NCBI GenBank assembly: GCA_964503955.1
Contig: CAZDCG010000001.1
Span: 382,864-446,863 of the forward strand
Length of the DNA stretch: 64,000 nt
Reading direction: 5' to 3'
From: an uncultured Gammaproteobacteria bacterium
GTDB taxonomy: Bacteria > Patescibacteriota > Patescibacteriia > VMEV01 > CAYQCH01
Part shown: positions 1 to 64,000 of the stretch, piece after piece
Layout: each line of letters starts with the position of its first letter
How positions within the stretch are numbered: position 1 is the stretch's first letter
The notes under the pieces: generated by a model
What the model was told of the DNA's origin: nothing
Seen by the model: the letters and a program-made list of their open reading frames with translations, nothing else
Databases searched by the model: none
Program-made: the position numbers and the translations under genes

Positions 1-515
1 ACCCGAGCAAGGACGTTGACGGATTTCATCCGCAAACCATGCGTGATTTTCTCAGCGGGAAAAATGATTTCATTCCGGGACTTTCCGAAGGTATTGTTCG
101 TCTCATTGAAAGTACGAATGAGCCTCTGCAGAACAAGCAGGCCGTGATCATCGCCAATAGTGAAATCTTCTCTCAGCCTCTGACCAAGCTTCTCAGCGAC
201 CGAGGCGTGAAAACGTCCGTCGTCGCTCCCGATGACAAACAACTTGCGCAAACAAGCGTGGCAGCCGATATTCTCATCACCGCGGTCGGCCGGCCGGAAT
301 TTATCGACGCGTCCATGATCAAAGAAGGGTCCATTGTCATTGACGTTGGCACGACGCGCGAAGATGAACGCGTGGTCGGCGACGTTGATTTTGCTTCCGT
401 TAAAAAGAAGGCCGGCTATGTCACCCCTGTGCCGGGAGGTGTGGGACCTGTCACCGTTGCCATGCTGCTTGAAAATACCGTGGAACTTGCCAAACGGCAA
501 AAAAACAAACTATGA
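1..515 (+). CDS. folD: Bifunctional methylenetetrahydrofolate dehydrogenase/cyclohydrolase FolD, 5'-truncated at the window edge
   Basis: The frame-3 translation from nt 3 reads PSKDVDGFHPQTM, matching the FolD DVDGFHP motif. The ORF continues through a C-terminal NAD(P)-binding Rossmann region (VVIIANSEIFSQPL...GGVGPVTVAMLLENT) to the stop at 515. Confidence 0.8.
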   Translation, partial: PSKDVDGFHPQTMRDFLSGKNDFIPGLSEGIVRLIESTNEPLQNKQAVIIANSEIFSQPLTKLLSDRGVKTSVVAPDDKQLAQTSVAADILITAVGRPEFIDASMIKEGSIVIDVGTTREDERVVGDVDFASVKKKAGYVTPVPGGVGPVTVAMLLENTVELAKRQKNKL

Positions 516-1168
516 AAAAATATATCACCGCCGCCGTGGTCCTTGGACTTATCTTCGTGGCGACCTGGCTTTTGCAATCATCCTTTTCACGTGTTGAGGA
601 AGAGCGTATTGAGCAACAGTCTGCAGCTTCGATGATCGACGCTTCCCTGCTATCAACCGAAGGGCTTGAAACTGCCACCCACCGCGCTGAACGCTATAAA
701 ACGCTCACTGAGAAACTCACTCAATTATTCCCGGTCATTGCTGAATGTCCCAATGCGGACGATCCGTTTTTTGAATGGTCCGCCATGTTCGAGGTGCATC
801 AGCTCACCGGCGGGCGCCTTCTTTCTGTCACTTGTTTTATGGGAGCCTATCAGGGGCCGTCCATTTGGTTCGCGCTCGGCGCTGAAGAAAACGGCTCCGT
901 CCCGGTTAAACTCCTTTCATTTGAAACACGGACGGCTCAAGGAGAGAGAAACCAAACCTTGATGCCCGTTGGCGCGTACTATGACGATACGACAGGCAAG
1001 ATTATGGTTTTTGACCGAGGGCGCGCGATTGGCGACTGCGGCACATTCGCGCAATATGCGTTTGACGAATCAACGCAAACACTTGTGCTTGAACGATTTC
1101 AGCTGAAAGCGGACTGCGACGGACAATTCATTCCGCCGGCTGAATGGGGCGTGCTTTATCAGCGATAA
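512..1168 (+). CDS. Hypothetical N-terminally anchored/secreted Cys-containing protein
   Basis: Its start overlaps the folD stop (ATGA). It has an N-terminal hydrophobic helix (AAVVLGLIFVATWLL) and four Cys. No recognisable catalytic motif. Confidence 0.5.
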   Translation: MKKYITAAVVLGLIFVATWLLQSSFSRVEEERIEQQSAASMIDASLLSTEGLETATHRAERYKTLTEKLTQLFPVIAECPNADDPFFEWSAMFEVHQLTGGRLLSVTCFMGAYQGPSIWFALGAEENGSVPVKLLSFETRTAQGERNQTLMPVGAYYDDTTGKIMVFDRGRAIGDCGTFAQYAFDESTQTLVLERFQLKADCDGQFIPPAEWGVLYQR

Positions 1169-1220
1169 TGTTTTTAAAAATGATGAAGCCCGCCTGTTGC
1201 CAAGCGGGCCTGCGCGCTGA

Positions 1221-2114
1221 TCAGGCTCTGAAGGGCCTGGCGATCAGCAGCGTCTTTTCATCCGTATGGTCGCCCATGGTTCGGATGATGTACTCGCGGA
1301 TCTCATCTTCGCTTCCAACGCAGATGAGCTCGCGGAAAATACGGTCGTTGAGAACAAAGGGCATGGCGCCGTCGCTGTAGAGCACGAGCGCGTCGCCCGC
1401 TTTCAGCTTCTCAATGCCGGTTCGGACATAATTCATGGCCGAAGGCTCGCCGGTGAGAACGCCAAAACCTCCCGGCTGCCCGTCGTTTCGGTTGCGGAAG
1501 TCGCGCCGCACGCGAATGAACCGCTGTTGCAGGCCGACTTGGCCGACGGATGGGAAATACGGCCGCGCGGGCGTTACCTCGTCAGGCGTATGCCAGAGAA
1601 GCTCCGCTTCCGGCGAGATCCTGGCCACGCCGCAGTCTCCAATGAAGCCGTAAACGAAACGGTCTCCATCGATCATGGCGGCGCTGGCCACGGTGCCCGC
1701 GTAATCACCCTCAAGGTAATCACCGCGGCCAAGTCCGAGCTCGCTGTTGAGCGCGGCAATCGCACGGTTCGCCTTCTCAAATGCCTGCCGGATTACCTCC
1801 TGCGAGGGCGATGCCTTCGCAAGCAGCTCTGCGGCGACGTGCACAGCCATGTCCGCGGCCATGCGAGCCGGCGAAGGATGCGGGTACTCCTGGTTGCCAG
1901 ACACAAACCTTGTCACTCCGTCAGCAACCACCATCACGAGCCCCTCCTGAAGGCTCGCGTCTTCGCTCTGTTTCTTTGGTCCCGTTACCGGATCCCAGGC
2001 CAATGACAAGAATTCCACGTTCTTCTGACCTCGTACCCCCCAGAAGAGGTTTGCGATCCATGCTTTGAGCATAGGCAAGGCAGCTTTGATGATTTCATCA
2101 GAGCGCCTGGCCAT
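1221..2114 (-). CDS. PP2C-family (SpoIIE-like) serine/threonine protein phosphatase
   Basis: PP2C metal-binding motifs are present (VMVVADGVTR, GDCGVARI, VLYSDGA). Confidence 0.7.
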   Translation of the reverse strand: MARRSDEIIKAALPMLKAWIANLFWGVRGQKNVEFLSLAWDPVTGPKKQSEDASLQEGLVMVVADGVTRFVSGNQEYPHPSPARMAADMAVHVAAELLAKASPSQEVIRQAFEKANRAIAALNSELGLGRGDYLEGDYAGTVASAAMIDGDRFVYGFIGDCGVARISPEAELLWHTPDEVTPARPYFPSVGQVGLQQRFIRVRRDFRNRNDGQPGGFGVLTGEPSAMNYVRTGIEKLKAGDALVLYSDGAMPFVLNDRIFRELICVGSEDEIREYIIRTMGDHTDEKTLLIARPFRA

Positions 2115-2129
2115 GGCAGACTCAATGTC

Positions 2130-2522
2130 TCACGCTCTGCGTACGGGCCGGCGCATCGGCCGAAGCGTCAGCTCAACAATGGATCCGGGAGTCACCCTGG
2201 AACGCATCATTTTCGTGCAGACGCTTGGGTGGACCACCAGGAAGGCGCCATGCGGAAGCCTTCTTAGGAATGGCCCGATGTTTGCCGGATCGAATCCCTC
2301 GGCGCAAAGAGCCTCCACGTACTCAGGCTCCCTGCGTTCATGCAAAAGGCATCGGTGAATGATCACCAGAGCCGGACCTGTCGCATCATGCGCCAGGAAC
2401 GGCAATCCGTTTGCCTCGACCATCCTGCCCAGCCGCTGAGAAAGCGACGCAAGCAGAGGATCATTCTGCGCCGAGAACCTAAGCTCCGGCGCGTAGGCAA
2501 TAAGATAAACCGATTTCTCCAT
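2130..2522 (-). CDS. Hypothetical protein (about 130 aa)
   Basis: The ORF reaches 2612, but the internal ATG at 2522 (MEKSVYLIAY) follows GGAAG. No family assignable. Confidence 0.4.
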   Translation of the reverse strand: MEKSVYLIAYAPELRFSAQNDPLLASLSQRLGRMVEANGLPFLAHDATGPALVIIHRCLLHERREPEYVEALCAEGFDPANIGPFLRRLPHGAFLVVHPSVCTKMMRSRVTPGSIVELTLRPMRRPVRRA

Positions 2523-2697
2523 GCTTCCCCCTGAAACGACAAAGATCCGCTCCCAACCAGAGCGAACCTTCCAATACATGCAAACTATGGCAAAAAACCT
2601 GTTTTGCGTCAAACCTCACTGAAAAATTTCCATGCGGCAATTGCGTCTGGAAAATACAAAAGAACCTCGGTGCAAGGTTCTTTTGTCAGAGTTTAGG

Positions 2698-3459
2698 TTA
2701 GGCTTGAACGAAGAGCTGTTCCCAGCCTTCTTTGCTGCCGTTCATCCTGATCTCAAAATTATCTGAATAGAGTTTGATCGTCTCTTCAATTTGCGCTTTG
2801 ACTTGCTCTGCTTCGCAATTATCCGCAAATGCCGGCTCGCCGACAAAGTCAATGATGCGGACACCTTCTTCATAGTGCACGTTTTCAAGGGTAATGCCAT
2901 GCGAAATCACAGAATTGACCAGTCCCTCATCCTGATAGGCAGCCTTCTTTGTCACAAGAAGCTGCACGATAGCGGTTGCCAAATCGCTTTGCGATTTCTC
3001 AAGTTCGACGGTAACCGGAACGAGAAGCGCGTCGCATGACAAGGAAAAGACTGCATCTTTTCCTTCGTATTCCCCTGCTTTGCCGACAAGAAAAAAGGCA
3101 ATGGAATCCTCATCAACTTCTGCTTCAAAGTCTTGCAGACGTTTTACGCCTGTTTTTGACTCCTCTTCATTTTGTTCATGATCTTCTTCACGGACAGTGT
3201 CCTGCTTCTCCTCTTCTCCGGCGCGGCCCATTCCATCCTGGGCATTGTCCGTTTCTTTTTCCTCTCTATCCTCATCATTATTCTTCTCCTCCTCTTCTTT
3301 CACGTTGGCAGGCGGGGCTTCTTTGCGCGGCGGTGTCTTTGTTTCGACAGCAGGTTGCTTCTCCTCATCGGGAACAACCGGAGGCTGGTAGCGGCATGAT
3401 GCTCCCATTAGAGCGAGAACAGAGAGCAGCGCGATTCCCAAAAACGAACGTTTTTTCAT
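2698..3459 (-). CDS. Lipoprotein with an acidic low-complexity linker and a C-terminal globular domain
   Basis: Signal peptide with a lipobox-like LMGASC. A roughly 100-aa E/D/K-rich linker follows. The C-terminal domain is possibly GerMN-like, which is uncertain. Confidence 0.6.
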   Translation of the reverse strand: MKKRSFLGIALLSVLALMGASCRYQPPVVPDEEKQPAVETKTPPRKEAPPANVKEEEEKNNDEDREEKETDNAQDGMGRAGEEEKQDTVREEDHEQNEEESKTGVKRLQDFEAEVDEDSIAFFLVGKAGEYEGKDAVFSLSCDALLVPVTVELEKSQSDLATAIVQLLVTKKAAYQDEGLVNSVISHGITLENVHYEEGVRIIDFVGEPAFADNCEAEQVKAQIEETIKLYSDNFEIRMNGSKEGWEQLFVQA

Positions 3460-3606
3460 ACAAAAAATTGGTCAATGCTGATGAAAATGTAACAAATCCC
3501 CCTCCCATCGACAAGAAACGGCTGTGGCTGCAAAAGCTTACTTCAGTTGACAAAACAGGGGAAAAAACCTATGGTTTGGTGCCATTTCCAGGAAAGGAAC
3601 CGTATC

Positions 3607-3993
3607 GTGGCAAAAACGCCTCAAGAGCAGGCGCTCGCACAGATCGAAGAGATGGCTGCCAAGCTCACCCTTGGGTATGAGCTGATCAAAACCAGGTCAC
3701 GCTTTCACCCGCTCGTCATCCAGCAATTCAGCCGTATCCAGCAGGGAACGGACAGAATCACTTCGCTTGTGCGCCAAATCCATCGTGGAAAGAAACTGGA
3801 TCGCGAAGCGCTGCTTGATCTTTGTTTCAACGAGCAGCGGCAGATGAAAGCCTGCCTCGATGCCATGGAAGTGTTCATCCGCATGAAGGGTGAAGCATTT
3901 GTCTTCCCCGCATCGCTTTACTGGAAGTGGTTTGAGGGAGTCTCCCTGTTCTTCCAGCGCTTTTACTCCTTTGTCGAGACGCTCGATTGCTAA
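3607..3993 (+). CDS. Hypothetical protein
   Basis: The ORF runs 3547-3993. The best start is GTG at 3607, preceded by GGAAAGGAA with a 7-nt spacer. Confidence 0.35.
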   Translation: MAKTPQEQALAQIEEMAAKLTLGYELIKTRSRFHPLVIQQFSRIQQGTDRITSLVRQIHRGKKLDREALLDLCFNEQRQMKACLDAMEVFIRMKGEAFVFPASLYWKWFEGVSLFFQRFYSFVETLDC

Positions 3994-3997
3994 GGAG

Positions 3998-4040
3998 CCG
4001 CAGCCCCTTGTGCCGTCCGGCGCGAGGGGCTGTAAAATAA
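3998..4040 (+). terminator. Putative rho-independent terminator
   Basis: GC hairpin cagcccct-N16-aggggctg followed by a weak U-run. Confidence 0.4.
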
Positions 4041-4170
4041 CCGCTGAAACTTGCCGTTCGTTCATGAGCCTGCTAACGTGTTCGCAACACATCTGTTTAT
4101 TATTGTTTGATACGTTCGGCCAATTTTGCATGTTCGGCAACGTTTGGCTCGTTTGGTAATGTTTAATACT

Positions 4171-5253
4171 ATGTCCTTCTCCATCGGAATTGTCGGTCTT
4201 CCCAATGTAGGCAAATCAACAACCTTTAAAGCGCTTACCCGCAAACAGGTCGACGCAAGCAATTATCCGTTTTGCACGATCGATCCCAATGTCGGCGTGG
4301 TAAAAGTTCCGGACGCGCGCATTGACCAGCTCGCGTCTGTTTATCCGTCGGAAAAAATCCTTCCGACAACGATTGAATTCGTTGATATTGCCGGACTTGT
4401 CAAAGGCGCTTCGCAAGGTGAGGGGCTTGGCAATAAGTTTCTTGAAAATATCCGCGGGGTTGATGCCATCGCGCAGGTTGTCCGCACGTTTGATGATGGG
4501 AATATAATCCATGTTGCCGGGAAAGTGGATCCGGAAAGCGATATCAATACCATCAACCTCGAATTGATCCTCGCGGATCTTTCCCTGGTGGAAAAACGAC
4601 TGAAAAACGCTCAAAGCGCGGCCAAAAACCCCAATGACAAAGAGGCAAAAAAAGAGGCGGAAGCATTTGCCAAACTGTTTGAAGCACTCAATAACAATCA
4701 GTTCGCCTCAACGGTCAGCCTGAATGAAGACGAAACGGAAATCGTGAAATCACTCCGCCTGCTCACCATGAAGCCGATGCTTTATCTGCTGAATGTGGAT
4801 GAAAACGAACTCACAAAGGAAATCACCCGGCCAGCCTGGCTGGCTCAGGACGCGGTTATTGTCCGCATCTGCGCAAAGATCGAATCGGAATTAGCAGAAC
4901 TTTCTCCTGAAGATGCCAAAAGCATGCTTGAGGATTTAGGAATGCGTGAATCGGGTCTTGATCAGCTTATCAAAGCCAGCTACCAGCTGCTCAACCTTGA
5001 AACATTCTTTACCTGCGGCCCCAAAGAAACACGCGCGTGGACAATGGAAAAAGGAACCAAAGCACCTCAAGCGGCAGGAAAGATTCACACCGATTTTGAA
5101 AAAGGCTTCATCCGCGCCGAGGTGATCAACTGGAAAGACTTTGTGGAATACAAAGGCGAATCCGGCGCGCGCGATGCCGGTAAACTCCGCACGGAAGGAA
5201 AAGAATATGTGATGCAAGACGGAGATGTTTGTCACTTCTTGTTTAATGTTTAA
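4171..5253 (+). CDS. ychF: Ribosome-binding ATPase YchF (Obg-like ATPase)
   Basis: P-loop [13 protein letters not shown]-domain motifs and a C-terminal TGS domain. The true start is the ATG at 4171 (MSFSIGIVG), downstream of the 4126 ORF start. Confidence 0.9.
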
Positions 5254-5425
5254 AGGGTTAACGTGTTCACGGGTTAACGAGTTAACGGGTTGATGCGTTG
5301 AGAGTGCAATGTCATCCCGACCTAGCGCAGCAGTCGGAAGAATCTCCTCCTTTCCGGGTACAAGAGCTGTCATCTGTGTGTCTGAACCGTCTGTGATGTC
5401 TGTGCGTCTTAGCGTCTGTGAATCT

Positions 5426-5476
5426 AAAAAGCCGGGAGATATCCCGACTTTTTTGATTCAACTTTCCCGGCTTTTT
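5426..5476. terminator. Bidirectional rho-independent terminator between convergent ychF and the Nudix gene
   Basis: aaaaagccggga...tcccggcttttt is a 12-bp perfect inverted repeat flanked by A-run and T-run. Confidence 0.55.
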
Positions 5477-5478
5477 CA

Positions 5479-5958
5479 TCACATCTTCCCAAACTCCTTA
5501 AATACTTTCTTCAGCACATCGATTTCATCGTCAAACATCACCATCTCGCCGGAGTAATCCATTCCCTTTTCCTGCTTCACTTTGGAATACGGCTTGATGC
5601 TCTTCACTTCATCTTCCCCGACAAGGATAAACTCTGAAACCTCCTGCGTCGGCCTAAGTGTTTCAAGCAGGACATCAGGCATAATGGCGGCATGGTAGAA
5701 GGTATGTTCCCTGGTTGTATCCCCAACCTGCGCTTCGCCAAGATCAATGATATTGGTCAGCCGGTGATAGTCTCCTTTGAGCTCTTCCTGGAATTCCCGC
5801 TTCATGGCCAGTTGTGAAATTTCCCCCGGCTCGATCTGCCCATGCACGCTTGCCTGAAGCAGTCCAGGTTTTTTTTCGAGTCTGCCACGTCGAGAAAGGA
5901 CAACCTTTTTCGCCTCAGGAAGATAGAGGAACAACGTAATGGTTTTGCGATCAGCCAT
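5479..5958 (-). CDS. Nudix hydrolase
   Basis: Nudix box GQIEPGE-x7-REFQEELKG, one residue off the canonical GX5EX7REUXEEXGU. Confidence 0.6.
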   Translation of the reverse strand: MADRKTITLFLYLPEAKKVVLSRRGRLEKKPGLLQASVHGQIEPGEISQLAMKREFQEELKGDYHRLTNIIDLGEAQVGDTTREHTFYHAAIMPDVLLETLRPTQEVSEFILVGEDEVKSIKPYSKVKQEKGMDYSGEMVMFDDEIDVLKKVFKEFGKM

Positions 5959-6033
5959 ATTCGGATTGTTAACGTGTTAACAGGTTAACGCATGAACGCA
6001 TGAATACGCTAACACGCTAACGAGAGTATTATA

Positions 6034-7236
6034 TCATTTTTTCCTTAAAACGAGGATCTCACGTCCCACATGCTGGTTTGCTCGCTTATAATCCACCCCG
6101 CCGCGTTCGCTTGAACTCACGTCTTTTGGCAAGGAAACAACTTCCCACTGCCGCTTCATTGAGCGGGGAATCGGCACGCGTTTTGTTCCAATAAAAGGGA
6201 AAATCATGACAAGCACGCCGTCATTTTTCAATACCCGGTGCATGGCAAGCAGTGCTTTGTCGTACAGGTCAGAAAGCGCATCCTGCCGTTCATTCACTTC
6301 TCCAGGTTGCAGCTTTTTGCGAATGGGTGTTCCAAGATACGGTTCTGTCACAATCAGATCGACGAATGCTTCAGGCAGCCACTCATCCACTTCCATCACA
6401 TCAACCTGTTCAATGGTGGATTGAAATTCATGCCCGCGCTCGCCTCGCAGCCAGTCGAGGTTGCGCCGTGTATCATCGATGGCTTTGTCTGACAAATCGC
6501 TGCCAAGAACTTTTCCCGCACCAAGCAAAACCGCTTCCTGCAGAACCGTCCCCGATCCGCAGAACGGATCAAGCAAAACGGTTTGTTTGCTGATGGGTTT
6601 TCCGGAAAGGTTGATCATCATGCGCGCGAGTTTGGGAGGCAGCATGCCCGAACGGTCGTCTCGGAATGGACGGGCAAAATCACGGTCGGAAAAAGCTTGA
6701 AAATCCTGCACGCCAAGCGTTTTTCCAATCCAGATATGCTCACTCGCCAGCCCGAGCAGAAGCTCAACTCCTTGGCCTGTCAGCAGCTTGTTCTTTTTCA
6801 CCACGACAGACGAAAGCTGCTCCTCTTTGCTTTCCACAACGCGAACAGAGGCACCCTGTTCCTTCAATGATGCGCGGATACCGAATAATCGCTTGCGCAC
6901 GTCCTCCTGGAATAATCCCAGCTGCTTGCCTGAAACCTTGTCGTCAGCTTTGTAAACGCTTGCTCCAAAATAGAATTTTTCTTTGCCGGCGGGCTTTACG
7001 AGTTTTTGCATATGCTTGTCCAGGTCAGATGCGGTTATCTCACGCACGGCGGCGACTTTGATACTTCCGCCAAGCAGGGGGAATAGTTCCGCCAGATCGC
7101 GCTCTGACGCAAAGACCGCCAGATCAGATGAGCGGTCGACTAAATCGGCTTTGATTTCAAATGCGGAAAAAACTCGCAGAATTTCGGCTAGAGACAGCTT
7201 ATCTTCACGGCCGAGAATGAAGGCGAAATGAGACAT
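6034..7236 (-). CDS. THUMP-domain RNA (guanine-N2)-methyltransferase-like protein
   Basis: SAM motif I LDPFCGSGT and motif IV-like TEPYLG. The N-terminal half has a THUMP-like fold. Resembles the Trm11/RlmL class. Confidence 0.65.
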   Translation of the reverse strand: MSHFAFILGREDKLSLAEILRVFSAFEIKADLVDRSSDLAVFASERDLAELFPLLGGSIKVAAVREITASDLDKHMQKLVKPAGKEKFYFGASVYKADDKVSGKQLGLFQEDVRKRLFGIRASLKEQGASVRVVESKEEQLSSVVVKKNKLLTGQGVELLLGLASEHIWIGKTLGVQDFQAFSDRDFARPFRDDRSGMLPPKLARMMINLSGKPISKQTVLLDPFCGSGTVLQEAVLLGAGKVLGSDLSDKAIDDTRRNLDWLRGERGHEFQSTIEQVDVMEVDEWLPEAFVDLIVTEPYLGTPIRKKLQPGEVNERQDALSDLYDKALLAMHRVLKNDGVLVMIFPFIGTKRVPIPRSMKRQWEVVSLPKDVSSSERGGVDYKRANQHVGREILVLRKK

Positions 7237-7618
7237 GTGGCCAACGAAAAAAGAATAATAGCTTCATACTGCCCTAAAATACGATTCCTTGCCAATTTCC
7301 GCTATTTCTGTTAATGTTGAGCAACCGTAAAGGCCCATTTTGCCGCCATTTACGGAGCTATTTACAACATTTATTTCGCTATTCTTCGCCGAAGGCCGTC
7401 CTGCCGGAAGACTAACTAGACGAAACTAGATTAGCCAGACGGGAGATCGAGTCGCTGCATCGAGCCCAAGGTTTTGAAGATTCGGTGCCATGCAAGGAAG
7501 ATTCGAGGATCGAACCGAGGCGTACGAAAAGGTACGCTGAGGAAGAACCGCAGAATCTGACAAAGCAGGGTGCCGAAGATACAAAACCGCTTAGATGCAG
7601 GTGGAATAGACATGCTTT

Positions 7619-8263
7619 ATGGCAACTGCCACAGCAACCGCTCAAGCGGAAGACACAAAAGACGCGCGCGTGCGACGCTATGAATTGCTCGCTATCGTGC
7701 CGAACAAATATACCGAGGATGAAATTCCTCAGATGCAAAAGACCATTGGCGCGCTCGTTGAAAAAGTCGGAGGGGAAACCGTAAAGGAAATCAATTACGG
7801 CAAACGGCGCCTTGCCTATCCGATCAAACACAATCACTACGGATACTACCTGCTCAGCCATTTTGATCTCACCTCCGGCCAGGTAAAAGAACTCGACGCG
7901 TACCTGCGCGTGCAGGATGAAATCATCCGTTATCTGATCACCTTCGCCCTGCCGGAAGGATCCGTGCCAAAAGAAGCAGGCGACCTGCGGGCACAGGAAG
8001 AACCAAAGCGCGAAGAGAAAACGGAAGACAAACGCAGCGCGAAGAAACCTTCCATCACCGACGTACAGGCAACAGACGAAGAACGCAAGAAAATGGCCAA
8101 AGGAACCGCATTCGATCTTGAAAAAGAACTGGGCGTTACCGCGGAAGAGGCGAAAAAATCCCTTGAAGAAAGCGGGAAGGAAAAATCAAAGAAAGACGAA
8201 AGCGTTGATCTTGCAGGGTTGGATAGCAAGCTTGACGAGATCATGGGAGACCTTGAAAAATAG
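7619..8263 (+). CDS. rpsF: 30S ribosomal protein S6 with a long charged C-terminal extension
   Basis: The S6 core is RRYELLAIV...INYGKRRLAYPI. AGGTGGA sits 6 nt upstream of the ATG at 7619. About 110 aa of K/E-rich tail follow the core. Confidence 0.8.
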   Translation: MATATATAQAEDTKDARVRRYELLAIVPNKYTEDEIPQMQKTIGALVEKVGGETVKEINYGKRRLAYPIKHNHYGYYLLSHFDLTSGQVKELDAYLRVQDEIIRYLITFALPEGSVPKEAGDLRAQEEPKREEKTEDKRSAKKPSITDVQATDEERKKMAKGTAFDLEKELGVTAEEAKKSLEESGKEKSKKDESVDLAGLDSKLDEIMGDLEK

Positions 8264-8352
8264 ACGTTTCAGACTCACAGATCTTAAAGACATCACAGAC
8301 GCAAAGTCTGCGTGTCTGGCCAACCTGTGATGTCTGTGAGTCTGCTCACGAT
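8264..8352. repeat. Palindromic intergenic repeat (GTCTGTGAGTCT family) downstream of rpsF
   Basis: agactcacaga ... tctgtgagtct inverted repeat. The same family occurs at 5380-5425, 8808-8903, 34821-34905, 55590-55635 and 56588-56641. Confidence 0.6.
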
Positions 8353-8367
8353 TAAATCCAATTATCT

Positions 8368-8805
8368 ATGGATCTCAACAAAGTCATGATCATCGGCCGT
8401 CTTACCAAGGACCCTGAGGCAAAGACAACGCCAACGGGTGCCAGCGTCACCTCGTTCAGCGTCGCGACAAACTTCTCATGGAAGGACCAGGCAGGCAATA
8501 AACAGGACAAAACCGAATACCACAATGTGGTTGCCTGGAGAAAGCTCGCGGAAATCTGCGCGCAATACCTGCGAAAAGGTTCAAAAGTCTATATCGAAGG
8601 CCGGCTGCAGACCCGCTCCTGGGATGACCAGTCCGGCAATAAGCGCTACATGACGGAAATCATTGCCGACAATATGATCATGCTCGACAGCAAAGGCGCG
8701 GGAATGAGTTCTTCAACCCCGTTCCCGGCAGGCAATGCCGCTCCGGCAGTTCCTCCGGCTCCTCCTGCTGACGACGAGATCCGCATTGAAGATATTCCAT
8801 TCTAA
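8368..8805 (+). CDS. ssb: Single-stranded DNA-binding protein
   Basis: OB-fold SSB core (MIIGRLTKDPE...YHNVVAWRKLAE) with an acidic C-terminal tail DDEIRIEDIPF. Confidence 0.85.
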   Translation: MDLNKVMIIGRLTKDPEAKTTPTGASVTSFSVATNFSWKDQAGNKQDKTEYHNVVAWRKLAEICAQYLRKGSKVYIEGRLQTRSWDDQSGNKRYMTEIIADNMIMLDSKGAGMSSSTPFPAGNAAPAVPPAPPADDEIRIEDIPF

Positions 8806-8904
8806 CATCAAGACTTTTCAGACCCACAGAATAGGCAGACAGCACAGACAAATACCACCGTCTGTATGCCTGAAAGATCTGTGGCGTCTGTGAGTCTCTC
8901 ACTT

Positions 8905-9144
8905 ATGCGTAAGAAACAACCTCAACAGCAGCAGCAAGCAAAGGAGAAATCCTGCTACTTCTGCGTAAACATGTACCACGAAATTGACTACAAAGACCCG
9001 CAGATGCTTCGACGCTTTATGTCGTCCTACGCCAAAATCGCACCGACGCGACGCAGCGGTCTCTGCTCAAAGCATCAGCGAAAGTTGAGCGTGGCAATTA
9101 AAAAGGCCCGCATCATGGCCATTGTTCCATTCACACGAAGATAA
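8905..9144 (+). CDS. rpsR: 30S ribosomal protein S18
   Basis: The protein starts MRKKQ...CYFC and continues through IDYKD and SGLCSKHQRKL. It is the third gene of the classic rpsF-ssb-rpsR order. Confidence 0.85.
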   Translation: MRKKQPQQQQQAKEKSCYFCVNMYHEIDYKDPQMLRRFMSSYAKIAPTRRSGLCSKHQRKLSVAIKKARIMAIVPFTRR

Positions 9145-9225
9145 AAAGGTCGTAGTGGGTAGTGTGTAGGAGGTAGGATTGGATCGCATTCCTGCCCACG
9201 CACTGCACACTACATCCTACCCACT

Positions 9226-9795
9226 ATGTTATCGATGAACGAAATCAAGCTCGGAAAAGTTCTTAAATGGGATGGCGACCCGTATGTGGTTATCAAAACC
9301 GAGCATTCCAAAAAGGCGCGCGCCGGCGCCGTGCTCCGCGTCAAGATGAAAAATGTCTTTACCGGATCCGTCATTGAGAACACATTTCAAGGAGCCGACA
9401 AGGCCGAGGAAGCAGATCTTGAACGAGGCAAAAAAGCGCAATACTTGTATAAAGACGATCAGGCGGCGCACTTCATGGATCAGGAAAGCTTTGAACAATT
9501 CGGACTTGACCTTGACCAAATCGAACAGCAGCTCAATTATCTCTCTGAAGGGGAAAATGTCCTCTACATGAGCTATGAAGGCAAGCCGGTTGCGCTGGAC
9601 CTTCCTCCAAAAGTGGATCTTCGCGTAACCGAAGCTCCCGAAGGCGTGAAGGGCGACTCGGCGCAGGGACGCGTGATGAAGCTAGCCACCGTTGAAAGCG
9701 GATATGAACTGCAGGTGCCTCTCTTTATCAAAGAAGGCGACCTCATCCGCATCAATACGGAAACGGGTGAATACGTAGAACGAGTGAAGGAATAA
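9226..9795 (+). CDS. efp: Elongation factor P
   Basis: Full-length three-domain EF-P. The tip-loop sequence is SKKARAGA, with Arg at the position of the usually modified Lys. Confidence 0.9.
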   Translation: MLSMNEIKLGKVLKWDGDPYVVIKTEHSKKARAGAVLRVKMKNVFTGSVIENTFQGADKAEEADLERGKKAQYLYKDDQAAHFMDQESFEQFGLDLDQIEQQLNYLSEGENVLYMSYEGKPVALDLPPKVDLRVTEAPEGVKGDSAQGRVMKLATVESGYELQVPLFIKEGDLIRINTETGEYVERVKE

Positions 9796-9802
9796 AGGAA
9801 AG

Positions 9803-9862
9803 AGCCAGTGCGAGCATATTCAGCAGATTGCTGAGCGCTTGCACTGGTTCTTTTTATTGCAC
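9803..9862 (+). terminator. Rho-independent terminator after efp
   Basis: agccagtgcgagc...gcttgcactggtt stem followed by TCTTTTTATT. Confidence 0.5.
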
Positions 9863-10056
9863 GGACATTGTGGTACACTGAAGTTAGGAGGTATAAAGGA
9901 AGCCTCCCCTTATGAAAAACCCGCTTATCATCTGGACATGATCCTGCTGATAGGTGGGTTTTTCTCTTTTTCAGGAAAAACCGCTCTGGCACGCAGCATG
10001 GGTTTTAGAGCCGTGTTTCCTGAATGTTCTTTCAACCCTCAGAGAAAGGATTGCAC

Positions 10057-10755
10057 ATGGTCCCCCATCCCCATGGGTCCTGGGAGCATGTCAACCCGCG
10101 TGCTCGCAAGATCTTTCGCCGCGGCCAGGAACGGCGCCGGCGCAAGGATCAGAGCGCGGCGCACCGCCTTCGCAAGGGCAAGCATGATGTCCGCTACTCC
10201 TTCGAGATCAGCTCCGAAGACGGACCTCTCTCCTTTCTCTTCGAGGAGATCAGCCGGATCACGCTCCACGCGCTGACCTCGCGCAAGATGATCGACAAGG
10301 TTCGCCGCCGCCAGGCGCGCGATATCCTGCCGCAGACCCTGAAGCTCAGGATCATTCGCCGGCGCACGGAGTCTGGCGCGTACGTGATCATCCCCGGACA
10401 GCAGTACGACGACTTCTGGGTTCCGATCCGTGAGTCGGAGTGCCGGGTGCTTGATGCCTGGCAGTGGGTGATGCGCTATGAGCCCTGGCAGCAGAAGATG
10501 CTGCTGGAGGTGAAGAGCATCTACTCCAACATCAGCCGGGCTCAGCTCGTCTCTCTGATCACTCGCGGCGAAACCCGCTACTACTCGCCGCGCGTGCGGG
10601 TCGTCATCCTCATCGAGGTCGTCGGACAGAGCTTCAATGCTCATCCGCTCAATCCCGTTCCTCTGCCGGACAACGATCCGCAGAACAGCCTGGACGACGG
10701 CCGCCTCGAGATGGACGCCGCACTGGAGAAGATCGGCGCCGAAATCGCGGCCTAA
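10057..10755 (+). CDS. Hypothetical protein encoded in a locally GC-rich segment with a basic N-terminus
   Basis: ORF 10024-10755 with an ATG at 10057. GC and GC3 are far above the surroundings. A GC hairpin lies at 10758-10795. Confidence 0.4.
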   Translation: MVPHPHGSWEHVNPRARKIFRRGQERRRRKDQSAAHRLRKGKHDVRYSFEISSEDGPLSFLFEEISRITLHALTSRKMIDKVRRRQARDILPQTLKLRIIRRRTESGAYVIIPGQQYDDFWVPIRESECRVLDAWQWVMRYEPWQQKMLLEVKSIYSNISRAQLVSLITRGETRYYSPRVRVVILIEVVGQSFNAHPLNPVPLPDNDPQNSLDDGRLEMDAALEKIGAEIAA

Positions 10756-10869
10756 CAGCGCGCCCCCCTTTATTCCTCACGGGATGAAGGGGGGCGTCTG
10801 CATTGAAAAAGAGGAAAACCGGAGCCCTGGAGCCTGACTTTAACATCTCTCTTCAGATAGGTTTAGCAA

Positions 10870-11430
10870 CTACCCATTGACGGAAGACAGACTATAATGA
10901 GCTAAAAACTCGTTTGTGAATTCTTGAATACGTTGTTCAAAGTTCGCTATAGGAATAAGATTACTTGATTTTTTAGTCAGTTTATACGAGGCGTTCGCAC
11001 CTTTTTCCATAGTGACTAAATTCCCCGCTTTTCCCGTAACCACGTCAGCCTTAGACCATACTCCGAAATAGAGTTCGTTTGGAGTTACCCCTAAACACAA
11101 GACAGCATCATATTCTCTATGATAGCGTATATGATTGAACTGAAAATTACCTCCGGTATCTTCTGTTGCTGTCTTAAGTTCATATTTAATACCATAAAGT
11201 TGAATATCCCATGAACTTTGTTTTGCTCTTGAATTGGCCTTATTCAACGGGAAATCACATGGAATTGAAAGCACATTACAAAGGCCCTCAATAAAATCCT
11301 GTCCAACGTTACCGACTTTTGTATTTGAAACAGTTTTGATTCCAATAAAATCACCCTGTTTCCATTTAGGATTGTCAACATTTTTCTTTAATGCCTCTAC
11401 GAACAACTGTTTATAATCAAGATTTTGCAT
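10870..11430 (-). CDS. Putative type II restriction endonuclease (partner of the adjacent MTase)
   Basis: AT-rich ORF overlapping the MTase stop by 14 nt. No other function is recognisable, so the call rests on position only. Confidence 0.45.
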   Translation of the reverse strand: MQNLDYKQLFVEALKKNVDNPKWKQGDFIGIKTVSNTKVGNVGQDFIEGLCNVLSIPCDFPLNKANSRAKQSSWDIQLYGIKYELKTATEDTGGNFQFNHIRYHREYDAVLCLGVTPNELYFGVWSKADVVTGKAGNLVTMEKGANASYKLTKKSSNLIPIANFEQRIQEFTNEFLAHYSLSSVNG

Positions 11431-12355
11431 GTGTTGGAAGATGATCTAGTAAGGCCAACTTGATATGGTACATCGAAATATGACGACAATTATGGGTTGC
11501 AAGATTACTATACTTGTCCCAGTTAATACCACTTAGTATTTTTTTCACTTTTCTTTTTTCTTTTTTTATGATGATTCCATATCCGCAAACATATTTCACT
11601 TTTGAAAAATCACTCACCAGCACGGGCGGTTTGTTGAAATATGTCCTTTGCAAAAAAGTATTGCATTTACTCATCTTTTTCATTCCACAGAGTCGTTCTT
11701 TTCTTAGATCAACTGTAAATAGGTCAATGTACTCATCAGCCAAACTCAAATCCGGTAATGCTGCGGCTTCACCTTTTTTCCAAATCTGCCAAAGCGTATT
11801 CACTTGTTTTGTCTCTCCATTTGGTTGAACGAAAACATCCCCAGAAAGAATTTGAGAATGTACTAACCTCATTCCTAGTACTCTATTTTTGGGACTACCT
11901 TTACCGTCACTCTGAAACGACATAGGGAGAATGAAACCAACATAGTCACAAAATTCTGCTGCACGATTCAAAAAAGCTAAAGCTAGCCACCCGCGATACC
12001 CAAAGGGAGGATTGCCTATAGCTACACAAGGGCGGTTGTCTGTATGATTGGGTTCCCAAGTAAGGAAATCTTGTTGGATGTATTCTCTACAATAATTTTC
12101 AACGTCAATTCCTATACGTTGTTTTTTGGGTAACAGATTGTAAAAAGATCCAGTCCCTGCACTTGGCTCTATAATTTTATAATTGGTTAAAATTGTTCCG
12201 TCCATTTTGAGGTATTTTTGGAATGAATTCCAACAGTACTCCGCGACTTTGGGCAAGGTATTAAATTGATCGAGACCAACTTCCCTTCCACGAACCCAGT
12301 CCGGGATACGATTAGAGCTGGCCCATGCCTTATCTCTAAGTTTGATTGCATTCAT
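11417..12355 (-). CDS. N6-adenine-specific DNA methyltransferase (gamma-class)
   Basis: Motif I EPSAGTGSF precedes motif IV GNPPFG, the order seen in M.TaqI-like gamma-class enzymes. AT-rich, about 38% GC. Confidence 0.8.
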   Translation of the reverse strand: MNAIKLRDKAWASSNRIPDWVRGREVGLDQFNTLPKVAEYCWNSFQKYLKMDGTILTNYKIIEPSAGTGSFYNLLPKKQRIGIDVENYCREYIQQDFLTWEPNHTDNRPCVAIGNPPFGYRGWLALAFLNRAAEFCDYVGFILPMSFQSDGKGSPKNRVLGMRLVHSQILSGDVFVQPNGETKQVNTLWQIWKKGEAAALPDLSLADEYIDLFTVDLRKERLCGMKKMSKCNTFLQRTYFNKPPVLVSDFSKVKYVCGYGIIIKKEKRKVKKILSGINWDKYSNLATHNCRHISMYHIKLALLDHLPTHAKS

Positions 12356-12363
12356 ATTTTGTA

Positions 12364-12699
12364 TTATATCCTGATTTTGGATTTCAGGATAGAGGGCAAT
12401 CTTAATATTACAAACACATCAAATAGGAACCCGAAGACAGCAAACCCAGGGGTGCGTTTAACGGATAAAAATCCGGGGCATCTCAGCTCCGACTTTTGCT
12501 TCTGTTCACTGAAAAGACTCTTCTGAATCTTCTTTTTCCATTTCTGGCATGCCGTTTCCGCTCGAAACTTCTCGAGACAAAGCTCGCATATTATGGCAGA
12601 GTGCTCAGGGTTCGGTGCATCCTGGTGGCCGACACCGAGCTTTTTTCTCTGAACGCTGTTCCTACGCTTGGCGATAATGCCTATGCTGACCGCAACCAA
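12364..12699 (-). pseudogene. Degenerate duplicate of the recA 3' end
   Basis: The translated segment GIIAKRRNSVQRKKLGVGHQDAPNPEHSAIICELCLEKFRAETACQ aligns to the RecA C-terminus [52 protein letters not shown]. Nucleotide similarity is also visible between 12500-12700 and 12780-12960. Confidence 0.6.
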
Positions 12700-12758
12700 G
12701 GGGGGCGGCTTTCTTTAGTAAATTTACTCCCCCGGTCCTGCTTGTTTATGTAGCTGTT

Positions 12759-13850
12759 CTATTCTTCAGATTCGTTCTGTTTCACTGAGGGCTGTGCATT
12801 TTCCGTGCGGAACTTTTCTGCGCAAAGCTCGCGGATTTTGGCGACAAGTTCAGGTTTGTCGCGCAGGTAATCCGTCGCGTTTTGCTTGCCGACTCCAAGC
12901 TTTTCTTCTCCATAACTATAGCTGTTTCCACGCTTGGTAATAATGCCCATGCTGGCGGCAACTTCAAGCAAATCCGCTTCTCTGGCAATTCCCTGATTGT
13001 ACATGATATCAAATTCCGTTGTGCGGAATGGCGGAGCAACTTTGTTTTTGACAATCTTCACCTTTACGCGGTTTCCGATAATCTGCTCGCCCTGCTTAAT
13101 CTGCGCAGACCGGCGGACTTCCACACGGATGGATGAATAGAATTTCAAGGCATTTCCGCCAGTGGTTGTTTCAGGATTGCCAAAAAAGACACCGATTTTC
13201 ATACGGATCTGGTTGATGAAAATCACGGTGCAATTCGATCGGTTGATGATACCCGTCAACTTGCGCAGAGCCTGGCTCATCAGACGAGCTTGAGACCCCA
13301 TTTGCGATTCGCCCATTTCTCCTTCGATTTCGCTTTTAGGAACAAGCGCCGCAACCGAGTCCACCACAATAACATCCACTGCATTTGAGCGCACAAGCGT
13401 ATCAACGATTTCAAGCGCCTGTTCTCCCGTATCGGGCTGGGAGACAAGTAATTCATCAATATTCACGCCAATGCGCCGCGCATATTCAGGATCAAGGGCA
13501 TGCTCGGCATCCACGAAAGCCGCCGTTCCCCCTGTTTTCTGCACTTCAGCCACAATATGCTGGGCCAAGGTCGTTTTTCCTGATGATTCAGGACCGTAGA
13601 TTTCAATAATACGCCCTCGGGGAACACCGCCTACGCCCAGCGCCATATCCAGAGAAAGACATCCCGTGGAAATCGCATCAATATTCAGGCGCTTGGCTTC
13701 TCCAAGTTTCATGATGGAGCCTTCGCCGAATCGCTGCCGGATCTGTTCGATCGCATCCTGCGCAGCCCGCTGCCGCTCCTTCTGGCTTGTTTTTGCTTGT
13801 TTATCATCTGACATACATGGCTGTTTAACGTAAAGATTCTCAAGATTCAT
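12759..13850 (-). CDS. recA: Recombinase RecA
   Basis: Walker [10 protein letters not shown] plus the full RecA core. The start is either 13850 or the ATG at 13814 (MSDDKQ). Confidence 0.9.
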
Positions 13851-14023
13851 GGTTTTGGATGCAGTTCAAGGAAGAGGCGAGTACCGGAACCAAACCTCTG
13901 ACGAAGAAATGCGCCAAAACCATGAATCTACAAACAAAAAAGAACATCTCTAACTAAAGATTCGAGATGTCCTCCACACCATATAAATTGCTCTGTTGCC
14001 ATTATACCACATCTGCCCTGTGG

Positions 14024-14048
14024 AAAAAAGAAGGCCCTGATTGTGGGC
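14024..14048 (-). terminator. Rho-independent terminator after the rodZ-like gene
   Basis: On the minus strand aggccc-acaatca-gggcct is followed by TCTTTTTT. Confidence 0.5.
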
Positions 14049-14049
14049 C

Positions 14050-14784
14050 TTAGGAGCGATGATCCGGCTCTTGCGCATTCGTAAATGTCTGTTTCTCCTG
14101 CACAATCACTTTTCGATAGACGCTGCTTTCACGGCTGTATTTCTTCCTGGCCCCGATTTCAATCACATTCAAACCTGGCTGCAAAGTCACGCGTTCGGTG
14201 AAATTACCTTCCACATCGCTTAACACTGTTTGATTATTGATAGAGAGCGTTACTTCCGGCTCGGTCTTTCCGCTGATTTCAACGACCTGCTTATCCGTAA
14301 TCAATTCTTCTTGCGGGGTATAAATTGACAAAAGCGGCGGCTGGCGCAAATCGTATAATTCAAAGCCCAGATAACCAAAGATTGCCACAACAAGCAAACT
14401 TGCTCCAGCCCAGCGGAGCCAGCGCGGCAATGTCCAAAAATCCGACCGGGAAATTCCAAGCCGGCTGCGGTTCACAGGAAAGAGCTGCTGCTGATGTTTT
14501 TCAAAGAGTGTCCACTCCTGTTCAAAAAGCGTCAGAAGGGGCTCAGTTCGCAAACCAAGATACTGTCCATAGCAGCGGACAAAATTGCGAGTATAAACGT
14601 ATGAAGGAAGCTTGCCGTAGTTTCCTTCTTCAAGCGCTTCAAGATAAAAAGGAGAAATTTGCAAATGGCGCGCGATCTCATCAACAGTCAAACCGGTTTG
14701 CGAGCGAGTGTACACAAATAACTCGGCCACGGTCTGGATCACATCCAGGGATTTCGTTTCAAATTGAACACGGTATGACGCCAT
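14050..14784 (-). CDS. RodZ-like cytoskeleton protein (HTH + TM + C-terminal domain)
   Basis: N-terminal XRE-type HTH (LTVDEIARHLQISPFYLEALEEGNY), a TM segment and a DUF4115-like C-terminus. The start is set at 14784 so it does not overlap ftsK. Confidence 0.6.
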   Translation of the reverse strand: MASYRVQFETKSLDVIQTVAELFVYTRSQTGLTVDEIARHLQISPFYLEALEEGNYGKLPSYVYTRNFVRCYGQYLGLRTEPLLTLFEQEWTLFEKHQQQLFPVNRSRLGISRSDFWTLPRWLRWAGASLLVVAIFGYLGFELYDLRQPPLLSIYTPQEELITDKQVVEISGKTEPEVTLSINNQTVLSDVEGNFTERVTLQPGLNVIEIGARKKYSRESSVYRKVIVQEKQTFTNAQEPDHRS

Positions 14785-14794
14785 AATACGAAGG

Positions 14795-17128
14795 TTACCT
14801 GAGCTCTTCTTCGCCCTCCTCGTCAGAATCGGAATCGGATTCCTCCTGAACGATTTCTTCATCTTCCAAATCATCGTCCTCGCTATCATCAAAATCCGGA
14901 GTTTCGTCCGTTTCTTCCTCAATGGTACCACCCTCATCGGGCTGGATCAAGACATCACGCGCTTTTGCTCCGTCCTGAGCGCTGACCACCCCGGCATCTT
15001 CAAGCAAATCCATCAAACGGGCGGCTCTGGCATAGCCGATGCGGAGCTTGCGCTGCAGATATGAAGTTGATGCTTTTTGCGAATGCACCACAATCTCTTT
15101 TGCTTCTTCAAATAAATCATCTCCGCCTTCATCGTCGGCCATGAACGCGGTTGGCGTTTGCTGTTTCTCCACGACCTCTTCAATGTATTCAGGTTCGCCC
15201 ACCTCTTCGGCCAGGAAAGAAACAATGCGCTTTACTTCATGTTCTGAAAGATACGCACCCTGAATACGCTTCGGCTTTGAAACTTCCGCGGAGCTGAAGA
15301 GCATATCTCCTCGTCCGACAAGCTTCTCCGCGCCCAATGAATCAAGAATGGTTCTTGAATCAACCGCCGAAGCAACACTGAACGCGATGCGTCCCGGAAT
15401 ATTCGCCTTGAGCAGACCGGTAATGACATCTACGGAGGGTCGCTGGGTCGCAAGCACGAGATGGATACCCACGGCGCGAGCCATCTGCGCCAGGCGGATA
15501 ATATGCGTTTCCACTTCCGCCGCCGCGACAATCATGAGATCCGCCAATTCATCGATAATCAAAACGATATAAGGAAGCGGTTCATCCGCTACCTGATTAT
15601 AATCGGCGATATTGCGCTTCCCTTTTTGCGCCAGCGTTTCATAGCGTCGATCCATCTCAACAACCAGCCATTTCAAGGCATTGATGGTTTTTTTCACATC
15701 CGTGATCACAGGCGTGAGCAAATGCGGAATACGGTTATAGACCGGCAATTCCACGCGCTTTGGATCCACCATGATGAATTTCAAGTCATCGGGGCCGTAC
15801 TGGTAGAGCAAGGAAACGATCATGCCATTCACGAAAACGGATTTACCGCTTCCGGTCGCACCGGCTACCAAGAGGTGAGGCAGCTTATCAAGCAAGGTGC
15901 AGTATGATTTTCCGGCCACATCAAGGCCAAGAGGCAAAACCAGTCCGCCGTTCTTTTTCATCTTGCGGTAATCGCGGGAAGAAATGAGTTGTTTTAAACC
16001 GATCAGCGCATTCGATTTATTCGGAACTTCAATACCGATCAGCGAGCGGCCAGGAATCGGCGCTTCGATACGGATGGGGTGGGCGGCCAGGGCAAGCGCC
16101 AAGTCATTATTGAGCGCGAGAATGCGCGTCAGCTTAATGCCTTCCGCCGGCTTGAGCGTATACTGCGTCACCGTAGGACCGACATTGACTTCGTCCATTT
16201 CAACAGGGATATTGAAATTCTCAAGCGTGCGTCGAATGATTTCCTGATTGGCTTCAACGTCGCCGCTGTCGGCTACTGACTGGCGTTCATCAAGCAATTC
16301 AATAGGAATTTTCACGCGGCGGCGGCGTTTTACCGGTTTCATTTCAATCGCTTCTTCATCTTCGTCTTCTTCAGCATCATCAGCTGCGGAAGCGTGCACC
16401 GGTGCAGCTGCCGGAGCAGGAGCTTTCTCCTCTTCCCCTTCCTCTTCTTCAACTTCCTCCTCGTCTTCAAGATCCTCCTCTTCTTCATCCTCTTCGGCTT
16501 CCTCGGCTAAGCGGCGCTCCTCAGCAAGCAATGCTTCTTTTTCTTCCTGCCAGCGCTGCCATAATCGCGCAAGCCAGCCTGGGTTGTCTTCCGTTCCCAA
16601 GGCAAGGCTGCTGAGCGGGATATTGAAAAAGATGAGAAAACCGGCCAGACAGGAAGCAAAAAGCACGAAGAGCCCGACAATGAATCCAAAAAACCGATGA
16701 AGATTAAACGCGATCAAATACCCAAGCCATCCTCCGCCAAGGCCGTCGGCGGCGGCAATCTGCATTTCAGAAGGCGGAATAAAGTGGTGAAAGAGACCGG
16801 CAAATCCGACGAAAAGGAAAAACATCCCCAGGTACTTGCTTAGAGGAACTTCAAACATTTCTGATTTCAGGAGGAAATAGATAATCCCAAGCAGGACAAA
16901 CGGAATCCCCACGCGCACCCAGCCAAAACCTAGTGCGAGCAAATGATTGGTCCACTCGCCGACAACACCGGCATATCCGAGAAAACCAAAAAGCATCATC
17001 AGCACCAATGCAAATAAAACGAGAATCCATAAACCTCGTTTTGTCGCAGAGGACAATCCTTCGCCTTCTTCCACGTGTTTTCGTCTTCCCATAAAAAATC
17101 CAGGGGAAAACATGAATAATTCGCACAA
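14795..17128 (-). CDS. ftsK: DNA translocase FtsK/SpoIIIE
   Basis: N-terminal TM segments, an acidic linker, a motor domain with Walker A GATGSGKSV, and a gamma domain. An extra acidic tail of about 45 aa follows. Confidence 0.9.
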   Translation of the reverse strand: MCELFMFSPGFFMGRRKHVEEGEGLSSATKRGLWILVLFALVLMMLFGFLGYAGVVGEWTNHLLALGFGWVRVGIPFVLLGIIYFLLKSEMFEVPLSKYLGMFFLFVGFAGLFHHFIPPSEMQIAAADGLGGGWLGYLIAFNLHRFFGFIVGLFVLFASCLAGFLIFFNIPLSSLALGTEDNPGWLARLWQRWQEEKEALLAEERRLAEEAEEDEEEEDLEDEEEVEEEEGEEEKAPAPAAAPVHASAADDAEEDEDEEAIEMKPVKRRRRVKIPIELLDERQSVADSGDVEANQEIIRRTLENFNIPVEMDEVNVGPTVTQYTLKPAEGIKLTRILALNNDLALALAAHPIRIEAPIPGRSLIGIEVPNKSNALIGLKQLISSRDYRKMKKNGGLVLPLGLDVAGKSYCTLLDKLPHLLVAGATGSGKSVFVNGMIVSLLYQYGPDDLKFIMVDPKRVELPVYNRIPHLLTPVITDVKKTINALKWLVVEMDRRYETLAQKGKRNIADYNQVADEPLPYIVLIIDELADLMIVAAAEVETHIIRLAQMARAVGIHLVLATQRPSVDVITGLLKANIPGRIAFSVASAVDSRTILDSLGAEKLVGRGDMLFSSAEVSKPKRIQGAYLSEHEVKRIVSFLAEEVGEPEYIEEVVEKQQTPTAFMADDEGGDDLFEEAKEIVVHSQKASTSYLQRKLRIGYARAARLMDLLEDAGVVSAQDGAKARDVLIQPDEGGTIEEETDETPDFDDSEDDDLEDEEIVQEESDSDSDEEGEEELR

Positions 17129-17267
17129 ACGCAGGGGTTTTTACCCCTTTCAAGACTTCTCTAGTATAGCACAATTACACTGATTTTACAGTGATTTTGT
17201 ACACAAGCTCCTCTTGCTCGCCTCGCCGAGCGTGTTCTGATCGCTTGAGCGTATGAGATACCGTTTA

Positions 17268-17300
17268 TAAACCAAAACCCCTCCCGATAATGGGAGGGGC
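17268..17300 (-). terminator. Rho-independent terminator after rpoC
   Basis: On the minus strand cccctccc-attatc-gggagggg is followed by TTTTGGTTT. Confidence 0.55.
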
Positions 17301-17340
17301 TGGTAAAAGACTGGGCAAGTCTCTCTTTATCAGGTGGCGG

Positions 17341-20300
17341 CTACGCAGCCACTTCAACTTCTTCGCTTACCTCTTCCTGCGATTCTTCGCCGTCTTTCTT
17401 ATAGCCGGTTCCGGCTGGAATCAAGCGGCCGATAATCACGTTTTCTTTCAAACCTTCAAGCGGCTCAACGCGGCCATTGATCGCTGCGTTGATGAGCACG
17501 CGAGCGGTTTCCTGAAAGGATGCCGCAGAAAGGAAGCTGCGTGTGGTCAAAGAAACCTTGGTGATACCAAGCAGCATGCGGTCAAATGTCGCGGGCTTCT
17601 TGCCATCGGCAATGGCTCGGTCATTTGCCTCCATTGCTTCCTGATACTCAGCGATTTCTCCCGGGAGAAGATCCGTATCACCGGCATCTTTGATCATCAC
17701 GCGCGAGAAGAGCTGACGCGCAATGATTTCCACGTGTTTGTCATTGAGCTTCTGTCCTTGAGAGCCGTAAATATCCTGAATCTGCTCCATGATGTACTTC
17801 TGCGTGGCGCGCCGTCCGCGAAGATCAAAGAGTTCCTGCAGACTGAGATGTCCTTCCGTGAGCGGAGTTCCCTTTTCAATTTCTTGTCCGTCCTGAACGA
17901 GGATTGAGTAGCCAAGCGGAATAACGTATTCCATCACGCCAGGAGTAGCCATGGCCACTTCAATGTACTCGTCGTGAACGGCCACCTTGCCGCCACGCAA
18001 TGCGCGCACTTCATCGCCATTTTCATCGAGGTAGAGGATGCCGTCAGCTTTCACCTTGCCGCCATCCTTCACCTTCAGCTTGGTCTTCTTGGCGATTGGA
18101 TAGGTGTCAACCTCGTTTGCCTCATGTGCGATGCGAATGACTTTCTGTTTGAATGAGCTGTTTGGCACATTCGCCTTGGCAAGATCCTGATTCACAACCG
18201 TAATCTCTTCGATCTGCACCTTGCCGGCAACCTCGCTGATAAATGCCTTACGCTTTGGATTGCGGGCTTCAAACAATTCTTCCACGCGAGGGAGACCCTG
18301 GGTAATATCCGCAGAGCTTGCGATACCTCCGGTATGGAAGGTCCTCATCGTCAGCTGGGTACCAGGTTCACCGATACTCTGCGCGGCGATGATTCCCACC
18401 GCGGTTCCCATTTCAACAACGTCCGCATGTCCAAGATCCCATCCATAGCATTTCTGACAGATGCCTTTCTTGGAAGCGCATTCCATAACCGTGCGGACAG
18501 CCACTTCTTCAAGGCCGGCTTTGTCGATGGCAATGGCAGCATCTTCGTCAATCAATTCAGCCTTCTTTACAAGGGTTTTTGAACCGCTCTTGATATCGGT
18601 GAGCGCGAAGCGGCCGATGATACGGTCTTTCAGATCGCGGTTCATGGCGACACTTTCTGCGCGGGTGATGACAAGGCCCTCTTCGGTTCCGCAGTCAATT
18701 TCGCGGATAACCACATCCTGCGACACGTCAACAAGACGACGCGTCAGATATCCAGCATTTGCGGTACGAAGCGCGGTATCGGACAGACCTTTGCGGGCAC
18801 CGTGAGTTGAGATGAAGTATTCAAGAATCTCAAAGCCGTCCTTGAAATTACCGCGCACCGGAAGCTCGATAATTTCACCGGCAGGGTTGGTTACAAGCCC
18901 CTTCATACCGACGATCTGGGTGAGCTGCCCCCATGAACCGCGGGCTCCGGATTCCACCATGGTATAGACCGGTCCTTCCGTATCCATGGCTTCATGGCTG
19001 ATCGCCACGATTTCATCTTTCACCTTGGTCCAAATTTCAATGATCTTGCTGTAGCGTTCGCTATTGGTGAGCAGCCCCATATTGTACTGCTCCTGTACTT
19101 CGTCCACCTTCTTTTCAGCGGCTTCAAGGATTTCTTTCTTCTTATCAAGATGCGGAATATCATCCATACCCCATGACCATCCAGAGAGGGTAATGAACTT
19201 GAATCCAAGGTGTTTGATGGTATCAAGCAATTTCGCGGTCTTTTCGATTCCAAGTCTTTCAAATGAACGCTGAACGATGCGCGAAAGAACCTTTTTATCG
19301 ATCAGTTCGTTGATATATGGCAGTTCAGACGGCATCTGGCGGTTGAAGACAATGCGGCCGACACAGGTTTCTTGCAGCCCGGCTTCAAAATCCGTGTGGG
19401 CATCGAATCGTACGCGGATGCGTTCGCGCAGGTGAATCGCGCCAAGGTTATAAGCAGCCAGGGCGTCTTCTTCGCTCGCGAAATGCTTGAGATCTTTGAC
19501 ATCTTTCTCTTTATCTTCCTTGCGAAGCGATGTCATGTAGTACACGCCCCAGATCATATCTTTACTTGGCGTGGCAATCGGTTCACCGGTTGCTGGCTTG
19601 AGCAGGTTCTTGGCGGAAAGCATGATTTCTTTCGCCTCGGCTTGCGCTTCATCGGTCAAAGGCAAGTGAACAGCCATTTGGTCACCGTCGAAGTCGGCAT
19701 TGAATGCGGCACAAACAAGCGGATGCACCTGGATGGCTTTTCCTTCAATCAAAATCGGCTTGAATGCCTGGATACCAAGACGGTGCAGGGTCGGAGCGCG
19801 GTTGATCAAGACATGTTTGTTCTTGATCACGTCAGCGAGAATATCCCAGACTTCAGGACGGTTTGATTCGATATAGCGGCCAGCGGAACGGACATTATGC
19901 ACATATCCTTCCTGAATCAAGCGGCTGATCACAAACGGCTTGAACAATTCAAGCGCCATTTTCTTTGGCACGCCGCATTCATCAAGCTGAAGGTGCGGAC
20001 CGACAACGATCACCGAACGTCCGGAGTAGTCTGTTCGTTTACCAAGCAGGTTCTGGCGGAAGCGTCCCTGTTTTCCTTTCAGGATATCGGCAATCGATTT
20101 GAGCTGGCGTTTCTGCCCGGTAGACGCGGTCACGGTTTTTCCATGGCGCATGCCATTGTCGATCAGCGCGTCGACCGCTTCCTGCAACATGCGTTTTTCG
20201 TTTCGGGTAATCACTTCCGGCGCGCGCAATTCAATCAGCTGTTTAAGGCGGTTGTTGCGGTTGATCACGCGGCGGTACAAATCATTCAAATCGGAAGTCG

Positions 20301-21282
20301 CGAAACGTCCACCATCAAGCGGAACCATCGGACGAAGGTCCGGAGGGATAACAGGAAGCACCTTCATGATCATCCAGGAAGGATGGATGTCGTTCTTTTC
20401 AAGACTCTTAAGCAGCTTGATGCGGCGGACCAGCTTGTCGCGTTTCGCGCCGGAAGACTTTTTGTGCAGCTTCTCAAGTTCCTTGATGGTCTGCGGAATG
20501 TCGATCCGTTCAAGAATTTCGTAAATCGCTTCCGCGCCAATACCGGCCGTGAAGACATGGCCGTATTTCAGGGAAAGATCGTGGTATTTCGACTCAGACA
20601 AGATCTGAAGCGGTTTGAGCTCTTTCAACTCGGTATTCGCCATTTTGAAGACTTCTTCAAGTTCCTCAAGCCGGCTCATCTGGCTTGCTTCAAGTTTTTC
20701 GATTTCCGCCTTCTTTTCCTTTTCGGGTTTGTCGGCCGTTTTGATGCGGTTGAGCTGTTGAGTTACTTCCGCTTCAATGGACTTCTTCTTGCCTTTGTAT
20801 TCCTGCTTGATCTGATCAATGGTCTGTTTTTTAAGTTCTTCATTGACGCCGGTTACGATGAAGTTGGCAAAATACACAACTTTTTCCAGATTCTGGACAG
20901 ACAAGTCAAGGACCAGGCCGAGCTTTGACGGCACGCTGCGCAAAAACCAGATATGCGTGACAGGAACAGCAAGTTCAATGTGCCCCATGCGTTCGCGCCG
21001 CACAATCGCGCGGGTAACTTCAACGCCGCATTTGTCGCAGACAATGCCTTTGTAGCGGATTTTCTTATACTTCCCGCAATAACATTCCCAGTCTTTTGAC
21101 GGTCCGAAAATGCGCTCGCAGAAGAGCCCGTCTTTTTCCGGACGCTGGGTGCGATAGTTGATGGTTTCCGGTTTGAGTACCTCCCCATGCGACCAGGACT
21201 TGATATCGGCCGGTGACGCGACGCGCAGGCGGATGGCATCGAAATCGGTTGTTTTGATTGGGTTAAACATAGATGTGTTCAA
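17341..21282 (-). CDS. rpoC: DNA-directed RNA polymerase subunit beta'
   Basis: 1313 aa. Zinc-binding Cys motifs and the NADFDGD catalytic motif are present. Confidence 0.95.
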   Translation of the reverse strand: MNTSMFNPIKTTDFDAIRLRVASPADIKSWSHGEVLKPETINYRTQRPEKDGLFCERIFGPSKDWECYCGKYKKIRYKGIVCDKCGVEVTRAIVRRERMGHIELAVPVTHIWFLRSVPSKLGLVLDLSVQNLEKVVYFANFIVTGVNEELKKQTIDQIKQEYKGKKKSIEAEVTQQLNRIKTADKPEKEKKAEIEKLEASQMSRLEELEEVFKMANTELKELKPLQILSESKYHDLSLKYGHVFTAGIGAEAIYEILERIDIPQTIKELEKLHKKSSGAKRDKLVRRIKLLKSLEKNDIHPSWMIMKVLPVIPPDLRPMVPLDGGRFATSDLNDLYRRVINRNNRLKQLIELRAPEVITRNEKRMLQEAVDALIDNGMRHGKTVTASTGQKRQLKSIADILKGKQGRFRQNLLGKRTDYSGRSVIVVGPHLQLDECGVPKKMALELFKPFVISRLIQEGYVHNVRSAGRYIESNRPEVWDILADVIKNKHVLINRAPTLHRLGIQAFKPILIEGKAIQVHPLVCAAFNADFDGDQMAVHLPLTDEAQAEAKEIMLSAKNLLKPATGEPIATPSKDMIWGVYYMTSLRKEDKEKDVKDLKHFASEEDALAAYNLGAIHLRERIRVRFDAHTDFEAGLQETCVGRIVFNRQMPSELPYINELIDKKVLSRIVQRSFERLGIEKTAKLLDTIKHLGFKFITLSGWSWGMDDIPHLDKKKEILEAAEKKVDEVQEQYNMGLLTNSERYSKIIEIWTKVKDEIVAISHEAMDTEGPVYTMVESGARGSWGQLTQIVGMKGLVTNPAGEIIELPVRGNFKDGFEILEYFISTHGARKGLSDTALRTANAGYLTRRLVDVSQDVVIREIDCGTEEGLVITRAESVAMNRDLKDRIIGRFALTDIKSGSKTLVKKAELIDEDAAIAIDKAGLEEVAVRTVMECASKKGICQKCYGWDLGHADVVEMGTAVGIIAAQSIGEPGTQLTMRTFHTGGIASSADITQGLPRVEELFEARNPKRKAFISEVAGKVQIEEITVVNQDLAKANVPNSSFKQKVIRIAHEANEVDTYPIAKKTKLKVKDGGKVKADGILYLDENGDEVRALRGGKVAVHDEYIEVAMATPGVMEYVIPLGYSILVQDGQEIEKGTPLTEGHLSLQELFDLRGRRATQKYIMEQIQDIYGSQGQKLNDKHVEIIARQLFSRVMIKDAGDTDLLPGEIAEYQEAMEANDRAIADGKKPATFDRMLLGITKVSLTTRSFLSAASFQETARVLINAAINGRVEPLEGLKENVIIGRLIPAGTGYKKDGEESQEEVSEEVEVAA

Positions 21283-21290
21283 TTGGCGGG

Positions 21291-24200
21291 TTAAGCAGAA
21301 AGCACTTCTTCGGCCTGTTCTTCTTTCACCTGTTCCGCGGCCTGCGGTTCACGGCGATCGCTGCTAACATTTGAGCGCAGCGCCTGTTCGCTGATGCGTT
21401 CACCGCTGTCATCAAGCAGCTCAACATCAAGCCCCAGTCCTTTCAACTCGCGAACCAGGACATTGAAGGATTCCGGAACATTCAGCTTTCTGATCTTTTC
21501 CCCTTTGATGATGGATTCATATGCTTTCGACCTTCCAAGCACATCATCGGATTTAATGGTGAGGATTTCCTGCAAGGTATGCGCGGCACCGTATGCTTCC
21601 AAAGCCCATACTTCCATTTCACCGAAACGCTGGCCACCAAACTGCGCTTTTCCTCCGAGCGGCTGCTGCGTAATAAGCGAGTAAGGACCAATAGAGCGCT
21701 GGTGGATCTTATCTTCCACAAGATGGTTCAGCTTGAGCATATACACCATACCGACCGTGACCGGCTGATCGAATTTTTCACCCGTGCGGCCGTCGAATAG
21801 TTCAAGCTTACCGGTTGAAGGATATCCGGCGCGTTCAAGTTCGCTCTTGATCTTCTCTTCTGGTACTCCGTCAAGCGCCGGCGTTGCAACCGTATATCCA
21901 AGCGTATGCGCGGCCAAGCCAAGATGCGTTTCAAGAATCTGTCCGATATTCATACGGGAAACCACACCAAGCGGACTCAAGATGATGTCAACCGGGCGTC
22001 CGTCAGCCAGGAACGGCATATCTTCCACGGCAACAATGCGGGAAATAACACCCTTGTTTCCGTGCCGTCCGGCCATTTTGTCGCCCACCTGCACCTTGCG
22101 GAGCTGGGCAACGGAGACCTGGATGCTCTTGATCACGCCCGTCGGGAGCTTGTCGCCCGCTTCACGGGAGAAGGTGCGGATATCAACCACCTTGCCATGT
22201 TCTCCATGTTTGAGATACAGCGAGCTGTCGCGGACATCTTTTGCTTTTTCACCGAAAATCACGCGCAGGAGTTTTTCTTCAGGAGACAATTCGGTTTCAC
22301 CTTTTGGTGTAATTTTTCCTACGAGAATATCGCCGGAAGAAACTTCCGCACCAATACGGATGACACCTTCCAGGTCAAGGTCTTTGAGGCGCTCTTCGCT
22401 GATATTTGGAATATCGGAGGTAACGACTTCCGGACCAAGCTTGGTGTCGCGGACATCGATTGTATAGTCTTCGATGTGAATTGAGGTATAGCGGTCATTA
22501 TGCACCAGGCGCTCTGAAAGCAGAATCGCATCTTCATAATTGCCGCCTTCCCATGACATGAACGCCACCAAAATATTCTGGCCAAGCGCGAGCTCAGCAT
22601 TTTCCATGGAAGGACCGTCCGCCAAGGCATCGCCTTTCTTCACTTTCATGCCGACTTCAACAATCGGTTTCTGGTTGATACAGGTAGAAGCGTTTGAGCG
22701 GACGAATTTGTTCAATTTATGCTCTTTTGTATCAAGATCCTTGCCGGTGCTCTGCACCACGATACGGTCGCCATGGACTTCAACGACTTCACCGTCGATC
22801 GCGCTTGTCAGCAGCTGCCCGGAATAGCGGGCGGCAATAGCTTCAACGCCGGTTCCCACAATTGGAGCCTGCGGACGCACAAGCGATACGGCCTGGCGTT
22901 GCATGTTTGTTCCCATCAAGGCGCGGTTCGCGTCATCATGTTCAACAAATGGAATCAATGAAGTAGCCAGACTGAAAATCTGTTTTGAAGAAACATCCAT
23001 GAGCTGCACTTCATCCGCGGCAATGGTCCCCGGTTTTCCATAGACGCGCGCTTCAAGCTTCGGCAGTCTGAAGTATCCTTTTTCATCCACCGGAGCGGTA
23101 GCCGGAGTGGTGATATGTTTTTCTTCCGTAAACGCGTCGATGTATCGGACTTCATCCGTTACGCGCGCTTTCAAAGGAATTGCCGCCAGATCTTTGTCCT
23201 TGGCAAGTTCTTTTGCAATGGCGGCCGTGATTTCTTCTCCTTCTTTGACGACCACCTTGCCGTTCACCTCAAGATCGCGGCGGGCGTATTCTCCAACAGA
23301 GGCTTTTCCGTCATTGGCCGCCGTGTTTTTCACGATGCGATACGGAGCCTCCACAAATCCATATTCATTCAAACGGGCATAGCTTGCCATATGGCCGACA
23401 AGACCGATATTCGGACCTTCTGGCGTTGCGATCGGACAAATGCGGCCATAGTGGGTGGTATGCACGTCACGTACGTCAAAGCCCGCTCGTTCACGCGAGA
23501 GACCTCCAGGTCCCATGGCGGACAAACGGCGCTTATGTTCAAGCTCGGACAGCGGATTGATCTGATCCATGAACTGCGAGAGCTGTGAAGACATGAAAAA
23601 TTCCTTGACCACACCCATGACCGGACGTGCGTTGATCAGTTTATTCGGTGTAATCGTTGCGATATCGTAGGTGCTCATGCGGTCTTTCACGATGCGCTCC
23701 ATGCGGGCAAGACCGACGCGGAATTTGTTCTGCAGCAATTCACCAACCGCGCGCACGCGTCGGTTGCCCAGATGGTCGATATCATCAGCGTCTTTCTGCG
23801 TGATATTCAGGCGGATGATTTCCTTGACGATTTCCACCACGTCTTCTTTGCGCAAAATGCGGTTCTCTTTCACGTTTGGAAGATCAAGGCCGAAACGCTG
23901 GTTCATTTTGTAGCGTCCAACGCGGCCGAAATCATAGCGGTCGAAGTTGAAGAACATGGAATGGATGAGCTGGCGCGCATTATCAACGGTCGCCAAATCG
24001 CCCGGGCGGATGCGCTTATACACTTCGCGCAAACCTTCTTCCTCGTTTTTTGACGGATCTTTCTTAAGAGTCGCGTCGATATAGTTGATTTCAGGGTGCG
24101 TATCAACGCCCTCAAACAGCGCTTTGATTTCCTCGTTGGTAGAATATCCGAATGCACGGAGAAGCGCAGAAACAGCTACTTTTCTCTTTCGGTCGATTTT

Positions 24201-24728
24201 TACCCAGATGACATTGTTGACGTCGGTTTCCATTTCAATCCATGCCCCTCGGTTTGGAATGACCTTCGCTGAGTATGCCTTGCGTCCCCGGTGCAATTCA
24301 GACGTGAAGAAAACACCCGCAGACCTGATCAGCTGCGAGACAACCACGCGTTCGATGCCATTGATGATGAAGGTACCTCGATCCGTCATCATCGGAATGT
24401 CGCCCATGTAGATTTCCTGTTCTTTGATTTCACCGGTCTTCTTATTGACCAGCTTTCCTTTTACGCGCAAAGGGGCTTCGTAGGTGACATTTTTCGCGCG
24501 GGAAACTTCTTCGGAAAATTTCGGATCGTCAAGATAATATTCCAAAAAGGAGAGCTCCAGATTGCGGCCGATAAAATCGGTGATGGGAGAAACTTCGTCG
24601 AACAGTTCACGAAGTCCTTCATCAATGAACCATTTATATGAATTGAGCTGTATTTCAATGAGGTTTGGCATCTCAACTGCTTCATGCAGGTGAGTGAAAT
24701 ACTGCCGTTCCTGGACGTGTTTGGGCAT
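21291..24728 (-). CDS. rpoB: DNA-directed RNA polymerase subunit beta
   Basis: About 1145 aa with conserved beta-subunit regions. The likely start is the ATG at 24728 (MPKHVQ). rpoB and rpoC are separated by 8 nt. Confidence 0.95.
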
Positions 24729-25194
24729 ACCTTCACTTGCGCTCTGTGCGGGGGACTTGCACAAGGCACAATCGATTAAATTTCAAAGGAGAACAAAAGG
24801 ATTGCCATGAAGACACAGCAACCTTTCACGGAAGAGACCTCCCTGGCGGAGTACGCATCAGCAAGAGGCCAGGTCGGGGACATAACCCGGCATCATGGCT
24901 GATACTTACCCCCAAAATATCCACAGAAGACAAAAAGGACCCGTTCCCAATAGTTTGAGAACGAGTTTCGCTTTTATGAACTGAGTTGTTGGGCCATCTC
25001 CTGAGGGGACATGAGAACCGAGAGATGACTCAACCGTGCTGACGGCGCCAATGTTAGCGCCTTTTTTGTAGATGGGAGGACTCATCCACAGCTTATCCGA
25101 GATGCAGCACAGTCTCTCTTGAAATGCAAGAGATTGTGGATTATGGGTGCATTGTAATAAAAGAGCGAAAAGTTGTCAAGAGCAAAAGAGGTCG

Positions 25195-26028
25195 TTATTG
25201 AGCCACGTAGGCGAATCGTCCCCCTTCTGTTTTAGAGAAGAGATCTTTACACATAGCTGAATTTCCACCCTGCTGATCAGCCTCATCACAAACGAACGGA
25301 TCATTGGCATCCAGCGCCCTGGCTAAAAAGACATGTGATACACAGATAAGAGCATCCGCGCTTTCACAGTAAGATAACTCATTCGTTCTATAGGCAGCGT
25401 AAACGGCGGTTTCGAAGGGACAGCGCTGAGCGACAAAGCCTTGGGTTGTCGGACACAATGACGCGTCGTAAGCATTGAGCGCCACAAGCGACTGAGCCCG
25501 TTCCGATTCACAAAGAGCATCTCCCTCGCAATCAAGCGAATATCGAACAAGCTCCTCATTTGTAGGAATATCCTGATCAGCCGCCAGCTGGGGGGATGAA
25601 GAACGTCCGCAAACAGACCGCAGTTCCGCATCAGCGATAGAGGCACAACTTGCTGAATCAGTGTTTTCGGCGGCGAGAAGAACCGTAAAGAGGTCGCGGC
25701 AAAGCTCTTCCTCTTGGCTGTTCTGACAATGCGCAAGACCGAATGCCTCAAGCGCAAGGAAATCCTCCACTTCTTGAGCGCATGTTCTTTGTACCTCTGC
25801 TGACAAACGGCCGCACAGGCCCTGATCCTTGTTTTGTTTCGCTGAACGAATAACGGATGTGATTTGGCATGCCTTTAGATCAACCGATTTCAAGCCTTCG
25901 CAAAAACCGAAATCTACCTCAGGGAATTGCGCGGCCACACGAGCAGACTTAAGAGAAGGGAACATTAAATAGCCCAAAATGGCTGCGACAGCCAGAACAA
26001 GCACGAAAATGAGGATGTTTTTCTTCAT
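25195..26028 (-). CDS. Secreted Cys-rich hypothetical protein
   Basis: Signal peptide MKKNILIFVLVLAVAAILG followed by about 20 Cys. Confidence 0.5.
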   Translation of the reverse strand: MKKNILIFVLVLAVAAILGYLMFPSLKSARVAAQFPEVDFGFCEGLKSVDLKACQITSVIRSAKQNKDQGLCGRLSAEVQRTCAQEVEDFLALEAFGLAHCQNSQEEELCRDLFTVLLAAENTDSASCASIADAELRSVCGRSSSPQLAADQDIPTNEELVRYSLDCEGDALCESERAQSLVALNAYDASLCPTTQGFVAQRCPFETAVYAAYRTNELSYCESADALICVSHVFLARALDANDPFVCDEADQQGGNSAMCKDLFSKTEGGRFAYVAQ

Positions 26029-26031
26029 ACA

Positions 26032-26799
26032 TTACAGAGAGATGAGAACAGTAATCGTTCCTTCAATATTGCCCGTTCCCGTCGAAGTGTAGTTATCGTC
26101 GCCATTCCAGCCGCCGGAGCTGCCCGTCGTATGTGTCACCGGCATCGGACAATAACCTGTGATGGTATAGGTGTTGGTGTTTGAATTTACGTCGCTGCTT
26201 TGAATAACTGCAGGAACATAGTAATTTGTTGTCGCATACCCTGATAAACGGCATCGGATGGATTCGGAAAGAACCGCAGAAGCAGTTCCTGTGGTCACCT
26301 GGCCTTGTACCGTAAAGGTCTGGTTACATGTGGCTAGGTTCACGTATTCAGGATACGTATCATAATCATTGTCGCGCCAATAAGCGTAGTTTTGATTTCC
26401 GTAGTTCGCGTAATAATACGATTGGTTGATAATATTTCCTGCTCCAGGAAAGGGGAAGAGTTCCACAACCGAGTTATTGACCTGCTGTACGGTTTGGCCA
26501 AATGAACAGTTGATGTTCTGATTAGTAATCGTCACCACCTGGGTCGTTGTGGTACCGCCCCCAAGAGAATCCGAACAATCCCCGTTCATACAGATTTCCC
26601 CATTCACCGACAAAGTACCCTGAACGGTCAGATTTCCCTGCTTGATTTGCGCGTCCGGACCGACATTCAACGGCGCATAGACTCCAGCGGTTCCGTCCGG
26701 TGCGGTTGTAGGGGCGGCAAAAACATAGCCGGTGCCGGCGAGAATAATAATCGCAAGGGATGTGATTCCAATATTGTGCCAAATCTGCTTGGTTTTCAT
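26032..26799 (-). CDS. Secreted hypothetical protein with a Thr/Asn/Tyr-rich beta-rich domain
   Basis: Start at MKTKQIW. The signal peptide ends VFA|AP, and the mature N-terminus AAPTTAPDGTAG resembles that of the collagen-like paralogs. N/Q/T/Y-rich, with conserved Cys. Confidence 0.5.
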   Translation of the reverse strand: MKTKQIWHNIGITSLAIIILAGTGYVFAAPTTAPDGTAGVYAPLNVGPDAQIKQGNLTVQGTLSVNGEICMNGDCSDSLGGGTTTTQVVTITNQNINCSFGQTVQQVNNSVVELFPFPGAGNIINQSYYYANYGNQNYAYWRDNDYDTYPEYVNLATCNQTFTVQGQVTTGTASAVLSESIRCRLSGYATTNYYVPAVIQSSDVNSNTNTYTITGYCPMPVTHTTGSSGGWNGDDNYTSTGTGNIEGTITVLISL

Positions 26800-26853
26800 A
26801 AAGCCAATCTTATTAGTTGCTTTCAGTATAGCAAAGAACACTCTCAGATAACA

Positions 26854-28350
26854 TCAGCGAACCAGCAAGACCAAGAAAGCTGTTGCTATTAGGTTCAAGA
26901 AAAAGACCGGTTCTTCTTGATACTGCTTTCTTGCCACAAGCAGAAACTGAACACAACCGGTGAGAAGAAATGCCAGGAGAAGCACGGGGTGATTCACCGT
27001 AAAATAGGCAGAAAAAACAGCGTATGCCAATGGAAACGTGAATAAATAAAAGCCTCCAATCAGTAGTTGCGCGCGTCTTTGTCCAAGCATGACGGGCAAG
27101 GTTTTGATGCCAGCCTCTCGGTCGCCCTCGGTATCCTTTAAATCGATAAAATTGTTGGGGGCCGTAAGCCAGAGGAAAAAGAGCACGATCGATAAAGAAG
27201 GGATGAATTCCGGGTCCAAGAACCATGCCCCAAGCAGAAATAGCAGCAAAGAGTTCAACGCGATCACAGATTTTGAAAAAAAGGGAATCCTTTTGATACG
27301 TAAGGGAGGAACAGAGTAGATGAAGTAGAAACCAAGATACAAGCCGATAACCATGAAGGCTGTGATACTTACCATGGCGCCCAAAACAAGCGCCCCTCCA
27401 CCCATTAACCACATGAGTTTTCGATACGTCGCAGTATCCACACCGCCTATCACGGTGGGCCGATCAGGGTTGGTAATTCGATCGATCTGCACATCTTCGA
27501 GATTATTGCTCATGACGGAAAAGATCCAGGCATAAACGATTGCCAAGACGAGAAAAAGCCAATCAAGGAAGGCCAGCTGGTCCGGCACACGGTGAACTCC
27601 GTCAATAAGCGCAGCTCCCAAAATGAGCATCAAAAGATAATGCGCCAACCGATAAGGGCGGATGTCTTTTAACATCATGAGGAACCATTTTTTTTGATCG
27701 ACAAAGAATAAGAATCCCGACGCCATGAGCAGCAGGAGAACATAGAACTTGAAGAAGAACCAATCATCGTAGACATGTGTGATCTTCAGAATGGAAAATC
27801 CTCTCTCTAAAAGGAACGGCATGGTGATGAAAAAGAAAATCAGCACATAACTACTCAAGCTGGCCAGCAGAGCACGCAGGATCGAGGAAGTTGCGAAGTA
27901 CACGTAGAACGCAGAAAAGATAAGAAACAGGGCAATTTCCAGACGCATCCCAATGGTCACCCCTCGTTCGGTTATCGGTCCAAAGTAAGTAAGAAAGAGC
28001 GCGACGAACTCACTAAGACTGCGTGGCGAAAGATAGCTGATATCCATCCCCCCCGAAACAACCATGTCAATCACAGGTGTCAAAGGCAGAAGCAAAAAAG
28101 TGAAGGGAATAACGCGCAGCAATTTTCCAACTTGAATCTTGAAGATGAGATGAAGCACTGCCGCCGCCGTCAAACCAACAGCCCAATAAGAAACAAAGTA
28201 ATGGCCAAACGCCGCCCAGTTCGCTGGATACGCGTCGGAATACTGTTCAAGAAAGTTGCGAAGGAAAATAAAAAACGATCCAAAAAGGATCGCTGAGGTA
28301 AGCGAAGTAGCTTCGATCTGGGCGATGAACTTGCGGAAAACTTCTCGCAT
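26854..28350 (-). CDS. Polytopic membrane protein with a C-terminal UbiA-family prenyltransferase domain
   Basis: About 15 predicted TM segments. The UbiA motif NNLEDVQIDRITNPDRP (NxxxDxxxD) lies in the C-terminal half. Confidence 0.55.
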   Translation of the reverse strand: MREVFRKFIAQIEATSLTSAILFGSFFIFLRNFLEQYSDAYPANWAAFGHYFVSYWAVGLTAAAVLHLIFKIQVGKLLRVIPFTFLLLPLTPVIDMVVSGGMDISYLSPRSLSEFVALFLTYFGPITERGVTIGMRLEIALFLIFSAFYVYFATSSILRALLASLSSYVLIFFFITMPFLLERGFSILKITHVYDDWFFFKFYVLLLLMASGFLFFVDQKKWFLMMLKDIRPYRLAHYLLMLILGAALIDGVHRVPDQLAFLDWLFLVLAIVYAWIFSVMSNNLEDVQIDRITNPDRPTVIGGVDTATYRKLMWLMGGGALVLGAMVSITAFMVIGLYLGFYFIYSVPPLRIKRIPFFSKSVIALNSLLLFLLGAWFLDPEFIPSLSIVLFFLWLTAPNNFIDLKDTEGDREAGIKTLPVMLGQRRAQLLIGGFYLFTFPLAYAVFSAYFTVNHPVLLLAFLLTGCVQFLLVARKQYQEEPVFFLNLIATAFLVLLVR

Positions 28351-28374
28351 GCGGATTGCTCAAAAGGAAGAATT

Positions 28375-28953
28375 CTACTGAGAAAAATTGTTCTGGGTTT
28401 GAGGCTGATAGATGATTTGCAGCGGAGTCAGTTCAGACGCAAACAAATCTTGAGAAGTTGCCGGAATGATTTGAATGATGTCGCCCGGATAGAGATCTTC
28501 AATAGAAAGAGGTTCTGAGTCCGTCAGCTGAATTTGATCTGTTGTTAAGCCCCGGCTTCTTCCCTCTTCCAGGGCCTGAATATATGCTTCGTCCTGTAGA
28601 AGGGTGACTTTTTCCACAACAACATCCTCGGTGATCAAAAGCCGCTGCGTGAATCTTTCTTTGCGTAGAGGATTATTGAAACGCTGGTTGAGTATCTCGA
28701 TTTCAAGCGCGTTTGCCTGCACTGAAACGATTTGCCCGAATAGGATCTGCTTTTCCTCGCTTGCTGCCGATGAAGCAAGCAACCGGTCCACCGCCTCGAT
28801 ATTCAACCGGGCCTGCTCTTCTCTTGCTGATGTGTAGCCTTTTTCAAAATAGAAAGGCTTTCCAACGAATAAAACGAGCGCGACCGAAGCAACTGCGGCA
28901 AGCCAGCCGGCAGTGGAAACAATCACAACGGATTTATGGGATTGTTCAGACAT
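28375..28953 (-). CDS. Membrane-anchored hypothetical protein (paralog family member 1)
   Basis: N-terminal TM segment and a C-terminal domain shared with 28957-29547 and 33704-34177. Confidence 0.5.
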   Translation of the reverse strand: MSEQSHKSVVIVSTAGWLAAVASVALVLFVGKPFYFEKGYTSAREEQARLNIEAVDRLLASSAASEEKQILFGQIVSVQANALEIEILNQRFNNPLRKERFTQRLLITEDVVVEKVTLLQDEAYIQALEEGRSRGLTTDQIQLTDSEPLSIEDLYPGDIIQIIPATSQDLFASELTPLQIIYQPQTQNNFSQ

Positions 28954-28956
28954 AAT

Positions 28957-29547
28957 CTATTCCAGAGGAATATCAATAATGGCAATTTCGTCCGCGATAA
29001 ACGATGACGAAGCGACATCTTGATTAGTGCGGGCAGTGATTTCAACTCTTTGTCCAGCTTCAAGAGACTCAGGCGCTGTCAATACATCTTCATATGGTGG
29101 AACAAGCATAGGATTTTGCCCTGCCTGATCAGCTTGCTCCCTGCGCTGCTCGTATTCATCAGGGCCTAAAATCTGCCGGAGCACAATGCGGGTTTGGCCA
29201 TCGATGATAACCGCTTGTTCCTCAGCCTGTTCAGCAAAGGGGAAATTTGGAGCAAGCACGATTTCTTTTACAATCAACTGCTGTCCGCTTACACTCATAA
29301 CCTTTGCCTGCAAAACATTGTTCAGGTCGGCAGGTTGTGTAAGAGAGCCAAATGCCTGCTCATAGACCGCCTGATCTTCCACGTTTTGATCGGCAATACC
29401 CGCAGACCAGCCTTTGTCATAAGCAGCCGAAGATGCCAGAACGAAAAACCAGACAATGACTCCCGCTGTGATAATCCACCCCAAGGAAGCGAGAAAAACC
29501 GATGGTGATGACGAGGTCTCTTTTGAAATGGTCTCTTGCATATGCAT
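28957..29547 (-). CDS. Membrane-anchored hypothetical protein (paralog family member 2)
   Basis: The C-terminus LEAGQRVEITARTNQDVASSSFIADEIAIID aligns with LQAGQEAEISFVRSDSETQNASRIVIFD of 33704-34177. Confidence 0.5.
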   Translation of the reverse strand: MHMQETISKETSSSPSVFLASLGWIITAGVIVWFFVLASSAAYDKGWSAGIADQNVEDQAVYEQAFGSLTQPADLNNVLQAKVMSVSGQQLIVKEIVLAPNFPFAEQAEEQAVIIDGQTRIVLRQILGPDEYEQRREQADQAGQNPMLVPPYEDVLTAPESLEAGQRVEITARTNQDVASSSFIADEIAIIDIPLE

Positions 29548-29609
29548 TCAGTATACAAGAGTTCAAAAGTGATTGTGAAGTGAATGACAAAGCGTTATAC
29601 TACAGGTGT

Positions 29610-30041
29610 ATGAGATCAGAAAAGTTTTCATTTCAAATCTTCTCCGCGGCTCTGGCGGTTTTTTCGATCACACTTCTCTTTTCTTTTGATTTCGCTTCTG
29701 CTCGCCCAACCCAATCGCCTCCAAATGGCAGTCCGTCATGGCCGCCGGGGCCTCAAGGACCTCAAGGACCGCAGGGACCGCAAGGATCTCAAGGACCACA
29801 GGGAGCTCAAGGGCCTCAGGGTCCTCAAGGACCACAGGGACCCGCAGGAACAACGACATGCGACTGGAATGGGAGCTTTTGGATCAGCCATGGATGGGAC
29901 GGCAACTGTGCTTGGTATGTCGGAGTTCGCATCAATTGCAGTGGAGGACGAGTAACATCCTTCACAAATTATAACTATACTGGAGCCGGTACTTGCGGAT
30001 ATATGTGCTACGCGGGGGGCGCCTGCCACCAGCCTTCTTAA
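29610..30041 (+). CDS. Small secreted collagen-like (Gly-Pro-Gln)n protein with a Cys-rich C-terminal domain (paralog 1)
   Basis: Signal peptide ending ASA|RP, then PPNGSPSWP, about 11 G-X-Y triplets (mostly GPQ), and a CDWNG...HGWDGNC Cys-rich domain. Confidence 0.6.
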   Translation: MRSEKFSFQIFSAALAVFSITLLFSFDFASARPTQSPPNGSPSWPPGPQGPQGPQGPQGSQGPQGAQGPQGPQGPQGPAGTTTCDWNGSFWISHGWDGNCAWYVGVRINCSGGRVTSFTNYNYTGAGTCGYMCYAGGACHQPS

Positions 30042-30047
30042 GGCGTC

Positions 30048-30461
30048 GTGTTTACATTTCGTATGACAATAGCTTTCTTGCGAAAACAACTTCAAATTCT
30101 GATGGCTTGTCTTGTTGTTTCAGGCGTGATTATGCTCTTCAACGCTGTGAAAGCTGCGCCCACTCAAAACCCGCCTGCAGGCAATCTCTCCATTCCTGCA
30201 GGCCCAGCCGGACCCCAGGGACCGCAAGGACCACAGGGATCTCAGGGACCGCAAGGACCACAAGGACCTCAGGGATCGCAAGGTCCACAAGGAGCTCCTG
30301 GAAACGCCAGCTGCAGCTGGAACGGCTATATGTATCTGAATCATGGATGGGATGTTGGCACAGGATGCCAGGGATACCGCGGCATTCTCGTTCGATGCAG
30401 CGGCGGACAAACCTATGACTTTTCACGCATCACCAATTGCGGGCCTTTCGCAGGATTCTAA
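30048..30461 (+). CDS. Small secreted collagen-like protein (paralog 2)
   Basis: Signal peptide ending VKA|AP, a (GPQ/GSQ)n run of about 12 triplets, and CSWNG...HGWDVGTGC. Confidence 0.6.
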   Translation: MFTFRMTIAFLRKQLQILMACLVVSGVIMLFNAVKAAPTQNPPAGNLSIPAGPAGPQGPQGPQGSQGPQGPQGPQGSQGPQGAPGNASCSWNGYMYLNHGWDVGTGCQGYRGILVRCSGGQTYDFSRITNCGPFAGF

Positions 30462-30463
30462 TT

Positions 30464-30877
30464 ATGAAATCACTTAACCAGTTCAATCTACTACTCAGTA
30501 TTGCCGCCACCGTCACAATCGCGGGCTTATTTGCGATGAGTTCAGTGAAAGCGGAACCAAGTATTGCCCCTCCGGGAGGCAATCCGAGTTTTCCTGTTGG
30601 TCCGCAGGGTCCACAGGGACCCCAAGGACCTCAGGGACCCCAAGGACCTCAGGGAAGCCAGGGGGCGTCAGGATCCCAGGGCCCGGCGGGACTGTACGGC
30701 ATGGGGTTCTGCTACTGGAATGGCCCTGAGTTCGTCAGCTACGGATGGGATGGATGGTGCGCGGGTGATATCGGTGTCTTCTTCCATTGCGACGGCTACC
30801 GTCTCTACCATCTTTCTCAACGATACACCGGGTGCGGAAGCTCAGGAACATATCCAAGTACGCCTTACATCAACTAA
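30464..30877 (+). CDS. Small secreted collagen-like protein (paralog 3)
   Basis: The ATG lies 2 nt after the previous stop. Signal peptide ending VKA|EP, a (GPQ)n run and CYWNG...YGWDGWC. Confidence 0.6.
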   Translation: MKSLNQFNLLLSIAATVTIAGLFAMSSVKAEPSIAPPGGNPSFPVGPQGPQGPQGPQGPQGPQGSQGASGSQGPAGLYGMGFCYWNGPEFVSYGWDGWCAGDIGVFFHCDGYRLYHLSQRYTGCGSSGTYPSTPYIN

Positions 30878-30896
30878 GCCGCAATCAGTAGAACGA

Positions 30897-30926
30897 AAAA
30901 TCCAAAAAGCCGCCTGAATAGGCGGC
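30897..30926. terminator. Bidirectional rho-independent terminator
   Basis: aaaaagccgcc-tgaata-ggcggctttttt. Confidence 0.6.
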
Positions 30927-30948
30927 TTTTTTCTTTCTTATGAAGGCC

Positions 30949-32931
30949 TTAGCGAGGGACAATGCGCCTGAACTCCGGAAGGAGAACTCCCACGGACGCG
31001 TCCGTGCTGGTTGAGCAAGAGTACCCATCGGAATCGGTTACGGACAAAGATATTTGAACATCCTCTTCCGTTACATATTCATGCTCAGGATTCTGGTGCA
31101 CGCTTTCATCACCGCCGGTCAGGGTAGTGCCATCACCAAAATCCCAGTCCCACTCGGCAATGGTCGCACCGCCATACGTGATGGTTTCATCAGTAAACTG
31201 CGTTGGCTGACCCAAGGTTGGCTGAGCAGGGTCAAGGCTGAACGCGCATTGCGGAGCCGGGTGCAACGGCGTTCTAAAACAGTTGCTTTCGCCAACAGGC
31301 CCTTGTTCTCCCCACTCAGACCAAGAGTCGTCTGCCGCGCTCTGCACGCGCACTCTCCAATAGTAGGTCGCATTGTAGACCAGTTCGCCAAGCCCGACCG
31401 TATAGAGAGAATCCGGTGCTTCCACGACTTCGTCAATGAGAGGAGATCCAAATAAAGGATCATCATCAACTTGGACGTGATACGCTTTTTGTGATGATCC
31501 ATCAAGGGCAGAGTATTCACTCCAATCAAGCACCGGCGTGAGCGCGGATGTCGGATACAAGGTATAGGTATCAACACAAGCAAGCGGCTCGATAAGCGTT
31601 GGCGCAAGCGGGCCGGCTTCGATTCTCAGCTGGGTGATAACCGAACCGAAAACGTGGTTGTACTGAATCCACCCGATCGTATCACTCCAGGCCCAGCCGC
31701 TCCATCGATTGTTCGTCTGATTATATTGAACTCCGTATGAGATAGCCCCTGTATCGCGCAGCTTTACCCAGCCATCATCTCCGGCCGCATCGATTCCAAC
31801 AAACTTGGCCCAGCCGGAAACTTCTCCTGTGGCCTGGTTCCAATGCGCGGAATGCTGCGGAGATGTCGGATACGGCCCGGCGGGATCATAATCAAGCCAG
31901 CCGATTTGAGACCAGGCATATCCTGTGATATTTCCATCTTCTTCCACATTCACACCGTATTGGATGTCGTAATTGGTGAAGCGAAAAGCAATCCAGCCAT
32001 AATGATCATTCCATGCCCAGCCTGACAAACTTGGCACCTGCCCTTCGTTAAAAACCACTCCGCCCAAAGCTGGGGCAAAATCGATCCAGCCTGTTACATC
32101 ATTCCAGGCATAACCGGTGAGCGAGCCATCAGGAAGAAGGTCAATGCCAAATCCTCCGCAAGAAGGAGTACAGTCTCCTCGTAGTTCAATGAGATTATTC
32201 GCACCAAGCGAGGTAATTTCAGCCGTCCCCGACAATTCCCCTGTTTGCGGGTCAAAAGCGGCTCCAGAAAAATCGATGTATGCTAAGTAATCATTCCAGG
32301 CATGCCCGCTGACATCTCCGGTTTCCGTATCGACATGCACGCCGAACTCCGGAGTGGATGGATCATCAACGCTATTGTGAAAAATCCAGCCGATATTGTC
32401 TGACCAGGCCCAACGACATGTATTGAAAGGGGAAGCGGAACAGACGCCCTCCTCTGGAGTCGGGGTTAGCTCGCTCATCTGGATCCAGCCGATATTTTCG
32501 TTCCAGGCCCAGCCGGAAACGCTTGGAGTTTGGGCGGAATTTTGCGATACCCCGCCGTAAACCGGGTCAAACTGCACCCAACCGATGATCTGGTTCCAGG
32601 CCATGCCGGCGAAGTTTCCTCCGCTGTCCACGCTCACGCCGTAACCGCCGCAGGTTGGGCTGCAGTCGCCGCTCATATGTAAAAGTCCGTCTTGCCCTTG
32701 ATTCTGCAGCTCAATGATTAGTGCGGTTCCGCTAAGCGCGCCGGTATTCACATCGTAAATGGCATTGTTGAAATCGATCCAGCCTACTCCCTCACTCCAC
32801 GCGTACCCATTAACATCGCCATAGACTTCGTCGATATGCATGCCGTAGTAGACCTGCTGCGCCTCAACAGACATGGTAAACCCAGCCGCAAAGAGCAAAC
32901 TCGCAAAGAAAATAAGAAAAGACTTCCTCAT
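30949..32931 (-). CDS. Large secreted repeat protein: about 10 Trp-rich ~45-aa repeats plus an FN3-like region and a C-terminal PKD domain
   Basis: Signal peptide ending VEA|QQ. The repeat motif G(Y/W)AW(S/N)xxxGWI(D/Q)F recurs about 10 times. YYWRVRVQS...WSEWGE looks FN3-like. WDFGDGT...HEY matches a PKD domain. Confidence 0.65.
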   Translation of the reverse strand: MRKSFLIFFASLLFAAGFTMSVEAQQVYYGMHIDEVYGDVNGYAWSEGVGWIDFNNAIYDVNTGALSGTALIIELQNQGQDGLLHMSGDCSPTCGGYGVSVDSGGNFAGMAWNQIIGWVQFDPVYGGVSQNSAQTPSVSGWAWNENIGWIQMSELTPTPEEGVCSASPFNTCRWAWSDNIGWIFHNSVDDPSTPEFGVHVDTETGDVSGHAWNDYLAYIDFSGAAFDPQTGELSGTAEITSLGANNLIELRGDCTPSCGGFGIDLLPDGSLTGYAWNDVTGWIDFAPALGGVVFNEGQVPSLSGWAWNDHYGWIAFRFTNYDIQYGVNVEEDGNITGYAWSQIGWLDYDPAGPYPTSPQHSAHWNQATGEVSGWAKFVGIDAAGDDGWVKLRDTGAISYGVQYNQTNNRWSGWAWSDTIGWIQYNHVFGSVITQLRIEAGPLAPTLIEPLACVDTYTLYPTSALTPVLDWSEYSALDGSSQKAYHVQVDDDPLFGSPLIDEVVEAPDSLYTVGLGELVYNATYYWRVRVQSAADDSWSEWGEQGPVGESNCFRTPLHPAPQCAFSLDPAQPTLGQPTQFTDETITYGGATIAEWDWDFGDGTTLTGGDESVHQNPEHEYVTEEDVQISLSVTDSDGYSCSTSTDASVGVLLPEFRRIVPR

Positions 32932-33008
32932 ATGCCTACAGTATACCACAAGAAAGAAGACACCTGCGTCAAAAACGTGTTATACTTTGATCGAAATAAT
33001 CTTTTTGT

Positions 33009-33656
33009 ATGCGCAATCACATTTTGCTGCACGGAGTTCTGGGAGTTTTTATCGGCATGTTCGGTGCCGCTCTAGGGATCTCCATTATCAACTACACATT
33101 CGCTGCTCCATCAGAAGCTCCTCCTGGGGGCAATCCAACGTTTCCCTTGCAAGGTCCAACCGGACCGCAGGGTCCACAGGGACCTCAGGGGCCGCAGGGG
33201 CCGCAGGGACCACAAGGACCGCAGGGACCGTCAGGGACAGTTAGCCCATCACAGACAATCAGCTTGCGAACCTCGAGTTCGATCTGGTATTGCACGCAGG
33301 CAAATCTACAAGCTGAATGCGGTGACGCGGATGGGTGCCGAATTCGGATGGTTATGGACCACAAAACCGCTGGAAACGACGACACGCGTATCATTGAAGA
33401 GCACCTGTACATGGAGAACTGGAGTGTGAATTCCGCTAACGGTGTATACGGCTTTACGCGTCAGCTTGGCGGAGGCGATGGCGGATGGATTTCAGGTCCC
33501 GGCTATCATTATGCAGTCGCCGCCCCATGGGATTGGGCCTGGATCCACACCTTTCGACATGCGAATTGTTACGGTTCAAACCAGTCGCTTTCTGCTTACA
33601 ACTTCAATTTCATGACCCATCCGGATGTCGCGACAACCTTCTACGTCTTTGACTAA
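33009..33656 (+). CDS. Secreted collagen-like protein (paralog 4) with a distinct, larger C-terminal domain
   Basis: Signal peptide ending FAA|PS, about 9 GPQ triplets, and a roughly 130-aa C-terminal domain unrelated to paralogs 1-3. Confidence 0.6.
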   Translation: MRNHILLHGVLGVFIGMFGAALGISIINYTFAAPSEAPPGGNPTFPLQGPTGPQGPQGPQGPQGPQGPQGPQGPSGTVSPSQTISLRTSSSIWYCTQANLQAECGDADGCRIRMVMDHKTAGNDDTRIIEEHLYMENWSVNSANGVYGFTRQLGGGDGGWISGPGYHYAVAAPWDWAWIHTFRHANCYGSNQSLSAYNFNFMTHPDVATTFYVFD

Positions 33657-33663
33657 AAGCGAA

Positions 33664-33692
33664 AAAAAAGCGCCCCGGCCGGGGCGCTTTTT
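33664..33692. terminator. Bidirectional rho-independent terminator
   Basis: aaaaaagcgccccggccggggcgcttttt. Confidence 0.6.
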
Positions 33693-33703
33693 GATTTCCT
33701 GAT

Positions 33704-34177
33704 TTAGTCAAAAATCACGATTCGACTTGCGTTCTGTGTCTCAGAATCTGATCTGACAAATGAGATTTCCGCCTCCTGACCGGCCTGCAAATCACTTGCG
33801 CGGATTGGCTCGTCTTGGGCAGAGCCTCCCTGCAGCCCGGTTTCAGGATCCACCGGCCGCGCAACCAAGGTCCGACGGATAAATTCGGTTGCGTTAGTGA
33901 TCACAAAGATGTGTTCCTGTCCGTTAGAAAGGAGCACTAATCGATCTTCATCAACTGACTGGATTTCACCTATAGCTGATTGGATAAACATTGTCATATC
34001 GATCCCATCTCCTTGAGGAGCAGGCGGCAAAGCTGTGCTTGCGGGCTGAGCACCGGCAAGTGCTCCTTCTTTTACTTTTGCGGGGCCGTATACAAAGACT
34101 CCGTACAAGGTTACTGAGATGAAGGCCCCCCAGCCGATCGCGGCGAAGAAAGTACATTTTTTGATTTGAGTTTCCAT
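33704..34177 (-). CDS. Membrane-anchored hypothetical protein (paralog family member 3)
   Basis: N-terminal TM segment and the C-terminal motif shared with 28375-29547. Confidence 0.5.
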   Translation of the reverse strand: METQIKKCTFFAAIGWGAFISVTLYGVFVYGPAKVKEGALAGAQPASTALPPAPQGDGIDMTMFIQSAIGEIQSVDEDRLVLLSNGQEHIFVITNATEFIRRTLVARPVDPETGLQGGSAQDEPIRASDLQAGQEAEISFVRSDSETQNASRIVIFD

Positions 34178-34229
34178 ACGAAAAAATTAGCTATTTCCAT
34201 TATACTCTGAAGCTTGCGTTCATGAAATA

Positions 34230-34814
34230 TCATGAGCTTTTCATAGATTTGAGCACGTCTCTGACCGCCTCTTGCAAAGTCATGGACGAATAGTCCCGGT
34301 TGCCCAGGTGAGCAAGTATTTCCTTTGAAGAATATCCAAGCGCTTCAAGCGCGGAAATGAGATCGCCTCGCTGCGAAGAAGCATTCGAGTCGCCGGATTC
34401 CACTTGAAATTCCTCCGCGTCAATCGCATTTCGCAGCTCCATCACCAGCCGCTTGGCGGTTTTAGGGCCGATGCCCGGAACCGCGTCAAAAACTTTGTAA
34501 TCTTCCATGTGAATGGCCTGCACCAGCTGCGGCATCGGGGCTGCACTCAATGCTGCCATGGCACTTTTGGGTCCGATGCCGCTGACGGAAATCAGCTTGC
34601 GAAAGAGTTTGCGTTCTTGTAACGAAGAAAACCCGAACAAGGTATGGGCATCTTCTCGGATATGCAAATGCGTGTAGAGCATCAAGGAATCTTCTACTCT
34701 GATTTTTTGCAAGAGCGACGGAACGGCGACGACTTCATACCCAACTCCCTGCACATCTAAAATCAGCGCGTGCTCCAATATTTCTTGAACCGTTCCTTTA
34801 AGAGAGGAAATCAT
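34230..34814 (-). CDS. ruvA: Holliday junction branch-migration protein RuvA
   Basis: Start MISSLKG. The OB-fold N-terminus, HhH motifs (GIGPKSA, GIGPKTA) and C-terminal domain III are all present. Confidence 0.85.
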   Translation of the reverse strand: MISSLKGTVQEILEHALILDVQGVGYEVVAVPSLLQKIRVEDSLMLYTHLHIREDAHTLFGFSSLQERKLFRKLISVSGIGPKSAMAALSAAPMPQLVQAIHMEDYKVFDAVPGIGPKTAKRLVMELRNAIDAEEFQVESGDSNASSQRGDLISALEALGYSSKEILAHLGNRDYSSMTLQEAVRDVLKSMKSS

Positions 34815-34896
34815 AAGGTAAAGACTCACAGACACACAGACTTCACAGACGCACAGACCTTACATTGTCTGTAAGTCTTGAGATTCTGTTCGTCTG

Positions 34897-36402
34897 CTAT
34901 GTCTGGGCAGCTTGCTGCCTTAGCCATTCTACCACGACGCGGGCGCCTGCTCCCGTACTGCCAGGAGCAAGATGACTTTTTCCATTGCTTTCCCAGGCAA
35001 CCCCTGCGATATCCAGATGCGCCCAGTCATATTTGTCTGCCACAAAGTGATTAAGGAAAGCCGCAGCCGTAAGAGCTCCTCCATAAGGAACCGAGGCAAT
35101 ATTGGCGATATCAGCCACCTTGCTGTTTAACAACTTTCGGTAATGATCCGGCAGCGGAAGTCTCCAGACATGGTCGCCTGTTTTCTCGCCGGCTGCTTCA
35201 AGCGCGTCGGCAAATGCATCGTTCTTGGTAAATAGCCCGGCCGCATAATCATGCAAAGACAATGCGCAGGCGCCAGTCAGGGTGGCCAGGTCAATAACGG
35301 TTTTTGGTTTGTATTGCCGCGCGTAGACAAGCGCGTCCGCCAAAAGCAGCCGGCCTTCCGCATCGGTATTAAGCACTTCAATCGTTGATCCGTCCATGGC
35401 ACGCAAAATGTCGCCGGGTTTATAGGCTTCATGGCCCGGCATATTTTCGCTGGCCGGCACAAGCGCCACCACGTTGAGAGGAAGCTTGAGTGCGGCCGCC
35501 GCGCGGACAATGGCAATGGCCGCGGTGCCGCCGCTCATGTCAAACTTCATTTCATGCATATTCGAGCTTGGCTTGATCGAAATTCCACCCGTATCAAACG
35601 TAATGCCTTTTCCGATCACAATATATGGCGCGGCGGATTTCTCGGTTCCCCAATATTCCATGATAATAAACTGCGCTTCTTCCGCAGATCCGCGGGAAAC
35701 GCCTAAAATCGCTCCCATGCCAAGCTCTTTCATTTCCTTTTCTCCAAGAACTTTCACGGTGATGGTGCCTGCTTTCTTACCCGCTTCTTTGGCAAAGGCA
35801 GCCAGCTGCTTTGGCGTAATTTCATTGCTTGGATGATTGGCGACCTCGCGGCTTTCATTGACCTGTTCGGCAATGAGCGCGCCGGCTTTCACTCCCTGCG
35901 ATACGCTGGCAAGTTCTTTCTTATTTTCCACATAGACAATCATCTGTTTCATGCGCGGATGTTTTTTCTTCAAAAACGCGGAATATTCATAACTTGCAAG
36001 CATGGCGTACTCACCGATGATTTCAGAAAGATGTTCGACTTCAGAGAAACTCTCGGCAAGCGCGTCGCGAAACCAAAACCCGGCCGTGGCTACTTTATGC
36101 GTTTGAGCATGCCGCAATGCCTGACCGAGGAGTTCACCAAAATCTTTCGCTTTCAAGTCATTCATTTTGCCCACGCCGAGAAAGAAAACAAACCGGAGTC
36201 CTTTTTTCCCTCCAGTCGGCAGAACAAAGTGCTTGAATTCGCGGGCTTTGCCGGCAAATTCTTTCCGCGCGAGCGCATCTTTAAGCAATTCTTCTGCGGT
36301 TTTGGGCAACCCCTTTGGGATAGGTTCTTTTTCAGCAATCGGCACGAATAATGCCTCAACATCTTTCTGCGACCACTTTCCTTGTTTGACGCTTATTTTC
36401 AT
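34897..36402 (-). CDS. pepA: Leucyl aminopeptidase (M17 family)
   Basis: M17 signature NTDAEGRL and the metal ligands are present. Confidence 0.85.
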   Translation of the reverse strand: MKISVKQGKWSQKDVEALFVPIAEKEPIPKGLPKTAEELLKDALARKEFAGKAREFKHFVLPTGGKKGLRFVFFLGVGKMNDLKAKDFGELLGQALRHAQTHKVATAGFWFRDALAESFSEVEHLSEIIGEYAMLASYEYSAFLKKKHPRMKQMIVYVENKKELASVSQGVKAGALIAEQVNESREVANHPSNEITPKQLAAFAKEAGKKAGTITVKVLGEKEMKELGMGAILGVSRGSAEEAQFIIMEYWGTEKSAAPYIVIGKGITFDTGGISIKPSSNMHEMKFDMSGGTAAIAIVRAAAALKLPLNVVALVPASENMPGHEAYKPGDILRAMDGSTIEVLNTDAEGRLLLADALVYARQYKPKTVIDLATLTGACALSLHDYAAGLFTKNDAFADALEAAGEKTGDHVWRLPLPDHYRKLLNSKVADIANIASVPYGGALTAAAFLNHFVADKYDWAHLDIAGVAWESNGKSHLAPGSTGAGARVVVEWLRQQAAQT

Positions 36403-36669
36403 AACGAGATGGTTTATAATTCAGGTACAAATACGAAGCAGATACGAATGGACAAATGAAATTAACGAGAAGCAATGAGAAGCTAAGTATTTGCAAGAGT
36501 GTTTTTTATCAAAAAATGTGGAAATTGTAAATCATGCCGTATGGACTCAATTGATTGTGCTCGTATCCAGAACGACGTTTAAAGAAGCTGCCCCACCAAA
36601 ACAAAAAGCCCGCTCATCGCGGTGCTTTTTGTCTCTGGAGGATCTCGTTTCTCTCATGGGTGGAAGCCA

Positions 36670-39600
36670 TTATGCCTTCATCACTCCAAATTTCATTTCA
36701 TGTTCATGGAATTTCAATTTGCCTTGCGATTCTCCTTTAGTCGCTTCCGGCAGAATCGCATTGGCCAAAGTTTGCTGTTTGATCTGCTCATCAAATTCTG
36801 TCAGCGCATGCTCGATGAAATCTGAATCTGTCTCGTACGTAATCATGACACGATCCGCAATGCTTAATCCCGCTTTTTTACGAAGGAAATTGATCTGGCG
36901 CACAAATTCACGAACAAAGCCGTCTTTTAGCAAAGCCTCAGAAAGCTCGGTTTTCAACGAAACGGTCATGCCGTTTCCTTCCTGCACATGATAGCCGGGC
37001 TGCTCCTCAATGCTGCTAACCGCTTTAACGGATTTCACATTCAACTCTTCAGCCAGAATCTGCTCATAGGTATCAAGCGAAGACAGGCCGGCCGGCAGCT
37101 TCACCAGCAAGGTTTCAAGCGCCTGACGGATCTTGAGGCCGGACTGCGCGCGGGCTGCCAAAGCTACTTCAACGATATCGCGGACTGCCTGCATTTCTTT
37201 TAAGATGGTTTCATCCGCAAAAGAGGCTTCAAGCTCCGGCCAGTTCTGCAAATGCACGGAAATCTCTTGCGAATTGCAAAGCTGCTGATAGAGATACTCT
37301 GTCATGAACGGCGTATACGGCGCGAGTACCAGCAGCAACTGTTCAAGCACGAATCGAGTCGTCGCTAGAGCTGCTTCTTTGTCTGCCAAATCGCTGCCTT
37401 TAAACCGGTCGCGTGACCGGCGCAAGTACCAAGTGGAAAAATCATCCATGAATTGCACCAGGCTCCGAGCCGGTTTAACAACATTATATTGATCAAGCTG
37501 TTCCGTTGTTTCCTTCAATGTTTCCTGCCAGCGCGCAAGAATCCATTTGTCCATCGCAGACAAAGGCTGAGCAAGAACATCGCTTGCCGAAACGGAGCCG
37601 CGCCCCTCTCCCGCATACATCATGTATAAGCTCTGGATATTCGTCAGCAGCATGATGACTTTGCGGAATGCTTCTTTGACGCCGTCATCTGAAAAGTTCA
37701 AATTCTCACCAAGCATGACAGGCGACTGCATGAGGTAGAAACGGAATGCGTCCGCGCCATACTGGTCAAACAGAATAAGCGGATCGGTATAATTTTTTTT
37801 GCTCTTGGACATTTTCTGTCCGTTCTCCGCCTGAATGGTTCCGGTGGTAACCGCATTCACAAATGATGGTTTGTCAAAAATGGCCGTTGAAAGCACATGC
37901 AGCGTATAGAACCATCCGCGCGTTTGCGCGATATACTCGGCAATGAATTCACCCGGGAAATTCGCTTCGAATTTTTCCTTGTTCTCGAATGGATAATGCA
38001 CGGAAGCAAATGGCATGGAACCTGATTCCACCCAACAGTCAAACACTTGCGAAACACGTTTCATTGTTCCCTCGCACGATGAACAAGCCCATGTATACTT
38101 GTCGATGGCCGGCAGATGAAGATCCGTGATCTGCTCTGCCGAAACTCCGCTCTTTTCTGACAGTTCCTGAATGCTTGAAATAATGTCGAGCTGGTCACAT
38201 TCCTGGTTTTCACACTGCCAGACCGGGATGGGAGAACCCCAATAGCGGTTGCGGGAAATATTCCAGTCCGGAGCGTTTTCCAGTCCATGCAAAAACCGTC
38301 CATGCTTGAGGTGCTCCGGATACCAATTGATCTGCTCATTGAGCTTGATCATCTTGTCTTTGATCTTTTGGACATTGATAAACCAAGCAGGCACCGCATT
38401 ATAGTAGAGCGGAGTTGAACAGCGCCAGCAGAAAGGATAGCTATGCTTGTACGGTTCATCTTTAAAGAGCAAACCGCGTGACTGCAAATCATCAATGACC
38501 GGTTGTTCAGCATCTTTGTAAAACATGCCGGCAAAAGGCGTGACAAATGCAAAAAAGCGGCCTTGTTCATCAAGCGTTTGCACGCGGGGAAGATCTTTTT
38601 CCAGAGCGAGTTTATAGTCGTCTTCGCCGTACATTGCAGCCGTATGCACGATGCCGGTCCCGTCTTCAAGCGAGACAAAATCGGCAGCCAGAACCTCATA
38701 GGCTTTTTTGCCTTCCGTAGGCATATAAGTATAGAGCGGCTCGTACGCTTTGCCGATAAGCTCAGCCCCTTTCACCGTTTCAACAATCAAAACTCCTTCG
38801 CCAAAAAGCTGCTGCGCAAGATCCTTAGCCGCGTAGAATTTTTCTCCATCATGTTCAATAAGGGCATAATCGGCATCAACCTGAACGGCCAGCCCCACAT
38901 TGCCCGGCAAGGTCCATGGCGTGGTCGTCCAAGCCAGGAAGAACGTTTTCTCCTCCCCTTTGACGGGAAACTTCACAAAAGCGGAGTGGTCGACAACGTC
39001 TTTGTAGCTATTGTCCATGGCAATCTCAAAATTTGAGAGCGGTGTCGCGCAGCGAGGACAATACAAAGAGATATGGCGTCCCTCATACGCCAGTCCTTTA
39101 TCGTAAATCTGCTTAACCCCCCACCAGACAGACTCGATAAAGGAGTTGTCCATGGTTTTGTAGGAATTATCAAAATCCACCCAGCGGCCGGTGCGCTCGA
39201 TATAGGCTTTCCACTCCCGGTCATATTTCAACACCGACGCGCGGCAAGCATTGACGAATTTATCCACGCCAAGCGCTTCAATATCCTTTTTGGAATTGAG
39301 TCCAAGCTCTCCCTCAACAAGATTTTCAACCGGCAAGCCATGGCAATCCCATCCCCAGACGCGGTCCACACGATAGCCGCGCATGGTTTTATAGCGGGGA
39401 ATAAGATCCTTGATCACGCTGGCCAGCAAAGAACCGTGATGCGGCAGGCCGGTCGCGAACGGAGGACCATCGTAAAACACAAAACGGCGGTCGTCCGGCC
39501 GTTGTTCAATCGATTTGGTGAACGTATCGTGTTCCTGCCAAAACGCGAGAATCGATTTCTCAATGTCGGGGATATTTAATCTCATATATACTGCGACCAA
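36670..39600 (-). CDS. ileS: Isoleucine--tRNA ligase
   Basis: HIGH-type motif PHHGS, the GWDCHGLP motif, KMSKS, and a C-terminal Zn-less type-2 architecture. 976 aa. Confidence 0.9.
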   Translation of the reverse strand: MVAVYMRLNIPDIEKSILAFWQEHDTFTKSIEQRPDDRRFVFYDGPPFATGLPHHGSLLASVIKDLIPRYKTMRGYRVDRVWGWDCHGLPVENLVEGELGLNSKKDIEALGVDKFVNACRASVLKYDREWKAYIERTGRWVDFDNSYKTMDNSFIESVWWGVKQIYDKGLAYEGRHISLYCPRCATPLSNFEIAMDNSYKDVVDHSAFVKFPVKGEEKTFFLAWTTTPWTLPGNVGLAVQVDADYALIEHDGEKFYAAKDLAQQLFGEGVLIVETVKGAELIGKAYEPLYTYMPTEGKKAYEVLAADFVSLEDGTGIVHTAAMYGEDDYKLALEKDLPRVQTLDEQGRFFAFVTPFAGMFYKDAEQPVIDDLQSRGLLFKDEPYKHSYPFCWRCSTPLYYNAVPAWFINVQKIKDKMIKLNEQINWYPEHLKHGRFLHGLENAPDWNISRNRYWGSPIPVWQCENQECDQLDIISSIQELSEKSGVSAEQITDLHLPAIDKYTWACSSCEGTMKRVSQVFDCWVESGSMPFASVHYPFENKEKFEANFPGEFIAEYIAQTRGWFYTLHVLSTAIFDKPSFVNAVTTGTIQAENGQKMSKSKKNYTDPLILFDQYGADAFRFYLMQSPVMLGENLNFSDDGVKEAFRKVIMLLTNIQSLYMMYAGEGRGSVSASDVLAQPLSAMDKWILARWQETLKETTEQLDQYNVVKPARSLVQFMDDFSTWYLRRSRDRFKGSDLADKEAALATTRFVLEQLLLVLAPYTPFMTEYLYQQLCNSQEISVHLQNWPELEASFADETILKEMQAVRDIVEVALAARAQSGLKIRQALETLLVKLPAGLSSLDTYEQILAEELNVKSVKAVSSIEEQPGYHVQEGNGMTVSLKTELSEALLKDGFVREFVRQINFLRKKAGLSIADRVMITYETDSDFIEHALTEFDEQIKQQTLANAILPEATKGESQGKLKFHEHEMKFGVMKA

Positions 39601-39678
39601 CCAATTAATCTGAATCCTGAATTCTAGGTCTGATTTCTGGTTCTGAGGCAGCTCAGAGTCAGATCAAGAGTTCAGAAT

Positions 39679-40122
39679 TCAGAGCTCAGATCCATTAAAG
39701 AATGATTTTCCGGTTTCAACTTCATCCATGAATTCATTCACCCATCCAACGCAATCCAATTCCCTCTTCGCCTCTTCAAAACTCATCCAGCGGTAATCCT
39801 GATGTTCATGACTGATCTGGACTTCCTGATGTTCTGCTTTGCCAAGAAAGAGAAAGGAAACGAATTCCACATTTGGATCAATGGCTCCGCGGATAACTTT
39901 ATAGCGCAGAAATTTTTCAATATGCACATCAAGCCCTGATTCCTCTTTGCACTCGCGCAAGACTGCTTGTTCAGGGGTTTCCAGAAACTCTTTTGAACCG
40001 CCCGGGAAATCCCATTGATTGGCGCCAAATTCCTCATTTTTTCCACGCTGTAAAAAAAGAAATTGTCCGTGCTCATTTCGGACAACGCACACGCAGGTGG
40101 CGATTGTCTTGTACTCGCGCAT
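39679..40122 (-). CDS. Nudix hydrolase
   Basis: Nudix box GGSKEFLETPEQAVLRECKEESGL. The start is MREYKT at 40122. Confidence 0.6.
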   Translation of the reverse strand: MREYKTIATCVCVVRNEHGQFLFLQRGKNEEFGANQWDFPGGSKEFLETPEQAVLRECKEESGLDVHIEKFLRYKVIRGAIDPNVEFVSFLFLGKAEHQEVQISHEHQDYRWMSFEEAKRELDCVGWVNEFMDEVETGKSFFNGSEL

Positions 40123-40202
40123 AAAGAGAGAAAGGCAATTCAATGTACTGAAAGTAGGCAAATTGTACGGAAAATACGTGAGTTCGTCAAAGATAGGCTT
40201 CC

Positions 40203-40560
40203 AAGAACCCCCTCATCAAGTCCATGACTCTAGACAGTTGATCCCTGTCCCCCTTTTCTAGGGGGAAGAAGTCGCTTCTCCCCTCTTGAAAAGAGGGGCT
40301 GTGAGAGACGTGGAGTAAAAATCAACATGCTTGGGGGAGTTCTGGGCTTGGTAATCCCTAATTTTATCCTCATCCTTATCTCTCATTACTCCCCAACTCC
40401 TCCACCTAATTCCTAAGTCCTAATTCTTTGAGCGGCTTTATGACATTAGCATCTTAAAGAATTAGGGGAAGGAATTAAGAATTAGGGAAATAAAAATACG
40501 CCCATGAATAGGCGCTGCTTTATTCGTAAATTTGTATTCGATTCGCACATTCGTACCCCC
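40203..40560. repeat. Composite cluster of palindromic intergenic repeats (families B, C and D)
   Basis: Contains cccccttttctaggggg / cccctcttgaaaagagggg hairpins, the cctaattcctaa...ttaggaattagg hairpin, and a copy of the groES-groEL spacer element ttcgtaaatttgtattcg. Confidence 0.65.
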
Positions 40561-40659
40561 ATCACTTCTCTATAAGTAACATCTGTTCCTTACAAAGAGG
40601 TGTTCTGCGCCGCGCTCCGGAAAGGAGGCGGCGCAGAAGCGCTCAAGGTTCTCGCGAAC

Positions 40660-41565
40660 CTAGAAGTCGCTGGCGATCTCGCGGTACTGCAGCAGCTCGT
40701 AGAGCATCCGCGTGACCTCGTCGAAGATCACCTGCGGGTTGTCGGCCGGATCGGTGAGCGGCGGAGCCATGAGGTAGGCAGGCTCCAACCCCTCCTTGAG
40801 GTAGTTCAGCATGCGGAAGAGCCGCTGGCAGGTGAAGACCTGCCGCACGCCGAAGGGCTGGTGGCTGACCAGAGCCAGCGGGGTGTCGCTGTCCCCCATG
40901 AAGTCGACGAGCGAGGCGATGGTCTCGTCGGCCCGGGCGGGCTTGCCGTCCGGCTGGTTGTGCGCGACCCGGAACATCAGGTCCAGGTGCGCCGGGAGGC
41001 TCAGCTTGAGCGCCGCGAACTTGGCGGCGTCGCGCTCGGTGCCGCCCACGGGCACGACACCGGACATGATCTCCTGCTCCTCCTTGTTGAGCGGACGCTC
41101 GCTGGTCAGGAAGAGCATGGAGCCCACCCCGTTGTTCAGGAACTTGATCGCGAAGCGGCCGCGGTGGACCATGGACTTCGCGGTCGAACCCAGGATCACG
41201 AGGAGGCGCTCCTGTCCGTCCTCGGGCATCCCGTGCGGCTCGAGCAGGCCGAGGCGGTCGAGCGCGGTCATGAGCTGCACGCGGTTGACCTCGCGGCCGG
41301 CCATCTCCCAGCGCGCCTGGCCGGGCTTGCGCTGCAGCGGCTGGGTCTGCTTGACCACGGCCGAGAGTTCGCGCGAGGCGAGATCCACGCCGAAGGCCTG
41401 GAAGAAGTCCAGGACCGGGTCGGTGACGATGTCGCCGGCCAGCCAGAGGTTGACATTTTCGCTGATCGAGAACGGCTTCACTCTACATTCCCCCTTTTCG
41501 GGTGATTCCAGGGCACCATGCCAAGGAAATCGTGGCATTTTCACTGATTTTTCACTCTTTGTCAA
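40660..41565 (-). CDS. Hypothetical protein encoded in the high-GC island
   Basis: 301-aa ORF with about 65% GC and strong GC3 bias. No confident family. Confidence 0.45.
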   Translation of the reverse strand: MTKSEKSVKMPRFPWHGALESPEKGECRVKPFSISENVNLWLAGDIVTDPVLDFFQAFGVDLASRELSAVVKQTQPLQRKPGQARWEMAGREVNRVQLMTALDRLGLLEPHGMPEDGQERLLVILGSTAKSMVHRGRFAIKFLNNGVGSMLFLTSERPLNKEEQEIMSGVVPVGGTERDAAKFAALKLSLPAHLDLMFRVAHNQPDGKPARADETIASLVDFMGDSDTPLALVSHQPFGVRQVFTCQRLFRMLNYLKEGLEPAYLMAPPLTDPADNPQVIFDEVTRMLYELLQYREIASDF

Positions 41566-41590
41566 ATCAATTCGGAATGAGTAAACAGAC

Positions 41591-41625
41591 TTGACAAAAC
41601 TGATCTTTTGTGATATTTTGAAACG
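41591..41625 (+). promoter_or_regulatory. Sigma70-like promoter for the island lipoprotein gene
   Basis: TTGACA, a 17-nt spacer, then TATTTT. AGAGGGGGGG lies 6 nt before the ATG at 41697. Confidence 0.45.
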
Positions 41626-41696
41626 TTAAACAAATACTCACTGTTCTCTCAAGCTTTTCTCATCCAGGTGCTCCACGCACAGAGGGGGGGTTCACC

Positions 41697-43502
41697 ATGT
41701 CGTTTGTCGCCAGCTTCTTTCGGTTCATTTCGCCGGTCCTCGTGGCCGGCATCCTGTCGATCTTCTGTGGGATGATGGTGCTGGGCTGCGCCAAGTCAGG
41801 CGGCCGTTCCGGCGGCGCGCCCATCAGCCCCGGCAACCCGCTCCCCAGCCCCGTGCCCCCGGCGCCGCAGGCGGACGACCACGGCGGCGATGCGGGCTCG
41901 GCTACCATCCTCACCCCCGGCACGGCCGTGACGGGGGAGATCGAGGAGCCGTATGACCGCGACATGTTCGCGGTCTGGGTCCAGGGCGGACAGACGGTGA
42001 CGTTCTCCGCGGATTCCACCAGCTCGATCGAGCTGTGGGTCCAGGAGAACGGGAACTGGACGAACTCCGCCCACGGCACCACGGCCAGCGTGCAGGCCAC
42101 GCCGACCAGCGACGGCTACATCTACTTCTACGTGGAGAACTACTCCTTCACCAACACGCCGGCGTACTCGGTCGTCGCCAGCCTCAGTGGGAACAGCACC
42201 GGCTTCAATGCCCAGGCGCTGCTGGTGAACACGGTCATGGACTGGAACAACCCGTCCAATCCGACCCGTGACACCACCCCCACCGAGCTGCTCGGCGTCT
42301 ACAAGATGGTCGCGCTCATGGACGAGACCGCGCTGCGGTCCTTCGTCCTGAACACGAGCCGGCCTCTGGACTTCGTCACGATCAACGTCTGGAATAACAA
42401 GACCGGACAGTCGGTGTCGAGGACGCTCTACGGTCCCGCCACGCGGTTCGAGTTCCGGGCATCCAGTCTGCTCGAGCTCGGCTACTGCGCCGCGGCTACC
42501 GACGAGCTCGCGATCCAGGTGATCACAGACAGCTCGCAGCTCGACGGCCAGGACGTGACTGCTTCGGTCGAGCGCATCAGCGTCTCGATCGGGAGCGGCA
42601 GCGAGGAGGACATGCTCAACAACCTCCCGCCCGCCGTCACCGTGCGCTACCGCGAACACTCGCGGCTCCAGCACACGGCGATCATGCCCCGCAGGGTCGA
42701 CGAGCGCAGCACCGATACCGTCTTCGCTGAGGTCGAGCTGGCCAATACCAGCGCGATCCACACCGCGAGCGTGTCGGAGATCAACTTCATCGACAACGGC
42801 AACAACACCGGAGTGAGCAACCTGCGCCTGGTCATCGACGGACAGACCGTCAACCTGACCGGCTCGGGCATCATCCGTGCCGACCTGTCGATGAGTCCGG
42901 TCGAGCTGAGCCCGGGCGAGGTCACGAGCTACCGCGTCCTCGCCGATACCATCGCCTCGGTCAACACCAACGTGTGGATCCAGGCGAACGGTGTGTCCAC
43001 CACCGTAGATCATGGCAGCCAAGACCTGACCATCTACGAGGGCGGCGCGCGCGACGCGTACGGCAACTTCGTCTGGTTCGGGGTCGAGTTCAACAAGGTC
43101 CTGACCATGACCCAGCGGGTCATCACCACGACCGGCCCCTTCAACGGACGTGATGTTTTCGCCGCCGACCTCATGTCAAGCGAAGATGTCAACATCCGCG
43201 GCGCCGTCTACACGCTGGTCAGCAACAACGCCCAGCTGGTCGGCGAGGTCCACCTCGTCTTCGACGGAACGAGCAAGGCGTCGACGCAGGAGAACGTCAA
43301 CAAGCTGGTCGAGCTGCCGTTCGGATGGCAGACCACCAGCTTCGAGCTCATCAGTGGCGTCTCCTACTCGTTCAACGTTCCGCTCCACCTGAACACCAAC
43401 CAGTCAGGCGACACCGTCCAGATGGTTCTGCACGCCATCCTGGACGACTGGGGGCGGGCTCACATGGTCCGCCAGACCGGGCCGTCTCACCTCGTGCAGT
43501 AG
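41697..43502 (+). CDS. Surface lipoprotein with a PPC-like (pre-peptidase C-terminal type) domain, encoded in the high-GC island
   Basis: Lipobox VLGC|AKSG and a Pro-rich linker. DHGGDAGSATILTPGTAVTGEIEEPYDRDMFAVWVQGGQTVTF looks PPC-like. High GC3. Confidence 0.55.
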   Translation: MSFVASFFRFISPVLVAGILSIFCGMMVLGCAKSGGRSGGAPISPGNPLPSPVPPAPQADDHGGDAGSATILTPGTAVTGEIEEPYDRDMFAVWVQGGQTVTFSADSTSSIELWVQENGNWTNSAHGTTASVQATPTSDGYIYFYVENYSFTNTPAYSVVASLSGNSTGFNAQALLVNTVMDWNNPSNPTRDTTPTELLGVYKMVALMDETALRSFVLNTSRPLDFVTINVWNNKTGQSVSRTLYGPATRFEFRASSLLELGYCAAATDELAIQVITDSSQLDGQDVTASVERISVSIGSGSEEDMLNNLPPAVTVRYREHSRLQHTAIMPRRVDERSTDTVFAEVELANTSAIHTASVSEINFIDNGNNTGVSNLRLVIDGQTVNLTGSGIIRADLSMSPVELSPGEVTSYRVLADTIASVNTNVWIQANGVSTTVDHGSQDLTIYEGGARDAYGNFVWFGVEFNKVLTMTQRVITTTGPFNGRDVFAADLMSSEDVNIRGAVYTLVSNNAQLVGEVHLVFDGTSKASTQENVNKLVELPFGWQTTSFELISGVSYSFNVPLHLNTNQSGDTVQMVLHAILDDWGRAHMVRQTGPSHLVQ

Positions 43503-43641
43503 ACTCCCGCTGAAACCGGCTCGATAGCCACAAGGTTTCTTCGGTGAACCAAGCACCCCCTTTCGAAAGCTTTACGCGAGTAGAAAGGGGGTCTTGTTGT
43601 TTTAGACCACCTGTTTTGTTCCACAATTTGATGACAGAAGC

Positions 43642-44727
43642 ATGGACAAGAGAATTTTCCATTCATATGGTTACCTATTGCCACGTCGGAGCGTACAAAA
43701 ACAAGCGAGGTGTTCTCTGAGCAAATGCAGGAAGTTTTTCCTGGCTGGCCTATTGTCTGTCATGCTGACGGGCTGCCACGATCACAACCATTCCCACGCG
43801 GCCGAGCGGCTGCTGATCACGGTCGACCGTGCTCCAGTCGCCACCATCCCCGAATCGGCCACTGCCCTGCTCGCGCGCTTTGACGCGACCGCCCTTGAAG
43901 AGCAAATGGCCGTGCACGAGATCCGGGTGCGGACAAGCCTTCCCACCTTCGGCGCGTTCATTACCACCGAGGAGGGGGTCGTGGGAGTCAGCCGGGAAGT
44001 TGATCCGTTCACCCAGTCTGATCCGCAGCAGGTGCGCAAGAATCTCAAGAAGCGCGTTCGCAACCTGCGTATCCTGCCGGTCGACGGGCGGACAGCCCTC
44101 TTTCGCATGGATCAGATCCGTGAAGTCCGTCAATTCAGCCTGTTCTTTAACACGCTTGGGCTCGATGACGAAGTGGTGAATTTTCAAATAACCCATATCG
44201 TCGTTTCATGGCGGGGAAAAGGCCGTGAACGCGACGGTGTGCGCGATTTGCAGTTCACGCTTCTTGTCACCGCGCCGCCCATCGTGCTCGCCGAAGCGAT
44301 CCAGCCGCTGCGCGTGCACGTTTCGCACGGAGCGCAGGAAATCCTTGCTGAAATGACACTCACCGAACTGTCCAATGAACATTCAGTGACGGTGCAGCTG
44401 GTGCAAGCCCGTCTTGATAGTCCATTGCCGACGATTTTCTACCTGACGGATTCGTTCGGGAATGTGCTGAGCCAGGGAATCTTCGACCCTGTTGATCCAA
44501 GAGCAATCTTCTTTGATCTGGGATTGGGAGGAATCTTAAGCATTGCTCCCGGGCAGGCCCGCCGCGTCTTCGTGATCGCGGATCTGACGCCCTTCCCAGG
44601 ACTCGACACACTGACGCTTGAAATCCCTCGCATCATTGTGGAGAACGACAATGGCGAGGTCGATGGCATCGACGGTCCCGTGGATCCGACCACGCGCAAT
44701 CTTGTCCAGTTCGTCAACGTGTTCTAA
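43642..44727 (+). CDS. Lipoprotein, tandem paralog A (C-terminus NLVQFVNVF)
   Basis: Lipobox LTGC. About 50% identity to the following gene over roughly 300 aa. Confidence 0.55.
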   Translation: MDKRIFHSYGYLLPRRSVQKQARCSLSKCRKFFLAGLLSVMLTGCHDHNHSHAAERLLITVDRAPVATIPESATALLARFDATALEEQMAVHEIRVRTSLPTFGAFITTEEGVVGVSREVDPFTQSDPQQVRKNLKKRVRNLRILPVDGRTALFRMDQIREVRQFSLFFNTLGLDDEVVNFQITHIVVSWRGKGRERDGVRDLQFTLLVTAPPIVLAEAIQPLRVHVSHGAQEILAEMTLTELSNEHSVTVQLVQARLDSPLPTIFYLTDSFGNVLSQGIFDPVDPRAIFFDLGLGGILSIAPGQARRVFVIADLTPFPGLDTLTLEIPRIIVENDNGEVDGIDGPVDPTTRNLVQFVNVF

Positions 44728-44899
44728 GACTAAGCCCCGTTCACCCTTTCACGAGGAAGAAGCGGGGCTTGCTGTTTATCGTCCAAAAATGGCGACGTTT
44801 TTCATGGAACAGTTGACGCGATCTCAGGCGAGCTCTAGCATAACTGATTGGCCCGATAACCGGGACAAACCATCAACCTACGATTTTGCGGAGGGATTG

Positions 44900-45928
44900 A
44901 TGCATCGACTCGTCCGTTCCTGGTGGGGTCGACAGCTGAAGCTGGTGCTCGGCTTCCACCTCTTCTTCATAGGCTGCGGGGATGAAAGACGCCATTTCTT
45001 CATCCTCAACGACGTGGTGCTCACCGTTGACCGAGCGCCCGTCGCGACGATCCAAGAAGCTCCTGCGGCACAGCTCGCCCGATTCGACGCGACCGCCCAG
45101 GCAGCCGACATTGTCATCACGCAGATGACCGTGCAGACCTCTCACCCCACGTACGGCGCTTTTATCACGACCAATGACGGCGTGGTAGGCAAGTCCATTC
45201 AGGTTGATCCGTTCACCGTGAACGATCCCGCTCAGTTCCAATTTTCCGTCCGGCAGTCGCTGCTCAACATTCAGCCGACAAATGGAAGGAACGCTCTGCT
45301 GCGGCTTGACCAGATCGGACAGGTCGAGCAAATGTCCTTGTTCTTCAACACGCTCGGCCTGGACGATGAGGTGGTGAATTTCCGCGTCCTCTCGATCACC
45401 GCCTCGAGCGCCTCATCTCCCCCAAAGGAGATCCCGCTTCCCGGGTTGAACTTCACCCTGCTCGTGACGGCCCCGCCTCTTGTCCTGGCTGAAGCCATCC
45501 AGCCGGTGCGCGTGCATGTTGCCCGCGGCGCGAGCGAAGTGCTGGCTGAAGTCGTCCTGACGGAGCTTTCCAACGAGCACAGCGTGGTACTCCAGCTCAT
45601 GGAAGCGCGCTTTGACAAGGCTTTGATCGGACTGAATCCTCGCCTGGTGGACAGTTTCGGCAATATCCTGGGTTTTGGGATCCTGGATCCGGACGATCCG
45701 CGAACGGTTTTTTTCGATCTCTCGACGGGCGGGGCGCTCTCTATCGCTCCCGGGCAGGCCAAGCGTGTCTTTGTGGCCGGAGATATGACGCTCTTTCCAA
45801 GCATCGACACGCTGACGCTTGAAATCCCCACCTTCATCTTCGAGAACGATAACGGAGAAACCGACAGCATCGACGGTCCGGTCGACCCCGCGACCAGGAA
45901 CCTGGTGCAATTCGTCAACGTGTTCTAA
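44900..45928 (+). CDS. Lipoprotein, tandem paralog B
   Basis: Start ATG at 44900 preceded by GGAGGG. Lipobox FFIGC|GDE. The C-terminus is identical to paralog A (RNLVQFVNVF). Confidence 0.55.
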   Translation: MHRLVRSWWGRQLKLVLGFHLFFIGCGDERRHFFILNDVVLTVDRAPVATIQEAPAAQLARFDATAQAADIVITQMTVQTSHPTYGAFITTNDGVVGKSIQVDPFTVNDPAQFQFSVRQSLLNIQPTNGRNALLRLDQIGQVEQMSLFFNTLGLDDEVVNFRVLSITASSASSPPKEIPLPGLNFTLLVTAPPLVLAEAIQPVRVHVARGASEVLAEVVLTELSNEHSVVLQLMEARFDKALIGLNPRLVDSFGNILGFGILDPDDPRTVFFDLSTGGALSIAPGQAKRVFVAGDMTLFPSIDTLTLEIPTFIFENDNGETDSIDGPVDPATRNLVQFVNVF

Positions 45929-46313
45929 CCGGTTCATCCACCGAGAACCCCGCTTTTCCTTCACCGGTCAGGCGGGGTTTTTGCTTCCATCTAGCGTCTA
46001 ATATCTCTATCTACCTCTAAATCTAAACACACTCTCTATCATTAACCTTCTCGATATTTAAGTACCTTTGCAATCTAGTCTCTAATCTTTGTGCCTATAT
46101 CTCTATCTCCATCTCCCCCTCCCAAACAAAAGAGCGCCCTCGCAATCGAGAACGCTCTTCGTGTTTACTTGTTTCTTGATTTTCTATCCTTTCCGAAGCA
46201 TCTGTTTGGATGAGACGCGAGAAAGGATTGAGAAGCGGAGCGATGCGTACCTATCGTACGGTGAGCGAGCATCGAAGATCCTGACGAAGCAGATCGCCAA
46301 ACAGATGCTTCGT

Positions 46314-48029
<1,716 letters not shown>

Positions 48030-48093
48030 TTACGAATATGCTGTGAAGCAGGTTTATTTGTAAATTTGTATCCGATCTGTGATTTGTACCCAA

Positions 48094-48387
48094 TTACTCA
48101 ATCACCGCCAAGACATCACTCTCAGCGATGATGAGGAATTCTTCTCCGTCGATTTTTACTTCATCGGGCGCGTACTTTTTGAAAATAACTTTGTCGCCCG
48201 CTTTAACGGACATTTCCAATCGAGTGCCGGATTCGGTCAATTTGCCAGGACCTGCGGTAATGACTTCGCCCTTTTCCGGACGTCCTTTATCAACCGTGTC
48301 AGGCAAAATGATGCCAGCCTTTGTAGCCTGTTCGTCTGAAATGGCTTTGACGATAAGATGATCGTGCAAAGGAGTGAGTTTTGCCAT
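48094..48387 (-). CDS. groS: Co-chaperonin GroES
   Basis: Start MAKLTPLHDHLIVK. 97 aa. Confidence 0.9.
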   Translation of the reverse strand: MAKLTPLHDHLIVKAISDEQATKAGIILPDTVDKGRPEKGEVITAGPGKLTESGTRLEMSVKAGDKVIFKKYAPDEVKIDGEEFLIIAESDVLAVIE

Positions 48388-48415
48388 AGAGATGAGCAAA
48401 GAATTAATGATCTCA

Positions 48416-48442
48416 TTAGCACTCTCCACAAAAGAGTGCTAG
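48416..48442 (-). promoter_or_regulatory. CIRCE operator (HrcA-binding inverted repeat) with an upstream sigma70-like promoter
   Basis: The minus strand reads CTAGCACTC-N9-GAGTGCTAA, a perfect 9-N9-9 CIRCE. TTGACA-N17-TTAATAT lies just upstream at 48447-48479. Confidence 0.85.
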
Positions 48443-48550
48443 CTGCTCTATATTAAGAAAAATCATTTCCCCGTGTCAAGAGAAAAGGAGGAAAAGAAGA
48501 CGGCCCTTTCTCCGCATGGAAGAAAAGGCCGTATGAGTTCCCCACTTTGT

Positions 48551-48886
48551 TCACGCGCCCCTATTGGAATCCCCCCGCTCAGGATCTTCAAAGATTTCAA
48601 ACTCGCTTTTGGTCAAAGGCTGTCTCAGTTGAAAGGATCCCAGGGTTTTATCGCCCGCTGGTTCCATGTGCCGGTTTTCCACCACCCCGTATTCGGACAG
48701 GATTCTCTCCAGTCCTTCCAGCAGACTCTCGGCTGAGTCAGCACCGTTCAGCACGAGGAGGAATTTCCCGGCAATACAATCGCCTATGCGCTGCACGCAG
48801 AGATTATCCACGCTCCCTTTCTTACAAAGAAACTCATCAATCTTTCTTTTCAGATCGGGAATGGAAAAGGCCTCGAAAGACCACAT
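48551..48886 (-). CDS. Hypothetical protein
   Basis: 111-aa ORF. Together with 49002-49229 it may be one disrupted gene. Confidence 0.35.
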   Translation of the reverse strand: MWSFEAFSIPDLKRKIDEFLCKKGSVDNLCVQRIGDCIAGKFLLVLNGADSAESLLEGLERILSEYGVVENRHMEPAGDKTLGSFQLRQPLTKSEFEIFEDPERGDSNRGA

Positions 48887-49155
48887 GCAAAAGATCCCTC
48901 CTGTTAAATTCCCTCCTTTGCCAAGGTACCATGCAGAGACAGAATCGCAAAAAGATCAGCATGGAAGACCGCTCCTCGTCCGTCTTGATTATCTGCATCG
49001 CTTACGGCTTAGCTCCGACGGAATCACCGCTACCGCTCCTCTCAGATTCTTTGGCGCAGAAAAAGGCTGACAATCTGTATCCGCCGCCCTGGATCACCGA
49101 TGTTTCATCCAGTGTCACTGCCACAGCCTCATATCCCTGTTCAAGCAGCCAGGCT

Positions 49156-50577
49156 TCAAACTGCGTTCGAAGATGCTCCATGTCCCCTCCTCTTTTGCAA
49201 ATCCAGCATGGTTGCAAGCATAAAACCAAGCAGCACCCCGGTCAATCCAAGCCCAAACCAAAGCGTCCACCAATGATGTTCAAAGTAGAACATCGTGAAG
49301 AGGGAGATCATCAGTGAAAGAGACAAAGCAGCTTCAATGCGGAATGCCGGCAATCGCTTCAGCCACAGCAGCGTCCGGTAGAAAAAGGCCACGGCCAATC
49401 CAAAAAGGCAGAGGCCCGCAAGCCCCAATTCCGCCCAGACAAGCAGCCAGACATTATGTACCGGCTGATACGCGTAAAGAGCCTGCCCAGGATGCTGGAT
49501 CATGGACTCGACCACATATTGCCCCGCTCCGCTGCCTCGCAAAGGGTGTTTTTCAATGATCAAGCGAGCCGTTTCGTTCAGATCCATCCGCTCCTGGGAT
49601 GACATCACCGCAAGCCGCGATTCTGACGCAATGCGCTGCGTCCAAAGCGGGCCAAAAATCAACTGAAAGACGCAAAGAATGATTCCGCCTGCAGCCATCA
49701 ACTTCAAAACCGGTACAAAAACCGTGCTCCACGTTTCTCCTTTGCGAGCGAATAAAACAAGCGCGGCAAATCCAACGGCAAAACCAAGCCACGCGCTCCG
49801 GCTGAAGGTAAGCAGCAATCCCGAAACGGTGAGCAGAAATGCCAGCAAAGAACCAATGGATTCAATGCGCAACTGCTTGAAAAAAGCATTCCCAGCTCCG
49901 CGCAAACGGCGATACACCGAAAAGTACCAGCCTGCGGCAATCAATGCGCAAAGGGATAAAAATCCGCCCAGGATATTTGGATGCGGAAGCGAACCATAGG
50001 CCCGCAGCCATCGCTCATCAGCTGATTCAATCACGGAAACGCCAAGCTCGCGCGGATCCTGCGCGGACATGCCAAGCCAGGTGCTGGCAGGTATTTCCTG
50101 CAGAAAAAATTGCCAGAGAGCAAGCAAGCTTTGCATGACTCCGGCCAGGAGCAGAACAAGCAGCATGGCGCGGATCGGAACGGAAACCGTCATTACCATA
50201 AGCGCGAGCAAAAGCGTTTGCATGACGCGCAGAGCAAAGATCAAGCCAAGGAATGGCTCGGGCGACCAAAGAAGGGAGAGAAAGAGGAAAACCAAAAAAA
50301 GGGAAAAACAGCAAAGCACAATGCGATGTGCTTTCGCCCAGTTAACAATGTCTGAAGCATGGCTTGCGATCCAGACAATAAGCAATAAAGCAAAGAGCAG
50401 GTCCGTGGCATACAATGAGAGTCCTCCGTAAAAAGGCGTTTCAAGGGAGTATTCAGAAAAAAGATAGCGAGCCTGCCAAGGAAGCAAAAAAAGATAAAGC
50501 AGGAACCCAAGACCAAACCATCGTCTCATACCTGATTCATTCCCCGAGAGCCTGGCGATGACGTTCTTCATAAGCAT
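49156..50577 (-). CDS. Polytopic membrane protein, O-antigen ligase/polymerase (Wzy_C)-like
   Basis: About 12 TM segments and a periplasmic loop with FSRSAWLG. Confidence 0.45.
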   Translation of the reverse strand: MLMKNVIARLSGNESGMRRWFGLGFLLYLFLLPWQARYLFSEYSLETPFYGGLSLYATDLLFALLLIVWIASHASDIVNWAKAHRIVLCCFSLFLVFLFLSLLWSPEPFLGLIFALRVMQTLLLALMVMTVSVPIRAMLLVLLLAGVMQSLLALWQFFLQEIPASTWLGMSAQDPRELGVSVIESADERWLRAYGSLPHPNILGGFLSLCALIAAGWYFSVYRRLRGAGNAFFKQLRIESIGSLLAFLLTVSGLLLTFSRSAWLGFAVGFAALVLFARKGETWSTVFVPVLKLMAAGGIILCVFQLIFGPLWTQRIASESRLAVMSSQERMDLNETARLIIEKHPLRGSGAGQYVVESMIQHPGQALYAYQPVHNVWLLVWAELGLAGLCLFGLAVAFFYRTLLWLKRLPAFRIEAALSLSLMISLFTMFYFEHHWWTLWFGLGLTGVLLGFMLATMLDLQKRRGHGASSNAV

Positions 50578-51463
50578 GTTTATACATCAATCTGCGGTCA
50601 TTGGTATGAAACTTGAGCATGATATCGTTGACAACCACTTCCGTTCCTCCCTTTTGTAGCGCCGTTTGGATCGTTTCCGGAAAGCGCTTCTGCTGCCATG
50701 ATTTTGTTTTTTGCTCCATGAGGCGATGAAAGGGCTTGAGCAGCCAATGTCCCAGAGCCTTTATTGCACCATGCCAACGGCTCGCAGGAACAGCCTGTTT
50801 TTCTGGAAGAACATGCGCTCTGCAAAGCCCGCGGTTTTCCTCTTTGAGACGATCAACTAGACAGCAGGGATCATAGAGCGGCGTAAGCGTGCGGATCCAG
50901 TAATCAAGATAAATATCTTCCTTAAGCGCGACGGATCGCAGATCAAGCCTGTCCGCCTGAAGGAAGAAACTCAGGCAGATTGTTCCATACTCATTTCCCG
51001 GCTTTGGCCTCTTTCCAAGCAGGTGCAAAAAGGCCGTAAGAAAAAACCTCGTCTGCCAAAGCCAGCCGGGTTTTGTGAGAATAAAGAAATCGATATCACT
51101 GTCTTCGCCTGCATGTCCGAAAGCGACTGTATTGCAAACCGCGATGGCCTCAACCCCTGGAAACAGAGCAAGCGCCTTGCTCCAGGCTTTCGCTGATTTC
51201 AGCAATGCGCGAGAGCGCTCCTGCGCCTGTTGATAATCTGCGGAAAAGTTCCCCAAGCGCTCGGGAAGACAGAAAAGCGAGCCCGCAGAACAGATTTTTT
51301 GCTCATCAAGCAGAGTTTGAACGGCTTGCTCGAAGATATGTTCATCAGGTTGATGCTTCGCTTCCCATAAGAGATACGCAAATAATTGATCCTTACCAAC
51401 CGGAATACCAAGCACGTCAAAAAAGGCTGTGGTCTTTACAATTTGTCGGCGCATCTCATCCAT
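50537..51463 (-). CDS. Nucleotidyltransferase-domain protein
   Basis: GHAGEDSDIDFFIL matches the Pol-beta-like NTase motif G[SG]x9-13Dx[DE]. It overlaps the upstream gene by 41 nt. Confidence 0.5.
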   Translation of the reverse strand: MDEMRRQIVKTTAFFDVLGIPVGKDQLFAYLLWEAKHQPDEHIFEQAVQTLLDEQKICSAGSLFCLPERLGNFSADYQQAQERSRALLKSAKAWSKALALFPGVEAIAVCNTVAFGHAGEDSDIDFFILTKPGWLWQTRFFLTAFLHLLGKRPKPGNEYGTICLSFFLQADRLDLRSVALKEDIYLDYWIRTLTPLYDPCCLVDRLKEENRGLCRAHVLPEKQAVPASRWHGAIKALGHWLLKPFHRLMEQKTKSWQQKRFPETIQTALQKGGTEVVVNDIMLKFHTNDRRLMYKHAYEERHRQALGE

Positions 51464-51479
51464 ACGCCGGATAGCTTAG

Positions 51480-51930
51480 CATGGATAGCAGCACGCCAGA
51501 ACCCCCTCATCATCCTTGTGATTTTATTGTTTTCTCCATCTCCCTTTTCTAGGGGGAAGGACTAGGCACGCAACCATCTTCCCCCCTCTAGAAAAGAGGG
51601 GTCGCGATAAAGATACTAAATGCAAAAACCTTCTTGGGGGAGTTCTTATTAACCCAGAACCCCCTCTTCATCTTTGTGATTTTATAGGTTTTCTCCCCTC
51701 CCCCTTTTCTAGGGGGAAGATTATCCTAATACACGCAACCATCTTCCCCCCCTCTAGAAAAGAGGGGGCGCGATAAAGATACTAAATGCAAAAACCTTCT
51801 TGGGGGAGTTCTTATTAACCCAGAACCCCCTCGCCAGGTTTACGATTTGCCAGGCTTTATCCAGTCCCCCATTTCTAGGGGGAAGAAGAAACATTTATCG
51901 GTTGAGTAGAACATGCTATAATACTGTCGC
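51480..51930. repeat. Tandem array of about 130-bp composite palindromic repeat units, left part
   Basis: About 2.5 copies of the unit acgcaaccatcttcc-cccctctagaaaagagggg-...-cttgggggagttcttattaacccagaaccccctc-...-ccccttttctagggggaag. Confidence 0.8.
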
Positions 51931-51963
51931 TTGCCCACAGCTAATCATTGTGGGCATTTTTTT

Positions 51964-52407
51964 ATGGACCAAGAAATTCGTTTATATGACCTCTACTATC
52001 GTCGCATGAACAATGATGGCAAGCTTGTTTGGTTGGATGAAGCATTTATGCATCGCCTTAAAGAGCTGCGCAAGAATCAGACAGCAGCAGAAAATATCCT
52101 TTGGCAGAAATTAAGAAGAAAGCAGCTTGGCTCTAAATTTTTGCGCCAACACCCTATTAATGGGTACGTAGTCGATTTCTACTCGCGTACTTATAAGCTC
52201 GCAATTGAACTTGACGGTGCTGTTCACCACGATATTGCAGTAAAATTCCGAGACGCGGCAAGGCAAAAAGAGCTTGAGTTCTATGGAGTCCGTTTCCTAC
52301 GATTCACGAACGAAGAAGTTATAAATCAGCTCGATGGTGTCATTGAAAAAATTAAATCGACGATACGCAACCATCTTCTCCCCTCTAGAAAAGAGGGGCA
52401 AAGATAA
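51964..52407 (+). CDS. DUF559-family (Vsr-like PD-(D/E)xK) endonuclease-domain protein embedded in the repeat array
   Basis: YVVDFYSRTYKLAIELDGAVHH...GVRFLRFTNEEV is the DUF559 core. Its 3' end reads into the next repeat unit. Confidence 0.7.
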   Translation: MDQEIRLYDLYYRRMNNDGKLVWLDEAFMHRLKELRKNQTAAENILWQKLRRKQLGSKFLRQHPINGYVVDFYSRTYKLAIELDGAVHHDIAVKFRDAARQKELEFYGVRFLRFTNEEVINQLDGVIEKIKSTIRNHLLPSRKEGQR

Positions 52408-52570
52408 ATGCATCGCGAAAAACGAAACCTTCTTGGGGGAGTTCTTGTTAACCCAGAACCCCCTCGTTACGTTTACGTTTTGCCAAGCTTTATCCAGTCC
52501 CCCTTTTCTAGGGGGAAGGACTATCCTAATGCACGCAACCATCTTCTCCCTGCACATCGTTCAATCCTCA
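52363..52570. repeat. Tandem array of about 130-bp repeat units, right part
   Basis: About 1.3 further copies of the same unit as 51480-51930. Confidence 0.8.
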
Positions 52571-52709
52571 CCTCTCCGTCGTTATTTGGGAGAACACGAT
52601 AGCAGTAAAGAATGTTCCGAAAAATCCGACGAGATTCCCGTTTGCCAGCCTTTGCGCCTTGCACAGCAAGAGACCCAACAAAGAAGGGCATGATCACGGT
52701 TGTAACTCT

Positions 52710-55502
52710 CTACAATATCTCCTTCAAATACTTCCCCGTAAACGAACGTTTTACCTTCGCGATATCCGGCGGGGTTCCTTCAGCAACCAATTCGCCTCCT
52801 TTGTCTCCGCCGTCAGGGCCCATATCAAGCACCCAGTCGACGTTCTTAATCACGTCAAGATTATGTTCGATAATCAGAACGGTATTGCCTTTGTCCGCGA
52901 GCTTATTGAGAACAAGCAGGAGACGTTTGATATCTTCAAAATGCAAACCGGTCGTCGGCTCGTCGAGAATATACAAAGTTTTTCCGGTTGAGCGGCGGGA
53001 AAGTTCGGTCGCCAGTTTAATGCGTTGCGCTTCTCCGCCGGACAAGGTTGTCGCGCTCTGCCCAAGTTTGAGATAGCCAAGTCCCACGTCTTTAAGGGTG
53101 GAAAGCTTCTCAAAGATCGCGCTGGTATCTTTAAAGAAGAGGCGCGCTTCTTCAATCGTCATCTCAAGCACGTCAGCAATCGTCTTTCCTTTATAATAGA
53201 TCTCCAATGCTTCGCGATTGTAACGGCGGCCCTGGCAGACATCGCATGTCACGTAAACGTCTGAAAGCATTTGCATTTCAATTTTCACCTGGCCGTCTCC
53301 CTGGCAGGCTTCGCAGCGGCCGCCCTTCACATTAAAAGAGAAATGTCCCGCCTTATACCCTTTCAGCTTGGCTTCGGCCGTTTCCGTGAACAGATCGCGG
53401 ATATAGGTAAAGACACCCGTATAGGTTGCCGGATTGGAACGCGGCGTGCGTCCAATCGGACTCTGATCAATGCTGATCACTTTGTCGATATGCTCAATGC
53501 CGGTGATTTTGTCATGGGCAGCCGGCAAATCTTTGGCGCGATAAAAATGATGCGACAATGCTTTGCCAAGGATATCCGTCATTAAGGTTGATTTTCCTGA
53601 GCCGGACACACCGGTGATCGCCACGAGCTTGCCAAGCGGAATGCTGACCGTAACATTCTTGAGGTTGAACGCGGTGGCATTATGAATGGTGATCGATTTG
53701 CCGCTGCCTTTGCGGTATTCTTTTGGCCGATCGATAGTTTCTTTGCCGGAAAGATATTTGCCTGTAACCGATTTCGGATTCTTCATCAATTCCTGCGCGG
53801 TCCCCTGCGCGACGACTTGCCCGCCATGCTCGCCCGCGCCCGGTCCCATATCAATCACGAAATCAGCCGCCACCATGGTGGCTGGATCATGTTCTACCAC
53901 AATCACGGTATTGCCGATATCCCGCAGCCGGGTGATGGTTTTGATCAGCTTTTCATTGTCACGCGAATGCAAACCGATGGACGGTTCATCAAGCACGTAG
54001 ATCACGCCGGTCAGCTTGGTGCCGATTTGCGTGGCCAGACGAATTCGCTGCAATTCCCCGCCGGACAAGGTCACCGCTGATCGATCTAACGTAAGATATT
54101 GCAGCCCGACATCTTCAAGATAGCCAAGCCGGGCGGTCACCTCTTCAATCAGCTGCTGCATGATCGTCCACTCCTGCTTTTCAAGCGGATGCATGCTTGT
54201 TTTTCCTGGCTTGAGCTGTTTAAAAAATTCTTTTAAATCAGAAATAGTCATCGTCACCAAATCCTCAATCGATTTATCCGCGACCGTAATGGCTAGAATC
54301 ACCGGCTGCAGTCGTTTGCCCTGGCAGGTCGGGCAAATCATCAGCCTCATGAATTTTTCAATTTCCTTGCGGACATAATCCGAATCCGTATCCGCGTGCT
54401 TTTTTTCAAGATCAGGAATAATCCCCTCAAAGCCGGCATGCCCGTAGAGCAAGGCTTTTTTCTGTTTGGTATCAAGCTTGTTCATTGGCGTATCCATGGT
54501 CACCCCAAGCGGATGCATGGCTTCTTCCACGCGGCGCATGATACTTGTGCTATTGGCGTAGACGCGCGTCCATGGACGGATGGCGCCTTCTGAAATGGTG
54601 AGTTTGTCATTTGGAATCACCAATTCCTCGTCAACAACAAGGCGCGTTCCAAGTCCGCTGCAGGCCGGGCAGGCTCCCTGCGGCGAATTGAAGGAGAAAA
54701 TGCGCGGCTCGATTTCCGGCAAAGAAATATCTCCATCGGAAAAAACATAGTATTGGCTGAATGTGGTTTCCTCATTTGAACCGGCAAGCGACCCTGAAAG
54801 GAATCCATTACCCAGATCAAGCGCCTGCTTGATGAATTCAAATGCCGCGTCTTTTGACGTATCTTTTTGAATGAGCTGGGGAAGCATGACTTCGATCGTA
54901 TACGCCTTCTTTTTATCAAGCTCAATCCCTTCGATATCGGCGATATCGTAAAAGACGCCGTTGATGCGGACCTGCTGGTATTCCGAGCGGCGGATTTCAT
55001 CAAGCGTGCGTTTGTGGTTGCCGCGCGCGTCTTTTGTCAAAGGCACGATAATGCGCACCGGGCCTCTCTGTGCCAGCTCAAGAATCTTTTTCGTGATTTC
55101 TTCGGGATGCTGCTTTTTGACTTCCTGGCCGGTGACGGGATCATGCGGCTTGCCGATGCGCGCGAACATCAAGCGCAAATAGTCGTAGACTTCGGTCATG
55201 GTGCCAACGGTTGAACGAGGATTGCTGCTGCCGCTGCGTTGGTCAATCACAATGGTTGGGGAAAGTCCTTCGATGCTGTCTACATCCGGTTTGTCGAGCA
55301 CTCCCAAAAATTGCCGCGCGTAGGAGGAAAGACTCTCCACATAGCGGCGCTGTCCCTCCGCGTAAATGGTGTCAAATGCCAGCGACGATTTTCCCGAACC
55401 GGAAACCCCGGTCAGCACCACGAGCTTGTCGCGGGGAATGGAAACGGAAATGTTTTTTAAATTATGCACGCGCGCGCCTTTGATATCGATGGATGTAGGC
55501 AT
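52710..55502 (-). CDS. uvrA: Excinuclease ABC subunit A
   Basis: 930 aa. Two ABC ATPase modules ([18 protein letters not shown]) and Zn-finger Cys clusters. Confidence 0.95.
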
Positions 55503-56645
55503 GTTAGCAAAAAATTAAGACCGATCCGTCAAATAGAGTAACAGGCAGTGTAGCGGATTTTTTCGATTTGATCAATACGAAAAAATCCGCAGACGGATCA
55601 GACATCACAGACTTCAAAGACGCGCAGATTGGTGAGAACACCCCCCCTAATTCCCAATTCCTAATTCTTTAAGCATCTTAATTGCTTGAAAGTAATTTCA
55701 AAACAAAAACGCTCCCGATCGCCGTAAAGCAATCAAGAGCATCTTTTCTTTCGTCGTGCGTGTGGAATGCCCTTTGTCGTCGGGCGTGGGGCTCCGTCCC
55801 CGCCCGACACCTTGTCGGACGCGAGGCTGCGTCTCCGTCCGACCTTTTCCACCTCAAATCCGCTACCTCTATACCCCGCTTGATTCAACATCAACCATTC
55901 TTGACCCTTTACCCGCCTCTCAAATCCGGTACCTCTATACCTCCCTCACCTAAAACCAAGGTAAGACAGGGGTATGAGCAAGATAACGGATGAGAAAAAA
56001 CCAGGCTTGAGCAAAGCTCGTGTACCTCATATCGTTTTTCGATACAAAGCGCCTGAATGAGAGGCTTGCAAAGTCATTTGCCACCTTCCCTTGCAGGCCT
56101 GCGGCAAACGGCTTCTCACGAGGCAGGGTAACGGATCCCGGTGTATCAGTTGCTCACCGGCTGCCCCGGCCATCCCGAAAGATGACACTTCAACCTAGAT
56201 TGAAATGGGGGTATTGTCAAGGCTGTTGCTGATCCCAGAACCCCCTCGCTACGTTTTCTTTTCCTCCATGCTTTATTCAGTTCCCCCTCCTGCCTGCCGG
56301 TTTACCCGCCGGAGGAGGGCAGGCAGGTTTCTAGGGGGAAGAAGAGCAGACTCCCCCCCTCTTAGGAAGAGGGGCTAGGAAAAACTTTCTAAAAGAAGAT
56401 ATCCGCTTGGGGGAGATCCTACCCTAATTCCTAATTCCCAATTCCTAATTCTTTGAGCATCTTCACCCGCGATATAAGTTTCCCGCCTGCTAAGCTTTAC
56501 AGCCTGCATAGCAAGAAGGGGCTTGATGCGCGGGGATGATGATCCGCAAGGAGGGGTGATAGCAGCAACACTGTACAATCAAAAAACCCACAGCCGATCG
56601 TCTGTGAGTCTTGAGAGCCTGAAAAGTCTGTGAGTCTGTGCACTC

Positions 56646-58001
56646 CTAGCGCGCCCCGAAATTCTGCACCCAGTACAGTTCAAACCCGCTCTGGCTTTTG
56701 CCATAAGCAAGTCCGAATCCAACCTCGGTGAATTCACCGAGGATATTCGCCAGATGATCCGGGCTGTCAATCCAGGCCTGCATGACTTCTTCAACCGAGA
56801 ATTGTCCTTTGGCGATATTTTCCGCGGAGCGAATGGCTGGATAGCCGGTTGCCGTGATGCGCTCATGCGGTGTCATCCCTTCTGGTGTTTCATGCGCATA
56901 GTACGCGCGGTCGAACATATCCTGCGCATGCGCCTGCGCCGACTGTGTTAACTGGACCTGTAACGTGAGCGGTGCAAGTCCTGATTGCGCGCGGCGGGTA
57001 TTTAATCTGTTAAGCATCTCATTGCGTACCGCGTTCAAATCCGCCAGCGAAGCGGTTTTCTCTGTAAAAAACGATTCAAGCGAACGGGCGAAAACCACAA
57101 AGTAGAAAGAAATATTCTGATACATGCCAATGCCGATTCCAACATTTTCATAATCGGCGTCAACGACATTCTGGTAACTGATATCCTGCTCGGATTTCCA
57201 GACGTCAACGATATTCGTGACCTCATGATTGGTTTGGATCAAATTCTGCGCGACGACGTATGCCACGTATCCGGCTTCTTCAAGACGTTGGGGGATTTCA
57301 ATTCCCTCCGGAGACGTAAAGGAGAAATAGGATCTCTGCGTCATATCATCCGCATGCGTTTGCGCGGCCTGTGACAATTCTTTGATCAATGTATACGGAG
57401 CAAGCCCCTTGCTGGCGCGCTCCAGATTCATTTCATTCAGCAAGGAAATCCGTTTTGTGGTCAGCTCATCTCCAAGCGTGCCTTGCGTCGCATGTCCGTC
57501 GGCGCGATTGCCTCCATTGGAAGGAACCGCCGATTCTTCCGCCACCGGAATGGCAAGCAAATTCTCATCGCTGATGCCAAGACCAAGTTCGCGCATCACC
57601 TTAAACGCGTCGTCCGGTCGTCCAAGATAGGAGCGTTTCAGCGTATCTGGAAAGACATACCAGGCCTCGCCTTTTGATTCCACCTGCAAAAGAATTTTCC
57701 CGCTCAATCGGCTGCGCAAAGAAAGAGAGCCGGTTTGCGAAGAACCGGCTTCAGGGACCAGCGAGAGATCGGCATTGCTGATACCAAGTCCGAGATTGCG
57801 CATAATCGCAAACGCGTCGGCGGGGCGGCCAAGATAGAAGCGCTCATGCGTATCCGGATAGACATACCAGGCTTCTCCATTCGCCTCGACCTGCAATAAG
57901 ATTTTCCCGCTCAAGCGCTGCGCGAGTGTTTGCGCAAAGACAGGCTGATACAAAGACGCGCCAGCCGCGAACAAAAGCGCGGCCAAGATGAATCGTTTCA
58001 T
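56646..58001 (-). CDS. Secreted protein with two CAP (SCP/PR-1-like) domains, each preceded by a conserved ~45-aa repeat
   Basis: Signal peptide. The module SGKILLQVE..GEAWYV.PDT...YLGRP.DAF..MR.LGLGIS occurs twice. The CAP-like C-terminus contains ...ELYWVQNFG. Confidence 0.55.
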   Translation of the reverse strand: MKRFILAALLFAAGASLYQPVFAQTLAQRLSGKILLQVEANGEAWYVYPDTHERFYLGRPADAFAIMRNLGLGISNADLSLVPEAGSSQTGSLSLRSRLSGKILLQVESKGEAWYVFPDTLKRSYLGRPDDAFKVMRELGLGISDENLLAIPVAEESAVPSNGGNRADGHATQGTLGDELTTKRISLLNEMNLERASKGLAPYTLIKELSQAAQTHADDMTQRSYFSFTSPEGIEIPQRLEEAGYVAYVVAQNLIQTNHEVTNIVDVWKSEQDISYQNVVDADYENVGIGIGMYQNISFYFVVFARSLESFFTEKTASLADLNAVRNEMLNRLNTRRAQSGLAPLTLQVQLTQSAQAHAQDMFDRAYYAHETPEGMTPHERITATGYPAIRSAENIAKGQFSVEEVMQAWIDSPDHLANILGEFTEVGFGLAYGKSQSGFELYWVQNFGAR

Positions 58002-58003
58002 AT

Positions 58004-58708
58004 TTAGTTGATGCCTAATGAATCGAGAACGCGAACCCAGCTCTCAAAAGAAAGATAGCCCTGCAGCAGCTGTCCGTTCACGATCCATGACGGCGTTCCT
58101 CTTCCTTTGCGGCTTACAATAGCCGCGAGATCCTGGTCGATTTCATCATACCAGCGTCTGCTGCTGTGGCAGCTTTGAAATTTCTGCATATCAAGCCCCA
58201 CTGCCCGGGCATGATCAAGAAGCGTTTCCGTTGTCAGATCATCCTGGAATTGAAAGAAGCGGTCATGCAAAGCCCAGAATTTTCCCTGCTCATGCGCGCA
58301 CATGGACGCATGCGCGAGCTCTCTTGCCTGAGGATGAAGGGAGACAATCGGGAAATGGCGGTAAACGAGCCGGATTTTGTCGGGGTATCTGTTGACCAGG
58401 CGCCTGACCGGCTCAAATGATGCTTTGCAGAATGGACAGTGGAAATCTCCAAATTCAATAATGGTGATGTCTGCATCTTCAGGGCCAAGCGTTGGAGCCC
58501 AGACCGGAATCAGTTCGCCTTGATCGCTTTCCTCGTATGAGGCGCCAGTATACGCGGAGATACCTTCCGCTTCGTCGGTAAGGCTCGGGGGTTTAAACCA
58601 AAGTGCCGCGGACAAAATCACAACCAACCCGGCTGTTACTCCCAGGTAAAGAAGAATGCCGTAGAGAATTTTTTTTCCGAGTGTGATTTTTTCAACTGGC
58701 TGGTCCAT
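58004..58708 (-). CDS. Membrane-anchored DsbA-like thiol:disulfide oxidoreductase
   Basis: TM anchor and a CPFC active site in a thioredoxin fold. Confidence 0.7.
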   Translation of the reverse strand: MDQPVEKITLGKKILYGILLYLGVTAGLVVILSAALWFKPPSLTDEAEGISAYTGASYEESDQGELIPVWAPTLGPEDADITIIEFGDFHCPFCKASFEPVRRLVNRYPDKIRLVYRHFPIVSLHPQARELAHASMCAHEQGKFWALHDRFFQFQDDLTTETLLDHARAVGLDMQKFQSCHSSRRWYDEIDQDLAAIVSRKGRGTPSWIVNGQLLQGYLSFESWVRVLDSLGIN

Positions 58709-59007
58709 AATAAGAAAAGTATATCATGACGGAGCTCATTTCTCCTCGCTTGCTCGCTGTTCCATTTATCACTTGGACGCCTTGTCGGGCGGAGGTTACA
58801 TCTCCGTCAGGCAAGACGGGGCCCAACAAGGCAGGACCAAACCTCCGTCCGACTTGAAAAATCTCCATGGCTCAGCTTTCCGTCAGAAATTTAGCCTCTG
58901 TCACGGACAAAATCGGAAAATCCTCCTTCCATTGACAGATAAGGCGAAAAACGCTATATTGAGCATGTCATAAGAGGCCTAGAAACGGGCCCTTTTCATT
59001 TCAGACT

Positions 59008-59223
59008 ATGAATACTCCTATTGCCGTTGTTCAGCTTAGTTCAGCCATTATTCTCATGCTTAGCATTCTCCTGCAGCAGCGCGGCACCGGCCTTGGCAAT
59101 GCCTTTGGCGGAACAGGGAATGTCTACCGAACAAAGCGAGGAATCGAACAGGTCCTTTATTGGATCAGCGTGGTATTCGCATTCCTCTTCACCTTGAGCT
59201 CATTGCTCGTCGTGATTTTCTAA
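59008..59223 (+). CDS. secG: Preprotein translocase subunit SecG
   Basis: 71 aa, two TM segments, with the SecG signature region LLQQRGTGLGNAFGG. Confidence 0.7.
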   Translation: MNTPIAVVQLSSAIILMLSILLQQRGTGLGNAFGGTGNVYRTKRGIEQVLYWISVVFAFLFTLSSLLVVIF

Positions 59224-59270
59224 TATCGCTCGTTGTCCGGCCCGCACACAACGAAGGCGATTTTCGTAAC

Positions 59271-61220
59271 ATGCTCGATCGATTCCGATCAAAACTCCCC
59301 CGAAAACTGCGGCATTCCGCAGTCTGGGAAAAACCATCAAAACGCGCTCAGGAACGTTTAGCCTATGACCAGCAGCTTGTCTGGCAGGGGCAAAAGAAGA
59401 AACGCATTCCAAGCTGGCGGCAATTGCGCTATATCAGCAGCTTTTTCACGGCCCGCGAACGATTCCTCGTGCTCGTTTCTTTCGGCTTCATCTTTGCCGG
59501 CCTCACGCTTGGTTCTGCCATCGGCTATGCCAAGCTGGTCGAAGAAGTTCCCGCCCAGGGCGGATCGTATCGAGAAGGTCTGCTGGGATCCCCGCTCTAT
59601 GTAAATCCCATCCTTGCCAATACAAGCGATGTGGATTTAGATCTCTCAAGCCTGATTTTCTCCGGCTTGCTGAGATACGACAAAGAGCTGGAATTTCAGC
59701 CTGATCTTGCCCAATCCTGGGAAATTTCTGAAGACGGAAAAACCTATACGGTTGTGCTTCGCTCCGGTTTGCAATGGCATGACGGTGCGCCGCTCACGGT
59801 TGATGACGTGCTTTTTACCTATCGAGCCATTCAGGAGCCGGCGGTAAACAGCCCGTTGCAATCAGCCCTGCGCGACGTGCAAATCACCAAGTCAGACAAC
59901 CTGACCATCCAGTTTGTTTTGCCAGAACCGTTCTATCCATTCGTTTCCGTGCTGACAACCGGCATTATCCCCCAGCATCTCTGGGCGAATCTGCCGGCAA
60001 ACAATATCCGTTTGGCAGAGCTGAATATCAAGCCGATCGGATCAGGACCTTGGAAATTTGAGAAGCTGGAAAAAGACAAATTCGGCAGCATTCACACCTA
60101 TACGCTCGTTCCGTTTGAAGCGTATCATCTGCAAAAGCCATTTTTGTCTGAATTGACCTTCCAGTTCTTCTCAGATTTCGGCTCTGCGATCGAGGCGCTT
60201 AATACCGGCAAAATCCAAGGCATCAGCTATCTGCCCCAGCAGCTGCTCGCAAGCGTGGGCCAGGGGCAGCGCAGCAATGTCCACCAGATGCAATTGCCTC
60301 AGTATACGGCCGTTTTCTTCAATACAGCCAATAATTCCGCGCTGGCAAGCAAGCAGGTGCGCAGCGCTCTGGCGCAAAGCATCGACCGCGAACGGCTGAT
60401 CCGCGAAGGATTGAACGGCAATGGCCGGCTTGTAAACGGGCCGCTGCTTGAAGGAATGAATGGATTTGATCCGTCAGCCACCGGCTACAGCTTTGACCCG
60501 GTTCTTGCCCAGCAGCAATTGACCCAAGCTGGCTGGGAGGCGATTGATGAAGAAGCCTTTGTTCGCCTTGAGCAGGAACGCCTCACGGCTGAAACGGACA
60601 CGGATGAGCAAGAAACCGACCACAATGCTTCGCTGCAGGAGCTTGTTGACCAGGGGCTGATCGACACAGGCAACCAGGCAGTATTTCGCGCCAAAGACGG
60701 TGAGATTCTCCGCGTAAGATTGACAACCGTGGATCAGCCGGAGAATGTGCGCGCGGCTGAATTGATCCGATCCGCCTGGCAGGCCGCCGGCGTGAAAGTG
60801 GATGTTGAAATCGTTCCGGTTAGCGTCTTGCTCACTAATATTCTGCCCGCCCGCGACTACGAAGCCCTCTTGTACGGACAGATCCTCAACGTGCCGGCGG
60901 ACTTATACGCCTTCTGGCATAGTTCGCAGATCGAAAGCCCGGGACTGAATCTCGCGCTGTATGCCGACAAAGACACAGACGAATGGCTTGAACAGGCGCG
61001 CATTTCTGTTGACGAGCAAAGCCAGGCGGATCTGTATCGGCTGGTTGAGACAAGGCTGAGAGAAGATATACCGGCGATTTTCCTCTTCACACCAAGATAT
61101 AATTACCTCCTGCCCGATACCATCAAGGGATTTGATGTCGAACGGCTGCGCATCCCTGCCGACCGGTTCAAAAACCTGCAGGAATGGTATAGCAAAACAA
61201 AGCGCATCATCGCGCGATAA
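59271..61220 (+). CDS. ABC transporter substrate-binding protein, family 5 (Opp/Dpp-like), N-terminally TM-anchored
   Basis: The SBP_bac_5 core starts around LLGSPLYVNPILANTSDVDLDLSSLIFSGLLRYD. There is an N-terminal basic region plus a TM anchor. The ATG at 59271 lies after the secG stop, and the ORF track start at 59160 is TTG. Confidence 0.7.
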   Translation: MLDRFRSKLPRKLRHSAVWEKPSKRAQERLAYDQQLVWQGQKKKRIPSWRQLRYISSFFTARERFLVLVSFGFIFAGLTLGSAIGYAKLVEEVPAQGGSYREGLLGSPLYVNPILANTSDVDLDLSSLIFSGLLRYDKELEFQPDLAQSWEISEDGKTYTVVLRSGLQWHDGAPLTVDDVLFTYRAIQEPAVNSPLQSALRDVQITKSDNLTIQFVLPEPFYPFVSVLTTGIIPQHLWANLPANNIRLAELNIKPIGSGPWKFEKLEKDKFGSIHTYTLVPFEAYHLQKPFLSELTFQFFSDFGSAIEALNTGKIQGISYLPQQLLASVGQGQRSNVHQMQLPQYTAVFFNTANNSALASKQVRSALAQSIDRERLIREGLNGNGRLVNGPLLEGMNGFDPSATGYSFDPVLAQQQLTQAGWEAIDEEAFVRLEQERLTAETDTDEQETDHNASLQELVDQGLIDTGNQAVFRAKDGEILRVRLTTVDQPENVRAAELIRSAWQAAGVKVDVEIVPVSVLLTNILPARDYEALLYGQILNVPADLYAFWHSSQIESPGLNLALYADKDTDEWLEQARISVDEQSQADLYRLVETRLREDIPAIFLFTPRYNYLLPDTIKGFDVERLRIPADRFKNLQEWYSKTKRIIAR

Positions 61221-61424
61221 TGGTACAATATCCATGAGATCATCCGTGTCCTGAACAGCGTATCAACGTTGTTCATCCACGCATGATGTCTACAAAGACA
61301 AGAGCGGCTCGTCGATGCCTCTCTCTAACGTGTTAAAGCACTTCCGTTTCATGGAAGACGCTTTGAATTGATTCTTAATCTCAGAAACGGCAGATGCCTG
61401 TTCAGGCACCCGTTCAACACAGAC

Positions 61425-63335
61425 ATGATTGCACAACAAAATCGCCGAACCGGCGGATCGTCTCGTGGTGCCAGCAAACAACGGCAAGGCTCCACCCGGC
61501 GCGCCGGCCATGGCCGATCAAATCACAAATCACAAACGAAACGCGGCGACCGCAAGCGTCCCCGCATCCCAGGCGCACCCGATCTCTCTGACTTCACAAG
61601 CCAGATGCAGTTCACGTCAACCGGACAAAAAGCCGTTCGCGTACCCGACGGAACGATTTTTGACGACGGAAAGCTCCGCGTCTACTGCCTTGGAGGACTT
61701 CAGGAAGTCGGCCGAAACTGCACGATCATTGAATATAAAAACGATATTATCGTTATCGACATGGGATTGCAGTTCCCGGAAGAAAATATGCCCGGGATCG
61801 ACTATATTATCCCGAATTTCTCTTCCTTTCGAGGAAAAGAAAAGAATGTCCGCGGCGTGATTATCACACATGGACATTTCGACCATATCGGAGGCATTCC
61901 TCATATCCTCCCTCAGCTTGGGAACCCGCCGATTTTCATGGCCCCGCTCACGGCCGGCATTGTCAAAGCGCGCTATGAAGAATTCCCGCAGAATCCGCCA
62001 TTGAAAGTGAATCTGATTGATTCCAAAGTAAAGTATAAGCTTGGCAAAGCATTCGAAGTGGAATTCATCCGCATGAATCACAGCATCCCCGATTCATTTG
62101 CCATTGTCGTGCATACGCCGGTTGGAACGCTTATGCATACGGGCGATTTCAAAATCGACCGCAATAATCCGTTCGATCAACCGGCCGATGTCGACAAAAT
62201 GAAAGCGCTTGCCAAGAAAGGACTTAAGATCCTCATGGCAGACAGCACCAATGCCGAACAACCGGGACGGCAGAAATCGGAAAGCGACGTGCTTCGTGAA
62301 ATGGAAACGATTTTCCAGACTTCACCCGGGCGCATCATGATCGGAACATTCTCCTCCATGATTTCGCGCGTGCAAATGATTTTGCAGCTGGCGGAGAAAT
62401 ACAACCGCAAGGTGGTAATCGAAGGGCGCAGCATGCATACCAATGTGGAAGTGGCCCAGCAGCTTGGGTACCTTAAATTCAAGCCGGCAACGCTCATTGA
62501 ACCCGAAGACGCGAACCGCCTCCCGGACAACCGCGTCGTGGTGGTCGGCACCGGAGCGCAGGGTCAAAAATCCGCATTTCTGATGAAGCTCGCCATGGAT
62601 GAACATAGAAAATTCCGATTGAAAGCCGGTGATACGGTGATTTTCTCTTCATCCGTTATTCCAGGAAATGAACGAACCATTCAGGGATTGAAAGATACGC
62701 TTTGGCGCAAAGGCGCGCGCGTTCTGCATAAATCAGAATTGCTCGACGTGCATGCCGGCGGCCATTGCAAACAGGAAGACCTCAAGGAATTCTACGAAGT
62801 GATGAAGCCGGAATACTATATTCCTATCGAGGCGTATCATTACATGCTGCGTATTCACCAGCAGTTGATTATCGAAGAAATGGGACATGATCCGAAGAAA
62901 GCCTTGGTGGCTGATAATGGCCAGATCATGGAATTCACCAAGACAACCGGCAAACTTACGAATAATTACGTCAATGCCGAATACGTTTTTGTCGACGGCA
63001 TGGGCGTGGGCGATGTCAGCCATGTTGTCTTGCGGGACCGCATGCATTTGGCAAGCGATGGAATGGTGATCGTTGTCGCGCAGGTTGATAATAAAACCGG
63101 CCGTCTCATTGACCACCCCGATATCATCTCCCGCGGTTTTGTCTATATGAAAGAGAACCGCGAATTGATTCAGCAGGCGCGCCACCGGATCTCAAAAGTC
63201 CTTGAAGACAAAGATCCTCGCTCAGGTCCTGATCCTTCTTACCTGCGCGATAAGATTCATGACGGACTGGCACAATTCCTCTGGGCCAAAACCCGCCGTC
63301 ATCCGATGATCCTTCCTATCATCATCGAAGTCTAA
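61425..63335 (+). CDS. rnj: Ribonuclease J (beta-CASP metallo-beta-lactamase family) with a basic N-terminal extension
   Basis: HxHxDH motif VIITHGHFDHIGG plus beta-CASP and C-terminal domains. An Arg/Lys-rich N-terminal extension of about 60 aa precedes them. Confidence 0.85.
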   Translation: MIAQQNRRTGGSSRGASKQRQGSTRRAGHGRSNHKSQTKRGDRKRPRIPGAPDLSDFTSQMQFTSTGQKAVRVPDGTIFDDGKLRVYCLGGLQEVGRNCTIIEYKNDIIVIDMGLQFPEENMPGIDYIIPNFSSFRGKEKNVRGVIITHGHFDHIGGIPHILPQLGNPPIFMAPLTAGIVKARYEEFPQNPPLKVNLIDSKVKYKLGKAFEVEFIRMNHSIPDSFAIVVHTPVGTLMHTGDFKIDRNNPFDQPADVDKMKALAKKGLKILMADSTNAEQPGRQKSESDVLREMETIFQTSPGRIMIGTFSSMISRVQMILQLAEKYNRKVVIEGRSMHTNVEVAQQLGYLKFKPATLIEPEDANRLPDNRVVVVGTGAQGQKSAFLMKLAMDEHRKFRLKAGDTVIFSSSVIPGNERTIQGLKDTLWRKGARVLHKSELLDVHAGGHCKQEDLKEFYEVMKPEYYIPIEAYHYMLRIHQQLIIEEMGHDPKKALVADNGQIMEFTKTTGKLTNNYVNAEYVFVDGMGVGDVSHVVLRDRMHLASDGMVIVVAQVDNKTGRLIDHPDIISRGFVYMKENRELIQQARHRISKVLEDKDPRSGPDPSYLRDKIHDGLAQFLWAKTRRHPMILPIIIEV

Positions 63336-63776
63336 AAAAACATGCCCCGCATCAAGGGGCTGTTTTTTTATCCCTAATTCCTAATTCCCAATTCCTGATT
63401 CCTCCTTGCCCCCCACTAGCCATGCTTGAGAGGGGGTTCTTGATCAAGAACCCCTCCAACCAGATACCTGATTTTAGAAAGTTTATCACCCCTGAAAAGA
63501 GGTGAAGTCACTCTTCTTCCCCCTTGAAACCTGCCTGCCCTCCTCCGGCGGGTAAACCGGCAGGCAGGAGGGAACTGCATAAAATACCAAGCGAAAGGAA
63601 GCCTGGAGAGGGGATTCTTTCCAAAAGACCCGCGAAGCGGTACCGCGATCTATGTCTATTTTCTAGGTCTAGATCTGTATCTATACCAGCAAAAGCGATA
63701 AAAACGGCGTTAGATATAGACGTAGAAGTTAGAAAAATGAGAAAGAGCGACCATTCCCGCCGAATTTCTTTAAGCA

Positions 63777-64000
63777 TGCTAAACTACAGATACATCATTT
63801 CGCTTTTGCCTATGTTCAAACGCAAACCAAAACTTCGCTCTCTTTGGCCCGCTTTCGCGTTTACAGCCATTGTCCTGCTTGGAATCGTACTGAGGGTGCA
63901 GGGCATTGAAGGACGCGACTTCTGGTATGACGAAACCTTCACGGGCGTAACGCTCAACCAGTCCTGGTCTGAAATGCATGCGGTGATTATCGCCGATGTG
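63777..64000 (+). CDS. Membrane glycosyltransferase (GT39/ArnT-PMT-like), 3'-truncated at the window edge
   Basis: MLNYRYIISLLPMFKRKPKLRSLWPAFAFTAIVLLGIVLRVQGIEGRDFWYDETFTG: a TM helix followed by a DE-type motif typical of the GT-C family. Confidence 0.45.

Follow-up and report, generated by a model that had tools for sequence, protein, structure and literature searches.

The window, by which we mean the whole 64-kb stretch of DNA that was analyzed, has a G+C content of 51% and is about 12% intergenic. Its housekeeping genes include ychF, a NUDIX gene, a methyltransferase gene, the rpsF-ssb-rpsR-efp series, recA, and ftsK, along with ileS, pepA-ruvA, groES-groEL, uvrA, and the gene for RNase J; rpoB and rpoC are probably present as well, to judge from ORF size and synteny with relatives. 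The gene names assigned in the original prediction (YchF, S6, SSB, S18, EF-P, RuvA, and PepA) were correct. The best named homologues of PepA came from a "Parcubacteria group bacterium" (58% identity) and from "Candidatus Uhrbacteria" (48% identity), and on the basis of these named PepA homologues only, the host appears to be a Parcubacteria/Uhrbacteria-like CPR bacterium. The true start of rpsR is the ATG at 8905, as assigned by homology with L094, the one close relative found, and the ORF start at 8866 lies inside a repeat element; the ruvA start is at 34817, an ATG from which the RuvA_N match is complete. When inspected by eye, the start regions in the window and in its relatives contained no obvious Shine-Dalgarno motif.

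Repeat arms at six intergenic loci

Six sites in the window had been predicted to carry copies of a dispersed palindromic repeat, family A, built from CACAGAC/GTCTGTG-rich arms. The six loci are real: clusters of the GTCTGTG/CACAGAC heptamers fall at exactly those positions, and an arm-profile search (nhmmer) of the 64 kb recovered nine arms there, with E values of 4e-11 to 2e-6. No tenth arm was found in the 64 kb with this profile, the next best match having an E value of 0.51. Within the 64-kb window, this amounts to three loci with doublets, one with a truncated doublet, and two with singlets.

The three paired copies all lie between same-direction cistrons and start within ∼5 nt of the upstream stop codon. 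The hairpin between rpsF and ssb has its 5' arm, which reads CAGAC..., at 8263-8307 on the plus strand (E 2.2e-8) and its inverted 3' arm at 8304-8348 on the minus strand (E 2.8e-10). Between ssb and rpsR, the 5' arm occupies 8812-8854 (plus strand; E 1.3e-6) and the 3' arm 8858-8902 (minus strand; E 3e-9). For the pepA/ruvA hairpin, the sense strand is the minus strand, and the arm at 34816-34860 (plus strand; E 9.3e-10) is the 3' arm in that sense; its partner at 34866-34911 (minus strand; E 2e-6) holds the last two pepA codons and the TAG stop, which places the pepA stop codon inside an arm of the hairpin at 34822-34906. The distance from the foot of the hairpin to the next start codon is 23 nt for ssb, 8 nt for rpsR, and 5 nt for ruvA.

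The remaining three loci carry one full arm each. A solo arm at 5371-5426 (minus strand; E 1.5e-10), with GTCT cores at 5380, 5389, 5398, 5406, and 5414 and without a partner arm, is situated between the convergent ychF and NUDIX genes, shortly ahead of a canonical bidirectional terminator (5433-5446). The second solo arm, at 55585-55630 (plus strand; E 4.1e-9), is found between the divergent uvrA gene (minus strand) and an ORF on the plus strand, and is followed directly by a repeat of another family, CCTAATT. At the sixth locus, an arm at 56598-56644 (minus strand; E 4.1e-11) ends ∼2 nt from the stop codon of a CAP-domain gene (56646-58001, minus strand), and its partner arm is reduced to a stub, CCCACAGCC, at 56588-56596.

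Every one of the six loci lies in intergenic DNA (p about 3e-6), and 15 of the 19 exact GTCTGTG/CACAGAC heptamers fall within the intergenic 12% of the window (binomial p 3.5e-11). The arms usually occur directly after a stop codon, alone or as inverted pairs (5'-CAGAC arm, loop, GTCTG arm-3'), and the solo arms take either orientation relative to the adjoining genes. The copies had been described as sitting at gene 3' ends or in spacers of same-direction genes, and this held for the three paired copies but not for the copy listed at 55590, with its divergent neighbors. Family A copies also adjoin other repeat families at 5250-5430, 55585-55680, and 56233-56645, forming nests as REP/BIME-type passengers do.

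The arm, its lattice, and the folding of paired copies

Alignment of the palindrome halves with the one-sided copies showed that the repeated unit is an arm of ∼40 nt with the consensus CAGACTCACAGACnTCACAGACTnnnCAGACnCACAGAC. There are about five AGAC cores per arm, arranged on a strict lattice of 8 to 9 nt with core-to-core distances of 8 (11 times), 9 (10 times), 17 to 18 (five times), and 26 (once). Tandem Repeats Finder (TRF) analysis of the arms gave a period of 8 to 9, 2.4 to 4.9 copies, and 71 to 91% matches. The arm closest to the consensus is the one at 34816-34860, where the AGAC spacing is 8, 8, 9, and 8 and the TRF period is 8 with 4.5 copies. The nine arms align end to end and share both the number of cores and the order of the linkers (TCAC, ATCAC, a variable linker, and RCRC), which indicates that they are copies of one ancestral arm and not independent slippage arrays. 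The core 12-mer GTCTGTGAGTCT occurs in five exact copies in the 64-kb window and, at up to two mismatches, in 14 copies, compared to 2.9 ± 1.6 (maximum of 8) in dinucleotide-preserving shuffles; the 17-base composite CTGTG-N1-2-GTCTGTGAGTCT was found three times in the window and not at all in the shuffles. Within the 64-kb window, these 14 matches and the intergenic heptamers show both over-representation and positional bias. We conclude that a single arm sequence was copied into no fewer than six intergenic positions.

Hairpins of 80 to 95 nt are made solely by the inverted pairs. When folded as sense-strand RNA, the hairpin at 8265-8349 (rpsF/ssb) had a minimum free energy of −35.7 kcal/mol (z −4.22), that at 8811-8897 (ssb/rpsR) −37.4 kcal/mol (z −5.18), and that at 34822-34906 (pepA/ruvA) −35.5 kcal/mol (z −3.72). 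The segments 5372-5426, 55588-55630, and 56598-56644 were no better folded than their shuffles (z −0.17, +0.19, and −0.54, respectively). The check by RNA folding thus supported the predicted structure at three of the six loci (z −3.7 to −5.2), but the other three behaved like shuffled sequence. Likewise, the description of family A as hairpin elements of 60 to 90 bp suits the three loci that are paired and fold, but not the three solo or truncated ones, and the repeated unit is the ∼40-nt arm, not a palindrome of that size. The paired copies are 85 to 87 nt long. The stem of the rpsF/ssb hairpin consists of 12 + 10 bp, its outer part being CAGACTCACAGA/TCTGTGAGTCTG, and is otherwise perfect apart from a bulge of about one lattice unit on the 5' arm. 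These folding predictions imply stable stem-loops for the pairs within the rpsF-ssb-rpsR and pepA-ruvA operons, provided that they are co-transcribed.

No sign of co-adaptation between the two arms of a locus was detected. The native arm duplexes had energies of −35.1, −39.2, and −32.3 kcal/mol compared to −29.1 to −55.7 kcal/mol for cross-locus chimeras, and in the identity matrix the arms of one locus were not more alike than arms of different loci. Since the native pairs lie within the range of the chimeras, the pairing of the arms follows from family-wide similarity alone.

A terminator function had also been proposed for these elements. On the sense strand, the stems lack a following T-run, the downstream sequences being GCTCACGATT and CTCACTTATG, and no terminator-like site was present on that strand in 8264-8352 or 8806-8904, although the same genome has canonical T-tract terminators elsewhere in the window (e.g., 5433-5446, 30905-30935, and 33665-33692). 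The paired copies are not terminators. A search of Rfam gave no match at the gathering score in the 64 kb and none at E ≤ 1 for the elements in 7200-9300.

Relatives, other collections, and mobile genes

In the window, the rpsF-ssb and ssb-rpsR spacers measure 104 and 99 nt, respectively, and both contain family A. The corresponding spacers are 81 and 31 nt in L094, whose S6 is 88% identical, and 5.3 kb of that genome contained no GTCTGTG/CACAGAC heptamer. Three more distant relatives, L095 (62 and 30 nt), L096 (42 and 35 nt), and L097 (10 and 24 nt), had no family A at these positions. Read by eye, the ssb-rpsR spacer of the window has a 68-nt surplus over that of L094, whose intergenic DNA is too diverged from the window to fix the exact boundaries of an insertion. 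None of L218, L219, and L220 has a family A arm between pepA and ruvA, where their spacers measure 19, 104, and 175 nt, respectively. Applied to ∼120 kb of sequence from relatives, the arm profile yielded a single match, at 15888-16017 of L218 (E 5e-5), which is a family-A-like hairpin with the same lattice at a non-orthologous intercistronic site. Judging from these comparisons, family A is amplified in the lineage of the window, is rare in relatives, and is not conserved in position. The proposal that the elements set differential expression of the rpsF operon did not fare well as a dedicated function, given the short spacers without the element in L094 and the three more distant relatives.

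A hairpin of a different family, between rpsR and efp, is kept in L094. The rpsF-ssb spacers of L094 and L095 both contain a short hairpin with a stem of the related GACAG/CTGTC type, and a GTCT...AGAC mini-palindrome precedes rpsR in L094. Because of the GACAG/CTGTC hairpin in the rpsF-ssb spacer of these two relatives, family A may have grown in place from an older small hairpin.

Within the population, five Logan contigs were identical to the window across the elements, and the 14 single-nucleotide polymorphisms of two of them (L003 and L005) all lay outside. The five contigs thus exhibited no strain-level variation in the length of the elements, which are fixed within the sampled population. 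Two independent Logan contigs stop at arms (window positions 5361 and 8900), which is expected where a sequence is present in several copies.

Neither a transposase (Y1_Tnp or other) nor a RAYT or IS was found in the 64-kb window, on the basis of 40 ORFs compared with Pfam, precomputed Pfam hits for the left 11.5 kb, and PepA and the syntenic genes of relatives for the rest; the ∼120 kb from relatives yielded none of these either. Inspection by eye of the three paired copies revealed no target-site duplication, the flanks being ACGTT/CTCAC, ACTTT/CTCAC, and GGTAA/GCAGC.

A scan of a genome collection from species other than that of the window, using the composite CTGTG-N1-2-GTCTGTGAGTCT as the pattern, returned chance single matches and pure (GTCTGTGA)n arrays; such arrays and hairpins with octamer-array arms were present in the Lentisphaeria WFSE01 and Rhodothermales JBGCEN01 metagenome-assembled genomes (MAGs), among others. 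We read the (GTCTGTGA)n arrays not as homologues of family A but as convergent simple-sequence repeats, because the search pattern itself selected that octamer. The hairpin pattern was also used to scan metagenomes, likewise from species other than that of the window, where it identified one recurrent human-gut locus (90 contigs); soil hairpin families found in the same scan are unrelated and share the 11-nt termini that the search pattern demanded. Nothing was found in a scan of viral contigs, and blastn against plasmids gave no match. Four known types of element were rejected by reasoning from the sequence: integron attC sites on their anatomy, the neighbors here being housekeeping genes and not cassettes; CRISPR on anatomy as well, with no spacer/repeat array; DnaA boxes, which have the CACA core alone in common with family A; and uptake signal sequences, which are single exact units as opposed to five-unit lattices with several families coexisting.

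Nature and possible effects of family A

Bacterial MITEs that fold as RNA in operons include ERIC/IRU of enterobacteria and Yersinia, Correia/NEMIS of Neisseria, RUP, and Nezha (PMC3733652). Like them, family A falls in the size range of 70 to 300 bp, is non-coding and dispersed, has inverted-repeat ends, and lies beside coding sequences and between cistrons. Both are expected to be transcribed into robust stem-loops able to stabilize or destabilize the adjoining mRNA, and in both the presence or absence of a copy differs between related genomes, family A being absent from the rpsF-operon spacers of L094 to L097 and from pepA-ruvA of L218 and L219. In contrast to MITEs, family A has no visible target-site duplication, no cognate IS or transposase was found for it in the window or the ∼120 kb of relatives, and it is almost wholly arm, internally periodic with five units of 8 to 9 nt, with arms that also occur alone. 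Its membership in this class is thus partial: the size, the inverted ends, and the presence/absence polymorphism agree, but target-site duplication and a cognate IS were not seen.

A REP unit is a palindrome of 20 to 40 bp with a stem of 8 to 9 bp, a loop of 4 to 5 nt, and a terminal GTAG or CGTC tag (PMC3733652), and REP, BIME, and REPIN elements are associated with RAYT transposases, of the IS200/IS605-type Y1 kind (PMC3733652; PMC3116915), the RAYT gene being flanked by the repeats. Family A resembles them in having a short unit that occurs as singlets or as inverted doublets forming a larger hairpin, in its intergenic location, mostly after genes and clustered with other repeats, and in being one of several lineage-specific families per genome. 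It differs in that a single arm does not fold on itself and has no terminal tag, and in that no RAYT was seen in the window; GTAG is absent from family A, and CGTC occurs only within some internal lattice units (e.g., at 5387, 5412, 8884, and 56598). The term REP-like, used originally, is apt as an analogy (short, non-coding, dispersed, intergenic, single or in inverted pairs), but family A is not a REP in the strict sense, since one arm alone does not form a palindrome. The closest counterparts are, in structure and behavior, the MITEs that fold in transcripts and, in organization, REP/REPIN elements.

Two further groups are built on short units. Long simple-sequence repeats, with units of 5 to 11 nt, include the STRR heptamers of cyanobacteria. 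The intergenic TAACTGA direct repeats occur in Beggiatoaceae, Cyanobacteria, and Bacteroidetes and, in Beggiatoaceae, have been proposed to bind a post-transcriptional regulator (PMC4679880). With both of these, family A shares tandem intergenic units of 7 to 9 nt, often beside start codons and including ribosomal-protein operons, and a scattered phylogenetic distribution. These arrays are themselves direct, variable in length, and composed of near-identical units, whereas the arms of family A are degenerate, have a fixed layout of about five units that can be aligned between loci, and often form inverted pairs. The small dispersed repeats (SDRs) of Nostoc are said, in work by Elhai et al. from 2008, to be insertions of 21 to 27 nt within heptamer arrays and hairpins. 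They are comparable to family A as very small, mobile-looking repeats tied to short-unit tandem arrays and hairpins; SDRs, however, insert into existing structures, and nothing comparable was shown for family A.

On the whole, we consider it probable, with some room for doubt, that family A, a non-coding dispersed repeat, is of the MITE/REP kind and has been amplified in this lineage. It looks like a genomic passenger of the REP/MITE type, and the data do not demonstrate a conserved regulatory role. The relatives suggest that family A was gained at rpsF-ssb-rpsR and pepA-ruvA in the lineage of the window, where it would have lengthened spacers that were once short. The arms would have spread by copying at the DNA level, as REP/REPIN elements or MITEs do, and may be retained where the host tolerates them, directly behind stop codons in short spacers. 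Co-transcribed pairs are predicted to form interrupted stem-loops of 20 or more bp, extending from the upstream stop codon to 5 to 23 nt before the next start. The likeliest effects are by-products of the insertion. Such a stem, as generic structured RNA, might act as a barrier to 3'-5' exonucleases and uncouple the stability of the cistrons; alternatively, an RNase III-type cleavage site in the stem might uncouple it. The stem could also partly mask the downstream initiation region, with relief when the ribosome ending the upstream gene melts it. Transcript stabilization and differential expression, as originally suggested, are possible side effects of the predicted hairpins, and an effect of family A on operon expression, though plausible, would be incidental.

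The alternative that survives best, though we regard it as unlikely, is that the paired copies are selected intercistronic RNA structures that determine how much S6, SSB, and S18, and likewise PepA and RuvA, are made relative to one another. They might do so by protecting the 3' end of the upstream mRNA, by offering a site for RNase III-type cleavage, or by bringing the start codon close to the stop codon, so that ribosomes re-initiate without a Shine-Dalgarno sequence. The hairpins do reach almost exactly from the stop codon to 5 to 23 nt before the next start, and the apparent lack of Shine-Dalgarno motifs in the window and relatives fits re-initiation of this kind. Moreover, long hairpins of other families, without T-tails, are present between the same-direction pairs rpsR/efp, NUDIX/ileS, and groES/groEL, and the first of these is the one kept in L094. 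A spacer of 10 to 30 nt that receives an element of ∼80 nt is, however, filled automatically, so that the stop-to-start span needs no selective explanation. Against selection also stand the orthologous spacers of L094 to L097, which have no family A, the arms of one locus, which are not co-adapted, and the half of the loci that are solo or truncated and do not fold, one of them between divergent genes.

Family A is not the only repeat with this architecture. At least five unrelated families in the window (GTTAACG, CCTAATT, TACGAAT, TCTGAAT, and TAGTGGG) consist of lattice arms, which occur solo or as inverted pairs, several of them in intercistronic spacers. The presence of several other repeat families on a 7-9 nt lattice in the window speaks against a simple model of one transposase and one MITE. 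Slightly less credible still than selected RNA structures is the idea that the five-unit lattice of 7 to 9 nt across families reflects a mechanism, so far undescribed, for which periodicity or structure matters and sequence does not. One form of it would be an activity that generates or mobilizes repeats without a classical transposase, in keeping with the absence of IS from ∼180 kb of the clade; in the other form, stop-to-start bridging hairpins would be selected because they permit re-initiation without Shine-Dalgarno sites.

We find it improbable that the arms serve as multivalent arrays to which a protein binds by reading AGAC/GUCUG-type units 8 to 9 nt apart, whether the target is DNA (for a nucleoid- or recombinase-type protein, or as subterminal sites of a transposase) or RNA (for a post-transcriptional regulator). 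In favor of such an array are the strict lattice with its fixed count of about five cores per arm, the solo arms, which are unable to act as hairpins, and the location of the arms next to start and stop codons; short units repeated directly and in abundance in intergenic DNA, with proposed regulator binding, offer a published precedent (PMC4679880). No candidate binding protein was identified, however, and the five or more other families with different units and the same architecture would call for many different binders. The solo arms, moreover, are found in either orientation relative to genes, and orthologous genes in relatives lack arms. Equally improbable is the proposal that each locus is an independent octamer or nonamer slippage array that later decayed, with hairpins made by local fold-back duplication and no mobility: the period of 8 to 9 in the arms, the bulge one lattice unit long in the 5' arm of the rpsF/ssb hairpin, the pure (GTCTGTGA)n arrays and octamer-array hairpins in the unrelated WFSE01 and JBGCEN01 MAGs, and the small AGAC/GTCT-type palindromes in the same spacers of L094, which could be seeds, are in its favor, but five exact 12-mers and nine arms alignable end to end with linkers of shared order and length are not expected from it, and same-locus arms no more alike than cross-locus arms argue against local fold-back duplication.

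The usual picture of CPR (Patescibacteria) genomes is one of streamlining and little mobile DNA. In the Parcubacteria-like genome studied here, ∼12% of the DNA is intergenic and crowded with several dispersed repeat families, of which family A is inserted inside the essential rpsF-ssb-rpsR operon. In practical terms, family A is a marker, in that it breaks short-read assemblies and is usable for strain typing, and it causes start codons to be miscalled, as with rpsR (8866 versus 8905). Its intercistronic hairpins of ∼85 nt, in a host whose starts have no obvious Shine-Dalgarno motif, constitute a natural experiment on the relationship between such hairpins and expression. Family A itself is a genuine small dispersed repeat that is specific to its lineage and represents a variant of an already well-known kind, and it opens no long-standing question; if the lattice architecture shared with the other families has one dedicated mechanism, it would be a new class of bacterial repeat and not another MITE.

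Lattice-arm repeats and gene starts

The architecture of family A is common to at least five further intergenic repeat families in the window, whose arms of approximately 35-45 nt consist of four to six degenerate units of 7-9 nt and occur singly or as inverted pairs. These are a GTTAACG-unit family (5250-5297 and 5967-6021; period 8), a CCTAATT-unit family (40405-40486, 55646-55679, 56419-56465, and 63372-63403; period 7), a TACGAAT-unit family (47999-48091 and about 40525-40565; period about 8-9), a TCTGAAT-unit family (39603-39696; period 7), and a TAGTGGG-unit family (9146-9222; period 7). Arms of these families fill the intercistronic spacers between the NUDIX gene and ileS, groES and groEL, and rpsR and efp, and an ATTCGTA-unit array is present upstream of rpoB in a relative (L220, about 18290-18340). 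Mechanically called ORF starts lie inside repeat hairpins, whereas the homology-supported starts are downstream of the hairpins for rpsR (8866 versus 8905, respectively), ruvA (34835 versus 34817), groEL (48014 versus about 47960), and ileS (39600 versus about 39585). When the start regions of the window and the relatives were inspected by eye, no obvious Shine-Dalgarno motif was seen.

The rpsF operon and other window features

The hairpin between rpsR and efp (9146-9222; -39.5 kcal/mol, z -5.1) stops 1-10 nt short of the start of efp and, unlike family A, is retained (1643-1719) in L094, a locus from a relative whose S6 protein is 88% identical. Comparison of the two stems revealed three one-sided changes, with pairing preserved via wobble, and no compensatory pair. 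S6 itself (rpsF, 7619-8263) is a protein of 214 residues with a long C-terminal extension rich in Lys and Glu; because the top 40 homologues are all 189-233 residues in length, this extension is a clade feature. Upstream of rpsF are 382 nt without genes (7237-7618) that fold strongly (-124 kcal/mol over 394 nt), and for this region Rfam gave no match, to a known S6 leader or otherwise. At the gathering score, Rfam identified no tRNA, rRNA, or other family across the whole window (1-64000). Repeats of 9 nt encoding Gly-X-Y (29742-29842, 30210-30297, 30605-30663, and 33162-33238) are found within several small collagen-like ORFs that adjoin a gene for a PKD-domain protein, and this gene set is syntenic in four loci from relatives (L218-L221).

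Arrays and hairpins in other organisms

Many intergenic, near-pure octamer arrays (GACTCACA, GACTCACG, and GATTCACG) were found in two unrelated MAGs, Lentisphaeria WFSE01 (L010, L027, L028, L035, L048, L049, L056, and L083) and Rhodothermales JBGCEN01 (L008, L013, L029, L061, L064, and L078). In Lentisphaeria, some of these arrays build long hairpins in which a common central sequence is bordered by octamer-array arms, e.g., L049 1355-1555. A hairpin family from soil metagenome contigs (L112, L122, L129, L154, L169, L173, L200, L202, and L210) has 12-nt termini identical to those of family A (AGACTCACAGAG...CTCTGTGAGTCT) and periodic arms of the GCAACTGC type, and, as a separate finding, L098 and about 90 contigs from the human gut carry one and the same hairpin locus of 53 nt. 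Both were retrieved only because the search pattern contains their termini.

A G/C-run module flanking a DUF559 ORF

Distinct from family A is a G/C-run repeat module (CCCCCTTTTCTAGGGGGAAG, TTGGGGGAGTTCT...GAACCCCCTC), which is found as a 166-bp tandem with 2.4 copies and, in addition, at four further sites in the window (in all, 51496-51886, 52380-52550, 40240-40300, 56234-56400, and 63421-63454). The module flanks an ORF (51931-52407) encoding a 158-residue, Vsr/restriction-endonuclease-like DUF559 protein (E 1.7e-30), and the two may together constitute a selfish endonuclease cassette.

Follow-up and report, generated by a model that had tools for sequence, protein, structure and literature searches.

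The efp-recA gap

The window analyzed here is the whole 64-kb stretch of DNA, which comes from a candidate-phyla-radiation bacterium. It contains an intact recA gene encoding 363 amino acids on the minus strand (positions 12759..13850; Pfam RecA 9.6e-140, together with RecA_C; TIGR02012 2.4e-162), which converges on an efp gene on the plus strand (9226..9795). We identified efp by its synteny with loci L002 and L003 and by the Pfam EFP domains found on the identical gene in L173. The distance between efp and recA is 2,963 bp here, compared with 66 bp in L002, the nearest relative with conserved synteny (RecA 77% identical). The gene order in L002 is the same as in the window, with rpsF-ssb-rpsR-efp converging on recA, a gene for an HTH_25 (rodZ-like) protein, and ftsK, and the site that is occupied by a two-gene cassette in the window is short and empty in this relative. 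Reading from efp, the gap holds a GC-rich ORFan, the AT-rich cassette, approximately 45 bp of further DNA, a possible second copy of the spacer that follows recA, a pseudo-recA tail, and the 62-nt spacer itself. A terminator hairpin for efp was found at 9914-9964 (inverted repeat I1).

The ORFan (232 amino acids, plus strand, 10057..10755, about 61% GC) accounts for what remains of the additional efp-recA DNA. Inverted repeats of 17 nt, complementary at 16/17 positions, enclose it at 9957-9973 and 10804-10820, and a GC-rich hairpin lies behind it at 10761-10796. Its family has 11 representatives among 1.84 billion proteins; the C-terminus ends in -AA in 11/12 aligned members and in -VA in one, and the N-terminus is mostly arginine-rich. 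Neither the protein nor its family profile matched an entry in Pfam, NCBIfam, PHROG, PADLOC or the PDB. As the ORFan and the cassette are opposite in composition and yet lie within one gap, this site has been struck on more than one occasion, and the adjacency of the cassette and the recA remnant therefore proves little by itself.

Elsewhere in the window, a GC-rich block (41600-46000, 55-64% GC) lies beside groEL and contains ORFs of 601, 361 and 436 amino acids that have no Pfam family; two of these three share a paralogous stretch (45446-45928 and 44248-44727, 67% identical). The window also contains tandem and dispersed direct repeats of approximately 150-230 nt at 51496-52550 and 57566-57923 (78-86% identity), which presumably lie inside genes for repetitive proteins.

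A predicted Type II restriction-modification cassette

The segment at 10870-12355 has a GC content of 37.8%, compared with 50.9% for the window as a whole, in agreement with the initial annotation, which had described it as AT-rich at about 38% against about 50%. A profile in 300-nt steps gave 34-41% GC from about 10900 to 12400, and a composition scan showed this segment to be the only strongly AT-rich kilobase of the 64 kb. It carries two overlapping ORFs on the minus strand. The first, which we call M, encodes a putative gamma-class N6-adenine DNA methyltransferase of 312 amino acids (11417..12355), and the second, which we call R, encodes a putative PD-(D/E)xK Type II restriction endonuclease of 186 amino acids (10870..11430) and overlaps M by 14 nt.

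In M, motif I lies at residues 63-71, NPPF lies at 115-118 and the recognition domain is C-terminal, which is the order seen in the gamma class. In a structural alignment, approximately 190 C-terminal residues of M align with the recognition domains of TaqI, BseCI and CamA (219-243 residues aligned). The class had been proposed earlier from the position of motif I ahead of motif IV, and both the motif order and these alignments uphold it. M thus carries an AdoMet motif I and a catalytic (D/N)PP(Y/F) motif IV, R carries a nuclease catalytic core (PD..ExK) and is encoded beside M, and both proteins match Type II models in PADLOC; searches of Pfam and NCBIfam gave no model that covers M or R. On these features we predict that M and R form a functional Type II restriction-modification (RM) system, in which M would methylate adenine within a target sequence and R would cut the same sequence when it is unmethylated. 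A search for palindrome avoidance across the 64-kb window gave no signal and no candidate for the target site.

The cassette probably has its own TATAAT promoter, and the 14-nt overlap may couple the translation of R to that of M. Its leader (minus strand, 12356..12391) is where DNA homology among copies of the cassette begins. An 8-bp inverted repeat, TATCCTGA-N9-TCAGGATA (12391-12367), overlaps the TATAAT box of M (12368-12363), and the leader hairpin at 12363-12391 folds with a z score of -2.9. The same combination of TATAAT and inverted repeat precedes M in L082 and L084, and the repeat may act as an operator or form a hairpin that insulates M. On the recA side, we found no significant hairpin or terminator in the 62-nt spacer that follows the recA stop codon (z 0.12); with no convincing terminator between recA and M, read-through from recA into M and R may be possible.

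Distribution and mobility of the cassette

Homologues of the two proteins are numerous, with about 1,100-1,170 or more found for M and about 900 or more for R. The best 120 of each shared 65-85% identity with M or R of the window and were all free of Pfam domains. The few family members that are named belong to Patescibacteria and to one other candidate lineage. We found the M-R pair in at least 10 different neighbourhoods. A close type of R follows M in six contexts (L001, L082/L083, L166, L167, L168 and L179), a variant of R that is approximately 41% identical follows M in two (L084 and L165), and in L169 such a variant (also approximately 41% identical) is divergent from M. An R homologue adjoins M in 9/9 loci outside the window. 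This co-inheritance, along with the nuclease core and the 14-nt overlap, fits the initial proposal that the overlapping downstream ORF is the cognate endonuclease.

Several copies lie on mobile DNA. The copy in L168 has the context of a conjugative element, beside a relaxase gene and type IV secretion genes. In L179, which is a phage contig (IMG/VR UViG_3300028436_000005), the cassette (5247-7459) lies between the portal and large-terminase genes, directly after a gene for an IS1595-family DDE transposase in the same orientation; this transposase is a possible vehicle of spread. More distant M-R pairs were found on approximately 19 viral contigs. On plasmids, named relatives of M were limited to distant hypothetical proteins and R had none.

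The GC content of the cassette, measured at seven loci, was 32-43%, and at six of these the flanks had 47-60%; the seventh host, L166, itself has 34%. Copies resemble one another at the nucleotide level (72-76%) only over the M and R genes, from approximately 36 bp upstream of M to approximately 50 bp before the stop codon of R, and the upstream end of this homology lies approximately 115 nt from the recA remnant. The C-termini of R vary from copy to copy and their extensions are highly variable (10870-10933 in the window; alignment A1), and it seems to be within the last part of R that the cassette has its distal recombination boundary. Taken as a whole, M and R are a small, bare and frequently transferred foreign Type II cassette that is clearly mobile. 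The earlier suggestion of a mobile island thus holds for the M-R pair, which occurs in at least 10 contexts, is AT-rich in most hosts and shares homology only over its genes. We did not find the cassette at any other recA locus among the 164 recA loci compared.

A decayed copy of the recA 3' end

Between the cassette and recA lies a fragment on the minus strand (12506..12699) that corresponds to recA nt ~884-1092, or residues ~296-363. When we compared the spurious 111-amino-acid ORF at 12364-12699 with RecA by BLASTP, it matched residues 297-352 at 54% identity (E 8e-12). At the nucleotide level, blastn gave 77% identity over 75 nt (E 6e-10) together with a second block; when 12967-12763 and 12699-12519 were aligned locally as DNA, the score was 135, compared with 29.8±5.5 for 300 shuffles. 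The RecA-like similarity of this ORF, which the initial annotation had noted in the translation of 12364-12699, is therefore significant in formal alignment; the part derived from recA is approximately 194 nt long (12699-12506) and does not extend over the whole 336-nt ORF. Judged from these alignments, the fragment is a true pseudo-copy of the recA 3' end, a dead copy of its last ~205 nt. It has decayed through either two in-frame deletions or several small indels, plus one frameshift, and its stop codon is in a shifted frame (12508-12506), just as the earlier description of it as diverged and out of frame with recA would have it. The acidic tail and stop codon of the pseudo-recA (MPEMEKEDSEESFQ*) are still readable in the shifted frame.

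The two recA tails form a direct tandem with a period of 266 bp, separated by the 62-nt spacer that lies 3' of the recA stop (minus strand, 12697..12758); seen from recA, the cassette lies beyond both of them. A 42-nt direct repeat between the tails (D1) is 83% identical at a spacing of 266. The spacer ends in CTTG, which it has in common with recA nt ~884-887, so that the junction shows a microhomology of 3-4 nt (TTG/CTTG) between the end of the spacer and recA nt ~884, short enough to have arisen by chance. The pseudo-recA tail is followed by a possible second copy of the spacer (minus strand, 12436..12505); the two stretches are colinear in a global alignment (60 nt compared with 62 nt), and their similarity is weak, with a local alignment score of 25 that was reached by 11 of 1000 shuffles.

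The contig from which the window comes is metagenome-assembled, the runs of the source samples (SRR11843815-35) being short-read, and two strain alleles of the recA tail could in principle have been concatenated during assembly. We consider this scarcely credible. The junction between recA and the remnant recurs without a single difference in four contigs (L170-L172 and L178), each assembled independently from a run of its own, and this recurrence argues that it is no assembly artefact; strain alleles, moreover, do not differ in the way the two copies do, with only 68-77% identity and numerous indels.

Classical site-specific integration (attL/attR), or insertion of the RM genes with a long target duplication, would be another way to leave a second recA tail, and long target duplications are known for RM units elsewhere (PMC2853133). 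We searched for the signatures of such events and found no integrase, recombinase or transposase among the ORFs between efp and recA, no tRNA or known RNA at the site, and no flanking repeats around the cassette. Both tails lie on the recA side, and a search beyond R and near efp (9796-10900) gave no third tail (z < 2). Integration of either kind is very improbable here, and the proposal that an island had integrated into the 3' end of recA finds no support, as the tails do not flank the cassette, there is no third copy and there is no recombinase gene.

Comparison with other recA loci

We compared the remnant with other recA loci. No comparable duplicate of the recA tail was present in 155 other recA loci, the nearest case being a 20-nt match in L045, so the duplicate is no ancestral feature of wide distribution. 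In a comparison with 164 recA loci, the remnant DNA matched only the resident recA, which places its source in the same or a very close lineage. The closest relatives compared were either members of the same population (99.9-100% identical) or had a RecA that was 77% identical. Look-ups with exact protein sequences returned close contigs that were all 99.9-100% identical, from the same population, and carried the same remnant; aside from this population, RecA scans for a relative with an empty site yielded nothing closer than 77% in genome contigs and 72% in metagenome contigs. The initial annotation had allowed that the fragment might be ancestral if relatives carried it without RM genes. No relative does so, in a sample that is without close relatives. 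With such a sample, adjacency is what ties the scar to the cassette. At 8 other sites of the M-R cassette we found no duplication longer than 26 nt, so a scar is no regular by-product of the insertion of this cassette.

Origin of the recA scar

The best reading of the remnant is that microhomology-mediated illegitimate recombination left it as a scar. We slightly favor an account, to which we would give somewhat less than an even chance, in which the cassette arrived from a close relative by one-sided, homology-facilitated illegitimate integration. Here, a 1.5-kb two-gene Type II RM cassette would have been gained horizontally into a short convergent intergenic region between efp and recA. The donor would have been a closely related lineage that already carried the recA tail, the spacer, M and R on one segment. 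Homology on the efp side would have served as the anchor of this segment, and a single illegitimate joint at CTTG would have linked it to the resident DNA 62 nt after the stop codon of recA. The donor recA tail would have been useless from the start and would have decayed since, and the 3' spacer was probably copied too. What the data show directly is what the cassette is and that it moves, that the fragment is homologous to recA, that the tails stand in tandem and that a relative has a short empty site; the sequence of events, the identity of the donor and any connection of the scar with the cassette's arrival are inferred.

The main competitor, which we hold to be a real possibility if a somewhat doubtful one, is that a short and imperfect microhomology allowed slipped or unequal recombination, which duplicated in tandem, in situ, a 266-bp unit reaching from recA nt ~884 through the spacer. 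The redundant downstream copy would then have decayed, and the cassette would have come separately, earlier or later, ending up adjacent since the intergenic region is tiny. Such a duplication accounts well for the perfectly tandem geometry with its 266-bp period, for a remnant that resembles the resident recA only among 164 loci, and for the lack of duplications at other cassette sites. It would also explain why the second tail is followed by a colinear 60-nt stretch that weakly resembles the 62-nt spacer, though this weak similarity fits the donor-segment account as well.

The divergence between the two tails points in both directions. In a DNA-guided alignment (81% identity in ungapped columns, approximately 12 small indels), mismatches at codon positions 1-3 were 10/58, 6/61 and 17/57, near the expectation for one neutral and one selected copy; an in-situ duplicate that decayed neutrally would explain these counts just as well, which speaks against the donor-segment account. 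A protein-guided codon alignment gave pS 0.57, pN 0.23 and a dN/dS of 0.26 over 49 codons, values that depend on the alignment. A value of ~0.5 would be expected had one of the copies evolved neutrally ever since an in-situ duplication. The lower dN/dS weakly counts against such a duplication and hints that the divergence was partly between functional alleles in separate lineages.

Two further points weigh against duplication in situ. Identical tandem repeats of 266 bp are unstable in a RecA-proficient cell and must be fixed before they diverge, whereas a copy that was already diverged would presumably be stable against RecA-mediated collapse. The sole duplicate of this kind, with none comparable in the 155 other recA loci, also adjoins foreign DNA. 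It is on the instability of a perfect 266-bp tandem and on this association with foreign DNA that we lean towards an imported copy.

The direction of transfer could also be reversed, such that the remnant is the original resident tail, with the cassette already downstream, and recA itself was replaced. An incoming allele with 62 nt of its 3' flank would have had its homology anchor upstream and its illegitimate joint at nt ~884 of the old recA. This explains the same junction, microhomology and divergence data as one-sided integration from a donor does, and the frameshift before the acidic tail of the remnant would make the exchange of a damaged recA advantageous. We nevertheless found no sign of a foreign recA or a foreign upstream flank, the upstream synteny and composition being unremarkable, and the 62-nt spacer is unmatched in any relative. 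We consider replacement of recA improbable, and continue to prefer integration of a donor segment beside the resident gene.

Neighbouring SOS and recombination genes

recA is not the only gene of its kind beside which the cassette was found. The cassette lies directly downstream of lexA in two genomes (L082, 5261-7450; L165, 3970-7763), in L165 between lexA and a gene for a Y-family polymerase (dinB). It lies beside uvrA in L169 (4443-8992) and after recJ-comEC in L166 (782-6459). With recA here included, 4-5 of 10 cassette contexts are beside SOS or recombination genes, compared with a chance expectation of approximately 7% that is itself a rough estimate; the count is post hoc and the sample small, and the proportion is suggestive.

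Boxes of the alphaproteobacterial LexA type (GTTC-N7-GTTC) were found at the lexA promoter in L082 (5182) and L165 (3805) and upstream of recA in L003 (5851). The 64-kb window contains neither GTTC-N7-GTTC nor Gram-positive-type GAAC-N4-GTTC boxes, and the leader of its recA has only a degenerate GTTC-N6-GTTT. We considered membership of the cassette in the LexA (SOS) regulon and rejected it, given that no LexA box is present in the window.

It is conceivable, though we think it unlikely, that the M-R family lodges preferentially beside SOS and recombination genes in Patescibacteria. Such genes might serve as conserved homology anchors when DNA passes between diverged lineages, in which case the pseudo-recA tail would be a direct scar of this process, or restriction might be coupled to the SOS response through a damage-induced operon. 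This recurrent adjacency is the sole aspect of the locus that could become interesting.

Significance and comparison with known systems

What lies beside recA is no new kind of element. It consists of an ordinary Type II RM cassette, gained horizontally, and a recombination scar next to it, both of known kinds and of modest interest. The cassette is compact, with more than 1,100 homologues of M in public metagenomes, and is found in several named Patescibacteria and also on phage. M-R cassettes are likely to impede gene flow and, in future, attempts to manipulate these organisms genetically. The window offers a clean example, in which the cassette occupies, without mobility genes, a convergent intergenic region that is 66 bp long in the relative L002. 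As for the recA-tail scar, it is of modest curiosity value and could be used to date or trace the acquisition only once closer relatives have been sequenced.

The cassette resembles Type II (IIP-like) RM systems with methyltransferases such as M.TaqI, M.BseCI and CamA. M shares their motif I, NPPF and C-terminal recognition domain and aligns with them structurally over its full length, R is small with a PD..ExK core, and the two genes are adjacent, overlapping and co-inherited. Unlike known Type II systems with a gamma-class methyltransferase, the M-R family shows an unusual degree of uniformity (65-85% identity for the 120 best homologues of M and of R).

Homology-facilitated illegitimate recombination during natural transformation is known from Acinetobacter and Streptococcus pneumoniae, and usually deletes recipient DNA, leaving no partial duplicate. 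The locus is similar in having foreign DNA beside a highly conserved gene and no mobility enzymes, and perhaps in a single joint at a possible microhomology of 3-4 nt; it differs from the usual outcome in that a partial duplicate has been left in place of a deletion in the recipient.

RM units have also been described that insert with target duplications of 30-420 bp, often overlapping the 3' end of a neighbouring gene (PMC2853133). Like these long-target-duplication units, reported in 2010, the cassette is bare, has no mobility gene, is lower in GC than its host and lies beside a duplicated gene 3' end. In those units the repeats flank the RM genes, whereas the recA tails here are one-sided, tandem and heavily diverged.

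Follow-up and report, generated by a model that had tools for sequence, protein, structure and literature searches.

Three tandem genes encoding miniature collagens (P1, P2, and P3) appear, from comparison across related loci, to be ancient ortholog types that have been retained together rather than members of a set of four independent adhesins. Their co-retention and the unvarying length of their stalk suggest that they belong to a defined assembly, which may be a heterotrimer resembling C1q. The genes lie in a 64,000-nucleotide stretch of bacterial DNA (the window) and, together with their neighbors, would form the core of a conserved cell-envelope gene set in a Parcubacteria-type (CPR/Patescibacteria) lineage. 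On balance, and with moderate confidence, we favor a reading in which this conserved surface module builds fixed-length, C1q-like knob-on-stalk fibers that contact a surface polymer or another cell, whether partner or host. Much of bacterial diversity falls within the CPR, whose members are believed to live in attachment to other cells; to our knowledge, type IV pili and “giant proteins” aside, few of the molecules that mediate this contact have been described. The cluster represents a small, conserved, and tractable candidate, with proteins of 130-145 aa that are easy to synthesize and come with a clear structural prediction.

All eight ORFs of a first-pass annotation of the cluster are present where it placed them. 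It had also described a common plan for P1-P4, and this is borne out: each possesses a hydrophobic leader with a small-x-small site, a Pro-rich hinge (A-x-P-[TS]-x-x-P-P-x-G-[NS]-x-x-x-P), an unbroken G-X-Y run (estimated earlier at 9-12 triplets, and found to be 12 in P1, P2, and P3 and 10 in P4), and a Cys-containing C-terminal domain. P1, the type 1 mini-collagen (143 aa; 29610-30041, plus strand), has a leader at aa 1-31, the hinge ARPTQSPPNGSPSWPP, 12 triplets at nt 29748-29855, and a CNW/SHGWDG head from Cys84 (nt 29859-30038) that bears an extra C-terminal Cys-rich tail, CGYMCYAGGAC. The ORF of P2, the type 2 mini-collagen (30048-30461, plus strand), opens at a GTG at 30048, and comparison with orthologs indicates that the true start is probably the ATG at 30063, giving a 132-aa product; its 12 triplets (nt 30201-30308) lead into a head of the variant form LNHGWD…C.G.RG, starting at Cys89 (nt 30312-30458). 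Just 2 nt separate the P2 stop from the ATG of P3, as first reported. This type 3 mini-collagen (137 aa; 30464-30877, plus strand) has its 12 triplets at nt 30599-30706 and another variant head, EFVSYGWDG…CDGYRLY, from Cys83 (nt 30710-30874). The spacing within the head motif, given previously as x5, is actually WNG-x6-GWD. Against the Pfam Collagen model (PF01391; cut-off 27.2 bits), P1 and P2 score above threshold, though weakly (30.1 and 30.2 bits), and P3 and P4 fall slightly below it (23.2 and 22.2 bits).

These features agree with the earlier proposal that P1-P4 are secreted, collagen-stalked knob proteins with a predicted stalk of ~10 nm. P1-P3 are probably exported via Sec and cleaved after the small-x-small site. 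The h-regions of the leaders are long (17-23 residues), and the leaders could be uncleaved signal anchors, which would make a docking partner unnecessary. The triplets use a mixture of synonymous codons, and between P1, P2, and P3 the DNA for hinge and stalk is only 60-67% identical; the three genes are diverged paralogs and not an assembly artifact, as had been argued. The first-pass annotation also raised the prospect of pseudogenes, and P1-P3 were found to be under purifying selection: dN relative to the orthologs in locus L009 is 0.28-0.36, and dS is high for P2 (2.4, with dN/dS of 0.15) and saturated beyond computing for P1 and P3.

The layout of P1-P3 is operon-like, with a single terminator after P3. 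The terminators recognized in the first reading correspond to two hairpins, each palindromic and bordered by runs of A and T. One of these, bidirectional and resembling an intrinsic terminator (30904-30931; 12-bp stem, A-run/T-run on each side), separates the convergent P3 and Trp/PKD genes and was scored on both strands in a terminator scan; the other, a GC-rich terminator-like palindrome (33665-33692), separates the convergent P4 and type C anchored-protein genes and was scored on the minus strand only. The Trp/PKD gene, described earlier as divergent, is so with respect to P4 only and is convergent with P1-P3. The conserved module also reaches further left than had been supposed, to 25195. 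It takes in a gene outside the original coordinates for a β-rich secreted protein with a P1-P4-type leader and a “FAAPTTAP” hinge but without collagen (26032-26841, minus strand; likely start, the ATG at 26799), counterparts of which occur in L009, L012, L014, L015 (two copies), and L034. Translationally adjacent to it is the gene for an N-anchored, Cys-rich protein of 277 aa (25195-26028, minus strand), and the pair is kept in related loci. A DsbA-like gene at 58004-58708, proposed previously as a putative stabilizer of the small proteins, does exist and lies 24 kb from the cluster.

Six syntenic loci (the one in the window, L009, L012/L013, L014, L015, and L034) carry types 1, 2, and 3 in the same order, and in the five besides the window these adjoin a Trp/PKD gene along with anchored and leader-hinge genes. 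Orthologs of P1 occupy the same position in L009, L012, L014, L015, and L034, and in a neighbor-joining tree of leader plus hinge, genes cluster by position. The locus is flanked by rpoB (rpoB/rpoC) on one side and ruvA-pepA-ileS on the other, a context that is the same in several genomes, and its GC content equals that of its flanks. Such a setting speaks against the idea that the P1-P4 genes are prophage tail-fiber remnants or another mobile element. PHROGs tail-fiber families do match all four collagen-like proteins, but solely in the G-X-Y segment (residues ~42-87), with the heads unmatched. Likewise, the neighboring genes had no match in PHROGs, and relatives of the CNW and P4 heads were not found in IMG/VR viral contigs, nor were relatives of the CNW head in BFVD. 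The prophage scenario, which the first-pass annotation had itself raised, is therefore rejected on conserved synteny and the confinement of PHROGs matches to collagen; we regard a phage or mobile origin as extremely improbable and effectively refuted.

The stalk is constant in length. The distance from the hinge PP to the first head cysteine was measured in 27 proteins, of which 15 come from five loci, 9 from databases, and 3 from L034; it is 47 residues, or 12 G-X-Y triplets, in every case, despite free variation of the X and Y residues. Collagen regions of bacterial adhesins such as Scl and BclA are usually variable in length, and the invariance seen here suggests that the stalk acts as a molecular ruler for a surface assembly of defined form.

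Variation of another kind is seen at P4 (215 aa; 33009-33656, plus strand), which has a P1-P3-like leader and hinge, its 10 triplets at nt 33153-33242, and a head of ~140 aa, a β-sandwich unrelated to the P1-P3 heads (C…CGDxDGCR…PWDWAW…YRH.NC…YD). An ortholog, P0002, is found at the equivalent position in L034, and the head at this position differs (is swapped) among related loci, such that P4 and its positional counterparts may represent the P1-P3 chassis fitted with swappable heads. Elsewhere, the P4-type head forms the tip of collagen and MAT-like fibers, as in L016, which shows a sub-threshold Bdello_MAT_N match. These observations bear on the proposal that P1-P3 are envelope struts or spacers that would tether an outer layer to the wall or membrane or form a minicollagen-like lattice. 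The ruler-like geometry, unlike that of length-variable adhesin collagens, would suit such a role, as would the co-conservation of the module with membrane-anchored and Cys-rich envelope proteins. However, head swapping at the P4 position is a pattern typical of recognition tips, and the same heads elsewhere cap fibers with sub-threshold matches to the N-domain of MAT proteins, members of which serve in prey recognition (PMC10769870). A strut is, in our estimation, a rather unlikely reading. Strut and recognition roles are mutually compatible.

An exhaustive HMMER database search with a profile of the P1-P3 heads produced 48 hits, ~45 of which were judged genuine, and in these relatives the head is present either once or exactly three times in tandem. 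Single heads are carried on collagen (P0140, P0143, P0147, P0149, P0175, and nine leader-hinge-collagen proteins), on apparent coiled coils as judged by eye (P0154 and P0157), and on other fiber-like stalks; sub-threshold Bdello_MAT_N matches occur in P0149, P0163, and P0176. Every full-length multi-head relative (12 of 12) has exactly three tandem heads, and the three repeats are differentiated from one another; a thirteenth, the N-terminally truncated P0137, retains two heads and a partial copy. An AlphaFold2 monomer model of the triple head of one homolog is compact (pLDDT 81, pTM 0.81), with each repeat comprising a strand, a short helix, and a β-hairpin. Cys1 and Cys3 of the head are invariant and Cys2 and Cys4 are lost together, which fits two intramodule disulfides. 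The P1, P2, and P3 heads are mutually 37-45% identical, with those of P2 and P3 being divergent family members. Given one head on trimeric (or probably trimeric) stalks or exactly three in tandem, the working unit is probably a (pseudo)trimer. Domain architecture and the monomer model, which is of a homolog and distinct from the heads of P1-P3 themselves, suggest that the three heads of a trimer pack as one composite knob. The earlier notion of three heads per trimer holds insofar as the heads are brought together, but the 12 three-copy relatives and the compact model argue for a single composite knob in place of separate heads. The knob of P1-P3 seems to be an undescribed disulfide-bonded module, and the proteins a new variant of bacterial collagen-like fibers; the initial impression that the domain combination matches no described system is upheld.

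A trimeric unit could also be built from identical chains, with P1, P2, and P3 forming three independent homotrimeric fibers, each with its own specificity, in a small adhesin repertoire. We consider this possible but somewhat doubtful. In other phyla, genes for single-head relatives stand alone, and the head is borne on a stalk that is collagen, MAT-like, or apparently coiled-coil, so the module can evidently homotrimerize; moreover, the three head types are well diverged, and an invariant stalk is equally expected from three separate homotrimers. On the other hand, all six loci keep all three types with identical stalk length and unchanged order, and the differentiated repeats of the single-chain triple-head proteins imply that non-identical modules are able to pack together. 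Both observations weigh against homotrimers while still being compatible with them. As small, secreted, disulfide-rich proteins, P1-P4 might alternatively be free effectors, toxins, or bacteriocin-like molecules, and a distant relative (P0146) does join the head to a reprolysin-like metalloprotease region. In every other relative, however, the head is the terminal module of fibers or adhesin-like repeat proteins, and toxin, immunity, and dedicated export genes were looked for nearby and none were found. In addition, the N-terminal hinge is common to non-collagen surface proteins, favoring attachment over release, and a freely released effector is judged highly unlikely.

The remaining members of the module are candidate surface partners. 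The secreted 660-aa protein encoded at 30949-32931 (minus strand) contains a leader, the ~10 Trp-rich repeats first reported (here given the form G-x-A-W-[SN]-x3-G-W-[IV]-x-F), Ig-like and PKD domains (Ig_Rha78A_N, 2.7e-6; PKD_4, 1.1e-10), and a C-terminal LPEFRRIVPR motif. At least 857 homologs at E ≤ 1e-5 were found among the scored candidates, the best with 51-58% identity across 96-100% of the query. Named homologs are almost all Patescibacteria (Parcubacteria, Nealsonbacteria, Pacebacteria, Falkowbacteria, and Spechtbacteria), and one record is labelled Methylococcales. By full-length homology, repeats and domains included, the “giant” protein is a member of a large, unnamed Patescibacteria family. 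Three N-anchored proteins are encoded on the minus strand: type A (192 aa; 28375-28953), with a TM segment, GWLAAVASVALVLFVGKP, followed by an extracytoplasmic α/β domain, no match in a Pfam scan, and orthologs in L009, L012, L014, and L015; type B (196 aa; 28957-29547), with orthologs in L009, L014, and L034; and type C (157 aa; 33704-34177), with a weak, sub-threshold DUF5666-like C-terminus and a 162-aa gene at its position in L034. Their anchoring is as previously described, but at 16-21% identity they are conserved ortholog types and not close paralogs. Membership in DUF5666 (PF18914) was rejected, with two of nine family members matching at E ≤ 0.05 and type C scoring 20.9 bits against a cut-off of 27.

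In the assembly that we favor, P1-P3 would fold from the C-terminus, three ~45-residue, two-disulfide modules forming a single compact knob from which a short collagen triple helix, exactly 12 triplets long (~10 nm), would be nucleated; stability of such a helix without hydroxyproline is taken as an assumption. The hinge, APTxxPPxGNPxFP, is common to P1-P3 and other secreted module proteins and most likely docks the base of the stalk onto a common surface partner, for which the conserved gene neighborhood suggests the anchored proteins and the Trp/PKD protein. The fibers would probably serve to engage a partner cell, a host cell, or a surface polymer at a set distance from the envelope, and we infer an adhesin or strut function for them. 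Because the three types are always co-encoded in one order and never differ in stalk length, P1-P3 may join in an A/B/C heterotrimer after the manner of C1q. The fullest version of this idea is speculative and, taken whole, more probably wrong than right by a wide measure: P1-P3 would correspond to chains A, B, and C of a heterotrimeric bacterial mini-collagen akin to C1q, with a knob of unseen fold whose three modules surround a three-fold axis, existing in oligomeric and single-chain triple-repeat forms, and serving an episymbiotic CPR lineage as a 10-nm host-contact or envelope-spacing device. If true, it would cleanly illustrate, from nature, how an oligomer and a tandem repeat can interconvert. 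The occurrence of the head either singly on trimeric stalks or as a tandem of three offers a testable case of the origin of a symmetric fold.

Among known systems, a close parallel is C1q. Its A, B, and C chains are encoded by tandem paralogs, and in each a collagen stalk joins a short N-terminal segment to a globular C-terminal head, where trimerization is nucleated; the product is a recognition molecule of knob-on-stalk form. P1-P3 are likewise three tandem paralogous genes with a collagen stalk and C-terminal head. As to C1q/TNF superfamily membership, a ~130-aa jelly roll of the gC1q/TNF type was not recognized in the heads by profile or fold. Scl1/Scl2 and Legionella Lcl are also bacterial surface collagen triple helices, and their NCBIfam models match the G-X-Y segment of the window proteins at 22-31 bits, far short of cut-offs of 325-500 bits. 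Assignment to Scl1/Scl2 (NF038329 and NF038330; cut-offs 325-400 bits) was rejected on scores of 18-31 bits, and an LPXTG motif and C-terminal TM are absent from the sequences. In Scl the polarity is reversed, the globular domain being N-terminal and the LPXTG anchor C-terminal, and lengths vary. Cnidarian minicollagens have short helices (~12-16 triplets) between Pro-rich stretches and small Cys-rich domains, the latter being ~20-aa, six-Cys knots at both ends that polymerize by disulfide exchange. In contrast, the only head of P1-P3 is C-terminal, larger, and Trp-rich, with four cysteines, and no homology is known.

BclA/BclB, nap proteins of the Bacillus exosporium, combine a short N-terminal domain, whose motif is required for attachment to the basal-layer protein BxpB, with a collagen-like region and a trimeric C-terminal head (PMC4674009). 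The attachment motif parallels the hinge common to several module proteins. The BclA motif, probably …GPTLPPIPP…, superficially resembles APTxxPPxGNP. Unlike the fixed stalk of P1-P3, BclA collagen is variable in length; BclA also lacks a Sec leader, its assembly taking place in the cytoplasm of the mother cell, and its C-terminal domain is C1q-like, with BclA_C (PF18573) giving no Pfam hit in the window proteins. Finally, the MAT fibers of Bdellovibrio attach through a conserved N-terminal part and carry, on a trimeric stalk, C-terminal tips that can be exchanged and serve in prey recognition; several of these tips have folds not represented in the PDB (PMC10769870). An NCBIfam scan of P1-P4 and of the 26032-26841 protein gave no match to the MAT family (NF053851, Bdello_MAT_N). 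The window proteins lack the MAT N-domain and β-helix/β-prism stalk, are ~1/10 the size, and instead possess a CPR-type leader and hinge and a 36-residue collagen stalk. Both the CNW head (P0149, P0163, and P0176) and the P4-type head (L016) cap distantly related proteins with Bdello_MAT_N matches, all sub-threshold (17-42 bits versus a cut-off of 60). At the P4 position heads are exchanged between loci, and each of the two head types is borne by several kinds of stalk; judging from the collagen stalk, trimerization is probable.

All of the open reading frames named in the first-pass annotation were confirmed within the window, including four genes for small secreted collagen-like proteins, designated P1 (29610-30041), P2 (30048-30461, with the ATG at 30063 as its probable start), P3 (30464-30877), and P4 (33009-33656). 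As had been proposed, the four share one plan, comprising a hydrophobic leader with a small-x-small end, a hinge rich in Pro (A-x-P-[TS]-x-x-P-P-x-G-[NS]-x-x-x-P), a G-X-Y segment free of interruptions, and a Cys-containing C-terminal domain. The Pfam Collagen model matches P1 and P2 just above threshold and P3 and P4 just below it, while NCBIfam and PHROGs matches are limited to the G-X-Y segment. The view that the copies are diverged paralogs and no artefact also holds, as their triplets mix synonymous codons and P1-P3 share only 60-67% identity in hinge-plus-stalk DNA. Relative to orthologs at L009, a related locus, dN is 0.28-0.36, and dS reaches 2.4 for P2 (dN/dS 0.15) and is saturated beyond computing for P1 and P3. 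Together, these features indicate that P1-P3 are old genes under purifying selection and neither pseudogenes nor artefacts.

Several details of the first-pass annotation required revision. The spacing within the heads is WNG-x6-GWD, not WNG-x5-GWD, and the gene for a secreted Trp-repeat/PKD protein (Trp/PKD; 30949-32931, minus strand), described simply as divergent, is so oriented with respect to P4 only and converges with P1-P3. Three N-terminally anchored proteins are indeed present (28375-28953, 28957-29547, and 33704-34177), but their mutual identity of just 16-21% does not bear out close paralogy. The terminators noted as bidirectional correspond to two palindromic hairpins, each bordered by A and T runs, of which the first (30904-30931) scores on both strands and the second (33665-33692) on the minus strand only. 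The two divergent intergenic regions, 29547-29610 and 32931-33009, are very short (62 and 77 nt), and promoter-like hexamers in both end 3-23 nt ahead of the start codons, a spacing suggesting that the 5' leaders are very short or missing. The DsbA-like gene was confirmed at 58004-58708; directly after it lies a gene (56646-58001, minus strand) for a protein of 451 aa with a CAP/SCP domain (cysteine-rich secretory protein family). This product, too, is secreted and Cys-rich, and could be a client of a DsbA.

The heads of P1-P3 represent a previously undescribed domain for which no fold relative was detected. This CNW module spans approximately 45 residues, with the pattern C-[ND]-W-x-G-x-x-W-[LVI]-S-H-G-W-D-G-x-C-A-[FW]-x-x-G-x-x-[VI]-x-C-x-x-G-x-[VI]-T followed by a further C. 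The family is visible by exhaustive HMMER search only: a word-index search with the three heads yielded almost nothing (five candidates, a single fragment), whereas HMMER searching of 1.84 billion representatives returned 48 proteins, approximately 45 of them genuine. A genome-contig scan with GxxW[VIL]SHGWD found just three loci because the pattern is narrow. The first-pass annotation had asked whether the heads belong to a well-characterised family such as C1q; no Pfam or NCBIfam model matched the module, canonical members included, nor did any PDB sequence by profile. Foldseek against BFVD gave nothing significant, and no relative was present among IMG/VR viral contigs. Assignments of the collagen-like proteins to C1q and Scl, and of the anchored proteins to DUF5666, were each rejected on a membership test. 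Across 26 aligned sequences, Cys1 and Cys3 never vary, and three proteins have lost both Cys2 and Cys4, a pattern that fits two intramodule disulfides.

The most informative result is the way in which CNW modules are distributed. Single modules are C-terminal, and many of them cap a collagen stalk, including nine leader-hinge-collagen proteins like those of the window together with the database proteins P0140, P0143, P0147, P0149, and P0175. In P0154 and P0157 the single module sits on an apparent coiled coil (judged by eye), and further examples sit on a fibre-like stalk; matches to the Bdellovibrio MAT N-domain at the start of P0149, P0163, and P0176 are sub-threshold yet consistent. The sole exception is P0146 (293 aa), in which an N-terminal CNW head is fused to a reprolysin-like (M12B) metalloprotease region. 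Multi-module proteins, by comparison, carry exactly three tandem C-terminal modules in 12 of 12 full-length cases, with none bearing two or four, and an N-terminally truncated thirteenth, P0137, retains two modules and one partial. These triple-module proteins are mostly MopE/TSP3-type Cys-rich repeat proteins, a class that we take to be associated with Myxococcota. No clear correspondence of P1, P2, and P3 to repeats 1, 2, and 3 emerged from the Cys2/Cys4 pattern.

An AlphaFold2 model of one triple head (164 residues; pLDDT 81, pTM 0.81) predicts a strand, a short helix, and a β-hairpin per repeat. Its pTM places the three modules confidently relative to one another, suggesting that the triple head would form a single compact body rather than beads on a string. 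Collagen is an obligate trimer, and this, together with the one-or-three architectures and the compact model, speaks for a (pseudo-)three-fold knob of three CNW modules as the functional unit. The first-pass annotation had envisaged three heads on a stalk about 10 nm long; the stalk length stands, and the heads are probably better pictured as one composite knob than as three separate units.

Conserved synteny, which the first-pass annotation had suggested as a check, was found at five further loci, namely L009, L012/L013, L014 (GCA_016203885.1, Parcubacteria group), L015, and L034. Each contains a Trp/PKD gene, three tandem mini-collagens, one to three N-anchored proteins, and one or two leader-hinge proteins without collagen, each of the latter paired with a Cys-rich anchored protein. 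Most are flanked by rpoB and ruvA-pepA-ileS; the flanks of L015 differ, indicating that the conserved unit is the module itself. In the window, such a pair occupies 25195-26841 (minus strand), just beyond the interval of the first-pass annotation, where a secreted β-rich protein with the same leader, a 'FAAPTTAP' hinge, and no collagen is followed 3 nt on by an N-anchored Cys-rich protein of 277 aa; the pair is also present in L009, L012, and L034 and occurs twice in L015. The window's module also contains an inserted gene (26854-28350, minus strand) that is missing from the syntenic loci. Its product is a membrane protein of 498 aa whose C-terminal half is of the UbiA prenyltransferase type (NCBIfam E 1.6e-17, short of the cut-off), with an additional membrane domain of approximately 230 aa at the N-terminus. 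At two loci (L012 12666-14786 and L014 1-1030), FG-GAP/ASPIC-UnbV genes in or beside the module bring integrin-like repeat proteins into the neighbourhood.

In a neighbour-joining tree of leader plus hinge, the mini-collagens cluster by position into three ortholog types, and their order (type 1, type 2, type 3) is constant at every locus. Exactly 47 residues separate the hinge PP from the first head Cys in 27 of 27 proteins (18 from six loci, nine from databases); these comprise 10 hinge residues, 12 G-X-Y triplets, and one more. The X and Y positions of the stalk vary freely. With 0.286 nm per residue, the 12 triplets measure approximately 10.3 nm. To our knowledge, bacterial collagen-like regions are normally length-polymorphic, so a fixed 12-triplet stalk implies a geometric constraint, imposed by a defined assembly, in-register co-assembly, or both. 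Because three ortholog types with equal stalks are always co-encoded, and single-chain relatives carry three differentiated repeats, it is attractive to suggest that P1-P3 may form an A/B/C heterotrimer by analogy with C1q; three homotrimers, one per type, would fit almost as well.

The P4 head is unrelated to the CNW module, extending over approximately 140 aa with the pattern C…CGDxDGCR…PWDWAW…YRHxNC…YD. Its relatives, found in one Myxococcales MAG and 18 metagenome loci, are C-terminal tips of collagen stalks or of fibre-like ones bearing GNVGIGTTSP-type repeats; L016, one of these, has a Bdello_MAT_N match (8.7e-11) below the curated cut-off, and another (L023) has a CPR-type hinge. Structure prediction for this head drew on a 6-sequence alignment. 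In L034, the protein in the P4 position (P0002) bears the P4 head, whereas in L009 and L012 the leader-hinge-collagen chassis is kept and ends in different small Cys-rich heads, indicating tip swapping.

The 660-aa Trp/PKD protein has, as described, a leader and approximately ten G-x-A-W-[SN]-x3-G-W-I-x-F repeats, followed by Ig-like and PKD domains. It has more than 857 homologs, annotated solely as 'PKD domain-containing protein', and the named ones are nearly all from Patescibacteria (Parcubacteria, Nealsonbacteria, Pacebacteria, Falkowbacteria, and Spechtbacteria), with one record labelled Methylococcales. Its C-terminus (30949-30990) reads LPEFRRIVPR, where close orthologs have LPEFERVIPR or LPDFKRVIPR (homologs inspected: P0210, P0235, and P0247); typical Patescibacteria homologs of approximately 400-450 aa have LPLPEY[KQ]EV[AP]P and then a hydrophobic tail. 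Judged from these termini, it looks like a sorting or anchor signal whose membrane segment was lost in this lineage.

The cluster matches its flanks in GC, and the window's proteins are also on record in an NCBI contig and in Logan assemblies of SRR118438xx runs. Prophage tail-fibre remnants, an origin that the first-pass annotation had entertained, were rejected, with no phage genes in the cluster context and PHROGs matches confined to the G-X-Y segment. Rfam identified no RNA family in the window. L009 (CAYQCH010000009.1) is labelled 'uncultured Gammaproteobacteria bacterium', at odds with the Patescibacteria affiliation that the named Trp/PKD homologs suggest for the window. Its contig is syntenic with the window and with the Parcubacteria-group MAG of L014; this is probably a wrong binning label. 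Elsewhere, a high-GC island at 40000-46000 (0.57-0.62 versus approximately 0.49) encodes three hypothetical proteins, one of 601 aa and two paralogs of ~360 aa, whose N-termini are of lipoprotein-like or secreted type, and may have been horizontally acquired; scans of 41697-43502 and 43642-44727 gave no Pfam match.

The gene anatomy, the new head family and its architectures, synteny and gene order, the invariant stalk, purifying selection, and head swapping are established by these data, and from them we infer how the proteins most likely work. They would be exported by Sec and cleaved after the small-x-small site, and three head modules would then form one disulfide-stabilised knob that nucleates the 36-residue triple helix. 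The hinge, shared with the module's non-collagen secreted proteins, would dock the fibre base onto a common surface partner, for which the anchored proteins and the Trp/PKD protein are candidates, and the knob could meet its ligand, carried by a partner cell or polymer, at a constant distance of approximately 10 nm from the docking point. The invariant stalk length makes a role as a structural strut, replacing or complementing this contact role, an alternative to be taken seriously.

Trimeric knob proteins on collagen stalks are already known as a kind. What is new is the undescribed head, with its unusual and informative distribution of one per trimeric stalk or three in tandem, and, in Parcubacteria-type genomes, a conserved triad whose stalk is fixed at 12 triplets. 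The literature searched held nothing relevant on collagen-like proteins in CPR or Patescibacteria and no description of that triad and stalk, in keeping with the initial impression that the combination is not a described system. C1q and the cnidarian minicollagens offer functional analogies. Another is seen in the MAT fibres of Bdellovibrio, in which a conserved N-terminus and a trimeric stalk carry swapped tips that recognise prey glycans (PMC10769870). Finally, hinge docking finds its functional analogy in BclA of Bacillus, where an N-terminal motif fixes this collagen-like nap protein to a basal-layer partner (PMC4674009).

Follow-up and report, generated by a model that had tools for sequence, protein, structure and literature searches.

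Patescibacteria (CPR) account for a substantial part of bacterial diversity, and their cultivated members are attached to other microbes; to our knowledge, little has been established about their attachment machinery apart from type IV pili and the Pam pili described recently. The locus analysed here lies in a window of 64,000 nucleotides (the whole stretch of DNA that was analysed) from a Patescibacteria (CPR) bacterium and encodes a Trp-repeat/FN3-like/PKD protein next to four collagen-like genes, colA to colD. In the Bacillus exosporium, a shared N-terminal motif anchors BclA/BclB-type collagen-like fibres to a basal protein. The window likewise encodes paralogous collagen-like proteins that combine a conserved N-terminus (the N-module) with a short stalk of GXY triplets and a small globular head at the C-terminus, together with a co-encoded non-collagen surface protein. 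However, the window proteins have no sequence relationship to the Bacillus fibres, the N-module contains a TM-like segment, the heads are Cys/Trp-rich and ~50 aa long rather than C1q-like, the organism is non-sporulating, and anchoring by the repeat protein is only putative. Collagen triple-helix repeats are also shared with the adhesins Scl1/Scl2 of streptococci and Lcl of Legionella (NCBIfam NF038329, NF038330, NF046116), but the window neighbours reached 21–29 bits against cutoffs of 325–500, carry no LPXTG anchor and are built the other way round, their N-terminus being conserved and their C-terminal head variable.

The repeat protein itself resembles the fucose lectins AAL, AFL/FleA and Photorhabdus PLL/PHL, which bind multivalently, in its all-beta tandem repeats of 30–50 aa with conserved Trp/Tyr residues; it differs from them in showing no sequence similarity, in its three-strand units as opposed to four-strand blades, and in a global TM of only 0.13–0.16. 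Short tandem aromatic beta-hairpins are likewise common to CW_binding_1 and to designed tryptophan zippers, whose pattern WTWENGKWTW resembles the window hairpin WAWSENIGWISF, whereas the window unit is longer, at 26–37 aa, and has an extra strand, and no signature of choline or teichoic-acid binding was identified in it. The C-terminal domain is a bona fide PKD domain (TM ~0.9) like that of the clostridial collagenases ColG/ColH (PF18911/PF00801), but the window protein has no collagenase or other catalytic domain and carries a family-specific terminal peptide after its PKD domain. The Pam pilus is a CPR-specific appendage of Ig-like proteins with an FnIII-containing anchor, PamR; the preprint describing it reports Pam homologues mainly in Saccharimonadia and Microgenomatia and makes no mention of Trp repeats, collagen or PKD (bioRxiv 10.64898/2026.03.03.709456). 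The window protein is also a CPR surface protein with Ig-like domains; Pam family models (NCBIfam NF058578 and others) matched none of the window proteins, the similarity of PamR to the FN3-like region of the homologue P0058 was at chance level (E 0.07, 12 bits against 300), and the Trp-repeat cluster was judged unrelated to the Pam pilus.

Architecture of the Trp-repeat protein

The repeat gene can be read from a GTG (30949..32949, minus strand, 666 aa) or from the ATG at 32931, which has an AGG 5 nt to its 5′ side and gives the 660-aa product that is identical in public gene calls (Table 1). An earlier note on this DNA, made from the sequence, had described a 660-aa secreted protein with signal peptide VEA/QQ, and the open reading frame, the ATG and the predicted Sec signal all bore this out. 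In the AlphaFold2 model, the N-terminus, MRKSFLIFFASLLFAAGFTMSVEA followed by QQ, was helical at aa 2–17 and then entered a low-confidence stretch with pLDDT below 50 at aa 19–25.

Table 1. Coordinates of features at the Trp-repeat locus, numbered from the first letter of the window.
Feature	Position	Strand	Remarks
Trp-repeat/FN3-like/PKD protein CDS	30949..32931	−	660 aa; stop codon 30949-30951; alternative GTG at 32949
Sec signal peptide, aa 1-24	32860..32931	−	predicted cleavage VEA/QQ, read from sequence
Trp-hairpin repeat region, aa 28-428	31648..32850	−	12 three-strand units; sequence, AlphaFold2 model and hhalign
FN3-like Ig domain, aa 464-541	31309..31542	−	Pfam Ig_Rha78A_N (PF25788) match
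PKD domain, aa 560-646	30994..31254	−	PKD_4 (PF18911) and Foldseek
C-terminal linear motif LPEFRRIVPR	30952..30981	−	window version of the family signature
colA	29610..30041 (listed ORF start 29502)	+	N-module, 12 GXY triplets, colC-type head
colB	30063..30461 (listed ORF start 30048)	+	N-module, 12 GXY triplets, colC-type head
colC	30464..30877 (listed ORF start 30437)	+	N-module, 11 GXY triplets, small Cys/Trp-rich head CxWNG..SxGWDGxC
colD	33009..33656	+	N-module, 10 GXY triplets, different ~135-aa C-terminal domain; divergent from repeat gene
Bidirectional intrinsic-terminator-like hairpin	30904..30931	.	12-bp stem, T runs on each strand; separates colC from the repeat gene, the two being convergent
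TM-anchored ~196-aa protein	28957..29547	−	orthologues in all syntenic relatives
TM-anchored ~192-aa protein	28375..28953	−	paralogue of the ~196-aa protein, same cluster family
269-aa protein, diverged N-module (AAPTTAPDGTAGVYAPLNVGPDAQIKQGNL)	26032..26841	−	HMM E=0.005; orthologues in all syntenic relatives
277-aa Cys-rich protein, N-terminal TM/signal	25195..26028	−	conserved final cluster gene ahead of rpoB

Sequence and DSSP together defined 12 repeat units, 9 canonical and 3 variant; the tandem Trp repeats are real, with a higher count than the ~10 first proposed. Canonical units carry the motif G[YW]AW[SN][DE]xxGWIxF (starting at aa 42, 109, 140, 173, 209, 273, 304, 337 and 412) within a fuller unit YGVxV / xxG[YW]AW[SN][DE] / xxGWIxF, and the variant units take the form TGxLSG[TW]AxI...G..G.[LIV]. 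Across units of 26–37 aa, the A, W and G, W positions are invariant and the S-E after AW is nearly so. The strict motif [AG]W[SN]x2-3G[WY][ILV] occurred 8 times, compared with a maximum of 1 in any of 20,000 shuffles. Profile-profile comparison with hhalign gave at least 97% probability for all canonical–canonical and all variant–variant unit pairs, and the repeats therefore withstand an HHrepID-type test of their mutual alignment. A super-repeat relates units 1–4 to units 6–9 (57/127 identical), and the whole region corresponds to about three copies of the family's four-unit base module (~125 aa). The paired cysteines noticed previously, CSPTCGGYG and CTPSCGGFG, were confirmed and end variant units 2 and 7.

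The AlphaFold2 model is all-beta, with a pLDDT of ~89 and twelve 3-strand meanders at high local confidence, and its pTM of only 0.58 leaves the overall shape of the protein undefined. Of the beta-solenoid or beta-propeller suggested in the earlier note, the solenoid, with its parallel coils and 18–25-aa turns, did not fit the DSSP assignment of antiparallel hairpins or meanders of 26–37 aa; solenoids were also absent from the Foldseek matches of the repeat region. The best of these matches were beta-propeller fucose lectins (E 6e-5), at TM values of 0.13–0.16 and an rmsd of ~22 Å that leave a closed propeller of known type unsupported. The more general part of the suggestion, a surface scaffold, was supported: the protein is secreted, all-beta and repetitive and contains Ig-like spacer domains. 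Searches of the repeat region returned zero matches in Pfam, NCBIfam, PHROG or PDB sequences; even at E≤10, Pfam showed no recurring match to the window repeats or to a set of 40 base modules, and the sole match of the base-module profile to PDB sequences was at chance level (E=1).

Downstream of the repeats, the FN3-like assignment was upheld by a marginal pass of Ig_Rha78A_N (PF25788; aa 464–540, 28.0 bits against a gathering cutoff of 27.4), a family annotated on most homologues too, and by FN3 tandem structures among the Foldseek matches; Pur_ac_phosph_N stayed below threshold on this region. The PKD match claimed from the sequence lies well inside the family with PKD_4 (PF18911; aa 560–645, 41.8 bits against 27), only the older PF00801 model falling just short (22.4 against 23.5), and in Foldseek the domain was placed on the ColG PKD structures 4jrw, 4aqo and 2y72 with a TMt of 0.87–0.90 and an rmsd of 1.3–1.4 Å. 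The terminal peptide belongs to a family signature, (P)LP[EKD][WF][KR]E[VI]xP[RF]-stop, present in many members (PLPEWKEVAPF, for example); 89 members end at most 3 aa past the motif, which travels with the repeat module irrespective of the place of the module in the protein. The possibility of a sortase (LPXTG) substrate was rejected, as the window protein ends in LPEFRRIVPR-stop without TG and without a TM segment; none of the NCBIfam sorting-signal models matched.

The repeat-module family

Family loci were collected from a 28-sequence alignment of short members, and the whole analysis rests on metagenome-assembled genomes. The repeat-module family comprised 1,019 matches and 4,169 representatives at 50% identity, and 370 repeat-module loci were found in species genomes, almost all of them Patescibacteria. 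The module is extracellular and mobile, occurring in thousands of CPR proteins. The domains fused to it are of adhesin or lectin type (Laminin_G_3 five times, Lcl_C, Big, cadherin-like and CHB_HEX_C), with one Peptidase_C13 in a single giant protein as the sole enzyme-family match. In some giant members (e.g. P0123) the repeat-FN3-PKD cassette is a conserved C-terminal part, preceded by variable passenger regions rich in LamG; in many other members the module is N-terminal and followed by long C-terminal extensions. The literature on the Trp motif and on CPR collagen/PKD surface proteins yielded nothing relevant. As judged by sequence comparison, the Trp-hairpin module is an extracellular repeat domain undescribed in Pfam, NCBIfam and PDB, and with its thousands of members it merits curation.

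Gene cluster and N-module partners

The four collagen-like neighbours have in common the N-module, a TM helix followed by AWTEPxxxPPxGNVxAPLN (mature peptide AWTEPSQAPPGGNVAAPLNVG), and differ in their fibre-like C-termini. Each contains 10–12 uninterrupted GXY triplets, for which a triple helix is predicted from sequence; by our own estimate from textbook geometry, this number of triplets corresponds to roughly 10 nm of collagen helix. Against the PF01391 cutoff of 27.2 bits, colA (29.5) and colB (30.2) scored above and colC (23.0) and colD (22.2) below. N-module genes, detected with an iterated HMM, encode proteins conserved only over the N-terminal ~45 residues, where P27, P31, P32, N35 and P39 are each present in at least 64 of 70 sequences; other C-terminal parts include the Peptidase_S74 intramolecular chaperone and GP38 or collagen C4 domains, all hallmarks of trimeric fibres. 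A type IV pilin identity of the N-module was rejected because it has no G/FTLxE signature, and window ORF 57382 proved to be a spurious match of a narrow N-terminus regular expression.

A functional partnership with the collagen-like proteins, proposed in the earlier note from their genomic pairing, was supported by gene linkage across CPR genomes, though collagen turned out not to be its constant element. N-module genes lay directly upstream and on the same strand as the repeat gene in 25 of the 45 testable loci. The corresponding 17-fold enrichment (43 matches in the 187 kb that lie within 4 kb upstream; 8 in the other 581 kb; the opposite strand had none) was counted over phylogenetically related loci, and its P-value overstates their independence. 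No upstream N-module gene was detected in the remaining 20 testable loci (44%), some of which were masked or truncated. In most lineages the repeat gene comes last in an operon for fibre-like proteins, secreted or anchored in the membrane, with a common N-module. Co-transcription does not apply to the window, where the collagen genes are transcribed towards or away from the repeat gene and a terminator intervenes. The ~8.5-kb cluster is kept in five syntenic relatives, and at one position non-collagen N-module genes replace the collagen-like ones; Rfam found no RNA family within the window. These sequence comparisons support the N-module family as the conserved partner, the collagen-like stalk being just one of several interchangeable stalk/head types. 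What is gained is a conserved cluster that ties the repeat domain to a fibre-like family, plus a C-terminal peptide signature.

Proposed role and competing explanations

The Trp-repeat protein probably belongs to an uncharacterised CPR cell-surface attachment apparatus. Our main reading, to which we give a tentative probability of about 0.42, is a binding or scaffold protein of the cell surface, secreted through Sec, that is specific to Patescibacteria and acts as a multivalent component of a CPR surface-fibre cluster. Each unit would display an AW...GW aromatic pair with the adjacent [S/N][D/E] turn, and by analogy with the lectins (Foldseek TM at most 0.16) and from the logic of the sequence, the array of units may bind a repetitive ligand multivalently, in the manner of a lectin. 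A glycan or a polymer of the cell wall, on the host or on the bacterium's own envelope, would be the most likely ligand; the conserved Trp residues could also serve purely as structural core. The FN3-like and PKD domains would act as spacers, and the C-terminal LPEF... peptide would tether or dock the protein. The co-encoded fibres, predicted as short collagen triple helices (10–12 GXY) with small Cys/Trp heads, might join it in a single surface attachment apparatus for contact with other cells. The members of the cluster are well-defined candidates, open to experiment, for an apparatus of the CPR surface or of host contact.

The conservation of just the N-terminal ~45 residues in otherwise variable partners, the tight operon linkage, and the C-terminal motif that accompanies the module at any position would also fit a docking scaffold of the cohesin-dockerin or BclA-BxpB style, in which the Trp module binds the Pro-rich AWTEPxxxPPxGNVxAPLN of the N-module and/or the family's C-terminal LPxWxExxP peptide, and exchangeable fibres are thereby arranged into a surface layer or head-to-tail polymer. 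Binding of polyproline-II peptides by aromatic cradles is known from SH3, WW, GYF and profilin, and BclA is directed to the basal layer of the exosporium by its shared N-terminal motif. However, base modules and partner genes do not vary together in number (locus L005 has 1 module but 5 partners, the window ~3 modules and 4–5 partners), and the N-module could be a mere membrane anchor and wall-spanning linker. We consider such docking unlikely, and we doubt the fuller proposal in which the Trp-hairpin module would be an undescribed peptide-docking domain and the cluster a modular, Patescibacteria-specific fibre apparatus attaching episymbionts to hosts.

Tandem aromatic beta-hairpins recall choline-binding repeats and raise the prospect of self-anchoring, with the array bound to the cell's own wall polymer (as in choline-binding, SLH or GW proteins) and keeping an otherwise soluble secreted protein on the surface, or the protein serving as an S-layer-type building block. 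The C-terminal cassette of giant proteins such as P0123 is consistent with this, as is the top full-length Foldseek match, 1l0q, an archaeal S-layer YVTN-propeller and PKD fragment (E 1.3e-9), although that match had a TM of 0.15–0.23 and was driven by the PKD part. No Pfam CW_binding_1/2, SLH, GW, ChW or other anchoring repeat matched the window repeat region at E≤10, and the corresponding search over 40 base modules gave one ChW match only (E 5.9). The N-terminal module with long C-terminal extensions in many members also speaks against self-anchoring, which appears to us an improbable explanation.

A generic secreted repeat protein with no functional link to its neighbours, the adjacency being a product of conserved gene order in a region rich in surface proteins (ClpP ... 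RNase Y, or RuvA ... rpoB), would agree with the conservation of housekeeping neighbours as well (RNase Y downstream in 28 loci, ClpP upstream in 8), with the separate transcription units in the window and with the 44% of testable loci in which the partner was undetected. Yet the association is kept both in the ClpP/RNase Y context of Nealsonbacteria and Paceibacterota and in the RuvA/rpoB context of the window clade, and through inversions of gene order. Passive synteny is not expected to explain an association that survived such changes, and we find this reading hard to credit.

A prophage or tail-fibre cassette, with the repeat protein and its collagen-like neighbours as phage receptor-binding proteins, would agree with the many PHROG tail-fibre families matched by the collagen-like genes and with the Peptidase_S74 or GP38 domains of some N-module proteins. 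It was rejected as highly improbable: those PHROG matches extend over the GXY stretch only (aa ~45–82), neither the repeat protein nor the rest of the cluster matched any PHROG family or, at E≤1e-3, any BFVD fold, and the flanks are housekeeping, with no phage genes seen. The cluster proteins, moreover, carry the N-terminal signal or TM segments that virion proteins normally lack.

Architecture of the repeat protein

The repeat protein can be classed as a bacterial adhesin or surface repeat protein that has an undescribed domain, comes with a conserved partner family and bears a terminal motif. Conserved aromatic hairpins are arrayed in tandem along it, with Ig-like spacer domains after them. 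Its ATG at 32931, with an AGG five bases upstream that has no counterpart at the alternative GTG, yields the 660-aa product, and the identical protein is present in public gene calls. The N-terminus carries a standard cleavable Sec signal (MRKSFLIFFASLLFAAGFTMSVEA, cleaved before QQ), confirming the secretion claimed in the earlier note.

That note counted about 10 Trp-rich repeats. The strict motif [AG]W[SN]x2-3G[WY][ILV] occurs in eight copies, against at most one in 20,000 residue shuffles, and a relaxed motif read alongside the DSSP assignment for the AlphaFold2 model gave 12 three-strand units of the form YGVxV / xxG[YW]AW[SN][DE] / xxGWIxF. Nine units are canonical and three (units 2, 7 and 11) follow the variant form TGxLSG[TW]AxI...G..G.[LIV]xxRG; the paired cysteines noticed earlier are CxxxC pairs terminating variant units 2 and 7. 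When unit profiles taken from a 26-sequence alignment of close homologues were compared pairwise by hhalign, all canonical-canonical and variant-variant pairs scored at least 97% probability, and certain canonical-variant pairs reached 80-92%, so in this HHrepID-type test the repeats do align to each other. At a higher order, units 1-4 are duplicated as units 6-9: 57 of 127 residues are identical, and the DNA identity of 52% shows that the duplication is not recent.

AlphaFold2, run on a 111-sequence alignment, returned a mean pLDDT of 89.6 over the full length and of 88.6 when aa 26-440 were modelled alone, with a pTM of 0.58 in both cases; in the model the beta-meanders of the repeat region are locally confident and their global arrangement is not. 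The best Foldseek/PDB matches to the modelled region were beta-propeller fucose lectins (FleA/AFL, AAL; E 6e-5) at TM 0.13-0.16 and rmsd ~22 Å, and therefore provide no global match. A BFVD fold search with the protein gave no match. The repeat region matched nothing in Pfam at E≤10, NCBIfam or PHROGs; no recurrent Pfam match (E≤10) emerged from 40 base modules (four-unit blocks) of other genomes, the base-module profile found none among PDB sequences, and a literature search for the motif found no description. The module is alike in principle to choline-binding repeats, lectin propellers and designed Trp zippers; none of the membership tests run placed it among them.

The PKD and FN3-like domains are ordinary. 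Pfam PKD_4 covers aa 560-645 at 41.8 bits (cutoff 27), and the older PKD model falls slightly short at 22.4 (cutoff 23.5); a PDB sequence search recovered the ColH/ColG PKD domains, on which the modelled domain superimposes in Foldseek with TM ~0.9 and rmsd 1.3-1.4 Å, so the PKD assignment of the earlier note holds. The proposed FN3-like stretch is an Ig_Rha78A_N match at 28.0 bits against 27.4, marginal in itself and recurring in most homologues.

A family found mostly in Patescibacteria

The protein is one of a family built on an extracellular module and spread across the CPR. Searching a database clustered at 90% identity gave 1,019 matches among 8,000 word-sharing candidates scored, the repeat region alone retrieved 4,169 representatives at 50% identity, and species-representative genomes held 370 loci, almost all in Patescibacteria (Nealsonbacteria, Paceibacterota, Parcubacteria, Gribaldobacteria, Giovannonibacteria, Kuenenbacteria, Spechtbacteria and others). 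The typical member, of ~400-440 aa, comprises a signal peptide, one base module (~125 aa), an FN3-like domain and PKD. The base module follows the pattern DNVSGWAWSENIGWISFN / NYGVNI..G.FSGYAWSENIGWI.F / ...VSGWARAL..G.GWDGWIKL.G /.YGV...G.F.GWAW...VVGWISFN, in which A-W and G-W of every unit are invariant and the S-E following AW nearly so. The protein studied here has ~3 base modules, and close relatives have ~2 (520-563 aa), 3 (652-700 aa) or 4 (812-862 aa). Source names of members with the repeat-FN3-PKD layout, where given, are "PKD domain-containing protein" or "hypothetical protein", except for one LamG-containing member. Giant proteins combine the module with Laminin_G_3, Lcl_C, Big, cadherin-like and CHB_HEX_C domains, an adhesin-like context; the sole enzyme-family match among them is Peptidase_C13, in one protein.

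At its C-terminus the family has a conserved linear peptide, (P)LP[EKD][WF][KR]E[VI]xP[RF]-stop, which 130 of 243 family proteins carry in their final 60 aa whatever position the repeat module occupies, and which is matched only 11 times elsewhere in 126,000 residues. In 89 proteins the chain stops at most 3 aa past the motif; 41 carry an additional amphipathic or hydrophobic tail of ~18-30 aa. The peptide is not an LPXTG-type signal, nor does any curated sorting-signal model match.

Features of the repeat-gene neighbourhood and of the GC-rich island
Feature	Position	Strand	Remarks
Cys-rich protein	25195-26028	minus	277 aa, N-terminal TM/signal; conserved last cluster gene before rpoB
N-module proteins	29502-30877, 33009-33656, 26032-26841		last ORF a weak match
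UbiA-family prenyltransferase	26854-28350	minus	~250-aa N-terminal membrane extension
Small TM-anchored ORF	28375-28953	minus	orthologues in 5/5 syntenic relatives
Small TM-anchored ORF	28957-29547	minus	orthologues in 5/5 syntenic relatives
colA	29610-30041		10-12 GXY triplets, Cys/Trp-rich head
colB	30063-30461		10-12 GXY triplets, Cys/Trp-rich head
colC	30464-30877		10-12 GXY triplets, Cys/Trp-rich head
GC-rich hairpin	30904-30931	both	12-bp stem, T runs both sides
Repeat gene, GTG start	30949-32949	minus	666 aa
C-terminal motif	30952-30981	minus	family-wide in 243 homologues (P0001-P0243)
colD	33009-33656		10-12 GXY triplets
GC-rich hairpin	33665-33692	minus	strong, 12-bp stem, 9 nt past colD end
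TM-anchored ORF	33704-34177	minus
GC-rich island	~40500-46000		GC 0.57-0.62, flanks ~0.49
Island ORF	41697-43502		601 aa, lipoprotein-like signal
Island paralogues	43642-44727, ~44900-45928		both end DGPVDPxTRNLVQFVNVF

Coupling to the N-module family

The GXY triplets of colA-colD are uninterrupted, colA-colC share the small head CxWNG..SxGWDGxC, and all four begin with a hydrophobic segment of 20-26 residues and then A[AE]P[ST]xxPPxGNP. This N-module also heads quite different proteins beside distant repeat-gene homologues. An HMM refined by iteration over the retrieved loci gives the consensus K-(hydrophobic x20)-AWTEP[ST]xxPPxGNVxAPLNVG, with P27, P31, P32, N35 and P39 kept in at least 64 of 70 sequences; across the 64-kb window it matched only the four collagen-like genes and, weakly, ORF 26032-26841. 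No Pfam model covers the module. C-termini of its proteins include collagen GXY, Peptidase_S74, DUF2341, LVIVD propeller, GP38 and collagen C4, and Peptidase_S74 is an intramolecular chaperone of trimeric fibres; the proteins appear to be a family of trimeric fibres whose heads can be exchanged. The collagen-like partners are not Scl/Lcl equivalogs by NCBIfam, and resemble BclA-type fibres in layout: a conserved N-terminus, short stalk and small head.

Defined by the N-terminal module alone, with interchangeable C-termini, these proteins form a second undescribed family (also in homologous loci L004-L089). Members bearing source names are all called hypothetical, with one JGI record reading "trimeric autotransporter adhesin". 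The hydrophobic segment is a putative cleaved signal (between VFA and W) or membrane anchor.

The repeat gene is genomically coupled to these fibre-like secreted or anchored proteins. Among 68 loci outside the HMM seed set, 45 had at least 2.5 kb of upstream sequence; an N-module gene ended within 2.5 kb upstream in 25 of them, always on the same strand, and within 400 nt in 15. The 4 kb upstream of repeat genes gave 43 matches in 187 kb, versus 8 in 581 kb elsewhere, a 17-fold enrichment in density (Poisson P ~6e-37, which overstates independence as the loci are phylogenetically related). The rival explanation, passive synteny, has to be set against an association kept through inversions and across chromosomal contexts (ClpP...RNase Y in Nealsonbacteria and Paceibacterota versus RuvA...rpoB here). 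Because of this enrichment and persistence, the partnership with collagen-like proteins suspected in the earlier note is supported as to genomic coupling; the partner is the N-module family, of which collagen-like proteins are only one variant.

A cluster of ~8.5 kb is conserved in five relatives of this clade: the repeat protein, 2-3 short N-module proteins, 1-2 TM-anchored proteins of ~190 aa, an N-module protein of 200-270 aa, a Cys-rich protein of ~280 aa, with rpoB next. The short proteins occupying the equivalent position are collagen-like in three loci (L001, L087, L089) and non-collagen N-module proteins in two (L086, L088). Phage origin of the cluster is the least likely of the rivals, because PHROG matches are restricted to the GXY stretch, nothing from phages matches the repeat protein and the flanks are housekeeping genes. 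A predicted strong bidirectional terminator (30904-30931) separates the repeat gene from convergent colC, and colD is divergent; the repeat gene here would thus be its own transcription unit. The three small TM-anchored ORFs look like further cluster components; BLASTP of 33704-34177 against the five syntenic relatives found no match, and this ORF has a weak, sub-threshold DUF5666 match.

The Cys-rich protein matches nothing in Pfam, NCBIfam or PHROGs, and its relatives end in RFDYL. The UbiA-family gene lies in the cluster of this genome only, its place being taken in L001 by an FG-GAP/UnbV_ASPIC protein. ClpP and RNase Y flank the N-module/repeat operon in the Nealsonbacteria and Paceibacterota loci (L004, L005, L030, L058 and others), and type IV pilus genes (T2SSE, T2SSF, pseudopilins) are found within 4-8 kb; in L005 the repeat gene is followed by a T4SS_pilin (PF18895) gene. 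The CPR Pam pilus is unrelated to the cluster.

Possible roles

The hairpin array may bind multivalently, the likeliest ligand being a repetitive glycan or wall polymer, and together with the short collagen-like fibres, estimated at ~10 nm, would form a surface attachment apparatus. Among rival readings, the protein could be a self cell-wall anchor or S-layer-like component, or a pure docking scaffold. The array might alternatively dock the Pro-rich N-module peptides or the C-terminal peptides; a modular docking system for exchangeable fibres seems rather unlikely.

Elsewhere in the window, the GC-rich island, whose large ORFs have no Pfam match, may have been horizontally acquired.
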